Assembly: GCA_030704615.1 (NCBI GenBank)
Contig: CM060732.1
Coordinates: 11,222,001-11,286,000, forward strand
Origin: Takakia lepidozioides
Lineage: Eukaryota > Plantae > Bryophyta
Direction of reading: 5' to 3'
Length of the DNA: 64,000 nt
Shown here: piece by piece, positions 1 through 64,000 of the stretch
Position numbering within the stretch: position 1 is the stretch's first letter
Layout: every line of letters begins with the position of its first letter
Notes under the pieces: generated by a model
Databases searched by the model: none
Told to the model about the DNA's origin: nothing
Seen by the model: the letters and a program-made list of their open reading frames with translations, nothing else
Translations under genes and position numbers: made by a program

Positions 1-380
1 CGGACTTAGTCTGACGGTTCATAGGACGGTAGTCCCCACACATCCTCCTTTCTGTCCAATTGCCATAGATATCCTTCTTAGCTGGCACCGTTGCCGAGGC
101 ATACTCCCCGCTTGACAACTCCACCAATCCAGCTTCGAACAACTCCATAGTCCGTGACTGGATCAAAGACCTCTCCATATCACTATACTTGTAGGGCGTT
201 CGAAAAATTGGCGTGTCACTTGCCAAATCAATTCGAATCTCCTGGCCTTTCAAACTCCCCAAATCCTTCAAACCGAAGGCAAAGTAATTTCTATAAGCCC
301 TTAGAAATCGCTGGATCCTCCGCCTCTCTCCTCCGGTGACTATAGGTCCAACATCTGGTTCCCAGCTGTCCTTAGTGACT
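1..380 (-). pseudogene. N-terminal part of Ty3/Gypsy reverse transcriptase
   Basis: Minus strand 1-110 reads EYASATVPAKKDIYGNWTERRMCGDYRPMNRQTKS, matching the Ty3 RT start (SP..V.KK....R.C.DYR.LN). Confidence 0.85.
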
Positions 381-799
381 GCAACCTTGGGTACACCAAG
401 CTTGGAAGTAGGAGACGCATCCTTTGGTTGCTAGATAGCAACCTCTTGGGCTTTATCCGCCTACCCTGACCGTGGCGTAGCCTCTACTTGCTCCGCCATA
501 GCCACCTTGAGAACATCCTCTGGGGAAGAAACGTTCTCAACCTCTTCAAAAACATTGGCTACCTTGGCCTCCAACTGATTATCAGTGTATGGCTTTCCCC
601 ACTCCTCATACTGCTGCTTGAGAGATCCAATGACTCTCTCTCTTTGCGCATCTCATCCCACTTCTGCCATGGGTGTTTGCACCCCATGATCCTGTGCTCG
701 CCCCCACTTACTGCCTCCACCGTCCCGGTTGGCAGAGATGGTGCAATATCCAATGGAAGTGCAGAAGTAGCCACCAATGCTTGCAATCTCCGTTGCTCA

Positions 800-1725
800 G
801 CCATGCACAAGCCAATGACCCATATCAAGCAATTGAGATCCATTGCCTGACCCAACACCTGGCGTCGTGATGTCTCTTACAGAGCTGACACAGCTGTAGT
901 GCCCCTGGCAAATCCCATTGCCCGCTCTCGCTCATCCGCATTGGGCTCCACCAATTGCTATAGCACACTGTCCCAAATCAACCCAGGACCATTGTCTCGA
1001 AAAGCATGAGACAAAGGAAAGCTCATGAGCGTAGGCAAGGCTGTACGTGGCTACCCTACTCGATTTACCACTCCCTCTGTGGTTGCCTCCCTTGGTCCAA
1101 AATGCCCTCAACTGTGAGATTGGGGGGCCGTTGAATGGAATCGTATGCTCTCTTGAGCAGCTCTGGTGGTGCAAGATTGGTCCACCACAATCGAGGTTGA
1201 TGCGCTCGTGATCCCACCGCTGCTGCATCCAATAGCACCGCCAATCCAATCCAAGACCGCACCTAATGCACATTGGCCATAACCCTGGCCCGAGAGTCCC
1301 CCATAAGAGGAACATTCTCCAAGATATAGGCTAGAGGTTGCACTTGTCTCGTCTGCAAGTCACGCAACACTCTCAACATCTCAAATGCGATCGTGCATCA
1401 TGCAAGCCATTCCCATGACCTGCGAGAGAGTGTCCTTGGCAAGGCCATCCAGCTATCACCAAGTCAATGGCACCATGTCGGTCCAAATCATCTGCCCCCA
1501 GCAAGGTAATGTCTACTAGCAAGGCCTTTTGATACCCTTGAATTGATGAGAGAGACAACAACTCATGATACCGGTGTGTGAGCAAGGCGATGTGGCGCAT
1601 AGAAATACGTCGAGCTATCTCATCCTTCTCCACATACAAGTACTTGCGTACTTTAATCCCAGCTTGCAACAGTCCTGCAAGCCCAGTGCTCATGCCTCCA
1701 AACAGATCTAGCAAACAAATCCTTG
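800..1725 (-). pseudogene. C5-cytosine DNA methyltransferase domain (Dnmt3/DRM-like) embedded in the retrotransposon pol
   Basis: Motif I DLFGG (1694-1708), II YVEKD, III DI, IV GWPCQ (1436-1450), VI ENV (1311-1319), VIII PRLWWTN (~1178-1198), X RRQVLGQAMD (~838-867). Interrupted by frameshifts and a TAG at 1263-1265. Confidence 0.92.
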
Positions 1726-1857
1726 AGTCAGATGGTTGCCAGGTAATGGGCACTGTGTCCAAAGGAGCTAACTGAGGAGGTCCAGGTGATGTCACTGAAC
1801 TCCCCTCACTCATCAATGGAAAGACCTCCTGCCATGCTTGGTGCACACTCTCGCCTG

Positions 1858-3252
1858 CTACTCGCTGCAAATTCCCAACCGTACCCCACAGTGGAATATG
1901 CACAGGCACATGAGGAAGCAACTCAGCCTTGTATGCCAGTTGCTTGTCCTCATCAGGTGGTGGCCTATCATCTGCATGGCTATTGCCCTCCAAGAGCTCA
2001 CCACCCCAAGCCACCACCCTGAGAATGCAGCCAATGTGGGCATCATGTTCTTATGATCCACCGCTACATTCCCAATAAAACGCACTGGGAGCAGTGCACG
2101 TCGGCCATCTCCTGACTGCCACTCCGGCCTGTAAGATGTCGTTTCCTCCCAAAAATCCAAAGTAAATCCCATGGGGTACAACACAGCCCCACCAACAAGC
2201 ACATCATAGGACATCGCGTCCGTAACAATGGCTTTAGCTTTCATGACTGAGCTGTCCGTATGATGATCCGGCTGCAATCGAATGAAGAGCTCATGGCGTG
2301 TAATCCCTCGCGCCTTCTTTGAACCGCCCAGAGATGTTTGAATTTGGAAAGGACAAGGCTCCAAATCCGCCTCTATAAGGCCCAAGCCTGCAATTGCTGC
2401 TCTCCCCAACATCAATGGCTGTGCTCCTAAGTCCAACAAGACCCGCAGTGGCCTATATCTCCTCTCGGTTGAGCCACCCAATTGAAACACTCCATCCTGA
2501 TTGTCCACCAGGACTACCCCAGGAATCACCATGTTGCGCTCAATGGCTGGCCTAGCTGGCAACTCCTGCAACCTTGCAGCTGTCGTTTGCCATGGCGTAG
2601 CTGTGGCTGACTTCACCCTCGAATCCAAAGCATCCATAGACTGCACCTTATCTGCTATCTCCGCAGATAGTGCCGATGCATCACCACTCTCACAGAGTCT
2701 AGCTACTAGTCTGAACATAGCAGCTGGCCGAATCCCCGACATTGCAATGGTCATTGCAGAAAATAATGGAGCTTGGCAAACCGCCATAGCCGCCCCCAAC
2801 AATGTACTGGCTGCACCTTGCTTTGCAGCACCACCCATTGGCATTTCCCGAGCCACACCAACTCTCCCCAATGAAACTCGTGGCTCTACCTCTGACACAC
2901 TTGGGCGAGCGGGTGCCATTGACGGCGTAGGTGGCACTGTATCAGCCAATGTAAAGGATTGTGGAAGCCTTGTCTGACGACTTGTTTCTCCCCTTTGTGG
3001 ATCAAAATCCACATCCGCTCCTCTTGGCTCAGGAGCACGCGTTGCTGCTCGAGTGACAGCAGCAGTAGAATCCAATACATGCAATGGCCCTGCAAGTGCG
3101 GCTCCACACATGAAGCCCATAACAATCCGATCTTCCCTAGGCATGGGAGGTTGCGCAGGTGGGGCTTGAACCTCAAGCCTTGGAGCTGGCGCAACATGAG
3201 TAGTGGCCATGGCAACAAGACGTTGCTCTAGCTGGGCAAGTCTATCCACCAT
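1858..3252 (-). pseudogene. Retropepsin-like aspartic protease region of pol
   Basis: RVLLDLGAQPLML (catalytic Asp codon 2431-2433, a D-S/T-G variant) and downstream YDVLVGG. Confidence 0.8.
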
Positions 3253-3324
3253 GCCTTGGCCATGACCTTGACCCTGACCCTGTGCTCCTTGGTTTTGGTT
3301 ACGACCTCCACCCCGACCTCTGCC

Positions 3325-4431
3325 TCATCTACCTCTCTGGACTACATTGCCTCGTCCTCGGCCACCATTGTTCCCCTTGAACTGGCCTGGCCATAGCTTA
3401 GGATGCAAGCCATAACAATGGGCCTCGTCATGCCCATACTTTCCACAATGCCCACACTGTAGTTGTGTAGGCTGTGCCTGTGCCGGCCCTTTGTCTCTCT
3501 CCGGGCAATCCTTCTTGACATGGGGTCCTCCACAATCCCAACAAGTCACACCCGACTGTTGTTGGCCTGAGAATGAAGAAAGAGACCTCTGCATCTGCGA
3601 TCCTCTCTGTCCTTCCCTCGGCTTCACTTGAGCCCCCTTGTTGCCTTGAACACGTTGGGATAGTGGTTGTTGTTGGCTAGGAGCCCCACTTCGTTGTGTC
3701 TCCTTGCCAAACCCTACCATAACCACTTGCTCCTCTACCATATTGAGCTCTATCCGCTCTACCAGCAAAAACACATTTGCTAAGGTGGGTTGGTCCACTC
3801 GTACGAGAGTTACATCCCGCACCCTTCTCCTCAGCTCCTTGTCCAGGATCCCATACCAGAACTGGACTGCCTGAGCTTCTGTAACCCCTTGGGTTACGTT
3901 TATCAAGCGCCTCATGCGACTCCTCAACTCCTCGAAGAACTCCACAACTGGGTTAAAGGCAGGCACGGGTGCTGGTGCTGCAGCAGGAGCTTGAGTGGAT
4001 TTCCCAGCTCCTGTACCACTTGTCCCACTACTAGTGCTTGCAGTTGGAGATGTTTGTGTAGCTGCTGGTGTCACCACTGCCTTTGTGCCTCTAGTGATGG
4101 AGACATAGTTAGGTGACCAATACTCTCGCCACTCCTCAATCTCCACCGCATGTCCCCGCCTAAATTCATGGTAATCATCCATGGGCGGCCCCTCAAGGTG
4201 CTGGAATAGCCCCTTCCACGCCATAAATGGCGTAAACAATTGTGGATTGTGCATTTGCTGCAAATCACACCAACTGTCAAACTCTTGTATGAAGTCATCA
4301 AGCTCAATGGTGCCCACAGCTCTAGAGTACCTACGTGGCCCCTTGGTAGCTCCATACATCTCCTCCATTGTGTCCCACAACAATGGCACGGCAAAGCAGA
4401 GTCCTGGCGAGCACAGTATCAGCCAGAACAT
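3325..4431 (-). pseudogene. gag: Ty3/Gypsy gag
   Basis: ORF 3325..4431 has two zinc knuckles, CWDCGGPHVKKDC and CGHCGKYGHDEAHC, and a G/R-rich tail. It is out of frame with the protease ORF. Confidence 0.85.
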
Positions 4432-4914
4432 AGATGTCGTGCTCGAGTAGAGGCTCAGATAAGGTCTTCTGGGCCCAATGCTTTCGATTAAACCGGCGAG
4501 AATCCTCCTGACTCCGAGTCTGAACCTTCCTCAGAAGACACTGAAGGTGAAGGTGGCCTAAACCGCACACCTTGTCTTGTGTACCCACTAGTATCGCTGG
4601 TGCTCGTATCGGCACTCCCCTCAGCAACTGGTGGCACCACCGTGATGAAAACTCACAACCCAACCGGTTGTCAACCTGTCTCTAAATTTCCCCACTTTCC
4701 ACAAGGTAACTGCGTAGGCTAGTGGTTCAAGCAGGAATAATAGGTTTCTAACGTAGACCTGTACCTGCACCTGCATCCACCGCAAGCACTCCTATGGTCT
4801 GCTGGTCATCAACCCAGCCTCACCATAGAAGAAACACTGGTGGTCTTGCTGGTCATCACTCCAGCCTCACCACCGACAGCATACTCTAGGATTGGCCGGT
4901 GATCAAATCCAGAC

Positions 4915-5225
4915 CAATCTCCTATAAAAAGTCCGACGCATCTGTATGAATCTCAAACGGACGGTCGAACTCCGGGATTTTCAAGACTAGAGCTTCCGCC
5001 ATCCGCTACTTCAACTCGGCAAAAGCTTGGCCACAAAAGGTTTTCCATACCCATACCTTGAATTTACACAGAAGGTCTGACAGCGGCCCCGTGATCTTGG
5101 CGAAATTTCTCACATACTTTCGGTAATATGAGGTGAGTCCTAGGAAGGATCGACTCCCGGAACCAAAGTCAGAGGCTCCCAGTCCAAGATCGCCCTCACC
5201 TTTCTGTCATCTCCATTGGAAGAGT
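4915..5225 (-). pseudogene. Ty3/Gypsy RT-RNase H connection fragment, separate from the DNMT element's own pol
   Basis: KVRAILDWEP ... GLTSYYRKYVRNFAKITGPLSDLL ... PEFDRPFEIHTDASD. It lies upstream of gag, so it comes from another copy or a rearranged piece. Confidence 0.8.
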
Positions 5226-8100
5226 GAGACGCAATATGGGTGTATGGGTGTGCGAGTGAATGTTGAAAAGGCCTACATACCCTTGGGATAGAGTTGGTGA
5301 CTTCGTCCTGGGAGAGGAGAGTTTGGAGGACTACCCCACTCAATTTTGGGTGAATGTCCATTCTAAAGTGGAACCCGGCTCGCGAAAAGCACCCGGAGCC
5401 AACACATTTCTGTCCAGTATTATGTGTGCACCATCCTCAGTCCTTTTGACGTTTCATTGCATGTCTGTTGTCATTTTTTGTTTCACGAGTTCTCTGATTT
5501 TATGCTTCCTCAAGTCGTTGGATATCGATTTTGAATGTTCTGTCCAGGTATCAATGCTGCTACGGTCCTGATGACAAGCGCACCAACAAGGCAATAGTGG
5601 AGGATCCAAAACAGAAGCGTGGAGGACCTCTTGTGGGTGCTGGAACATCTTGCCCTCATAAAGGCCCAAAGAGAAAGAAGTCGGAGTATGGAGAGTCTTA
5701 CAAACGTGGTTGCCAATGCTGTTTCAAGGTCCAGCAATGCTATCTCACCCCTGACATCTGTGTCCTCACGTACTACAACAACATGAAGCATACAGATGCG
5801 TATGGGAAGTCCGCAGAGTTCAGGAACACCCGCCACGCCTATGCACCACACATTAGAATTGAAAGCCTGGGTCGTCGAGTGTTTGTGCCGAGGCCTGTCG
5901 GTCGCCCAAATCATGATGGAGCATAAAGAGCACGTGATGAACAACACCGCCTTGGGCGATGCATGGACCCGCGATGATTTCTTGTTGGAGCATGATGTTC
6001 GCAACCTTGCCGAGAAACGTGCGTGGCAAACCTTCAAAAAGCACGCCGATGATGCAGAGAGTGTGCGCATGTGGAGAGACCAGAATCCTGTGTCCGTTTT
6101 TTTCTATCAAGAGGAGAAATTAGAGCCAACATTCGAGCATTTTGATGGAGATTTGACATTCACTATTGGCATACAGACTCCGTGGCAGAAACGACGAATG
6201 CTGGAACTAGGACATGACCGTATCGTTGCATGTGATGCAACCTTTGGGAAATCATGACAGGGTACTATTCGAACGATTCCATGGACTTGTACGAGCATGA
6301 TAGCATAGCACCATGCAACATTCACATAAAATTTGGTGTGCTGACCCTTTCTGTATGTTTTCATGTGTACGTTGCGGAAGACCGAGGGGCAGACCCATTG
6401 TGAAACGTTGCAGACCTCATCACTCTTATGAAGTCTTCTCGTGCAGAACTGAGCGGAATTTGCATGCTCTGACCATCTTACATTGTGCATTCCAACAGTT
6501 CCCATTGTACACGTTGATGGTCTTCGACAAGTGGTTGAACGGTATACCAGTTGCCTATATCCTATCCGCGAGGAATCGGACAAGAGACCTGGTTCCGTGG
6601 ATGAGAGCCTTGCGCGATTCACTCCTCGCAGATTTGCCGAGGTGGCGACCCAATGCCTTCATTGTGGACGATGCCGAAGCAGAAATCAACGCTATTCGGT
6701 AAATCTGTTGGTCCACAGCACCGGTCCATTGTCAAGGTCCACTGCAGCAGTCCATTGCTACAGTCCACTGCATTACTACAGTCCACTGGCAGACTCCTGT
6801 GGCGAAACCCGATGGCAGTTCGCTGGGCAAATCCACTGGTAGTCCGCTGTCAAGTCCGCTCATCAGTCCCTTGGCAAGTCCGCTGGTAGTCCCCGGCAAG
6901 TCCGCTCGGCTGTCCGCTGTCAAGTCCGCCGCCAAGTCCACTCAGCAGTCCCTGGGGTCGGCCGTCCGCTGCCAAGTCCACTTGGCAGTCTGCTGTGGCA
7001 GTCCAATGGGGCAGTCCGCTGATGCAGTCCGCTGCCCCAGTCCTAGCTAGGGGAAGTCCAATGGGGAAGTCCAATGGGGTTATTCCAGCACATCAACGTC
7101 ATGGCATTGTACTGTCCATTGGGCGAGTCCAGTGGCTCTGCCCGCTGATACAGGTTGCTGTTACAGTCCACTCCGACAGTCCACCATTGCAGTCCGATCC
7201 CAAGACTCTAATGTGTACCATGTGTGTTGTGCAGAATTGTTTTTGAAGGAATACTCATTTTCCTCTGCCTTTGGCATGTCCGCAAGGCATGGGTGAAGCA
7301 ATCATGCAAGAAAACGAAGGATCCGGTGACCGCTGTAAACTTGTTGAAGGATATGGGAGACCTCATGTGAGGGGGACCACGCAACGAGAAAAGAGCGCTT
7401 CGGTGGGTTGCAAGGACAATCCGTCGTATGAGGTCAAAATACCCGAAAGGACATAAATTTCTTGACTATATCGAACAGTACTGGAAGCCCAAAATAGCAA
7501 TGTGGTGTATAGCAGCCCGCCATGTCCCTCATGCGAGCCAAGACACAAACGCAAGCATTGAGGCATACCATGGAAATCTGAAGGCAAGACTTGCCATGGG
7601 GAAAGGCAAGATGAGTGGTCGTAGAGTGGACTGGATTATATGGGAACTCATTGGCCGTGTGCTAACACACTACTGGTATGCAATCCATTTGAAGACCCAC
7701 GGGTTCATAAGAAATGACAAACACGAAAAGTACATATCCAGTTCTATACTTGCGGCACGAGACATTCCTGCTGAGAGTGTTACTCTTCCCTTGGGTCCTG
7801 GTGAACCAGCCTACGTTCTCAGCAACAACCACCCCGGCACAACATACATTGTTTACAATCCTGATTGCGATTGGGGTTGTTGCACGTGCCCATGGGCAAT
7901 GAAGGGAAACTTATGCAAGCATCAGGTCCGTGTCCTGAAGATGCTTCACCCTGACCTGCAGGATGGCCTCCTTGTGTGCGCTTGTGGCACGGCGCTGGGA
8001 ACCATTCATGGAGGATTACCTAACTTGCTCTTGGGCAGTGGTGCTGGCGTTTTGCAGAGAACCAGCAAGATGGTGTCTGCACCTGCACCTGCAACACATA
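5225..8100 (+). pseudogene. MULE-derived transposase with C-terminal SWIM zinc finger (multi-exon, frameshifted)
   Basis: IPWDRVGDFV; KRGCQCCF; GIQTPWQ...ACDATFG; FPLYTLMVFD...GIPVAY...FIVDDAEAEINAI; LCLWHVRKAW; TNASIEAYH; SWIM CTCPWAMKGNLCKH. Introns at about 6261-6498 and 6699-7234. Confidence 0.88.
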
Positions 8101-8104
8101 TATA

Positions 8105-8370
8105 CTCGAAAATTCGCAAGATTTCAGGTCGTGTAGATGTCGCGAAGAAGACAATATAAGTCTGCAATGCCTCGAAAAGAGTCAAGGTTTCACGTCCTGT
8201 AGGTGTCACGGAGAAGACAATATAAGTCTGCAATTCCTCGAAAAGAGACAAGGTTTCACGTCGTGTAGGTGTCACGGAGAAGACAATATAAGTCTGCAAT
8301 TCCTCGAAAAGAGACAAGGTTTCACGTCCTGTAGGTGTCACGAAAAAGACAATATAAGTCTGCAATTCCT
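8105..8370. repeat. 66-bp tandem repeat, about 4 copies
   Basis: The anchor ACAATATAAGTCTGCAAT recurs at 8151, 8217, 8283 and 8349. Confidence 0.95.
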
Positions 8371-9012
8371 CTGGTAGCATTGTCCCTTTCTGAAATACAA
8401 GTCCGCAATGGACTAATGCACAGTCTCCCAACGGACTCCTCCACTCTCCCAACTGACTCCCACACAGTCTCCCAAGCATAGTCTCCCAACGGACTCACGC
8501 ACAGTCTCCCAACAGAGTCACAGTCAACAGACTGCGAGCACCAGTAAGCCAGTCTGCTGGTCAGTCTGTTGCCCACTCCAAAAGTCTGCTCACCACACTT
8601 CCACCTCATCCCTGCAACTCTTCCAGCAGACTGCTGGACAGACTAAGTCTCAAGCAGACTCATCCACAATAGCAGACTCAAAATGGACAGGCTCCAGTGG
8701 ACTACCTCCCTAACGACTCATGCCAATCCTGCGTCCCAGCGGACTCATGGACATGGTGCCTACCAGACTAGGTACCAGACCCACCAGTCCTAGCCTCGGC
8801 AGCGTACTGCTCGCACATTCAAGCTCAACAGACTCAGGTGCATAGTGCATGGAAAAATTGACACCATTGTGTCCATTGAGTTTAGTTACAACATTACAAA
8901 ACATGCCAGCACCCACAGTACACAAAAGTGCTCATCACCACTGGAATAGTAAGCGAAAAGACTCGCATTTTTTATTTCGGTACATAGACTTCATATGACA
9001 AGTACATCATAC

Positions 9013-11105
9013 TCATGAGAGCAGTTTCTCTACATTGTCCAACCCCCGCACGATATACTGGGCACACTGCATTCGCTGCCCAAGTGCAAACTTGAAAGTA
9101 AACCAGTCCTTCATGAAAGGTGTTCCTCTCTCTGGCTTTGCAGTCTTGGAGACATTTGCTCGTTCTTTTACGCACTCATAAAACACTTGAATGAATGACA
9201 TTACGTAAAAGCCACACTCCCAGCTGAATAGTTGCTGGGGCACATCAGGCGCGTGGAACTGAAATGCTTGGACAATCTCCAGGCACTCTGGTGAGTCCAT
9301 CGAGTACCCTAAGCACTCAGCATGAAGCTTCCGAATCCACCCTAGAACAAAGGGACATTTATGCAAGTCCCGCCTAGAGTTAAGGTGAGTGTAACAGCCC
9401 TTGCGGAGGTCGATGATACAAACACTCCAGTGCCCCCTGCAATGGTATCAAACAACATGGCGTCATTGCACAATCATGATGGGCAGACTCAGCAGACTGA
9501 CACTCAGCAGACTCAATCTTCAAACCCAGTCCACTGCACAAATACAGAGGTCAACTTAAGGGGTTCAAAGTCAAGATGACACTGCGAAACCAGACTATGA
9601 CTCAGGAGACAGTCTCAGCAGACTCGGAAGAGTTCTTACTCGTCCCCAATTGGCACCAAAATGAAATCGCACTCTTTCAAGTCCTTGCCCAGTCGTTCAA
9701 TGCTGAGGCAACTTTTCAAGACCTCCAGAAGGCTTTCATGTTGCCCCTCCCCCAATGACTTCAACACCATCCACGTCGACGTTGGAAAAACAACAATAGT
9801 GTTGGTGAACGCAGCCTCAACCGACTTCTCATAGAATCGACACCACAGCTCCAAGAGTCTATCTGTGCACTCCGACTCAACCTTCTGGAGCGCCTTTATG
9901 TGATCCGGCGACACTCCGCATTCAAACCGTTGGTCCCCTTCAAAATACATCAGCATGGAATTACCCGCCGCCACGTGCAGAGCATGTGCTTTGCCAAACC
10001 GAGCACCCATCCTGCACAAAGCAGACCATCCTTCGGGAAGCCTCATGTACTGAACAGACTGACGTCAACATGGTACCAAACACTCTATAGGCTGAACAAT
10101 TCATCCGACTGACAAGACTAACCACAACAGACAATGATGAAACCAACAGCAGACTGACCACAACAGAGCGCAAAGCACTTAACGACAAAGACAGACGAGG
10201 AGACTGAGCACAGCACTCACTTGTGCTGCTCCAGGAAACGACCCACATCTTTGTCCATGTCCAAGGCCAGCTTGCGGTTCTTGTTCATAAAGACGCTAGA
10301 CTTTTTCTTTGCCAGTCTGTTGGTACTCGGACCCTCCTCGACCTCCTCAGCATGATCCACGACAGTCCGCTTCTTGGCTTTGTCTCTCCCCTGGGAAGCA
10401 GGGACAGCTGTAGGTGGGCTGGATGGAGCAGACAAACGCAGCGCTACCGCCCTACTTCGTAACAGAGGCTGGTCAGCAGGTTTGTTTACACTTGCTGGAC
10501 CTGTCTTTGCAGCTTCGTGGGTCGCATGCGTAGAACTGACCCGCGCATCGGGGGGCGTGCTCACCCCACACCTTTGTTGGTTGTCGATCCCACGTTTGCA
10601 GCATGGGCGGAAGATGTCATGTCCTCAGAAGTAGACTGTCTGCCGACGGAGGGACGAACATCCTGTGAGGATACCGAGCAAAATGTCGAATTAGCCCAAT
10701 TTCACAATGTGCTAAAACATAAACAACAGTGCTGAAAGAGGAAATGGCACAACCTGCCCAAGGGGTGAGGGAGCAGACTCCATGTAATCCAGCGCTATAC
10801 CACACCACATCTGCGCCGCATGTGGTTCATTGTCAGTGTGCCTGCCACCATGTTCAGTCTGTTGCTCAATGTGGGCAGTCTGCTCGGCCGCCGGTTCTTC
10901 GTCAGAGCTGAGCTGTGCAGTCTGCCGCTCCGAGCCATCCTGGTCAGTCCTTCCATGTTCAGTCTGCGGTTCAGTCTACTCATCAATGAAGACAGTCCGC
11001 TGCCCCGCCACAGGTTGCTCGGAAGTCCTTCCATGTGTCCACTGTTCAGTATGCTGGTCAGTGTGGTGGACAGCCAGCTGAGTGTTCGGATCTCCATGGA
11101 CTTGG
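9013..11105 (-). pseudogene. 3' half of a Ulp1-like (peptidase C48) SUMO-protease gene
   Basis: Splicing out intron ~9437-9638 joins DFILVPIGDE to GHWSVCIIDL (catalytic His). PQQLFSWECGFYV supplies the Gln and Cys. The 5' side ends at the CACTA TIR. Confidence 0.85.
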
Positions 11106-11134
11106 CACTACAAGAGATGAGCGTTTTTAGGACT
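11106..11134 (+). repeat. CACTA terminal repeat 1
   Basis: CACTACAAGAGATGAGCGTTTTTAGGACT, preceded by TGG. Confidence 0.9.
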
Positions 11135-13743
11135 ACGGGTTTGGTGGAGTTATAAAAACTACACTAGGTACATGACTACAGAGCCCTGAAATGCATTACA
11201 GTTTTAGTTTTATGACTTTGTAGTAATGGATATCACTACATGACTCCGGAAAGTTAGGGAGCATCGGTCAAACATTATTGACCATGATGACAGGGATGGT
11301 TTATATAACTAGTGTGATATGTTTGACTACACGTGGACGACGTTTCATGGAATCTTATGACTCCATGACTGAAGATGGTTTTAGAGCTCTATTTATACGA
11401 CTACATCACTACACGTGTCATTTTGAAGACACATATAATGCAAATAAGGTTGCCCATTAGGTTTAAAAAAGTTAAATTTTTTGCTAATAAGGTTGCCCAT
11501 TAGTGTAATCGTGAACAGAAAGGAGGGCTGGGACTTGGCGTCTTTTTGTCTCCTGTGCCACACCACATAGCTGAGGGATGGAACGCGATGATAGCAGGAT
11601 ATGCAGGGGCGTGGGATGGAGGCGTTGAGCAAATGATGCACGAAGGAGAAGAGGAGGAGGAGACAAGACAAGGACAAGCGAGCTCGCCGTTCTTGGGAGA
11701 GTCAGCTTGGTCTTAGCAAACGTGTTTCAATCTCTAACTACTCATCTACGCCGTAGTGTTTCGATCTGACAGACCAATCCGACATTACCTGACTACAGAC
11801 ACAAGCAGCACACACAAGAGGTCATCGGTCAAATCCTCCATGGGTCAGGACAGGTCAAGGACAATGTGGTAGAGCACCTTATTCTTCAACCTATTTCAGC
11901 CTGTGTTGCCCTCTCATCAGACTCGGCCGCAAGATGCATATTGAATTCTGTAAGTTAGGTCGTTGGGTACATCTGTGGTGGTTTGGAGTGACTTTGGCAA
12001 GTTACTGCCAGTGTGGCAGCAGGGAAGTATCCAAAAACATATAATAGAGGTGAGGAGAAGCTTTGGGGTGAACACTTTCCGACCCCAATGGTGGGACAAT
12101 GGAGACAAAAAGGCGAATGCATGTTGGACTACAGAGAGAAGCAGATGCATTTCAGATTGTGATAAGTAGGGTTGGGGTGTTTTGGGGAAGAACTCCACAC
12201 CAGTATGGTTGGGGTGTTTGCTGGTAGAATTGTAGGCTGTCATAGGCATGGATAGCTGAAGGAGCAGGGATAGAGTGTGGGTCCACATTCATCCAAGAGG
12301 GCTGGATTTCAAGCTCCACATTACCTATGATTCCCTGTGGAAGGATAGGTACAAGAAACCTACATGGGTAGATGGTCAACTGGAAACGGCATGCTGTACT
12401 ATATGTCATTACTGTACTATATGTCATTCCAGAGACTGTCATTGTTGGTCCATGTGTTTTACAACAATGCTATCAATATAAGACTCCTGGTTCGCATTGG
12501 AAGCTCAATCCCTGCAAGTTCATTGTGTGTGAAGCTCAAACTTGCGATTTGAAGGATCTTGTAGCCAAGTTCATTCAACCGGAAAGGAGAAATTCTGAAA
12601 GCTCCCAAATTTGATGTGGGCAAGCTTATGGAGGTAAGACTTAGATTCCCTCCTCTAATGTAAGTGTTGGATAAGTTTCATTTAGTGTCGACCTTCACTG
12701 CATATATTGGCTCTTTTCTTGGCTGGTTTCATATTTTCTTGGCTGGTATGCTGTTGGTTGGCTTCTTTCATTTCACGTGTGTAGTGGAAGGGGAGAAGTA
12801 CTTTCCTAAGTTCTGCTGCAACAATGTCTTTTTCCAGCCTAGATGTTTTCGATGGATACAAATTGAAGTGCTTTGAATGTTGCTGCAATACTATAATAAA
12901 GTGGAGGGTGCTGAATGCAGTTGGCCTTGCTTCGTGCAGGCATAATCCAGGGAAATGTGGACATAGCTGAAACCCCATGATAGCATTTCCGGAGGACGGT
13001 GTGGATGGCCTCACAATCCAGCATGCAAAATCCATGACAATGTGGAGCTGGCTGAATGGGCAAACAGGTTAAGTGGCGAACAAGCCACGTCACTGGTACA
13101 TAGTTGCATGCTTACATAGTACATGAAAACGTACTATATGTCATTCCCGAAATTGACCATGTTGGTCCATGTATTTTACAACAATGCTATCAATAAAAGA
13201 CCAATGGTTCGCATTGGAAACTCTATCCCCGTAAGTGGCTTGTGCGTGATGCTCAAACTTGTGATTTGAAGGATCTTATACCCCAGTTCATTGCAGAGGT
13301 CATTGGAAAAGACATTGAGAAGGCAACAGCCGTTATCTATAATCTACAGATCCCCTTCAATTTGATGTGGGAAAGCCGGCTGGCTGGAGGTCTAGTCTCA
13401 CTTTCACTCATCTAATGTCAGTGTTGTATCCATTGCAATGTGGAGATGTTTGAAACAACATTGGAGCATTTCCAGAGGATGGTCTGGAAGGCCTTTCGTG
13501 GCGTGTGCCGAATCCATGGCAAGAAAACATTGCAGGCAGAACCCATAGCAATGGTACCAGCACGGGTTGGTCCAAAGCCAATTGCAACAACAAATGAATA
13601 AAGGGTGCTGAAAGGAAAGCACTCCATAATTGATCATAAAATCCAGTGTCCAAGCATGATATCTTAATGGGAATGCGAAGGGAGTGTTACCACCTTAAAC
13701 TATCATGCATGGTCTATAACTGGAGTGCACAAATCGCGCATAT

Positions 13744-16700
13744 CTAATCTTCATCATCCTCATCTATGTCTGGGTCACTACATGTATCACTGTCTTCATC
13801 ACAGACTTCATCTTCTCCAAGGGTTGGCTGAACATCATCACCACGTATACGGGGTGCTCGGAGGTACAAGGAGGCCACCTGCTCTGGAGTAACCGGTACC
13901 GCTCGGCTGCATGTTGGGCCATCAGTAACCACAGTCTCCTCTAGTCTTTGTGGGGCTAACAATCCTTCCACTTCCGCCACATCATCATTATCAATTGATA
14001 TGTCGCAGACCACTCTACGTGCTCGGGGGCTCTTCTCCAGGACGACTTTCCACCCCGGCTCCTTCACACAATCAGAAAAAAACACTTGATCAACCTGGCC
14101 AGGAAACACAAAAGGTTGCTCAGAAGGTGGAAGCATACGGTTAAAATTGACAAGTGTGAAGCCAGCATCATCCTGCTTCATTAACATAGGTTGACGACCC
14201 ACGCGACTCGCCCGTACCCACGAACACAAAAACACTATAGGCTGTGTTTGGCCATAGTCAATTTGCAAAATCTCCCTTATAAGACCCACATATCTTGTAG
14301 GTTCATCCATGTCATTGCCTGAATTGTTGGTAATGGGCTGGTGCTGGAAAACAGATGAGACTCCACAATCAAAAGACACCATACTTGTTGTGTTCATGCC
14401 GGGGGATATAACCCTGTAATGGTTACCATACGCTGTCATACTCTTGAATGACAGGGCAGTAAATGATGGAGGCCTTGAAAGATCCAGTAATTCCTCACGT
14501 GTTGTAGGATCAAGCCCATCTGATTGAATTGAGAGATGATCCCGTACACCTTGAGGGAGCCAAACAGCAAATGGAGGACAAGGATGCAAATCAGGAGGGT
14601 ACTGAATTGTCGTGGGATTGCTCATGCCTTCCAGCCCTTGCTCCTCACGAAACAAGCGTCGTCTGGCTTCTATCCGTGTGGACTCTGCTTCATATATCCT
14701 GTCACAATCCGAGGGTCAGCCAGGAGATTGACAAAGGTGGCGTGGGAGATTTGAAAAGACGCCATATGCCAACTAATGATAAATGACTAAAACTTGGAAA
14801 TCTGAATGTCAATGAAGTAGATTTCTTACCCCAACATGACTGATAGACGAGGATGGTTCTGAATGATGTACTCATGTACAATCTCACACAGGTCATTCAA
14901 TTTTCGGGCTTTAGAACTTCCTTCCACAACTTCACGTTCCACAGATTCTGCCTCATCTGCATCCCACACCCTTCGTACACTTCCATCAAATCCTGCCATA
15001 TACTCTGTGCAAAACCCCAATGCTTCTTCAAATTGGTATCCTTCTGCCATGCTCCCCTTGGGCCTTGCCATGTTTCTTACGTAGCCCTTCATATCTTTCA
15101 TTGCCCGCTCCATGGGGTACATCCAACGAGATGCTACGGGCCCGCATAAGTACAACTCATCCACTAGGTGAACAACCAGATGTGTCATCACATCAAAAAA
15201 TGATGGTGGGAACCTTCTCTATAAGACACAGAGTGAGAACTGCTTCAGTTCTCAATTCCTCATACTCTACAGGATTCACCACTTTTGCACACAACTTCTT
15301 AAATACACGACATACTCGCAAAATGGCCCTTCGAGGACCACTTGGCATGAGCCCACGGATAGCAAGCGGTATAATTTGCTGCATGAGCACATGATAGTCA
15401 TGTGATTTCATGCCTGACAACTTCTTCTTCACCACATGCTTTTTGAAAGCTGATGCGTAGCCTGTTGGCACTTTCAAGTTCTGCACAATCTCCAGAAAGA
15501 CTTGTAACTCAGCCTCAGTGAGGACATAAGGGGCAGGAGGCATAATTAACGTATCTGCTCTGTCAGGATCACGTTGTAGCCACAATTCCGGGCGCATCCC
15601 AAGTAGCTCCAAATCACGGCGAACTTTCAATGTGTCTTTCTCACCAAAGATAGTTTTAATAATATTTTCAGCCAAGTTCTTCTCGCAATGCATTGCGTCA
15701 AACGTGTGGCGGATGAGGAGACCCTACAAAATGAACACATAAGCAATTGAGCATTTACTCATCACAATTTAAATAGAAAACGCAAAAATGTACACAGCCA
15801 ATTTAAAGGCCATGAAGGAATTACCTCCCAATAAGGTAAGACATATAAAATTGACAATCGCTTAACTCCATGAGTTTTTACTGGGTCTGTCCTGCTATCT
15901 GGCGTCCCTCCGTTTTCCACCCATGCAGTGCGAGCTGTTGCAAGGTCCTTGATTTGTGTTCCAGTCTGCGTTTTTGGAGGAGTTCCATGCTCAGTAGCGC
16001 CATTGAACATTCTTGACCTTCTATATGGATGATTGCGGGCCAAAAATCTTCGGTGGCCTAGGAAAACAATTTTTCCACATGTGTGTAACTGCTGTGAAGT
16101 CACCCCGGGTCCACAAGCTGGACAACCAGCATAACCTTTCGTCACTTGACCTGAGAGCAAGCCATATGCAGGGTAGTCATGGATTGACCACATCAACATT
16201 GTCCTCAGTGTGAATTCGCGTTGACCACGAGGACGGGAAACATCATGAGCTGCAATCCCTCTCCATAGTTCCAATAGCTCTTCCACTAGGGGCATCAGGT
16301 AAACATCTACGTTGTCCGAGGTAACAGACTCCTTACCAGGAATCAGTAGCGCTAACATGACAAAGAACTTTTTGGTCATTAACCACGGAGGCAGATTGTA
16401 ATTGACCAAGAGAACGGGCCATGTGCTCCAACTTGTGGATTGAGCTCCGTAGGGATTTACACCGTCTAAGGCCAATCCAAATCGCAGAGATCGTGGCTCT
16501 GTAGCAAAATCCGCAAATGTGGTGTCAATGTGTCTCCATGCTTTGCTATCAGCTGGATATCGAACCAACCCATCCTGGCTCTTATGTCTGTCGTGCCATG
16601 TCATGAGGTTAGCGATCGATTTACATCGGTATATACGTTTCAACCTTGGAATGACAGGGAAGTGTCGCAATACTTTCTTGGGCACACTTCCACGACCTGG

Positions 16701-17035
16701 AATGTAACGGGAACTGCGGCACACTGGGCAAATGTCTACATTCTCATACTCCCCACGGAAGAGTACACAACCACGCTCACAGGCATGAATCATCGTGTAC
16801 TGCAATCCCATCTTGGCAATCATGGTTTTTGCTTCATAGTGAGTTTTCGGCAATGAATTCTCTTTAGGCAAAAAACTCTTACGCAACAATCCCAGAAGCT
16901 CATCCACAAATGCATTGGTGCACTTGTGGATAGTGCATGCGTTCAGCAACGTCAAAGTTGCTTGCAGCCGGCTGATGGAGCACCCTTCAAAAAGTGGACA
17001 TTGCGACGCTCGGAAGAGTTTATCATACTCGGGAT
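13744..17035 (-). pseudogene. CACTA transposase (TnpD/Tnp2; Transposase_21, DUF4218, DUF4216-type regions), 5' truncated
   Basis: IHACERGCVLF...CPVC; LRFGLALDGVNPY; STWPVLLVNYNLPPW; HDYPAYGLLSG; RHTFDAMHCEKN; GMKSHDYHVL; GPVASRWMYPMER; PFVFPGQVDQVFF. Frameshift near 15195. Confidence 0.95.
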
Positions 17036-17039
17036 CAAC

Positions 17040-20000
17040 GTACAGGTGAGCATTCTCAGTTTGTTTTGCCTGAATTCAAGGATTTGCTGCTTGCTGCCTA
17101 TATGTATGTGTAATCACCCACATTGTACTGGGGGAATTTCTTTTCAGGGCAAGCACAAGCGCACTGGATCCACGATCCCTGCTGCTAGCAATGGAGATGG
17201 CGCCCACAAGAACGCAGGAGGTGGCCCTAACTCTCCCAACATTGTGGGTTCTGTGCCACCAGTACCCCCACCTTATTATGGTATGCCTCAGTACCCACAG
17301 TCTCGCACTCAGTATGGTCAGGGTCAATATGGTGCTCCTCCATATGGGCAGTATGGCGAGTATCCTCCTCCACCATATTTGCCACCCCCTAATAGCTATG
17401 GGGGTGGCAGGCCACCGGAATATCCTCCTGCTTATGGACAGTATGGCCAGTATGGTCCTCGGCCTTCTGGCCAACAACCATGGCCACCAGTCCCTACTTG
17501 GGAGGATCCTGCTTTGAATTCTCCTGAGCGCACGGAGGTCTCTGAAGGAGGGGAGGGTGCCGTTTCAAAGAATGATAGAACCAATGCTTTAAGGAGGGCT
17601 AATAGCTCAGCCAAAATTGAAGCTGCTAAGGTCAAAGAAGAGAGAATAGCTGCAGGTCTTCCTCCCACGGTGATTTTGACGAACCTCAAAGGAGCCCCGT
17701 ATGGTCAGACCCGGAATGTATGGCACGCTGCCCTTAAAGGACAGGCTTATCGCAAGCTAGATTGTTCCCTTGCCATCAACAACCAACCTGATGAAGTTGT
17801 ATACAAAATCAGAGATCACCTGGCTAAGCTATTTTCATATACGCCGCACGAGTTAAAAGACTTCCACCTAAAACAAACAATTGGCAGAATAATGAAGAGC
17901 CAGCGTTATGAAGCACACATTGCGTGGTTGGGTGGTAAGGGGAAACCCATTACTGTATCTGATGAGGTATGGAACAAGCTTGTAAGTTACTGGCAGACAG
18001 AGGTGTTCCACAAAGTGTCGGGCAACATGAAGAAGGCAAATGGTGCAATTCTGAATCCTACCAAGACTGGCCGTGGTGGGAAGGCAATGGTGGAAGCACG
18101 CTTGGTAAGTGGCATCATCACGACTCTGTATTTTGTTCCTCATTGAATTGCTATGTGTATATAGTCAGCCCTCACATTGCTTACTGACTTGTGGCATGGG
18201 TTTGTTTGTGGCATGGATTAATTTGTAGGAAACACTATCAGGGTGCCCTCCTACATTATATGAAATTCAAGAGGGTTCAGTGTCGCGGTTGTCAGCTGGG
18301 AGTGACAGGTGGGTAAGTGTGTTTTCCACGTTTGCTAGAGTGGTTGCTGCATCATAGGTTGCTAGGGTTTTTTTCACGGCTTTTGGCCTGGGTTTTCTTT
18401 CCAATGGTTGTTCATGCTAGGTTTTTTTGGTTTGATTCATACTTGGGCAAGTTTTCATGGATTGGTAGGAGGGAAGTCTCGCATATTCTACAGTAGTTGG
18501 CAGGATGGATGGCTTGGACAGACTGGTGGAATCACAAGGACGTGACATGGCAGAATTAAAATTACAGATGCAGAGTATGATTGAGTACCAGAAAGCCATT
18601 GTGACCAGATTGGGGATTAATCTACCAGGCGTAGGACCAGTGATATCTACGATGGATACGTCTGCTGTGACAGTATCAAAATGTTTGGAATCCCAATTTT
18701 AGACGGTAACCGGTGCTCACTCTAAGCCCTTATGTCTTCCTATCACTGATGATCTTTTGAATTTGACCGAGCAGCAACAGGATACAGGGAAGGCCAACTG
18801 TGAGGTACAAGTGGAAATTTAGCCCTTGCCACGTACAAAGGCAGTAGCAGTCCAGGGGGCAATGGTGACAGAGCCGCCGGGCACACCGGATTCTGGTATG
18901 CAGGTATGTGGGAGTTTAGATGGGGAGGAAGATGCAGACGGGGACAAAACAAACAAGCAAGTTGCTTTAATTTCTCCTGCTCACATGTTGAAGCCAAATG
19001 TCAGTTTACTTCCTGGACCAACGAGGAAGCATTTACTAATTCTGGACTTAAATGGTCTGTTATGTGAATCTTTTCATTCTGCTAATGGGCCTGCATCCCT
19101 TCCCAAAGGTTTTGTGGGGAAGATGTGTGGCAAGAAGATGGTAGTTTTGAGACCACGCTGTTATGACTTTTTGCAAAAGTGTTTTGAACACTTTGAGGTG
19201 GCGGTGTGGTCTTGTTGCCAAGCTCGCAACTTCTTCCCAATGGTGGACTATATTTTTGCAGCCCACACTAACCTGGTTTTCCAGTGGGATGCCTTCACTG
19301 TGACGAGGATCCAGTCCTCCCATGCCGTAAGGGGTCTGATTCAAAGCCATTATATTTCAAGAACTTGTCTACAGTGTGGGCAGACTGGCCAGAATGGACT
19401 TATGAGGACACTGTTTTTGTTGACGACACACCAAGAAAGGCGGCAAACAATCCTCCCTTCAGTGGGATTTTTCCAGAGCCATGGAAGGTGCAACCAGATT
19501 CACCAACTGATGAGTATCTAACAGAGGTGTTGTGGCATTTCTTGTGGAAGGCATCGAAAGCTGCTAGTATTCCCAAGTTTTTGGAGTCTCAGCCTGTTTT
19601 CGGACAACAACCATACAACACTGCTATTGTGAAGGTACAAACATTCTGACAGTGCTTCAGAGGCTACATTTTTGTGGGTTCATTCATTGCATTGCTTTCC
19701 TGGATGCTTCTCCTCGGTTGCTTGATTAATGCTAGGTTTTCTTTGCAGCTTTTCATGTTGGTTTTTTTTGTTTGATTCATACTTGGATTTTGTTTCTATT
19801 CACTATTCATGTTTGCTCATTGCTTTCCTGGTTGATCTCTGGTCTGTGACACAGGAACTTGTGACAAACCAAGGTGATATTGTCGACAAGCCGGTACAGA
19901 CGAGGGGCAAGAGTGTCGACCCGACGAGTAGCCCCCCAAAAGAGGTCTCACCACCACTGGAGACTGCAAATGGAGTAAGTCCAGGCCGTTGTCTTGTCTG

Positions 20001-20398
20001 TTATATTTTTTCCAACCTTGGGGCTCTCTTTAACTCGCAAATGTTGAGTGTCCTAGTCGTGTGTATGTCATGGGTTTTCACATCGTGTTCTTTTTAGTGT
20101 GGAGTTGGGATCACAGTTCAGGGTGGGTGACGAGGTTCGGCTGTTGGATGTGAACTCCAAACGCAAGAAATGTGGAGTAGGGCTGATTGTTGCTCTTCAA
20201 GGTGCTGTGGTGGGTTACGGGTACCCTGCTGTGCCCCTTGATTATGCCTGTGTGTACATCAAAGAGGCATGTGTCAGTAACACCCCTCTACCATATGTGA
20301 ATGGTGTTAGGAAACAGACCGAGTTGGGGCAGGTGGTTGGCCAGACAACACTTTGGAGTCTAAAGTTACTGAAACTTATGGAGCTGCGGAAGGGATAG
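17040..20398 (+). pseudogene. CACTA ORF2 / TnpA-like multi-exon gene with an inserted FCP1/NIF HAD domain
   Basis: P/Y/G-rich region; Ptta/En/Spm-like PITVSDEVWNKLVSYWQ...KTGRGG; coiled-coil exon 18505-18702; last exon with LPYVNG...LGQVVGQTTLW. Confidence 0.75.
19020..19630 (+). pseudogene. FCP1/NIF-like HAD phosphatase domain (one frameshift)
   Basis: LLILDLNGLL; VLRPRCYDFL; FEVAVWS; YFKNLSTVW; TVFVDDTPRKAANNP (ORFs 18826 and 19284). Confidence 0.85.
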
Positions 20399-22780
20399 TC
20401 AGTATTGCACTGTTTAACAGACTTCTTGATTCTAATAGCACTAGAACATACTAGCTACAACAATTCAGCCCATGTGTGGGCTTGCTTGTTTTTGGCTGGG
20501 CCTTTTGAGGCATGGATTTTTTGACCTTGTGGCTTTTGAGGTGTCCATTGGGATATTGGTCTCATTTGGATTTTTGTAATGTGATTTATAGGGCTTGTAT
20601 TGCCCTGTAGTTGACTATTTTCATTCTCCTTGTGGTTGATAGTATGCAGGAGGGATCCGTTCTGTTTTCATGTTGGAATTTCACCATGTAATGAAGATTT
20701 TAAATCATTTAATTCACTTTCATTTTAAATAATAATATTAAAAATAATACCATTAAAAAAAAATCCAAGGCTGCAATCTCCCTGTTCTTTTAAATATTAA
20801 ATGAAAACTAAAAATTAAAATATGAACATTAAAAATATAAACTATTTCGGAAAACAATCTTGATGACACGTGACATCACTCTTGCTCAAACCAGAACCCG
20901 TGGCAGTATATGACACGACATTCTTTATCCATATTTTCACCACGTGTAAAGATCCGTAGTCATATATGCTAGTCATATATTTTGTCTGTGTGCCACATGT
21001 CACATCTCAAGTGCAACAGGTGTCCCGCTAATATCTCTCCATGTAGACATCCCTGTAGTCATATGAGCGAGTCATGTAGTTACCACGTGTGAAATCTGCC
21101 ATAGCACACGTGTCTCGGTAGTGCCTCTCCATGTAGGCATCACTGTGCAGACATGTAGTCATATGATCATGGCAAGAAGTCATGATGATGATGAAGCGTG
21201 TGCTTGAACATGAGAGGACTGTCTCGGCACTACAGCCACCATCGTGCATATGCTTCCACTATTTTTGCCTTCTTGTTGTGCTTTCGGGAACCTTCGTTTT
21301 ATGGTTTGGTTCTATGTCATAAATATGGAAAATGCGGACATCTGTCGTCAATAACGTCCTCTACTTGTGATCCGTCATGATACGTTTAGCCCCTTCGTAC
21401 TGCATCCCTCATGAGAGCCTTCACAAGTTTAGTTCGTTAAAAGAACCCATGGGTAACATGGGCACGAAAATGGTGGAAGCGTATGCACATGGGGGCGTGT
21501 ATTGTAGATTTCGTATCGGACGATGGGACTGTTTATGCGACCAAGTATAGCGGCTTGCATCCGTCGTGCATAAGTTGTGGAAAATGGTGGAGAATCTGAA
21601 GAAACCCAGCTTTGGCAGCACAAAAAAGCAATTCAAGTCGTCACGAAACACCATCCAGTCGTAAGATCCTCAAACATCCACACGCACCTGCTGAATGCAA
21701 ATGTCTGAGCCACGACGGGAGTAGGTGCAGAATCGGTACATTGTCGCATTTGCCAGGAGACAGACCAGGCTGAGACAATTGCATCTGCAAATGCGCGTCG
21801 ATGTTTGAGTCCGTTGTGTCGCGAGTCTGTTCATAGTGGGTCCGCTGGCCCGTCAGTGCTCCGAATATTCTCCTTATCGCGTGCATAACAGTCAATTTGG
21901 AGGCGGTATGCTGGAAGTCCGTCTGTTGGGATATCAGTCTGTCGTACTTGTGAATTTGTCAGTCTGTTGTGTCGGAAGTCTGTTGCACTAAGTCTGTTTG
22001 ACTTCTTATTTTCCCTCCGGTTAGTCTTTTGGCTTGTTCTCCCGCCAATCTGGCGAAACGTCCGTCTGTTGGACAGTTCTCCTCTATGGATATCAGTCTG
22101 TTGGACTGTGCATGCATCAGTCTGTTGTGCCGCGAGTCTGTTCGCAATGGGTGTGTTCGACTTTCCTGTTCTCCCCTTACTCTCTTTTGTCTTCATTCCG
22201 CTGGCAGGGAAGTGCCTCCAATATGAAGCCGCTTCGCCTCAGCAAAGCGAATAGTCCGCTGGACTGGCGGTCCGGTGGACTCTCGGCCCGATGGGAAATG
22301 AGTCTGCTACACTTGCGAGGACCGTGGATGAATTTAGTACGATGCGTTCGTTCGGTGGACGTATACAATGCGACAAGGCGGATAGTTAGCGCCTGTGAAA
22401 TCGCGCCACGTTGGCAGTGCCATGCCCGCTTTCCCCCTTCTACTTCTATTTTCTTCTCATGTTCCCTGTGCGATCGACTCCATTCTCTTCGCGCCTGTTT
22501 CTTCGCACTGTTTTGCACTGTTTTGTTTTCCTCTTTGCGTTTCCATCACCGTAACAAAAGACGACCGTTCTTAACCAGGTGTGGAGAGTCGCGGTGAGCT
22601 GCGAAGCGTCGCAAACACGCTCGCCTTCGTAACAACTCGAAGTTCATCAGCTCGGTGAGGTTCTCACTTGCTGCGGTGTTTCCATTCCATTCTGTGTCAT
22701 CTTCTTTCTTAGGGTGAGTCTTTTCATAGGACTTCTATCTGTCGCTCATTGTCCTTGCACCTTCGTTTCATTCTGCAGCG

Positions 22781-25578
22781 ATGGAGGATGCTTGTGAAAA
22801 GGGTGGAGCGGACTGGGTGGATTTTGTGCACCAAACCAGACTGAAGAAGGAGCGAAGGTACTGGTACTCACCAGACGAGTTTGATCATAAAATAGTGGAA
22901 GCATTTGTAGACCTCCGCGCCCGGAAGCCCAAAAACTCGAATTGGCAAAAGAACAGGCTCTTCTGTCCCTTCTGTGAAGAGGTTATCAAGGACAAAATCC
23001 AACTAAATCGGCATTGTGTTGACACGGGTTGCAAGGAGACTGTTGCAATGATTCCACTGGATTTCAAGCCTTGGCCGATACTGAAAGACATATCGATTGT
23101 CAAAGAGGCCACAAAGCGCTTGCGCGGATCAGTGCTGGACCCCCGCACTTTGGAATTAGACGAAGTGCGCGCACGGTATAGCGTCCATTGTGGTGGCCCG
23201 TCAATGGAGGATTCGCAAGTGCAGGGAACGCCGGACGCTCCCAGAAAACGTAAACTGAGTGATGGGGCCCAAAAAAAGGAGAGGCAAAAAAAGGAGAAGG
23301 CTGCAAGGTCTGCTCGCGAGGCAAGGGCAAAATCCATGCAACAGACTGAACCCCGTCCTGGGCGGCAGACCCACACCATCAGTACTGATATTGAAAGTGA
23401 ATCTGCTCAGGGCCTGGAAGGGGTGACAAGTCCAGTGGACATTGACTTGCCTGACCAGACTCGGCAGCAGACTCACACAAATATCCCGACCCATGCCATC
23501 GATTTAGGGTCTAAACCAAAAACTCAACAGAGCACTGAAGGGCCAGTCTGCCCTGGCACATTGCGCCTCGTTGACTTTGGGCTTTTCCCACCAGAGTGCC
23601 CACCAATTGGGGATCCAGACTTCTTCCGTTATTTCTACAGAGTTGCCCAATCAGGTCTGCTACGCACACTCATCCGACAGGCGGAACAGAACTGGTTGAA
23701 CAGCTTTGAAGATGAAGATGACGATGATGAAGTAGAGGAGGTAATGCTCAGTCTGACCGCCCAGTCTGTTCTCTGTGCTGTTTGAGTCCATCATCCGGGG
23801 GTCGCGTTGCCTATTCAGTTTGGTCAGTCCGCTGCGTTCTCTCCTCACTCTGTTGCCTCACTCCGCTCGTCAGTTAGTCTGTTTTATATGGCTGCATTAC
23901 TTACTGAGTCCGTTTGTCAGTCCGCTGGTCCAGTCCACTGGTATAGTCTACTAGTTGCCTCCACCCTACGTACGCACGTTACTGTCTGCTGGTCTGTGAG
24001 TCCAGTCTGCTGCATGAGGTGAATATAGAGTCCACGTCCATGTTCCTGACGTCCAAGTTCTCTGCCGTGTACCGGGATGAACGTATTCGTAGGGCCATTC
24101 AGGCTTGGCGGATACCTAGCAATGATGCGAGTTTACAAGCGACTGCAGTGCGTGCGGAAGTGGACCGCGTGCGAGAGTACATATTATTGAAGTATCCTGG
24201 GTCATCTGCTGCTATAGCGGCATTACTTTCTCTCACATAGCACGACGCTTTTTCCAGTTTGGCGATCGCCATCACCGGTAATTCGACCCGGAGCTAAAGA
24301 CCTCACACTTCCCCGGCTTAGGGTGGGAGAAATTAATCCCCATTTGGATTGGCATAATGAGCTCCACCGGATTGTTGCGGATTGTCGGTGGTCATGTGTA
24401 CCCTTTCATTATTCCATGGAGTTTTCTATTGAGGAAGCCAACCATGTTCTAGAAGCCGCCTCTGCTGTTGCCATTGAAGCCACAAACGACCAAAATGCGC
24501 CGCCTCTACTTGTGCAGCTGATTCTCATGAATGACCCACGGCCTGAAGACCTCAGACATATGCCTATGGCACATCCAACCTTTGGGGTGCGAAGAAAGCA
24601 CTTGTTCGGATTGACTGAGGAGGACTTTGAGCGCATGGCAGCTTCCTTCCTACAACACAGATGGATGCAATTTGGGAATTTCCGCTCATACAACAAGTTG
24701 ATGAAGGATCTGCATAGTTTGAGGATGGACTTACTCCATGGAACAGACCATTTGCAGAAGTTTGTGGTGGATGACGCATTGCACTGGTTTGCATTGGTGA
24801 TGGAGCGAGCAGTATTCGACATTGTTTTGCAGAATCCCGATGTCTTCCAAGTCCTGTGGTGTGGGATCCCAACTGAAGACCGCATCGGCGCCATTGCTCA
24901 TCTCGATGGAGCATGCCTGTGCCGGCAAATCAAGGACATTGGCCTCATCGGAAATCTCTTGGAAGGTAAAATGTTATGGGCAACTTTCGTGTTTCAGCTC
25001 AATTTCCTTTGCCAATTTTTTTAGAAGTTCACATTCGCATAAACATGTGTTGCAGGGCGAGTTGATCTGGGAGACAAGCAAATTCAGGCTGCTTTCGACT
25101 CTTTTGCCAAAGGTGCAAGGGACCTTGTCCTGGCTTTACAAGGAGTTCGGGAGACTGTCCAGCAGACTGGCCACAAGAATGTCGAACAACATATTCCCCA
25201 CGATACATGTGGGCAGACTGCCCAAGTGCTGGAGACCGAGCATGTGCACCAGACCGGAGCGGGTAATAGGCCGGATCACTCCCAGCAGACTGCCCCGCAC
25301 ACACATACTCAGTATGTGCAAACAGTACTGAGCGGGCAGCGAACTTTGCAGATTTTGCAGCAGACAGGAGAACAGACCGGCCAACGGACTGCCCATTAGC
25401 CGACTGTGCAGCAGACCACCGAACATGGCCACCAGACTGCCCCTCAGCAGACCGTGCAGCAGACCGACGAATCCAGCCAACAGATTGCCCCTCAGCAAAA
25501 CCGTATCATAGATCTTACAGAAGAGTCTGAGGAAGCAATTGTCGGTGGGTCTTCCATACATGTTCTTGATGTTTCCCA
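22781..25578 (+). pseudogene. 5' half of the Ulp1-bearing MULE accessory gene (inverted relative to its 3' half)
   Basis: ORFs 22781, 24323 and 25406 with an N-terminal CPFC...HC motif and a QT/EH-rich tract. It ends at the CACTA TIR and continues in frame into the reverse complement from 11102 leftwards. Confidence 0.75.
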
Positions 25579-25930
25579 CACTACAACAGATGAGCGTTTT
25601 TATGACTTCACATATGACTATTTTTTCAGTCTTATATGCGTTCATGACTACATCACTTTGTAGTGAAAAAAGCCCTGTCATAGCGACTAGTCTTTAGGAC
25701 TGCGTTTTGCAAGTCATATCCATGAGTGCTTGCGTGGCACCTGGAGTCCTACTGCAGAGAGGGTTGCAGTCACAACTATATGACTAATATATGACTACAT
25801 TGTCTGTTGAGCGCTGCCTACATGGAGAGGCTTCAGCGGGACACGTGCGCCACTGCGCAAGCGACACGTCATGCATTCGTCAGGGGATCATATGACTATA
25901 TGTCTGCAAAGTGATGCCTACATGGAGAGG
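25579..25930 (+). mobile_element. Second CACTA terminus with subterminal repeats, in the same orientation as 11106
   Basis: CACTACAACAGATGAGCGTTTTTATGACT (27/29 identical to 11106), preceded by CCA. Bases 25887-25930 are a near-perfect inverted copy of 21125-21168. Confidence 0.88.
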
Positions 25931-26751
25931 TGACGGATGGACACGTGCGCCACTGCGAATTTGACATGTCACGACATCGCGCGCAAAAGAGGAACAGCCG
26001 CGTGCATGGAAACGCCTACCGCAACATCGGACAACAAACAGCCGACAAAAGAGAGCGGCCCGGATTTGGTGGGAAGATAATTTCTTGAATTGCAGCCCTA
26101 AAAATGGAGGGCTCGGATGGGTTATGGGAATGGACGGTGGCAATCCTGCGCCGTCAACGGACTGGATGGCAGGGAACTGGCCAGCGGACTGGCGGGCAGA
26201 CTGACAGACTGCTGGGCAGCAGACTGGCGAGCAGACTGCTGGGCTGCCGACTGGCCAACAGCGGACTGGCAGACTGGAGCGCAGCGGACTCGTGGGCGGG
26301 GGGGGGGGGGGGGCACGGGCGCGGTTGCTGCAGCCGCGCTCGCGGTTGGGCGACCGCGCGTAGCGGCGGGTGAGGAGGGCGGGGTGCTGGGGAGCCGGGC
26401 GTCCGTGCGCGGGGCCCACCAGCCACATCGCACGTGCCCATTGAAGACCCTATTATCTTAAAATGAGAGGCCTCAAACCTCATGTTCAATTTTTCTAGTA
26501 AATGAACCTATGTATTAAACTCTGATTTCTCGAGAGATTTCAGTTTATAGACAAACTAAATCAAGACCTCCATCCTGAGCTTGTTTTGCCATCCATCTAA
26601 ACTCCTCCAAGACCAACGATAACATATCTTCCTCCCTGAGGTTAAGAGCAACACTTCCATCTTCACATCGTCCAGAAAACAAAGTTGTGGATACCACATC
26701 AGCTTTGCACACTAACTATGAGGTCTCAAAGCTGGTTCTGCAAGAAAGTCC

Positions 26752-28399
26752 CTAGGGCGCTAATCCAGGCCCTGGATGACACAAGATTCTATTGGACTCC
26801 AAAAGTATGATTGCAGAGAACGCAAGAAGGCCCACTAGAGTAAGCACAAGAGCAAAGTAGGTCTTGAGGGGGGGTCCATCCTTCTTCAGTTTCTTGTCAC
26901 CTGCATGCTCAACAAAATCAAATCGCTTTCCGAAAGCCTTCAATGCGTCAATCTGATCGCTCAACACCTGGAAGTCCATACATAGTTCTTGGTTATGAAA
27001 ATGCTAGGCATGTGATCAGAGTCAATTAGGACAAATCTCATAAGCACATCTATCATTCATTTGCCCAACAAGATTTTTCTACAATACCAAAGCTTGCCTA
27101 GTCAGGTTGAGTAAAGAACGGGCCATCATCCGCAATAAATTAAGAGGATATGCTCTATATGCTCCAACGATCACAGGGGAAGGGATGAGTTGATGGTGTG
27201 AGCTTGAAGTTCATGTTCTGTCAACATCATAAATGACTTCCCTTCCCTCCTTATGACAAAGTATCTCTAGGATCCCCATGTCAACTTTTAATGGTAACTG
27301 GACCTTCATACATGAATTAAACTATAATTCCTCAAGATTTCAACAGACGGACTAAGGGAGGGCCACCAACGTGATCCCTCCGAAAATCTTACTATCCCAA
27401 TAGCCAACGCGTTGCTTTCCCAAGCATCTCAACCCCCTCTCAAAGGCCGACAAGGATTAGACACTTTCATCTTTAGGAACCAAATATGTTGACACTACAT
27501 AGCTTTGTAGACTAACTACCAGGTCTCCAAGTCAAAAAGCTGGTTGGGCAACCAAGAACATCAACTTTCTATGTTTTTCCACTACAAACCATTAGGACCA
27601 GCTAAAGACAGCAGCTGCGATGCTAAGGACCTAACTACACCAGAATACCATTGGATTGAGAGTGCACCTTGGCATATTCCTCTTCTTTCTCAGCACCTTC
27701 CTTCCACCTCATGAAATCCAAAAACTTTAGAACGACGCCACCGACGGTTGCAATGCACGCCAAGAGGGAGAGTGTGAAGGGGCCAAGCCAGTTGTGGCAA
27801 CGGAGTGCGCTCGACTGTGCAAAAGCTGTGAGCACAACACCTTGAAACACAATGAAATAGCCGATCAACTGATATATTTCGTTCTTCACGTTGTTCCTTA
27901 GGGCCTCCTTACGATCAATCTTGGAACGCGACAGATTAAACCTCTTTTCCCAGTCCTCCAGTATCAACTTGAGTTCCGGGTCGTCAGCAATTTGCGCTAG
28001 GCTTCTAGCCTGACTTGCACTGGTTGGAGGACTCTGCCCTTCAATTGCAAGAGCTTTACAAACCGCATTAGCTTCCACAGCACCACATTTCTCTATTCGG
28101 ATGCGAATGTCAAACTTATTGAACGCTGCACTATCGCTCAAATACTCACACAAGCCTCCAAACGCAGAACTGTGGCCAGGCCTTTGCTCGTTCACCGCGG
28201 CGTTATGGTCTTCACGAGCACTTTGAAGACTGCTTGCAGAAGTCTCCGCACGCACAGACGACGAAGTACTATCGTCGACGTTGGCCGATACGCAGACCGT
28301 GCCTGCTATACATCGATCATCTGCGTGTCCACTGCCGGACAGTTTGAATTCTTGCATTCTTCCCCTGGAATTCTGCGTGCTTTGCATCTCTATCGTCAC
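26752..28399 (-). CDS. Plant-specific multi-pass membrane protein of unknown function, 2 exons (28399-27668, 26967-26752)
   Basis: Phase-0 GT-AG intron 27667-26968 gives an open frame. NEIYQLIGYFIVFQGVVLTA...CHNWLGPFTLSLL, about three hydrophobic segments and a C-terminal ILC, as I recall from an uncharacterised land-plant family. Confidence 0.8.
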
Positions 28400-31300
28400 T
28401 TGAATCTTTAACTTCCTCCCCTTCCACCCCCCCTCCTTATTTGTGACAACTACTGTTACTGTGATGGTTTGTCCAGTTTCTGTATTTTAATGGGTGCGTA
28501 CGAGCCCCCTCGTGGACATCCAGCGGGGCTAAGTTAGTAATGAGGCAGCAGCTGCAGCATCCGCACCCCACTGCTGTTAGTTTATACAGGCTCAGGCTGG
28601 CCCTGCGCATTCAGGCAGCGGTAGATATCTTCAAGCCCGCACACATGTCTTCACCTCTATACGGACGCTGTCGCAGATGTGATGGAAACCTGTCCCTGTC
28701 TTCAGCCCATGGCTGTCCTAAGTCGCTCTACTAAGCTTACACCCCGGCCCTGCCTCCCGAGTGACCTCTCCCACCTCCTCCATTTGACCTTCAGCTTTTC
28801 CCACAACTGTTCCTCTGTACAGCATCAACCCAATCGCCTGAAACAAAGAACAAGGGAATCCGATTTTCCACAGATATTTCCCAAGCATACAGTTTTCAAG
28901 TACGTGGATGTTAGATTTTATTGTTTTGACCCTGATAGATGAAGCTGCTTGGAGACTGTAGTGTCCAGAGCCATGCCACTTGCCCGTATGATTAGAAAGA
29001 AACTAAGGCAAGGACGCTAGCAATCCACGGCCAAGAAATGCAGAGACGTCCCCTCCCGCGGTCCTTTGCAGCCCCGCCAGTGTCCAACTACGCCATCCTG
29101 TCCAGTCCATCCCATCACTCCAGCTTGCTACCATGCATTGCCGCCCGTCTCTCTAATCCAACTTGCTGCCATCCTCTCCTTCCGCTCGCTATGTGCAGCC
29201 TGGCGCCATCGCCCACTCACGTCTTCGCAGGGAGCACGGTCCGTATATAGCTGAGGAATAGTCTAGTTTAGTATCATTCCGAGCCTGTCCACGCGACAAC
29301 TCACCCCTACCCCCTCCGTTCGTCATCCATCCATTCCCGTTTCTGGGCAATAGCCACCTCCCTGCTACTGGCGTCCTCTTTGCACCCTTGCCATTGTCAT
29401 CCATTCTGCACCTCTGACATGATTTGCCACTTGAGAACAACTCGTTCTCACGTGTTAAAACATTGAAATCGTCAAAATGGGAGGTTTGTGGACGGTTTGC
29501 ACTTTCTGCATTTCACAGCATTTTATCTCCACCCCTTGTTTTTCTATCTGCCAGTGCCCTCTGACCCGTGGCCGTTATAAGCAGGTGTGGCGGATTGTGC
29601 CACTTTTTCGGCCTAATTCTCAGGCGGAATCGGCCACCCAGGGCAGTATCGGCAGGGATGGCCGATTCCGCACAGAGGACAGCATACTTTCCGCCACAGT
29701 GGCCTTCGTTATCGGCCATCAACCCAGCCTCAGTCCTCTGAGGCTCGCCCCGTTTATATCCTCTCCGGAGCTCTGAATTTGGGCAATCAATATGGGATAA
29801 TCGAAACTCAATCATATTGCGCCACGTAGCGGAGAGATCCGCCACACCTGCATTCAACGCCAGTGAACGGGCCGCGTTGGCCGACTCTGTCCTGTGCACG
29901 GCTATAGGGCTCGCCCAAAGGCCGCTTACAGGACAGAATCGGCCAAACACGGCCCGTTCTCTAGTACTATATGTATGTCATCGCATGTCATCACATGCCG
30001 GCATGGAACGTTGCCGGGAAAGGCGTCCGGCAGGTCCCCGGAAGTGACTAAAACCGGCCGGTTAGGGGCGCTACTGCCGGGAAACTCTCCTGCACGTCCC
30101 CAGCCGGAAACCGGAACAAGGCAACCCCTGATTCATTGGGTGATGTCATTAAAATGAATAAGGTGCAAATGGGCCACTAGGACTGCCGAGCACCGTTGGC
30201 CCTCTTTCACTAACTTGGCACGTGTTAGAGGTGCAGAATGGACGTTTTCACCGCAGGTGCAAAGAGGCCACCATACCTCCTTTAAGTTAAGTACGCAGAG
30301 CGCAGGTGGGTAGTCGGCACCACCATGCGCTCCCTGCTGCTCTCCGCTGTTTCAGACAGGCCCTCCAATGTCCATTCCTGGAGTCTCACACACCCGCATC
30401 TGGACCTATACACTGATACAACTGTGAAGCACTTGGGTGGCCCGGCCCATGCGTGCACTATCCAGCTAAAAGCTACCAGTTGCTGTGAAACCTTAAAAAA
30501 GGGGAGAGTGTGGGCCCGGGTATTCCCAAGTGTGACTATTCAACTTGATGATTCGGTGTCAGCGGTAGTCGGCAAAAGGCACAGTATGTGGTATCTAGTT
30601 GCTAGTCTTGCGCTAATGTGTGATGGAGCTCGTAGGAGATCTGGAGGCCCTGGGATGCGTCTGGTGTGACCACCTAGTGCTTAGTATTAGGCTGGTTTTA
30701 AAATATGTATTCTGGAAACTTGGGCCCTCGCAGCTCGTTTACGATTTGGGGATACTTGTGTACTAATCCCCGTATCACTTAAGAGGAGAAGAGGCAGAAC
30801 CCCTGTAGGAGGAATCTTGCATTTCTGGAGGAAGCCCTGTAAATCGTTAGAAAAGGAATCGGTCATACTCACCACCTCTCTGGTTTTGGCTCGTCAGTTG
30901 TATGGTTTTCGGTAAGCAATTCAGGCCCCCAAACCCACCTCTCCCAGACAGATCTAGTTCTCTGCTTCCTTGCAGGCAAGGAAGTCGGTGTGGTATAGGC
31001 AACCTTAAATGTCACTCATCAGACATTCACGGGTTAATTAAGGTACATCCAAAATGGGTTAAAAGCTCCATCTGTGTTTCAGCAGCCTGACTCATTTGAT
31101 CACAAGAACTGGCAGGCTGCAGATTTGGGTTCCCAAGCTGTTTTATTCATTCAAAAGATTGGTAACTGCCTCTTTTACGCTAAAACTCCGGTTGGCTTCT
31201 ATCATTTCATTTGCTAACCCGCCCGTTGCCCAGCTGAAGCTGCCCGAACCTAGAAGTAGGGGTGAACCCTAGCTAGTAGTAGGAGACATGATCGTGGGCA

Positions 31301-33603
31301 GAGCTCAGTACAATGTCCCGGCTCAGCACTTACAATTCACTCACTTGGCACGTGTCGCCCCATGTGCCCATTTGAGGAACTGGTGCGCATTGTGACCTAG
31401 CTAAGTAGTAAATGCTCAGTCAACGACGCGCGTCGAGGTCATGAGGTCACGTCGAGGCATGATTGCATTAGGGCCCAGTGCTGTGCCCACTGTGCTGCCG
31501 ACACAGTAAATACGAGATGATGACAAGTGTGTGGCTTCCTTGACTACGCTAGTTATTAGCACGTTACTAGGGGTTGAAAGGAGGCCACATGGGCTGCTAC
31601 GTGCACAGCGCGGGTCAGATTCGGGATGCGCGTGTGGGCCTCGTGCGTGCGGTAGGGCTGTGCGGCTCATAAATGAAAGGGGCTTACTTTTCCCCCTCTT
31701 GCAAGGGCCTGAATTGTGGGCAGCGACTCCCGGTTTCCCTTGTTTTACAAACATTTAAGCTTGGAAAATAATATAGGTATACCGCAACGTCAACGAAAAA
31801 GAATCATGCAATGGCCAATGGACATGCGCTGGACGGCCTGAAAGTGCCGGGTAGACATGCGCGATGCCTGCATTGGAATGACGTGGCTATTGTCGGGGCT
31901 AACAGGTGGCTAATGAACTTTCTAGATGCTTCATAGAAAAAGAGCGTGGCTATCGCCCCAGAGCCTAGAGGGCTAAGCAAGGTGGAGGGACGCCCGTGTG
32001 TAGATACTAGTAGTGTTTGTAGCACGTACCTGAGTATGCATCAAGTAAGAGAGGAGGTGGCAAGAAGAGCGAGTGGTGGAATTGAAGCGTGTAGCAAGAG
32101 ACTCGGTAGGGGGCGACCCAGAAAAGTGGAGGGACGGGACAAAAATGTGCATCACGCACAGGCGGAGGTTGAACTCTTTGGATCATTGGAATTTCTGTAG
32201 AGGACAGATGTCTCGTTGGTTCTTTTTGTGCAATGGATTGTTCAAACGGTCTTCTAAAGAACATTAGAAGAACACTAACCACAACTGTCATTCAAATCAC
32301 TAACCCATATGTATCTAGGATGGGATAGATGTCCACCACCCGGACACACTATGTGCAAAATTTAGGACAAGTGTAGCAGTACAGAGATGGACACATACAT
32401 GGATAGGTATGTTAGAATAATGCCCAAAGGATTGCATGATTGACCACTGTTCAAGTTTTTTAGTCCATGATATGGAAAGAAGTTTTTTAGTCATAACGCG
32501 AGGGCATGATATGAAGAAGGCAAAAAATGTGTGCATTATATGGTAGACGGAGCTAAGAAAGGTGTGTTTGACACTGTCCAATTATATTTCTAAAAATTCT
32601 TTTATCTATCACCTTCACCAACGCTCCAACAAACAACTAACACTTACATTCATGATGGGCTTCCTCTTGCCAATGTTGAAATCAACTAAAATTTATGTTT
32701 CAGGCATATTTTTGTGGAAGGAAATGCTTCTACGGAAGGCGTGAAGCTCTTTGACAGACGGCTCTTTGGCGGACAGACCAAATCAACCAAATTGTGAGCC
32801 TCCATAGAGGCAGTTCGGGTTATCAGGGAATGCTCCAAAACGTCCCTAACACTGGATCTAAATTCTCAACTCTGGGCACCGCCACTGCAGCCCTGGAGAG
32901 ACTGGGTCACCTGCACATCCTCACCCAACCTGGTCATATATTTACCATCTAACTTACCCAACCTGGCCAAATCCGGAGGGCTGCCAGTATCTGCAATCTC
33001 TGGTGGACAATTTACCCCCGTCAGGATTTGCCAGCGGTCCTCAACAAACAAGTGTATGAAGTATGAACCCAATGGCGGCCGTTGATCAAGCTCTGGAAGC
33101 CTGGCTCTCATTCCACCTTGCCCTCTGGGTTGAGGGGCAGTCCCTTAATGAGCTTTCAGTGGACCCAGAGGATCCTTGCGACTTTTCCTCAACGATTGCA
33201 GGTGCAATTGGTGACCCTGAATTCAAAACCCCCTCAGATGTCGTCACCAATTTCTCTCTGAAAGTGCCGAAAAGAGCTCCACACCGGCGTCCTGCGCCAC
33301 CATTCGAATATTTCAAAGCTATGGTGCTCTCTGTCCAAAGCATGAGCTATTAGCGGTCTTGCCCCCACAAGGGACGATTTTCTGTGAATTATGGAGGTGG
33401 GAGTTCTGGGATCGGATATCCCCACAAAACAATAGAAAAAAAGCAACCCTGCAAAACACACGGGACCAACCTTTCTTGTGATAACCGAATTGGGCGAGCA
33501 CAAACCCTCATTCAATACCCACCAATCATTTTGACGCACACACACAAAGCGAGCGAGCGAGCGAGAGCGAGAGAGAGAGTCAGAGAGTCATGAATCTGGG
33601 ATG

Positions 33604-34168
33604 AGCTATCTCGCGCAGCTACCACACTAGGCACGGCAGCCACTGTAGCAACTCAGGCCAAGGACCGTGACTACAACGATCGTCATCTCACCGACACATT
33701 TCTTCCACTGGCGGTCGAGATATTTGGCTCATTGCACCGGCACTTCGACGATTTCCTACGGACATGTGCACATCATGCAGCCAAGAGCGGGTCCACTGGC
33801 ATCCCACATACCTCCGTCCTTGTCGCCTACTATCGACAACGTGTTTCAGTTGCTTTGCAAAGAGCACAAGCCATATCCATTTTGCATCGGGCTGATGTGG
33901 CTAGCTCCGCATCATCTCATCTTCCGCCTCTGCCTGACACTTTGCCTATCTCCTTGCCTGATCTCCTCCAGGCTGTTGGCTGGGAGGGTCGCTCTGCTTG
34001 AATAGCTTACTATAGCTTCTATTTTCGTCGCTGGTTGAGTAGCTTATTATAGCTTTTGTTTTCTTCTCTTGTTTCTCGTTCCTCTCCCCCTCCCCTGCCG
34101 GGAACTTCTCATCATATGCCCGTTTACCCATTGTACATGTTGTAAATAAAGTCTTACATGGTTTCACC
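33604..34168 (+). mobile_element. 5'-truncated CRE-type non-LTR retrotransposon (restriction-like endonuclease end and 3' UTR)
   Basis: FLPLAVEIFG...RQRVSVALQRAQA; homologous to 60319-60753; AATAAA at 34145; flanked by the 10-bp direct repeat ATCTGGGATG (33594-33603 and 34169-34178). Confidence 0.88.
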
Positions 34169-35230
34169 ATCTGGGATGGAACTTAATAGTTAAGTATTAA
34201 GTGGGGAAGGTACATCAGGAAAAAACAATGGTGGCCTGCTCTCTCCTGAGGGAGGAGCCAATAGTAAAATGAATTTACGTACCTATACCGAGTTCCATTT
34301 GCCACATAATTCCAATCATACATTTTGGGCCGTCGGGACCTAGTCGGGGGGCGGGGGCGAGCTTTAGGGACCCTACCTCAATGGCTGTCCCATAGTGTTA
34401 CAGTACTAGACTAGGTGGAGCTCCCAGCCTCCAGGAGAGTTTAGGGTTTTGAGTATTTGACAAGCTACCCTGCCTGCCGTACTACCGTTACAGTAAAGCT
34501 GGACGTTCGAGTTGAGAAATCCGAGCTACTGAAGCTGCCACGGTGCGTAATGCTCTACAAGTAGAAAGAAGAATTTTATAGGAGTGCAGTAGAAGCTAGC
34601 GTTCTAAGGTAGAGCTCTAATTGATGTTGGAATCAGGTTCCAGCGGTTTCGCACCAGGACAAAGAGAAATAGGCTCTCAGTGACAACGTGAGTATGAAAT
34701 TTATCAGGTGATAGGGGTTCTATGTTGTGTTTCAAGGAGTTGTGTTCATCGCTCGCGCGCAAGCAAGCACTCTTTTGGTGGGTCCTTCGTACTTTCTCAC
34801 TTGGCCTTCATTGTGACCATCGACGGCATCGTTCTAAACATCTTGGATTGCATCAGATGGAAGAACGGCGTTAAGAGTGACCGACAAGCTTCGAAGGTGC
34901 ACTCTCCTGTTTCGAGGTAAAAAGGATTCAAGTTTATTTCGGTTTCGAACGTTAATTCGCTGGACTCCTTGTTAAGCTATGTAAATGGTCATCGGTTGTT
35001 GGGGAGAAACGTAGAAAGCCAGTTTTCTGACCATCCTTGGACACTCGAGTATGAGAACCGACTGTAGAACTCACATGTGCAATGTCCACGCCCGTCGCTT
35101 TCATGACTGAGAAAGTGGATTGTGAAGCGGTCATACTGTCTCCAATGGCTCCCTAGAGCCCACCCCCGAAAGGAAGGCGTATCCGCAAGGGAAGGAGGGC
35201 TCTAACTTCGGTTGGCGGCATCGCATCTGT

Positions 35231-35252
35231 CTCTCTCTCTCTCTCTCTCTCT
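35231..35252. repeat. (CT)n microsatellite
   Basis: Read directly; located upstream of the small gene pair. Confidence 0.95.
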
Positions 35253-35832
35253 CCAATGGCTACTTGTGTGGAGCTTTGCTATTCGTTGCACTGTCTGCCA
35301 GTAGAAGTGCCTGGCACGTACGTTCACTAACTTTCAGATTTTTAGTCGTGAATTGTGGAAGGTAAACACGATACTGGATTCTCATATAAATCTCTGATCT
35401 GAAGGTATTTGTTATTTGTGGGTCTTAATCGTGCTGGCCACTATACTTCCGTTTGTTTGTAACGGGAGAAGAAAAGTGTGTAGGCTATCTTTCAGGTGTT
35501 GAAGAAACGCATTGAGGCGCTGAAGAGTTGACGGAATTTCGCCGAACAAGGATAAACCCAAGCGAGCGTAAGGACATTTTTTCCCAACTCATGCAGAAGA
35601 GAGCACGAGTATTCAACTACTGTATTTATCTCTCCACGCGCTTCATTACATTGATAATCTTGCTCTTCACATATTGAGAAAATGTCTGCCAAGGTGCTTT
35701 TCTATAACATTTCCACAAGATGCATACCATAACTACATTTGTTTGGTCCAGAATACTGAGTGTCGAGTTCCTATTTACAACCTCCGGAGTATCTTTCCTG
35801 TGGTGAAGAGAAGAAAGAGGGGATATTGAGGT

Positions 35833-36104
35833 ATGGAAGGGACCAAAATTGTCAACAAGACTGGCCGTCCTATGGCGTTGATAGCCTACTTCCTCCAGTT
35901 TTGGAAGAATCCTCAGATGGTTTAGACAAGGCAAAAGGGGAGGCAGCAACTTCATGCTTGACCACACTGAAAGATGGTGATACCTATGACATCTGCTACA
36001 ACAAGGACTACAAGTATGGTCTATACGACAATTTACATCTTGTTCTTGAAGTTGATGGTGATGACATAGCCGGGAATGAAAGTGTCACCATAAAAGGTTA
36101 CTAA
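35833..36104 (+). pseudogene. Small beta-rich domain gene copy 1 (frameshifted; possibly DUF7748-like)
   Basis: MEGTKIVNKTGRP...(frame change)...LKDGDTYDI...VDGDDIAGNESVTI, paralogous to 36257-36571. Confidence 0.55.
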
Positions 36105-36256
36105 AAATCATATGACCCGTGGCCTTCCCTCGGAAGTCGGTAAGCTGGTCTATTCACCACTGTTGCTGGCACTCGCACTTTGAGGTTGTTTTACTGATTG
36201 ACTGGTTCTTGTGCCGATATTTGAAGACATCTAAGTGATTTTCTTTATGAGCTAAC

Positions 36257-36571
36257 ATGTTTATATGGATGGGCTTCAGTTACAGCCTCGGGCGAGTATT
36301 CGCGAGTGTGGAGTCAACAGACATTATCAACAAGACTGGCCATCCCTTTACTGTGAAAGGAGGCCTCTCTGGCGTGATAGAGAAAACGGTAGGTTCTGGC
36401 GAGCAATATACTATCACCAGAAACAAACATGACACCTTCATGAAGTATTTTTTATATTCGAATACAGATCCTATCGTACAAGTTACTGGTGATGAGATGT
36501 CGGATTATGAAAAAATCACCATCAATGCGTACTCGAAAGTGAAAGTGCCTCGGAGGAACTCTAAACAATGA
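36257..36571 (+). CDS. Small beta-rich domain gene or exon copy 2 (possibly DUF7748-like)
   Basis: TDIINKTGHPFTV...GEQYTI...VTGDEMSDYEKITI. The family name is from memory only. Confidence 0.55.
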   Translation: MFIWMGFSYSLGRVFASVESTDIINKTGHPFTVKGGLSGVIEKTVGSGEQYTITRNKHDTFMKYFLYSNTDPIVQVTGDEMSDYEKITINAYSKVKVPRRNSKQ

Positions 36572-37303
36572 GTTACTCTATTCTCCAATTCCTATAGTAG
36601 AGCTGATATTATGACGCATGGAATTCACTTTTATGCCATGTGGATGGATTGTGATTGTAGGTTGGATAATGCCTCAGGGAGCTCTTCAGATCATCCAAGA
36701 AATCTTCCAACTGCTAAGCCCCGAATTGCCGGTGGGCCATGAATGTGGGAGTGGAGGCAAGCTCACTTACTGACCAAGCGCATGGAGAATGGGGCCTGAG
36801 GTGTGGGGTTCGCTGCAGGTGACCCGGCCAGGGCTGCTGTAGTGGTCTAGCCCTTCTTGGAACTGGGTGTGTGGTAATTTATGTATCTCATATACAATTA
36901 GACATTCATAAGTAAAATTTATGCAGCGGAAAAGCTGTGTTCTACACTGCTTCTGCCTCGAGTTGACGATGCCCGAGGAAGGAACCTCCCAAGCAAATAA
37001 TGCTGCAAAGACTAGTGCAGTGTAGCTACTACCACTGGGGTGTGAGCAGATTATGTAGTTACTACGCTCATTGGGTGGTTCTCACTTTCGCAATTTCCAG
37101 TGAGTAGCTTCTCGGCACTTGCAAGGTTAATTCTTCCTCGCTCAGCACTAGATAATAAATCGATGGACGATTCGTAGAACACATGGAGCATCCGGCACTT
37201 CATTACTGCCATTGCACAGTGTCCTCTCATAAATCTCCCGAACCCGGTTCTTATGTGTAAAGAAGATTCGGGAAAGAGCCTTGTATAAACGGCAAAGTAA
37301 TGC

Positions 37304-40300
37304 ATGTGGCCCACGAGGATAGCGTTGCATGCCGCGGCAGACCGGGTGAGGCCCACCCTCACAACCAGAGCACATGTCTTGGCTACCCGTTTTCAGCTTC
37401 AGAATGGCTCCATCTTTTTGGAGAAAGAGGTGTACGATTTGAAAGGGAAGTTGTTGAAATACTCTTTCCAAAACCGTGATGAGACGGCTCATGTCAGCCA
37501 GTGGAGAGTGCGCCCTGGTCGATACAGAGTACTTGGAGAGCCTCGGCGAAAGTCCCTTGGGTCATATGTGACGCCCGGGACTGCTGCTTCGGTTGTTGAA
37601 GACAAGAGGGAGGTGGTGGTGAAAAAATAACAGACGTCCTCCACTCCAATCTTTGAGCTTTCGGATTCGTCCGATGATGACATAAGTGAAATTCCAAATC
37701 CAGTCCTTCCTACTGTGGTTGGAGAAGCTGACGAAGAAGAGATTTGTAGTGTCATTCCAAAACTACGGGCGATGGGAGGAATGGCTGGATTCAAAAGTGA
37801 GTTGCGAGGAATTGATTGGGAATCTTTGAAGCAGGTGCCTGTGAAGTTCTTGCCAGAGACTTTTGATGGCGATATCCTATTCGAGCTGCCTCCTGCTCCG
37901 CGAGTTGGAGGTGTAAGAATCATGATGCATGGAATGGACAAGAAACACGATGGGCACCCGTGATGCAGAACAAAAACATCCAATATTCAGAATGATGACA
38001 AGCTTGTTTTCAGGAGAACAGTTTGCAATGGACACCTTAGGTGTGATAATTTGAATTGCAGATACTTTCTTCAGTCTGGGGTTCATAATCAAAGCGAATG
38101 GGAGGGTCTGGCAGAAAATCCATTCAGCCCGGGACTGCCCCACCACCGGCAAACACTTTCGTCTGCAAATTCTGCAAACTTGTGCCATCCTGCTTAGCGC
38201 TCTGCGGAGCAAAAATGTACTATGTTGTCCACCGTTTGAAAACAATGACAAGAGTTTGTGTGCATTTCGGATTCCATAACCATCCTGTCTCGAAGGGGGA
38301 TTACAGGAAGAGTGTTGAGACAGTATCGAGGTTGATTAAACAGGAGTTGAGGAGAAACCCATCCGCAACAACATCTGTAATTGCTCTTGGCGCAAACAAG
38401 TCCTTCTTGGAAAGCCATATTTTGAGTGAAGGGGATTCTGTGGGGACTAAACTTGACGATGCAGCATTGGACCTGGTCATGGATCATTTCTCCACTTTGA
38501 GTTCACCTAACATTCGGCATCAGATCAATGCATTAAGAATGGGCTCTGGTATCAGAGGCTACATAGACAACATTTTGGAATTGAAACGAGTGAGCAAGTA
38601 CGATTACATCTAGGACAATGTATTCCCAGGTCAAGGTGCCATCAAAGTTTTTCTTTTCAAAATGTCGACTGTTGGGGAGGGCAGTGGGGTTAGCCTCGTG
38701 AAGTGGGTGCAGAAGACTGGGGACTTGCAGAACTGTTTTCTTATGTTTGATCATGTGAAACGAGTGAAGGATTGGACGACAATGGCTTGTCATATCTACG
38801 ATCCAGTGTACCAACGAGTTATGACAATTGCAGTTTGTGACATGCAATCCGAGGATACGGAATCCCAGAAGCTCATGTGGAATTCCCTGATACGTGTCAT
38901 GGGCTGCCATCTCCAAATTTTGCAGGTTTCATGGCGGATAGTGCTCAAGCAAATTTCAATGCTGTTCGTATTGTCTTCGGATCGGGCGACCCAAAAGTGC
39001 CAATGCGAGGAAGAGAGCGTACATGTCTATTCCATTGGACACAATCTCTGGAAAAACATACAAAGTCGGACATCAAACCAGAGATGCAGACTCAGCACCG
39101 TAAATTGTGCAAAGAGTACAAAGATGCTAGAACAATGAAGGAGGCGGACACTTTGTTCCAGACAATTCGTGCATGGTGGTTCTCTTCTGGAGCTGCATCA
39201 CTTGAGAGTATGAGAGCATTGGAAGATTGGCTGACGTTTTGGCACTTACGGTATAGACAGTGGGGAGCAGCCATGGCAGTGGTACGAGGCTTATATTTCT
39301 TGCTTTATTCATACATTTATTTTCCATTTTATTGTCTTCTCGCTTTCTTTATGTTGTTTTCTGTTCACTGTTTTGAAGTGTGGTTCTCCACTTTGCAGAA
39401 CATGTCCATGAGGAAATGGCGGACATGCCATCTTGCAATTTGGCAGAAACTGTGCACAACGCATGGATGCAGCAGTCTGGGAAACGAGGTTGGGATTTGT
39501 ATGTGGCAACAACAGATGATTTGATACGTGCCTTGCAACAACAAACCCGATACCGTGATTTCTTGCGAGGTGGGGTTGGTGACAAGGGTCCGGACAAATG
39601 GGAGTTGATGTTGCGTGCTGCAAACAGATCTGGGGATCCAATCAAGATAGCACGGGCGGTGAGCATGTATGCCCAGGGAACGTCACTTGTTTCTAGAGTT
39701 CCACATCTTGAAGGGGAGGAGAGATTCGGCTCCTGTAAGAAGAAATTGAACACTCCACCTGGTTCGGATTCAGATTCGCACAGGGCAGACCGTGATAACT
39801 TCTCGAAGCCTCGTGTTCCCCTGCATGACAGCTCCATGTCCGGAACCTCCATTGTGGAGGAACCTCCAACACGACGGCAAGCTCCAGCATCAAACAGTGC
39901 CACTAAAATGGTGCAGGAGAGAAACAACCCCCTTGATGTGTTTGAGTCCGCATGCCCCGACCACGTTTGGTACATAGAACGCACAAGTGTAGGGTCTCGT
40001 GTGAAATGTACAGCGATCAGGGCAACTAATTTCGAGAAGTGCACTTCATCTATATCCAGAGGTGGTGCCCGAACTCCTGCTCCGACTTTCACGGGTTTGA
40101 TGCGTCCATACGGTCAACCAGAAGCCAAGAACGACAAGTTATGGTTCTGCGCAGATGATAGTGCCAGATGTGTGCATGGAACTGTGCGTCCTTCCGTAGT
40201 GATGAAGCCATCTCCTCCAACCGTTTGGCCCGTGAAGGTGGGAACACATCTCAGATTTCAGGAGATTGAAATGCTGGAGGAGGCAGGCTTTTCCCTTGCG

Positions 40301-40783
40301 AGACAACCCCAACTCCATGCATGTGCTACTACTTCTGCATCCTCCCGGGTCCCCTCGGCAAATCCTGACTTGTGGCCAACCAAACGAGATGGAAAGCTCG
40401 TTCGGCGTGCCCCTCCAACCACTAAACACTTTGGCAAAGTGGAGTCCGCAAGAATGCTCCAAGCTGGTGTTGGAAGCACCACGGAAGTACCCGATCCAGG
40501 ATATGGTCGGGTATTCACAATCATCATTTCCACATCTGCTGTTCATGACAGGACCTACGACATCACGGTTTCCAATTTCCCCAATTGCACATGTCCTGAT
40601 TTTGTGAATATGCTATCAACCAGTTTAGGCAAGAGAGGTAAATTCATACCTTGCAAACATTTGTATTTCATATTTTTGAAGAGGATGGTTTGTGATCCCA
40701 AACGTGACAACTTCATTCACCAGGCCACTATGAGTTTCAACGAGGTCGATACTCTATTGCAGCGGGATACAACACATGGGTAG
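37304..40783 (+). pseudogene. MULE-type transposase with GCM/WRKY-like Zn region and SWIM finger
   Basis: DKKHDGHP*; CNGHLRCDNLNC; CKFCK...C...C...HFGFHNHP; FLMFDHVKRV; GFMADSAQAN; RTCLFHW; NLAETVH; SWIM CTCPDF...CKHLY. Several premature stops. Confidence 0.85.
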
Positions 40784-41386
40784 CATCAACTATGCAATGT
40801 GGTATGTGGACGACCATGATTTGAAATGTGTAATTCACATCAATTCGTCGGCGGTGCAATGATATGGCCTCCAACTATACGGAGTGAGCTCTGAGTGACA
40901 ACTTTTAAAAACATATTTGTCATTGCACCGTTCGAAGTCTACATGTCTTGCTGTCGCTATGCACTACAATCATCTTTTGAAGATGATCCTAACTCTCATT
41001 GTTATTTGAGGAGGGAGGAAGGTCTTCCCGTGGCAGCCTCTATGGCGCACACTTTGTAAGGATATTTTCTCGTCCTCGTAATTGTAAAAGTGAAACAAGC
41101 ATTTGTAATTGCACAATGTTGGATGCTACAATTGTAGGCCTCATGGTAGTCTTGATTCTATTTAGGCAAGATTCCCTGCATTAATTCCACAGTCATAGGA
41201 CCATCCTCGGTTATAGGCGGCGCATGTTAATGCTGACGTGGCAGATGACGGACAATGCCACGTCATCATTTGCCGCCACATCAGCATGCTGACATGACGT
41301 TCACGCCACGTCAGCGTGGGTGCAGGCTCACGCCACGTCACTCCTGCGTGAGCGTATGCTCGCGCGCTCACGCCATCGCGCCGTTG

Positions 41387-41595
41387 TATGTGCAGCATGG
41401 GTATGGGATTAAGGCTTTGGAAACCTAGGAGCAAATGATGTGGGAAGGGATGAAGCGAGACTAGGTCATGTTCATTTGTGTTTCACTTGTGTTTGTAATA
41501 TGCATATGTGAGCCTAGCAGCCCTGGGAAGGGGCAAAGAGGTTCATGGTGACATTATCAAAGCTGGAATTGTACCAGATGTCATTCTGAACATTC
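41387..41595 (+). pseudogene. PLS-class pentatricopeptide repeat fragment
   Basis: YVQHGYGIKALET*EQMMWEGMKRD*VMFIC...SLAALGRGKEVHGDIIKAGIVPDVIL matches the P-L-S motif consensus. Confidence 0.8.
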
Positions 41596-41797
41596 CCCTG
41601 GCGTACCCCGGTTATCAGCGTCACGTCCGTCCGTCAGTGTCAGGTCACGTCAAACCTGACGCTGACGGGATCTCCGTCACGTCAGGTTCGGGAATATTTT
41701 GGTAAAAATAGTACCAGGTAAAATACTGCCACTTAAGCAGCCACGTCGCCGACACGGTGGCGGTGGCAAATACATTTTGAAAATTAACAAAATGAAC

Positions 41798-42556
41798 GCG
41801 ATCGCCAATTATGGCGGTCACTTTGTTAAAAAAGAAATAGCGACCGTTATAATTGGCGGTCGCTTCAATTTTTATTTTTTTTAAAGCAAGATTGGCGGTC
41901 GCACTGGCAGTCGCTTTATTTTTCGAATTAAAAAAAAATAGTGACCGCTATCTTGGCGGTCGCTTCAATTTATTTTTAAGAAAAAAACAAGATTGGTGGT
42001 CGCATTGGCAGTCACCTAATTTATAAAAGAAAACAAGCGACTGCCGTATTGGCGGTCTCACAATTTTGTAAATATGTACAGAACAAGCGACCACCATATT
42101 GCGGTCGGATAATTTCAAAAATATAAAAAAAAAAACAAGCGACCGCCACACCGGTGGTCGCTTGTTTTAAGACAATACAACATTTGCGACCGCCGGTGCG
42201 ACCGCCGTACCGGCGGTCGCGTTAATTTAATAATATATAAAATAAAAGCGAGCGCCAGCCTGGAGGTCGCTTAAACTTGAAAAAATAAAGATTAGAAGCG
42301 ACCGCCTTACTGGCGGTTGCGTTTTTTTTTAAATAAAAAAATAAAAACAACCACCATATTGGCGGTCGCTTTATTTTAAATATATTAATAAATGAGGCGA
42401 CCGCCATACGAGCGGTCGCTTAAATTTAAAAATATACAAAATAGAAGTGACCGCAATATTGCACAAAATGAAAGGGAATAAAAGCGACCGCAATAAGGGC
42501 GGTCGCTTGTTTTTCATAAAAAATAAAAATAGCGACCGTAGTATTAGCGGTCGCTT
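41798..42556. repeat. Array of about 16 short palindromes (GCGACCGCC-N~5-GGCGGTCGC) with AT-rich spacers, ~50-bp period
   Basis: Units near 41798, 41840, 41893, 41941, 41994, 42037, 42087, 42139, 42186, 42248, 42298, 42349, 42397, 42447, 42484 and 42532. Confidence 0.92.
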
Positions 42557-42984
42557 AATTTTAAAATTATAATAAATATGGTTATACCACTTTTTTCGGG
42601 TGGGCGCTATTGGTTTGTCATTTATTCATTTCACTTTTATTTCACTTTCGTCTTTCTTGGATCATATATAAGGGACGAACGTCACCAAGCTCCTCACTTC
42701 TTTTGGCGGAAGCACTTGAGGTTGTTTTGGATGTTCTCTTCCATTGAACGAGAGTGTAGCCCAAGAGGAAGGTGCGCACCTTTTGCCATTGTGGCTTCCA
42801 CCCAAAGCCACTTCAGCAGATTGTGTATAAGCTCAACACTACAACTCACATCGACCCACGTGGGTTGCTGACAGGTATAGAAGTGTTGGGCTATCGCATT
42901 GCACTCTACATTCACAACACATTCATTTATAGGTGACTATTTTTTGTTATTTACATCGGTAGGGCCCAGGGGAGTGGATATTGG

Positions 42985-45720
42985 GTGAAGATGAGGGATG
43001 AATGGAGCCCTTGGTATACGGCAATCCTGAACACTGTCAGTGCCACTGGTAGTGTTGAGTGCAACCTATGTGGATTAAAGCTTTATTATCGTAAGGATCG
43101 GTTGCTCGCTCATCTCGGCTATAGGGGTGTGAAGAGCGTTGGGGTGGGTTTATGCCCTAAAGCATCTATGCGGGTAAAAAGCCACTTTGCCCAGTGTGGA
43201 GGCAATATTCCAATGTCTCTGGATCTGGAGATGACTTCTGAGCAGAACACTCCATCTTCCCGTCAGGATGCCCCGATTAGTACCCAATGCGACTCTTGTG
43301 AGGCTTCATGTGTCCTTGGACAAGTGGGTTGTGCCGGAGCAACACCTCTTTGTTTCCCTATACTTCAACGGAATAGAGGATTACGGCAGCAATCCATGCA
43401 GGAAGATCTTAACTTGTTTGCGAAAAGACAGTTGGATAAAAAATAGGCGTAGTTTTTCTTCGAGGCCAACATACCATTTAATGTGGCAAGGCTTCCGACA
43501 TTTGTTTCTGCCATTAGAGCAATCTCGGAGTCCAGATCCACGTACGTACCTCCAACTTATCACAATATCCGCACATGATTGCTAGAAGACGCCATGACCG
43601 AGCTTACCCAAAAGGTCAACGATAGGACGGACGAGTGCATTAGAAAATATGGAAGCACTATATGTGCCGATGGTTGGAGGTCTGTTATAAACAGACCGTT
43701 GTTCAATGTCATGCTCATATGTCCAGCTGGGGAACAATTCTTGGGATCGGTCGACACTAGCAGCGAGAAAAAATATGGACGTTATCAATGCCCACTATTG
43801 ACGGACTTCATCGAACAGGTCGGAAGTGATAGAATCGTGCAAATATGCACAGACAATGCCGCTAATATGAGAAACACTGCAGACATGTTGTTGGCATGTT
43901 ATCCCCATATGTACTATCAAGGTTGTGTTGCTCAAATCCTTGACCTCCTTTTGGAAAATTGGGGAAAAGAATAGTGGGTGAAACAACCTGTCAAGCGAGC
44001 GAAGACTGTTGTGTCGTTCATCCGCACACACAATTCTCTTTCTCTGCTCCTTTCCATAACTTGGTGGGCACTGACCATGAGCAAGGTAGTATCTGATTGG
44101 CCACCACATCCTTTTGGCAGTATATAGGAGACACGAACCCAAATACAACCTCCGCAATTCAGGCGAAACTCATTTTTCCACTAACTTCTTGATGGTGGAT
44201 CGGTTGGTGACGGTGAAGAGCAGTCTGGAGCACACCATCATCGATCCTCAATGGGATGCGTATACACGGTCATTGCGGGACTGTAGAAAAGCCAAAATCA
44301 TTGGGCAAAAGTCGAAAAGTTCGAAATAGCATTCGCAACGATGATTTCGAGAAGAAATGTGAAAACTTTGTTTATATGGTAGAGCCGGTGTTAATCGTCT
44401 TGCGGGAGTTTGAAGGAAAGCAACCAATAATGGGCAAGGCATGGTTACTAATGCAAAATCTTGAGAAACATGTCCAATCCTTGAGGCATCCCTTCTCCTT
44501 AGAACTTGAACTTGCGGACAGTGTTGAGGATGCATTTTACGACCGTTGTTCAATGGTTCGAACGGATACGGGGGCTTTGCTCAATCCATTCTTGCTCGAC
44601 AATACCATGTTCCGATACGACGCTGATGCCAAGGCCGGCCTCGTGCGAGTGCTCATGTGACTGGCTCCGCCGAACATGGCAGAGAGAGCTATATCCGAGT
44701 ATCAATGCTTCTCAGATCACTGCGACCCTTTTGAGGACATGCCGGATCCAAAGAGCTCAATATGTTGCCACATGAATGGTGGGATCTGATTGGAGCTGGA
44801 GCAAGAACATTGGCTCCCATTGCGAAGCATATTCTTGCTCAAGTGTGCTCTGCCTCATCTTGCGAACACAATTGGAGCAGTTACTCATTTGTTCACAACA
44901 AGATTCGCAACAGATTGAATCCCGCGAGGGCTGACAAATTGGTGTAGTGTATACCAATTGCCGACTGCTACGTGAGAGGGCATCGAATGATGCTGCAGCA
45001 TGATATGAGAGGAATTTGCATTCGGAAGACTCTGCTTCTGAGGTAGATCCGATGAGTGACGATACTAAGCCTCAGAGGGAATTATCTCAGAGGGATCATC
45101 TGCCTTCGATAGTGAAGATAAATCCGATGATACTCCCGAAAATACGTATGATCCGTTTACATTCACAGAGGATGATGCTTATATCCAGCCGACCTTTGAT
45201 GACCTTCTTGAAGAAGTGCGTATCGCAGATGACGGTGAAGCTGCAATTGTGTCATCCCCAGATTATGGTCCTCAAAACGAAGTTGGGATCGACCCTCGCC
45301 CCCCACTACACGCTGAAGCCACCGGTAGTGCCCCAATGGAGCTTATGGGTGATGAACTTCCAGGACCAAGCGACGTACGCAACCCTGTTCATACAAACAA
45401 TGTGTCGAACCCATTGTACAGTCAACGGGAGGGGATCATGCCTCACTGATACGACCAACTCCACCACAATGCCAAAACCGATCCAGCTCCCCAACAACAC
45501 AGCGGGCATTAAAGAACAACAAGGTTGATCTGTTTTTCACACGCACGCATTATTCTGCTGCATTGGACCGGGCAGAAGTTGAAGCCTCGGATGATGACAA
45601 CCTGCCCCTACAATTCCACCTTAACTGACGTGTTCCGCAGCAGACTCATGGTTCCTCACATGCCGGACCATCTAATGCCGGTCCATCTCGGGCAGACCCC
45701 CCTCCGGTATCTCATTTGAG
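42985..45720 (+). pseudogene. hAT transposase (BED finger, DUF659-type core, hATC dimerisation domain)
   Basis: VECNLC...RLLAHL; FFEANIPFN; TICADGW; IVQICTDNAAN; GCVAQILDLLLE; WWDLIG...ILAQVCSASSCEHNWS...RNRL. Many stops and frameshifts. Confidence 0.92.
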
Positions 45721-45769
45721 ACCATCTTCGATTGCGTCCCAGGTCCATAAACGACAAAGAACAGTCCAA

Positions 45770-46860
45770 CCTTTTGTGGGCGATCGGCCCACAAACACAC
45801 TGGGACCATTTTGCAAAACCGACAAGCAAACATCTTCCCGCTGGGAGGGGCACATCTTATTTTGAAAGGGTTGTCTGAGATCCCCTCCCATTCCTTTTCA
45901 TTTGGTGAACCCGACATCCTCAAATGCTGGCAATCTGCATTTTCAAGCAAATGTCCAACACAAGCATATCTGCGAAATTTCAACCCATGAGAATTGCATA
46001 TATTCGAAGTCTTTGTTCGGACCAAGGATGCCCATCATGCTTCTTGTCCATGCCTTGCATGAGTCCTGCCAATCCTCCAGAAGAGGTCGGAGGTGGCAAT
46101 TCAAAAAGGATATGACCATCGAATTTTGCTGGAAGAAACTTCGCTCTTTCAATCTTTAGTGTTTCCCAGACAATGCCTCTCACATCAGTTCTAGTACCTG
46201 TTATCCCTCTAAGAGACCGCAACATCGGAATGACACTAGCAATCTCCTGAACATCTGGGTCGACTGAGTGTGGCTGGTTTGGAGGAGGAGGAATTTCGGA
46301 GATGTCGTCTCCATAACTATCAGACAACTCCACAAATGTGGTGGAGGTGGTGGGTTCTTCTGTTTTGATGGCAACAAGTTTTGGGCCTTGAGTCACCGAA
46401 GCAGCTATTCCGGGAGTCACAATAGAGTTTCCTGAGAGATGTCTTTGATCCCCATGAACTCAAAACTTTGTAGGTGGAACTCTCCACTCTCGCCGACCTT
46501 CAGATATATGTGGTTTATGAACCGTTGTGCCCTCGACCTTGCCCGTAACATTGTACAATTCTCTCACCACATGAATAGTCCCTGGTTCGTAGCGGAAGGT
46601 TACGCATATCAAGTCCTCTTCCATAGTTCAGCCAGCCCATTGTCATCCGCCACGGCGCTAAGGTACTCCGCCTGTGCGTTGGAGTAGAAAATTGCGACAT
46701 CCGAGGTGCCAGACATTGCGCACATGACGAGGTATTGTGGGTCAGTGGAGAACACGGGCAAAGTGCTAATCAGGATTCCAAACCCGAGACTCCCCTTCAG
46801 TGATGGCACATGCCGAAGGTGTTCCTGATCCGTCTCCACGTGCGTGTCATTGAGTGGCAA
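45770..46860 (-). pseudogene. N-terminal part of a second GCM/SWIM-type MULE transposase, truncated
   Basis: KFLPAKFDGHILFELPP...GMDKKHDGHPW...RTKTSNI...EWEG...CRFCKMVPVCL, paralogous to 37630-38200. Confidence 0.85.
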
Positions 46861-47549
46861 CCATGCACTCCCTATACACTGCCAGTCTAATCTTCCGTTA
46901 GTTGCAGAATCCCCAGAAGCCCCAAACCATTATGTCGGAAATGGATTTGCAGCGGATAATGGCGGAGCACCCAAAAGATGGAATCCAATGTCTAACGAAT
47001 GCCAGTGACAGTCAGGATCCACATGTCAGGGCCGCCATTTTGAATCCTACATACGCGAATCTGACAGTGGATGTACAGAGGTGGGGACAAATGTCCAATC
47101 CGACGCCATGCAGGCACGCCACCAATACGCCCCCCTTACTGCTCCGCTGCAAAACATAAACGCACATGGAACGCACCAAAAATCCGTTAAGTCACCGGCA
47201 ATTCCAGCCATTGATACGCAGAAAGAAACCCTAAGAGAAGTGCAATCGCGTCATCCACTGACGGGATGTCTTCCTAACCGCTTGCCCCGCCACTTCCTTT
47301 CTCTCACTCGTCACACTGGAGCCTCTCAAGAACGACAACGTTTCTGCAAAGAAGAGAGCCAGGCAAAAATCCCTATACTTCACGTCTGCGAGACAGAGGC
47401 AAAAAGCGAGAGAGAGGATGAAGAACGCGAGAAGGGCCCTACATCTTGGAGAGGGAGAGAGCGAGGGTGAAGTTGAGTTTTGTGAGAGCACGCATGGGTA
47501 GGGGCTCATTTCAGACACAGTACTTGAAGAGCTTCTTCAGAGGCCACTA

Positions 47550-49990
47550 TTGCGTGAGTTACCCACACTGGTAGAGGGTTTGGGGTTGAGTATGCAAGCC
47601 ATGCAGGAGGGTTCAGACGTTTCGCCTGCGGAGGTGCAGTCAAGTGAGCATGGTGCGCCGAGGGTTCTCAAAACTGTGGGAGGGGCACCAAGCGTAGAGG
47701 CTTCTTTGCACTCGTTGAAGGACAAGAGTCGAGCGCAAGGGAGCATGCGCGGAGGAGATTTTGGCACATCCAGCGGAGGCCAGAAGCCAGCACATGTGAG
47801 TTGCACGGTACGGTGCATTCTTTGTTTTGTGGAACATTACAGAATCGGAAATGGGGAGGCAGTTTTAAGGTGTCATTGGCGACACCGTAATAAGAGCTCT
47901 CATCTTCCCCACCATTACGTTGTTGATGGTGCCCATCAAATGCACATGATGTGTCCCGACATGTAAGTAGTCTTCAAGCAATTTCTTAGTGTAGCAGTTG
48001 AAGTTGTTTGGGATTCTAAGCATGGTGGTGAGTGGGGCCACAGAGGCCAAAATTAAGGTGGCATCAACGCCACCTTAATCTGCCTCCTCAGAAGGACATG
48101 TGACAATGATGCAAGAGTTTCAACGGAGGCACGAACTGGCCCGGACTGCAGAAAATTCAGTCTGAGGAGAGCTAGATTAAGATGTCGTTGATGACATCTT
48201 AAATTGATCCAGAAACTTATGCTGAAGGGTATGACATTTTGTAGAGAAAACACAAAAAGACGGGGGAGAGGGAGTTCCCCAGTGAGCAAGAGGGAGGCGA
48301 GAGGATGGAAACGATACAGGAGGAGGAGGTTGCCGTGCAAGAGGAGGAGGTGCGGATTCAGGACAAGAATCAGCTGGATGTGGCTATTGTAGACATTCCA
48401 GCAAACCCAGAGGTTCCTTTGCGAACCATTCAGGAGAAGAAACAAACACAATGAAGCATGCGAGCAGCACAGACGGGGTCTTCAAGCGGTGCAAAAAAGC
48501 CCCCACAGGCAAGTTCAAGTGCCATAGTTTTTTGTTTTTGCACTGGAATGCATGATGAGAGGCCCTACATTAAGGTATCGTCAACGACCTCTTAATCACC
48601 AACTCTTGGCATCCCTTACATCCCTTACATGTCCTACGATGGTTCTTTACAGTAGGAAAAGACATTTTGTTGCGGATTGTGTTCATGGAAGCCTAGCAAG
48701 ATTAAGGTGTCGTCAACGACACCTTAATGTGGCCCTGAATCTTATGCACTTGGAGTTGGATCTGTCTAGAGAAAGAGGAAGAAGGCTGGGGAAAACCAAC
48801 CTCCAGAGCAAACAGTTGACCAGGAAGGGGGGCCTCAAGACGTGGATGAGAACTATGAAGATAAAGTTCATTCCATGATGCACACATCAAAGGTGAACTC
48901 CAGAAAGGTCATCAACTCCATGGAAGTTCCATAGGGTACTCTTTCCATTCCGCTGTGCGGGATGATTTCGATGCCTGCAGTTCGCCCTGCCCTCCATCAT
49001 GATACTAAGAAGCTGTAAGGAGATTTTATCCACGGCTACTTGAAGGTTTTGGCGGTTTTCTACATATCTATCACATACATTAAGGGAGAAAAGCAGTTGG
49101 TGGATGACACTGTGGTTGCGGGATGCGGCCCATGCTGGAGAGAAGTGAACACAGAGTTTGAGGCAGATCTTGCCAGAAACCCAAGTCACCTTCAGTAAAA
49201 AAATGATACTTGGTACACCCTAACGAGGGGGGCATCCCTGGACTACTTATACGCGATAAGTGCACCTCCTGGTTAGATCTCCATGGTTTTCAATACTCAC
49301 TGTCAATGTACACATCCATCTAATGCTAATATGAATGGATTGTTTTCTTGTGGCAGCAAGAAATTGCCGAAGCTGGTGAGCGAGCCAAACAGAGTATTAT
49401 GCAACTACTGATGAAGAAGAAAGGACAGCCAAAGGGGTGGAGACCAAAATCAAGGCAGAGATGACCAGCTGCAGGAGCTCCTCAAGAGTGGGTTCGACAA
49501 ACAAATAAGGATTGCTGACCCTGGACTGGGAAAGGGGTTTTTGGTGCAGGTGAGAATCCATTGGAACAAGCCCACCAAACCAGGGATGACGCAGGAAAAG
49601 CTCCATCATCTCTCCATCTCTATGGTAGATCTAGCCCAAGAACTGAGGTGGCTGGAGATTTGGAATTCCAATCCCATTATCCGGGACACAAACAACTTTC
49701 CCAAGGCAGAACAGGATCCCGTTACAGGGGTGGTGAAACCAGTGAGCGACCAGGCTTTCGATACTTGGTTGCACAAAGCGACATTCTGGAGCCAGGTAAT
49801 ATTGTCTTGTATTTTCGCAATTGTGAAGTATGAGGCCATGTTAGTTTCCAATCCGACACTGAGTATGTAATGGCTTTTTTGCAGCTAGAGAAGCAGACAA
49901 TAGATACATTTGAGAAGTCCCTCTTGGACTACAAGATCACAACACTACAACAGATCCCAGCTTTTACGTCTGCTATTTTTCAGTCGTATC
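47550..49990 (+). pseudogene. Decayed multi-exon paralogue of the 51226-55442 gene (middle region only recognisable)
   Basis: WYTLTRGASLDYLYA and QEKLHHLSISMVD...RWLEIWNS...FDTWLHKATFWSQ match the 54233-54850 region. Start is uncertain. Confidence 0.75.
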
Positions 49991-50439
49991 AGCCTTTATG
50001 ACGGGGGTTGCTACACCGTGAGCTTGGAGGCGTGAGCCTGTGAGCCCAGCATAGGCTCACGCCACGTCATTTATGAATTCCGAACTTACAGGGCGTATTT
50101 CCGCGGGAGGCGTCTATAGCCGCGGATTGACTTACCCTTTTCAGTCATTGCAGATAACGTCTTTTACATCCATCCCACCCCCGGCCCTCGTGTCATAAAC
50201 AACGATTTGATTAGTGTTCAATTGCCGAAGTGAGAGAGAATGAGGGTGCTGGTTACATGAAGCTTTCTTACCAGTCCAAACGTAGTAGCAGCTTACAGTG
50301 CAGATCCCCAGACCCAAAAGCTAGTGGAGTGGAGTTGAGGCTTGGACACGTGAAAATCGCCCACATGGAATAGTGTAATTTCTACGAGATGGCTAGGATG
50401 AATCAATGTATGCGGTTTGACTTGACACAAGCGAATGCA

Positions 50440-50790
50440 CTTTTGGCAGGTTCCCCGCAGATGCCTGAAAAGTAGTTTGTGGCACCCACACACGTTTTTT
50501 TTTTTTTGTTTTGTTCCCACGAAGATGCCCTGAAAGTAGTGTGCGGCACAGCACAATCCTTTCGGGGCATCTGCGGTGCACGTTTTCTCTGCAACTGCCC
50601 ACCCCACACACTTTTTCTTTTTCTTTTTCGTTCCCATGCAGATGCCCTGAAAACAGTGTGCGGCACCGCACACTGTTTCCAAGGCTTCTACGGAGCACGT
50701 TTACTGTGCAGATGGTCATCCCACAAGAGTTTTTTTTTTCGTTTTTTTTCGTTTTTTTGGAAAACAATGTGCAGCACCGCACACTTAATG
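50440..50790. repeat. Degenerate tandem/inverted repeat cluster (GATGCCCTGAAA...GTGCGGCAC.GCACA with T tracts)
   Basis: About 5-6 related units are visible. Confidence 0.8.
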
Positions 50791-51225
50791 TAGAGGATAA
50801 AGGCACAGCTTGATAATCTGTGCAGCAGGGAAAGCGGTGCCACCATCTTCTTGGTAATGATCGATTTCTGGAGGATATGCTTACAGGGAGATCGGCGTGG
50901 CATACGATGGAGCAATCAGTTAATAGGCGGTGCCGTCGCTGCTATGGTGAATGGGTAGCTTAGGGCTTGCTGGAGGATAATCGTGTAGGGAACAACTAGG
51001 TAATTTGTGTTCAAGCCAGGTGAAGGGAGGCGTGAAGTGCCATTGCTTCGGCATAAACAGGAAGCAGAAAATTGGAAAGGGGGCTGTCAAAAACAGACTC
51101 GCCACAAATGACCGTATCTCATGAAGATCCACCGCTGCCTTTCCTGAAAGACAGCCTGAAAAAGTTATTACTATAACTTTGATGTTATTGAGAATTGAGT
51201 ATGGCTCCCAAAGAGGGTTTAGCAC

Positions 51226-54200
51226 TTACTCACATGAAAAGTCGTTGTCGACCTGCTTATCTTCGGGATCGTCATCATTTCGAATTTGAATCCGATCAGT
51301 CTGTGTGCCTGAAGTGGAGCCAGACAAAAGGGGGAGGAGCACTGTGTTGTAGAGGTCAGAATCACCCTCCATGCCAAAAAGGCTTCTTCCGCCTGCCTTG
51401 CATGCATGGTAAGTTGCTCCTGCACCAGACAGGAGGACATGAACAGTTTGGTGGGGGGGATTTAAGCAGATGAAACTGTTGAAAGAAAACCAATTCGGAA
51501 GGGAAAGAACGAACCTGTGGACACAGAAAGATCGACCACCCGTGCAGAGCGGTGGCTGCATGACTCCAGCAGTATTTGCATGAACGCTGGGGACTTTTCC
51601 TTTGCACCTCTCCAGGGAGTGCCATCTGGTCTCTTTAGAGTCTGACTGGACTGCATGAAGTTGTACAAAATGTCATCGACATGGGCTCATAGGGGGGGTT
51701 GACGAAACAACCCTGGTCAGAAATCTCAAAGCTGCGGATGGAGGATGGTATCTTTGAGGTGCGAATCCTCCGCAGGCAGATCGCCTCGAACATCCTCGTC
51801 TGCCAAAGATAGCAGGTTAGTGTGGTAAACACAATCTATAGTGGAAGTGTGTACATCGGCTATTCAGAACTCAGACACAAAAAAATCATTTTTATCACGA
51901 ATCGGTGATAATCGGTGTCGATCATAACAGATTCTACTAGAGTGGAGCTGCAGAGAACATTGAAACTCATCATGAAAGCACAAGCAGAAGGGAGACGGCA
52001 TACCAGCTGACCAGGGAAACCCCTTTCACAAGGTAGAGGCTGTTCACACAATTCCATGTGCGCAAAACTTCAAACCCTGAAGACTTGAGGTATGATGCCA
52101 ATGCTCGACGACTATCATTGTCACATGACTGAAAAAGCAGAAGTGTCCCTGCATTAGAGAGGAAGTTATTACAAAACCCGAACACCCAACTCCAGTAGTT
52201 GTCCTCAAATTTGTTCCAGCCTGGCGTCTTGCCCTTTGGAAGAACTTATGGCACAGTCTGGCCATCCGGGATGTCGAGAATGACAATGTCGGCCGCATAA
52301 GTTTTCTGCACACCGCACACGAAGGTGGGACCTGTGCTCACCTGCAACAGACATGTTTTTTATAAGAACGATGGCAAGAATGTTTTCAAAGAACGAGACT
52401 GAAATACTGCCAACGAAACTTTCAGAGAAAAAGGAAAGAAACTGGAATTCTCACCAGATTGAGGAATGAGATTATATTGTCCCAGGTAGGCGAAGGCACC
52501 CCAGTGTATCCTCTTTTTCGACTCTACATCATCGCCAGCCAACCCTCATTAACAATTTTCATCTCTCCTGCCGAATCAGAACGGGAAGGGTGTGGCTTGG
52601 CATCGAACACGCACTGAACAGTGCAGGTATATCTTCCAGCAGTAAAGTCCTGCCCACTCTCCATCTCCTTTTCTTTCTCCTTCCCCTTGTCCTTTTCCTT
52701 CTCTTTGGACTTGTCTTTGTCCTTTGGCTTTGCTGGTGAGATGGCTATGACATCAACAGCCTTGTCTTTTGGTTTGCGGCCCGCCTTCTTTCCCTTCTGC
52801 GGCGTTCCCTGAGCATCAGGCTCCTTGGCAGCCAATGTTGCTATGTTTCGTTGGTACTCTTTGTCAGTCAAAGGCGCCAGCATCTCAGCGTTATTGTTCA
52901 AGTATTTCATATGCTGTTCTTGAAAGGTCGTGTGCTCCGGTGGGCAGTCAAGGTACCACCCACAGTCTCTGAAGTGAGAAGGACTCCAGTCCTTCAATAT
53001 CCCTGCAGTATACATGGTTGGATCGTTTGCAGGGTCCGACCACATGTCAAGATAGTCTGGAATTCCGCTCAGGTGATTTCCTTCCATAAGCACATATTTC
53101 GTGTACCTGGAAAAAAGGAGATAAATCCCAACCCACAAAAGCGCTCAGTGAGTAAGATGCAAGTAGAACAGAATGAAAAAAAACATAGATTGAAATGGCT
53201 CTGAGAACTGCTCCAAGGACCTTTCAGGACACAGACATAGAAGTGAATGTCGTCAACGACATTCACTTTGGATTTGTGAATACACTCCTAATCAAGCCTA
53301 ATTATTCCTCAAATGAAGCAACATCAAAGGATGGAAATCATAAACTCGAGTAAGGAACCCTCCCGGAAAACTCAATGCACATTTATAACGAACATATCAC
53401 TGAGGACCTCACAACAACACTGTATGTGAATGACGTCAACGCCATTCACAAAAATACCAACAAGGAACCAATTACTTAGCTCCCAATCCATGTAAATTCA
53501 AATTGTCGCTGGTGAATAATACAGACACAGAAGTGAATGTCGTCAACGACATTCACTTTGGATTTCTCATAACAGAGCTTATCAAGCCTCCAGATTCTTC
53601 GCAAGAGGCAAAAACAATGCAGAACAACTAAATGTCTGCATTGACATTCAGCAAAATGAAGTGAGGAACCCTCACTGTAACCTCTATGGACATTACAAAA
53701 ATTTACATAACTCTGAGGACCTCTCAACAACTCCGGATGTGAATGTCGTCAACGCCATTCAAGGACATTATCAATTCTAATCAGGGACACTATAATTACA
53801 CCCTTAGATCCTAACCAGGTGAATTCATATACTCGCTTAAGAATGACTCAGACAAAGAAGTGAATGTCGTCAACGACATTCAATCTGGATCTATGATTGC
53901 AATCCTTATGAAGCCACATTTTTTCCCAAAAAAAGCAGTAGAGTTTCAAGTATGACATTGCACCTGTACACAACTCGCATCATGGCCCACTCTCCTCCAA
54001 CCTGACTGTCAAAGTCGTTGGACCGTAAAATGTTACCATCTTTGGAGAACTCCCGGAAAAAACAGTATCTCTAGGTGAGACCTCTCCACTTCCTTATGTA
54101 TGCCTCCAATAACATTTGGGGAGGGGAAACAATCGAAATGTTCAGGTCCTTCAAAGTCTGATACAGCACAATGACGGCGCGCTTTTCGAGCTGCAAATTG

Positions 54201-55442
54201 TATATTTGTCAGAATTGCAAATAAGATACTCATCACATACTTGAAGAGAAGAAACAGCATGTTTGAATACACACCTGACTCCAAAATGTAGCCTTGTGGA
54301 GCCAGTTATCAAACACCAAATCACTGATTCCTTCCACCTTTGTGTCAGGCTGTATGGTGCTCTTTGGGAACTGATTCAAGTCCTTTACTGTTTGATCTGA
54401 GTTCCATATCTCCAGCCACCTTATTTTTGTTTGTGGGTCGACCATCGATATGGCCAGCTGGTGCAATTTCTCTTGCTGCATCTCCGGATGCACATGCTTG
54501 TCATAATGTGTTTTGATTTGCTGAAGGAACTCAGAACCAAGTCCAGGATCTACTATTCTAAGCTGCTTTCCGAAGGCGGACATCAATTTGGTTCTTCGCA
54601 TTTCAAACTCATTCTTTATTGCAGCTTCCACACCCTTTGATGTCCTTAGTTCCTCTGGTGTAGTGCGGTAATATTCGGATTTTCCCTTCTCAGCTGCCTC
54701 TGCCAGTTCTTGCTGCATTGATTCAAGTAGTGATTAACACCGAAGGGACTACAAACATGTATTCGAAAAGTAAATTGAGTACAGACTCGGGCTTACCGCA
54801 TACATGTACTCCAGAAACGCCTCTCGTGTCAAAGAATACCAAGTGCCTGCAGCTCTTCCTGTTTCGCGATATTGGGTGGGAGTACTGTCCAAAAATCATC
54901 CAGCTTCATCAGACCAATCCTCTGAATTCGGAATAGTGTGTGGACCAAGCTTGTTGTCACATGCGATTTCTCTGTCGATCTGCAAAAACATTGGAAACAT
55001 TGCATTCCTTAAACACTGTTTTTTGGGGATTAATAAGACACTACAGAGGGAATGAAATCTCCTGGATGACTTACTTGTTCACGTCGTGCATAGCTGTAAG
55101 AAGCCTAGCGATGTCGTTTCCAGGATCCAAAACCATTGCCTCCACAGCAACATGCTTGTCTTTGTCTTTCGCATGGTGTTTCTGAATGTATCCCATCCAT
55201 GCCAGCAATCGGTGGTTGCTGTCCCAGACGTAGAACATGTGGTTGCAGAATTGCTGGGTGTTCTTTCCCATCATGAGGCCCAGCTCGAACTCCTCATTGG
55301 CATCTTTCCAGCACTCATCCCAGTTATCACTGATCTCTGGAGACACTAATGTGCTTTTCCCATTTATATCCGTCAGTGACACATAAAAAACTTGTGCACC
55401 AAGTCTATATCCATGCACAAAATCACTCACCAATTTTGTTAT
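51226..55442 (-). pseudogene. Intron-containing gene with an N-terminal ParB/Srx-like motif and a C-terminal beta-class DNA amino-methyltransferase (N4C/N6A) domain; 5' truncated
   Basis: YVWDSNHRLLAW (~55200-55235); ADIVILDIPDG (DIPDG 52261-52275); FLSNAGTLLLF; WRGAKEKSPAFMQILLESCS..SARVVDLSVST-G-ATYHACKAGGRSLFGMEGD across GT-AG intron 51514-51420. Confidence 0.78.
53240..53885. repeat. Intronic palindromes TGAATGTCGTCAACGACATTCA (5 copies) within ~300-bp duplicated units
   Basis: Copies near 53245, 53427, 53535, 53740 and 53861. Confidence 0.9.
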
Positions 55443-55719
55443 GAAACTCTATTTTCTGTTTATATTTTTCCGCCCATAGGAGATCACAGAACGGGAGACC
55501 TCCCGTGATCCATTAGTGTTATTTGCATCTGTGGTGTGCATAGATTATATTTTGCACAATCCAAAATGTTTTGCGGATTCTCACTTAAGGGTGAGGCGAC
55601 TATAAGGGGAGATCTCCCGTCATCCTGCGGAGTGTTGACGCATTTGATATATTCATCTTTTCTACTTTTTTTGCTTCCCATTTTTTACTCGAGGGCATAA
55701 CAGGGGAGATCTCCCGTGG

Positions 55720-58700
55720 TTGAAGATGGTTACCACCTGTGGACAGTTGTCTGTCAGAGAAGCCGTGAATTTAATCCAACTTGTCGGCTCTCCAGTTCCC
55801 AGAAATTTCACTGAGAGTACATGTGTGAATACGACTGGAGAGGGATTTTGTTATGGCAGACGTCTCTCTAGTAGTTTAGTGAGCTTCATATTGAAAATCG
55901 TGATACATGGAGTGGAGTCAATTAGCTTGCCGTATTCACATCCAGACGCGGAGACTCTTGGAGAAGCCCTGGGGACACCGATTGTTTGGAAAGTTAGTGA
56001 AGTTGAGAAACTTATGCGAATGGAGGGTGAGGTATGCTTGTCCGATGCTGGAGCGAGCACGAATGTTTTGGAGGATACAATACAGAAGGACAATACAGAT
56101 GGTGTTGAAGGCGCAAGAACAAAAGTTTCACAAGAGACAACAAAAAAGAAGCGTGCCGAGTGTCAGAAAGACGCACATCATATATTCAGAAGAGATACTT
56201 GGCGTAATCAGATGTGCAATCTTCTCAATGACGAGATGGACGTCATCGCTGAGGGACGGGTTGTGGCGTGTCTACCTGACGAAGTTATTCTCGGTGAAAA
56301 CCTTGGGGATGAGCATGTCGGTGTAATTGTTACAGCTGTCTCTGGGTCAGCTCAGGATATGCTAATGACCATTACGAAATGGCGGCTTACACATACAAAA
56401 CTTCGAGACGGCCGAAAACTATCAAAGTTGCTCACAAAGTTTTATGAAGAGCACGAGTCAGACACGGAGGATGACCACCTCAAAGGAGTTAAGAAATCGC
56501 AGTATAAATGTTTGAAACGAGTTCGAAAGGGAGATGAGAACTCCAGGGGGAAGAAAATGATCCGACTCTTAAATTCGGAGTCAATTCAAGCAGTAAGCTC
56601 TGTGAGCTGTTGTGCTCGAAACTGTTGTCAACACTTCAGCTGGGAAAAAACTAAGGCTATCCGGAGTAAGTTCTTGGCATCTTCTTTTGATGCAAAGAGA
56701 GAGTTAGGGTTTGACATCCCACAACGACTACACCGACTACCAGGTTGTGGTCGTCATGCCTACCTTACAATGGAAGGAGTTGAGGTCTGTGAGAAGGCGT
56801 GGTGGACAATCCATGGGATCGGAAGATCAACGTACCATGGATACAAGAGGAAGAGTAATGATGGATACATCTCGTCAATGCATGGAAACAGAGGAATGAA
56901 GAAACCCCGAGCAAAAACCCTGCACGCCAAGGCGAATTTGTTATCGTTGATTTCCAGAAATAGTGACCTCATGCCTCATAAAATGAGAGGTATCGGCGAA
57001 GGAAGGCAAAATGTTCTGAAGTTGCTGCCGGTGGAGATGAATTGGAAGGTACTTAACCGACTGTCCAATGAGGTTGGATACTGCTTTCCAACCCAATCCA
57101 ATTCTGCCTATATAAATATTATTCTACTTTCAAGGAGCGTATGTCACAGGAGACCTCCCGTAATCATTTTGCTACGTGTGCTAATAGTTGATATCAAATC
57201 GTCAGCATAATAACCGATAGTCCATAGATAATCGTTCGGAGCGATTTTGTCCATCTATTTAAGAACGAAATTTTGTGTCTGTCGTTCTTTTTGCATCTAT
57301 CAAATTTTCATATCTCTTGGATGTAGATGTTGGAATATTCGATCTCAATTTCAATCTTCACGGGAGGTCTCCCGTCCCTAATAGAATACCAACTCTATAT
57401 ATTGTTGACAATTGGATCAGACGAACAAACGAATGGGCTTGAAGGAATTGTCGAAGTCTGGAATTAGCCGAATTCGAACGAAACTTTTTGGGAATGTTGA
57501 GGTTCAGAAACCTGGTGGAAAATTCGCGAAATGCACAGATTGTGAGATGTTCAAATATCTTATCCAGAAATCAGTCAGCGGAACTGAGGAGCAGAGAAAG
57601 CACAAAAGGAAATTTGAGAGACATTTGAAGCATCAGGAGTCATGTCGCAGGCTTTATCATAGTTGGCGAAATGAATGAACGATGATGGGTGAGGAGTTTC
57701 TGTGTATTATACATGATAAGATGGATCACTTGAAGACTGCGTTGCCCTGGCTCCTCGTAACAAACAAGATGACATTTGGTCTCGGTCAACTACCTATATC
57801 CTTAACAGGTATGGTGACTCATGGCCATGGTGACGGTGCTTATGCTCAGTTCACGAACGAGTTTTGGCCAAGTGATCATAACTTGACAATCAGCTCCTTG
57901 GCTCGTTGTCTTCGTGCTCTTGAGAAGCCCACATGTCGAGACTCAAGAGAAATTTTTGATCATCCAATGCAGAACTCCTTTTTCGAAACTATAATGAGGG
58001 GAAAGTCTTGATGTGAGAAAGCACTGAAGCCTAGGGTATCCCAAGGCCTTGTTCGAGCCAAGCCATTACCCCGTCGACTATACTTGCAAATGGACAATTC
58101 TTCAAGAGAGAACAAAAATCATTGGATGCTTGTTTTTTTATCACTCTTGACGTGTTTTTGAAGAGATCCAGCTTGGATTCCTGATGGTTGGTCACACCCA
58201 TGAGGATATTGATGCATACTTTAGTTATCTGTCAAAGAAGTTGAAACAGAAGAGCACATATATCCTTCCGGATCTCATGCGCCTCTTTATGGAGTCTTAA
58301 AACCTCATTTATCCCTCAACTGATACAGGAGGTCGCATACTTCAAGAAGTTTGTGGATGGATATATTATTGGTGGGAGCGATGTGCTAATCGGCACATCT
58401 GAAATGCACATCTTGAAGTTCTATGTGGATTGTGACGGTTGGCCTGTAATGAAGTATAAGAAATCGGCAACCAACGCTGACTGGCTTCCGAAGCAAGGTG
58501 CAATCAAAATGTGGAAGGTTGCTGAGGACGGGAGATCTCCCTTGCTACCCCAGGGGGTCTCGGAACCTGTTCCACTGCAGCCTATTTGGGGAATAAAGCC
58601 AGATGCCTGGGAAAAAAATGCCAGTATTGTAAATGGCCTTTCGAAGTACCACGAATTCTGGAGATTTGGGATGGAAATATCATGAAGAACTACGATGAGT

Positions 58701-58990
58701 ATTAAAAGGATGTTTTTATTGAACTTGGTAAGCCATTGCCTGAGCCAAAGGACAAGATGGAGGAGGGGTTTTGGCCTTCGACTCTGTGGAAAGATAACCA
58801 TGACAGAGATGGGATTAGGGTTGAAGGAGTCAGAGGAGGAAGATCGCAACCAGTTGGATCTCTATTGTGGGCCAAAGAGTCAGAGACCTAAAGAGCTGAT
58901 GAACCCATTCAAAGATATTGAAATTGGAAACTTCGTACTTGTTTGACCACCAGACACAGAGACATATCTAGTTTGGATGGGTGTGGCAAT
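55720..58990 (+). pseudogene. Sola-like (DUF7869-type) DDD transposase
   Basis: SCCARNCC; VCEKAWWTIHGIG; HGNRG; FAKCTDC; IIHDKMD; LYLQMDNSSRENKN; FLMVGHTHEDIDAYFS. Intron ~57074-57420; stops and frameshifts. The superfamily assignment is tentative. Confidence 0.75.
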
Positions 58991-60199
58991 CTCTGATGTT
59001 GTTTGAATGGTTGTACATTTTATTTGTTTCCGTCTAACGGTTCCACGCATTTCGTATGTCGGACTGCCGATTTCCCATGGTGGTTGATGGTTTTCTCCCT
59101 TACACATAGTGCTCGGGAGATGTCTCATGCTACAGTGACTTGACTATTTCTGATCACGATTATTATATTTTTCTTAGAGCTCATTGTCGAATATAGTAAG
59201 GATCCGCAAATATTTTCATTTTGTGAAGATGATGAGGATTTTGTCTGGTCCAAAACCTTCATATCTTCCTTTGCGGAATGTCATTCACTACTCCGATTTT
59301 AACGGTGACGCCTTATGACACCAACGTTCTAAATTGTATTTTTGCGATTGTGCTATTGATTTCAGTTGTAGCACGGGAGGTCTCCCCTTCTATGTCTCGA
59401 CGTCTGTTCGGCATTTCCTGGATTCTTATTTGGTATTCGGAGGTGACAAATAATTGTTGTCTTACCTTACAGTTTTAAATTCTGGATGACCAGTTCATGT
59501 GAATGTTTCTAGATCTTATTTTCTTTTGATTTGACGGCTCGACGCTTCTCGTATTGAGCACGGGAGATCTCCCCTGGTGGGGGGAGGTCTCAAATCACCT
59601 GTAGCAAGCTGACATTGTACTTGAAATTGTATTTGACATGGTATCTAACATTGTATTTGTCGGTTCAATGCATTTCGTTTGTTATTTCTTGTCCTCAATG
59701 TGACACAGATTTTTCTATCCCTTAAGTTTCAATAATTCAAAAACATTATTCCAATGTTTCCACCAATAATTTTGAATCACGACCCATTGTGGTTTTAAAG
59801 CTCTTACTTTGTTTCATATATGATATTGACATGCATTTGTTACGTTTTCACTGGAAAGCTCATCTCATCATCTCTCACCATTGACATGTAGTAATCAAAT
59901 GATTTGTTTCGCGTAAGATGCGAGAAACTACCTATCGAGTGCACGGGAGATCTCCCCTCTGTGATTATACTCACAAGCGATTAGATTCTCCTCAAATTCA
60001 ACATAGGTGTCTTGCTTGTCATTTATTTTGCAAAGGACGATGCTACTTTTCGGACCAATCCGGGAAAATCCAAAATTGTAAGCTTTAATGCATTGTTAAT
60101 ACTGAATATAGTATTTTTTTTCTATATTTATTAATTATTTACAATTATTTAACAGATGTCCAGATTTCATCCTTTTGTCCATATTTACTTAAATGGTGT

Positions 60200-62760
60200 T
60201 CTATATAGCTTTATGAAAAGACCTGGCAAGTGGGGTGATTGTGCAAATGGGTAAAACTGTCCCCAAGAGGAAAAAACAAAAGCTCGTAGAGCTAGATATA
60301 TTGACACAAAGAAAGAAATCAAACTATTCTAGTATCACCTACAGCCTGAAGAAGGTCAAACAACAGTAAAGAGAAAGGATCAGAGAGTGCCGGGAGGCGA
60401 GATGAAGCCGACCTGACAACCTCTGCCCGACGTAAAATAGATAGAGCTTGAGCTTTTTGCAGAACTACAGAAACTCGTTGTCTAAAGAAAGCTACAAGCA
60501 CAGAGGCGTTTGGGCTTCCAAGGCTTTTGTTTTCCGCAGTACAATGGGCACATGTGCGAAGGAAGTCGTTGAACTGATGATGCAAACAACCGAAGATCTC
60601 GACAACCAAAGGGAGGAATTTGTTTGTGGAGTGACGTGCTCGATAGTCGCGCTCCTTCCCCTGCGCAGCTACTAAAGCAACAACTTCCTGTGATGAGGCT
60701 GTGCGGGGAAGAAGATCCGACCTAGTAGGATCAGTGATAACAACGTCCGCCAATGTACGCAGTCCGTCGTGAGAGAGAACAATGTAACCCGTTGTCGAGT
60801 GGAATGGTAATCGTGGGTCGATGAGAGTACGTGCACATGCTCTCGAAGGACATGGACCCCAACATCGCGAGCAACCGCAGTTGCTGCATCCCGGACGAGG
60901 TCATGGGTCACAGTGCGTTCTCCACCGCAGGGGCAACGAAGAAGATGTACGCCGAGTGAATCGATAGGATGGCGACAAACACACTGTTGTAGTCCTAACA
61001 CAGAGGGATGCGGAAGACCTAGTCAAACTCGTAGGGAGGTGGTAAATACAGCAGAGGACATACGGAAGGGTGCAATGGTTGGTCGTACCATGAGCCACGC
61101 GCCTACTCCAGGCCCGGCGCATGAGAGAAGCCTAGTCCGTTGTGTATCTGAAGGAGCGTCGGAAAGCATGATGGAAAAGGAGTGTCGGCGCACGCGTTCC
61201 ATGATTGTATCGTGTAAGTGTTCCAGACCTTGAGTGACCAACTGTTCAAAAGGTGATAGACAAGCTTGTGCTTGTGTTGGGAGGAGATCCCGCACTGAAC
61301 GGAGATGTTGCTGGAAGGACAAAGAGCCATCGTCGATGTGGGCAACCATCTCCAAAGCTCGAGCGATTAAAGCCCAACTACCTAGGAATGCAGCAGGGGA
61401 AGTGATGACTGTGGATAGTAAACCCACTCCTCCATAAAAGATTGGGAGGGTACCTGACAACATGCCAAGGGGCCCTTCTCACTATCAAATGCACCTGGGC
61501 TTAATAGACGACCAAAAATCCCCCTAACAGTCATATCAAAATAAGATAGAAGCTCCAAAAACTGGGGAGTGAGGAAGAAACAACGCAAGAGATAAGAAGG
61601 TCGTTATAAAAAATATTTAATGAGCATGCCGTGGGCTACCTGCATATCCCTTAGTCTGGGAAGAAGCTCTATATGGCTTGTATCCTGTAGTAAAGCGTCT
61701 TGGAGGAAAGATGTTGTGTTGTGTAAGGGGTAGTACCAAAGGGAACACCTAACACTCAAATACCCTTAGATGGTGCTAGAAAGTCGGTAGGGGCAGGTGA
61801 CTAAACTGTGGATTTGTGAGGTTGAACAGTGAGCCCTAGAGAGTGGAGTTGGTAGCAAAGTGATGGAAAGCCAAGAGGATATCGCTAGGAGGGCCGGTGA
61901 TGTGGGTATCACCAGCAATAGAATGAAATATACAAGATTGGAAGGGTTGCGAAGATGAGTGAAGGATTGGGAAGTGAGCAAAAGCAAAAAGAGGTCCCCC
62001 TAATGGATCACCCTAACGCGTTCCTACTTCGGACTGGATTACAGTAAGATCTCCGATACGGGCGTGATGACTGTAAAACAAAAGGGTGGAGGAAGCATAA
62101 AACAATCTCACAAAGGAAATGAGTTGATGGTATGCGTTGCCGGCTAATCGCAATTCCTGAAATATTGCTGTTCTGGACACCGTGTTGAAGGCGTTGGTCA
62201 CATCCACCTGAAGGACGGCCCAGTCTGGATGAAGGTCAAGGGAAGCCCGAATCCCATGCACCACCGCTTCACAACCTCCCGGGGTAGCGAGCCAAACTGA
62301 TGTGGAGAGAAGTGAGAAGTAAAGATCTCCCGAAACCAAGCGATAGAGAACCTCCCCCACTGCAATAGAACGAATCCCTCCCGTGTTCTTGGACATGGCT
62401 AAGAGCCGTGCTGCTTCAAACAAATGTGCTATTGGGGTAGATATATATCCAATCGCAATGAAAGAACAAACTTGGAACAGCTCGGAAAAGCCACTAGCAG
62501 AATCATGTGGATTGAGACACTCACGGAGGTGTTCATACACCAATCCAGACAGACCGACTGGACATATTTTGGAGCAACTCCTTGCAGTTGTTCTGTAACA
62601 TCAGTAGAACTCCACCATGCACATTGCATTTTGAAAGCATGCTCAAGAGATTTCTGAGGGAAAAACATATGGTGATTGTAGCTTGCTGGTTAGTACAAAA
62701 GGTTGCAGGCACAAAAACACTGCAAGGTGTCTCCTTGGATTTATGGACAGACACCAGTAA
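60200..62760 (-). mobile_element. CRE-clade non-LTR retrotransposon (RT, CCHC, restriction-like endonuclease), decayed
   Basis: IRSIAVGEVLYRL; GGCEAVVH; VDVTNAFNTVSR; GTR*GDPLG; LGVPFG; CVC...HLLRC...HD; ADVVITDP; FLPLVVEIFG. Confidence 0.9.
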
Positions 62761-64000
62761 GCAAGAAGCCATAAGTTATCATCTTCTGATTGGAGCAAAG
62801 GCCCAAAATGCCTGTTTTTTTTCTGTTTTTTTTTTCACAGCAATAAGCTGAGACCAATAAATAATACACAAATTCTTGCCGGTCAAGTGAAAAAATGCAG
62901 CAACAGCCTTTCCTCATTGGCTGGAAGGGCATATTTCGAAGATGAGTTGTAATTGGAGCAAATTGCCGCTAAACAAGCTCAACTTCGCTGCTATCAACCT
63001 CATTTCAAGCTGGTGTGACGGAATGTGAATTTACTAGCTAAGGCTCAACATACTTAGAAGGTCACCAACCTGCAATAATTTAAGTAGAGTTGGGGACTTC
63101 CAACTGTTACATTATGAGTCATTCAACAACTCTACCCAATTAATACATATTTGACTTGGACCACATGGCTAAACAAAATGAAAAGAGCAGCAGATCAGCT
63201 TGTGAGGAAGAGGGGCAGCAGCACAAACCAGAATTAAAAAAAATTCAAAATTCAATCAGGTTGTAGGTACCTGCCACAAAGCATTTCCCATTGGACATTA
63301 GCTCGCACAAATGGCCTCATCTCCACATGGCAGGAGATGGAACTGTTGGTTACTGCGGGCAATTGCCCTGGGCAGCAACCGGGAACCACTGGTACAGGTT
63401 ATTGCCATGGGGAAGAGATTAAATGAGAATGATGTAAGAGAAAATATCAGCTGGTTTCTGTGGTGGTGTCAAAAGCATCTGCCCTCGAGGAGACTCCAAA
63501 ATTTACAGACCTGGGCCCTCAAATTGTGGAATCTCCTTGTGATAATATACCAGTGTCCAGTGAGCATCAGTTTGAAGCTGCATCCACACTTAGGCTTGTT
63601 AGCGGCTACTGGTAGGACCTGAAACTATCATGGAAGAAGTCCTGGTGCAAAGGGTGAGAGGGCACAAGATCACTGACAAATACGGAACCAAATCAGCCTA
63701 GAGGTGGCTTGCAGATTGTCACATCTAAGAAAACAGGGGCTAGTGCATATTGGGGACTACATATCTCATCACCTGCTTCTTCTCTCCCATCTAAGTCATT
63801 CTACCCTTGTCTCGTTGAAGATGTGCCTACATAGCTACCTTTACAGACTGAGGAAGTCAGTGACATTAGAAAGAATCCTGATGCCAACGGCGAAAAAGTA
63901 AGAAGCCCAAGCTGCCACTGCCTCCTGTGCTGAGCAGACTTTGTTCAGAGGCATGGTCATCATCAAGAAGCAGACTGCTAATCCCCAGTCCAGTAAGCCA

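Follow-up and report, generated by a model that had tools for sequence, protein, structure and literature searches.

A C5-DNA methyltransferase (DNMT) domain placed between the protease (PR) and the reverse transcriptase (RT) of a Ty3/Gypsy retrotransposon raises the question of whether the enzyme is an accidental passenger or a maintained component of the element and, if it is maintained, what it would do there. DNMT-bearing retrotransposons are known from dinoflagellates and one charophyte, in which their purpose is not genetically testable. The locus lies at the start of the window, a term used here for the whole 64,000-nucleotide stretch that was analyzed. The initial annotation had recognized an intronless set of DNMT motifs, proposed that the architecture extends into embryophytes, and suggested looking for a continuous PR-DNMT-RT frame and for a dN/dS below 1 in the DNMT.

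The element is a decayed Ty3/Gypsy copy on the minus strand, whose translation gives the order Gag, protease, DNMT, and pre-RT region (Table 1). The canonical, unpermuted order of the motifs and the intronless position between protease and RT held up, based on exact minus-strand positions (1720–781) and on tblastn with intact relatives, which covered the domain colinearly in three frames and required no intron. The Pfam model DNA_methylase scored above its cut-off on the piece spanning motifs I–IV (E 1.1e−5). Positions 4368–2017 share 46% identity with Marchantia Mp_4g09160, and the protease is recognizable by LLDLG at 2439–2425 (catalytic Asp at 2433–2431), with D-L-G in the window vs. D-S/T-G in relatives.

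Table 1. Features of the decayed element at the start of the window (all on the minus strand)
Feature	Position	Strand	Remarks
5′ untranslated region	4369..4920	(-)	covered by family contigs
Gag, two zinc knuckles (CWDC 3543, CGHC 3456)	3328..4368	(-)	likely start Met 4368
Remainder of Gag and aspartic protease	2017..3324	(-)	frameshift near 2016
DNMT3-like C5 methyltransferase domain, motifs I–X	781..1720	(-)	2 frameshifts, 4 stops, motif VIII change
Motif I, LDLFGG	1711-1694	(-)	
Motif II, VEKD	1633-1622	(-)	
Motif III, VDI	1516-1508	(-)	
Motif IV, GWPCQ	1450-1436	(-)	
Motif VI, ENV	1319-1311	(-)	
Motif VIII, HQPR	1202-1191	(-)	
Motif IX, ERERAMG	933-913	(-)	
Motif X, GQAMD	852-838	(-)	
ORF1 C-terminal tail	434..780	(-)	2-nt frame break near 634; stop 463-461
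Conserved in-frame stop TAG then CAA CCA (CARYYA type), predicted readthrough site	425..433	(-)	TAG itself 433-431
ORF2 start: pre-RT region and first RT residues	2..430	(-)	continues beyond window

The window copy is dead. Its Gag ORF has an in-frame stop at 3327–3325, and its protease site reads D-L-G. Two frameshifts interrupt the DNMT domain, one near 1383 and one near 1075 (the latter with about 11 codons missing), as do stops at 1265–1263, 1053–1051, 960–958, and 879–877. The first Arg of motif VIII is replaced by Gln (Arg in 134/141 aligned domains), and the active-site residue set (motif I FGG, motif IV Cys, motif VI ENV, motif VIII RxR, and motif X) is kept in the family but not in this copy. 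The breaks at 2016, 634, and 463–461 are not present in other copies covering those sites in the sequencing runs of the host: one extra base is found at 2016 (24 contigs, run X1), the 2-nt surplus at 634 is missing in 21 contigs of run X1, and at site 462 the window differs from all 30 run X1 contigs listed there. Positions 425–433, on the other hand, had no variant at ≥ 15% in runs X1, X5, and X6, each of which covers the site. A 5′ end repeat was not recognized in the window, and none of the repeats known from the peat-moss-type family described below matched the 5′ untranslated region.

The DNMT is a feature of a high-copy Ty3/Gypsy family, of which the window copy is one member. With the motif I–IV piece as query, 23 proteins were retrieved among 544 candidates, including eight from Marchantia polymorpha and three from Calypogeia fissa; a profile search extended the set to Sphagnum fallax, Closterium, Haematococcus, and Chromochloris, relatives in Scenedesmus and Hariotina were found through look-ups, and one relative used as query against cluster representatives had 305 matches at E < 1e−30. 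Mp_4g09160 belongs to a cluster of 18, all 15 listed members being from Marchantia and five of them full-length ORFs of 1278–1281 residues. By their names, these Gag-PR-DNMT ORFs lie on chromosomes 4, 5, and V, intact copies being Mp4g09160, Mp5g06330, and MpVg00370. Metagenome contigs provided 94 further relatives, of which 80 were retained (loci with the prefix L below), with the order Gag-PR-DNMT-RT-RNase H (RH)-integrase (INT); in L065, Pfam identified protease, RVT_1, RT_RNaseH, rve, and PHD. The window domain is 71% identical to that of Marchantia, 70% to Sphagnum fallax (182 positions), 69% to Calypogeia, 39–40% to Closterium, and 35–41% to chlorophytes. The DNMT stands between protease and RT in 39/39 sequences that have both (window included), a count that is circular, as DNMT patterns had been used to retrieve the loci. 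In run X1 of the host, 23,773 contig records fell on window positions 1–6000, and their summed depth, which is not a copy number and shows that the DNMT does not drop out, was of the same order over the DNMT (82–175 thousand), the protease (174–238 thousand), and the RT start (131–164 thousand).

The proposed extension into embryophytes is confirmed by the Marchantia, Calypogeia, and Sphagnum fallax proteins, and since these named proteins carry the architecture themselves, it is independent of the window's own host. The occurrence in land plants is new as far as our literature search reached, which found none, although supplements and subscription papers may hide liverwort sequences under the term "streptophytes". 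Marchantia is not named in the accessible parts of the supplements of PMC5890265 and PMC12344493, and no land-plant DNMT-Gypsy element is described in the accessible text of 10.1101/363937, PMC12344493, PMC11982613, PMC9516144, or PMC13398078.

By sequence and predicted structure, the solved proteins closest to the family domain are DNMT3A and DNMT3B, before DRM2 and the bacterial enzymes. In a phmmer comparison with solved structures, DNMT3A came first (6e−12), followed by DNMT3B (1e−9), DRM2 (2e−4), HaeIII (4e−4), and HhaI (4e−3), the sequence match to DNMT2 being weak (E 0.007–0.02). The predicted structure of an intact relative (pLDDT 91) had DNMT3A as its best Foldseek match (E 9.5e−20, TM 0.65/0.84). 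Capture of a host DRM gene was ruled out, as the motifs run from I to X vs. the circular permutation of DRM, an argument already made in the initial annotation, and as the DRM2 match is weaker than that to DNMT3A; capture of a bacterial Dcm was likewise ruled out, DNMT3A being nearest by sequence and fold. The catalytic Cys is present in 139/141 domains, as is the motif VI Glu; of the two Args in motif VIII, the first is kept in 134 domains and the second in 136. In 65/141 domains of the wider family, motif IV reads E-C in place of P-C, with the Cys itself retained. Host DNMT3 carries PWWP/ADD-type targeting modules; the Pfam scan of ORF1 detected none of this type.

Purifying selection keeps the DNMT across the family. 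Its dN/dS is 0.10–0.12 in the three pairs among L063, L065, and L067 (intact or near-intact), i.e., below 1 as had been anticipated, equal to that of the protease and higher than that of the RT (0.04). Values across lineages were 0.18–0.21 (0.18 for L034 vs. L006), and 0.52 was obtained between two decayed copies. In the peat-moss-type family, which is decayed, singleton variants were neutral (ratio 1.11) and common DNMT variants had a ratio of 0.57, a weaker constraint than in RT (0.40), RNase H (0.32), and integrase (0.29).

A continuous PR-DNMT-RT frame was not found; instead, an in-frame stop separates the DNMT from the RT in 21/21 distinct copies and in all lineages of this clade that were inspected. 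This unbiased count comes from 25 indel-free linkers of 531 nt (21 distinct), in which the stop lies at codon 88 (14 TAG, 7 TAA) and the next most frequent stop codon occurs in 3/21; a pattern search for a stop followed by Gln (54/62 sequences match, 8 do not) preselects and serves as context only. Across long stretches, the intact element L065 contains exactly one stop over 974–8226, which separates a 1369-codon Gag-PR-DNMT frame from a 1047-codon RT-RH-INT-PHD frame, and L063 exactly one over 2475–7804, with the same layout from the protease onward. Linkers of five lineages measure 531, 573, 639, 645, and 654 nt, all multiples of three, and that of the window 671 nt, or 669 nt without the 2-nt surplus. 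The Marchantia and Calypogeia ORFs stop at the homologous place, 98–100 residues beyond motif X. In the wider group the stop is not required, since P0029 and P0290 (sequences of that group) have DNMT and RT in a single open frame.

A single in-frame UAG followed by CARYYA is present in the window and L034 (TAG CAA CCA), in L063 (TAG CAA TCA), and in L065 and L067 (TAG CAG TTA); the peat-moss type is off at the last base (TAG/TAA CAA CCC), and L060 is also off the pattern (TAG TAG CCA). According to the accessible text of PMC2754532, CAR YYA after UAG is essential for readthrough in TMV, which reaches 6–10% in transgenic plants. Because the conserved stop places the DNMT at the end of ORF1, the enzyme is likely produced at the level of Gag, and the UAG itself is likely a readthrough site to Pol, as predicted from its sequence context. 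Several observations speak against readthrough: the peat-moss type, which is the largest family, deviates from CARYYA, has TAA in 7/21 copies, and has an ATG soon after the stop; some relatives lack the stop; and the RNA structure downstream of it is inconsistent. Folding of the RNA past the stop gave z of about −3 in L063 and L065 and close to 0 for the other three sequences (window, L034, L064); only the first two folds beat their own shuffles. All five folds (window 333–420 (-), L034, L063, L064, L065) pair a stretch shortly past the stop with one about 85–105 nt downstream.

The end repeats were observed in relatives, the 3′ end of the window element lying beyond the 64-kb stretch. In peat-moss-type loci, Gag is preceded by a repeat, A, that measures about 340 bp and begins with TGTCA. 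At the 3′ end the order is B-A-B in L018, L043, L068, and L076, or B-A to the contig end in L008. The layout A-coding-B-A-B is thus full in L068 and L076 and partial in L018, L043, and L008. The B|A junction is GACA-GC-TGTC in L008, L018, and L068, and a 4-bp target duplication was found in 4/4 loci tested. A DIRS element was ruled out by the rve integrase and the 4-bp target duplications vs. a tyrosine recombinase without duplication. In nine loci (L016, L019, L025, L028, L031, L044, L050, L051, L070), the 3′ end consists of a lone B followed by flank, and in two of these the target duplication is intact; these single-B copies are possibly products of B-B recombination, similar to the formation of solo LTRs.

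From the observed domain order, selection, stop, and ends, we infer a life cycle with readthrough, co-assembly, cDNA methylation, and a particular integration route. Gag-PR-DNMT would be the bulk product, and the conserved UAG would be read through at a few percent to give RT, RNase H, and integrase. Gag-PR-DNMT would then co-assemble into particles, in which the protease would free the DNMT, and the packaged enzyme would methylate the new cDNA de novo before integration, probably with a CG bias, so that a new copy would arrive marked as self or silent and hence be tolerated. For integration, the DDE integrase would cut at the internal palindrome B|A, a sequence similar to a circle junction. 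We assign a probability of roughly 0.6 to this reading as a whole, i.e., a DNMT packaged at Gag level that methylates cDNA, with Pol made via readthrough. Suggestive in its favor is the CG observed/expected ratio of the window element, which at 0.46 was the lowest of the segments measured (0.59–0.94 in five other transposon segments); this ratio is, however, confounded by age and host methylation, and peat-moss-type elements were no more CG-depleted than their flanks.

The same enzyme, if active, could instead enter the nucleus and methylate existing copies or competitors, thereby damping bursts of transposition, a self-limitation raised as a possibility by de Mendoza et al. in the accessible text of PMC5890265. 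Gag-level expression would indeed supply far more enzyme than two cDNA strands require. However, the fixed place behind the protease suits packaging into particles and ORF1 has no PWWP/ADD-type module by Pfam, and we regard a chromosomal target as unlikely.

A non-methylating or RNA-directed role, in which the domain is retained for binding cDNA or genomic RNA in the particle or at integration, appears rather improbable given that the catalytic Cys, the ENV Glu, and both Args of motif VIII hardly vary, that the fold is nearest to DNMT3A, and that DNMT2 is matched weakly by sequence. The Symbiodinium DIRS-Dnmt3 domains methylate CG in yeast, although the Klebsormidium domain showed no activity there (both from the accessible part of PMC5890265), and the E-C variant of motif IV indicates a drift of the active site in some members of the wider family.

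It would also be conceivable, with a still smaller chance, that the DNMT acts on cDNA and that Pol is made by splicing, reinitiation, or an internal promoter. Ogre-type elements, for instance, have an intron between gag-pro and pol, and the peat-moss-type family has an ATG two codons past the stop. Against this, the frame is preserved over five linker lengths, the stop is single, CARYYA recurs, and no Met occurs for about 105 codons past the stop in L063, L065, and L067, which disfavors reinitiation, nor early in L034 or the window. Finally, a one-off neutral insertion of a host DNMT3/DRM retrocopy, to which the heavy decay of the window copy might point, is refuted by the recurrence of this architecture in 80 loci as well as in liverwort and moss proteins of named species, by intact Marchantia ORFs, by a dN/dS of about 0.1, and by a comparable run depth with no drop-out of the DNMT.

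The conserved stop, with the predicted production of the DNMT at Gag level and readthrough to Pol, sets the family apart from its nearest known counterpart, the Klebsormidium nitens element KnitGypsy-Dnmt3 (de Mendoza et al. 2018). As described in the accessible text of PMC5890265, this Ty3/Gypsy element carries a Dnmt3-related domain that has no introns, keeps its motifs unpermuted, retains the catalytic residues, and has a Ka/Ks < 0.2, and its repeats are split in the DIRS-like manner (A-coding-B-A-B). No methylation by the domain was seen in yeast, an outcome that the authors call inconclusive. The bryophyte elements share the Gag-PR-RT-RH-INT backbone, the intronless unpermuted domain, and the low Ka/Ks, as well as the A-coding-B-A-B ends, here in peat-moss-type relatives; no Klebsormidium-named sequences appeared in the protein searches, and the likeness rests on the published description of KnitGypsy-Dnmt3. 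The element is of a known kind, and the difference is the conserved stop with a likely Gag-level DNMT: KnitGypsy-Dnmt3 has the DNMT in one ORF with RT and RNase H (same accessible text), a feature the family lacks, since its DNMT ends ORF1 before the stop, while a readthrough product would restore one ORF. The hosts also differ, being liverworts and mosses, with a high copy number in the host of the window. No report of a readthrough layout for DNMT-Gypsy elements was found in the literature search, in which supplements and subscription papers were only partly visible.

More distant systems share single features. SymbioDIRS-Dnmt3 and SymbioLINE-Dnmt are also retrotransposon-borne C5 methyltransferases, the DIRS domains methylating CG de novo in yeast (PMC5890265, accessible part), but on dinoflagellate DIRS and LINE backbones vs. 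the DDE integrase, PHD finger, and 4-bp duplications found here. EpiLTR and DAM-LTR are LTR elements with their own DNA methyltransferase, unlike ours an adenine methyltransferase or a DNMT sister to DNMT4, and the visible text of the preprint (bioRxiv 10.64898/2026.05.21.726589) sets them apart from "streptophyte Gypsy-DNMT3". Plant host DNMT3/DRM has a DNMT3-clade catalytic domain as well, whereas the element's domain is intronless, part of a polyprotein, and, compared with DRM, unpermuted. The stop of rice RIRE2 lies between gag and pol, unlike the one described here, which is downstream of the protease and the captured enzyme. UAG followed by CAR YYA, as in Type I (TMV-like) readthrough, is present in part of the lineages described here, the peat-moss type and L060 departing from it. 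In the accessible text of PMC2754532, a gypsy element, RIRE2, is cited as a readthrough candidate.

The wider green-plant group was compared by FastTree trees that were midpoint-rooted and built without host DNMT3 or Klebsormidium sequences or a clade test. The DNMT tree comprised 134 of 247 domains after thinning, six loci, and the window, and it grouped the window with Marchantia, Calypogeia, Sphagnum fallax, and L034 (support 0.998), a position that makes a bryophyte host of the window likely. Among the 247 domains, those of named chlorophytes are located between RNase H and integrase and those of Closterium and bryophytes between protease and RT. The RT tree, in which the window is represented by a piece of 113 residues, separates these two layouts, with the lineages carrying the stop in one clade (support 0.96), and is broadly concordant with the DNMT tree. 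For the chlorophyte RNase H-DNMT-integrase layout no paper was found. Many sequences of this group (e.g., P0054, P0265, P0258, P0237) have a C-terminal PHD finger. Single relatives carry an extra domain, P0048 a PTM/DIR17-like Tudor domain past the PHD finger and P0090 a G-patch. Lacking a real root, the trees are as compatible with a single capture and a later relocation as with two separate captures, and they point to no donor or order of events. We tentatively suggest, at somewhat less than even odds, an ancient green-plant Gypsy clade from chlorophytes to mosses and liverworts, in which one DNMT3 lineage occupies two polyprotein places: the land-plant branch would have moved the DNMT to Gag-level expression via a leaky stop, and its particles would pre-methylate cDNA, which would then integrate through a cut in a palindrome that lies internally, between the permuted end repeats.

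The intact Marchantia polymorpha ORF1 copies, multi-copy genes annotated as "hypothetical protein", bring the purpose of DNMTs in retrotransposons within reach of a genetic model in which CRISPR and methylation mutants are available. Many transposons are de-repressed in Mpmet thalli, according to the accessible text of 10.1101/363937. From the conserved stop, an unusual dose of the enzyme is predicted, one DNMT per Gag. Bryophyte methylome studies count host enzymes only and may have overlooked a family of de novo methyltransferases, and with it a source of methylation in bryophyte genomes.

The rest of the window holds almost no host genes, and Rfam gave 0 matches in it. Directly upstream of the element, 4925–5211 (-) is a truncated RT/RNase H piece of another, apparently more abundant Gypsy family, and 43 contigs of run X1 continue differently at 5211. 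A host-like gene for a two-helix membrane protein lies at 27635–28486 (-), from a streptophyte family without a Pfam name; its part 27638–28060 had 8 matches among 27 candidates, the clusters reach only "Streptophyta", and recognition was just under the threshold. A 71% inverted match to this gene at 34779–34906 may be a second, partial copy on the other strand. Decayed elements at 5500–8159 (+), 38089–40783 (+), 13744–17075 (-), and 60319–62600 (-) comprise SWIM-finger elements, which we take to be Mutator-like, CACTA remains (Transposase_21, DUF4216), and a LINE-like stretch, the Mutator-like and LINE labels being given without a Pfam hit. Amid further transposon remains, 18823–19521 (+) is an ORF with a NIF-type phosphatase domain.
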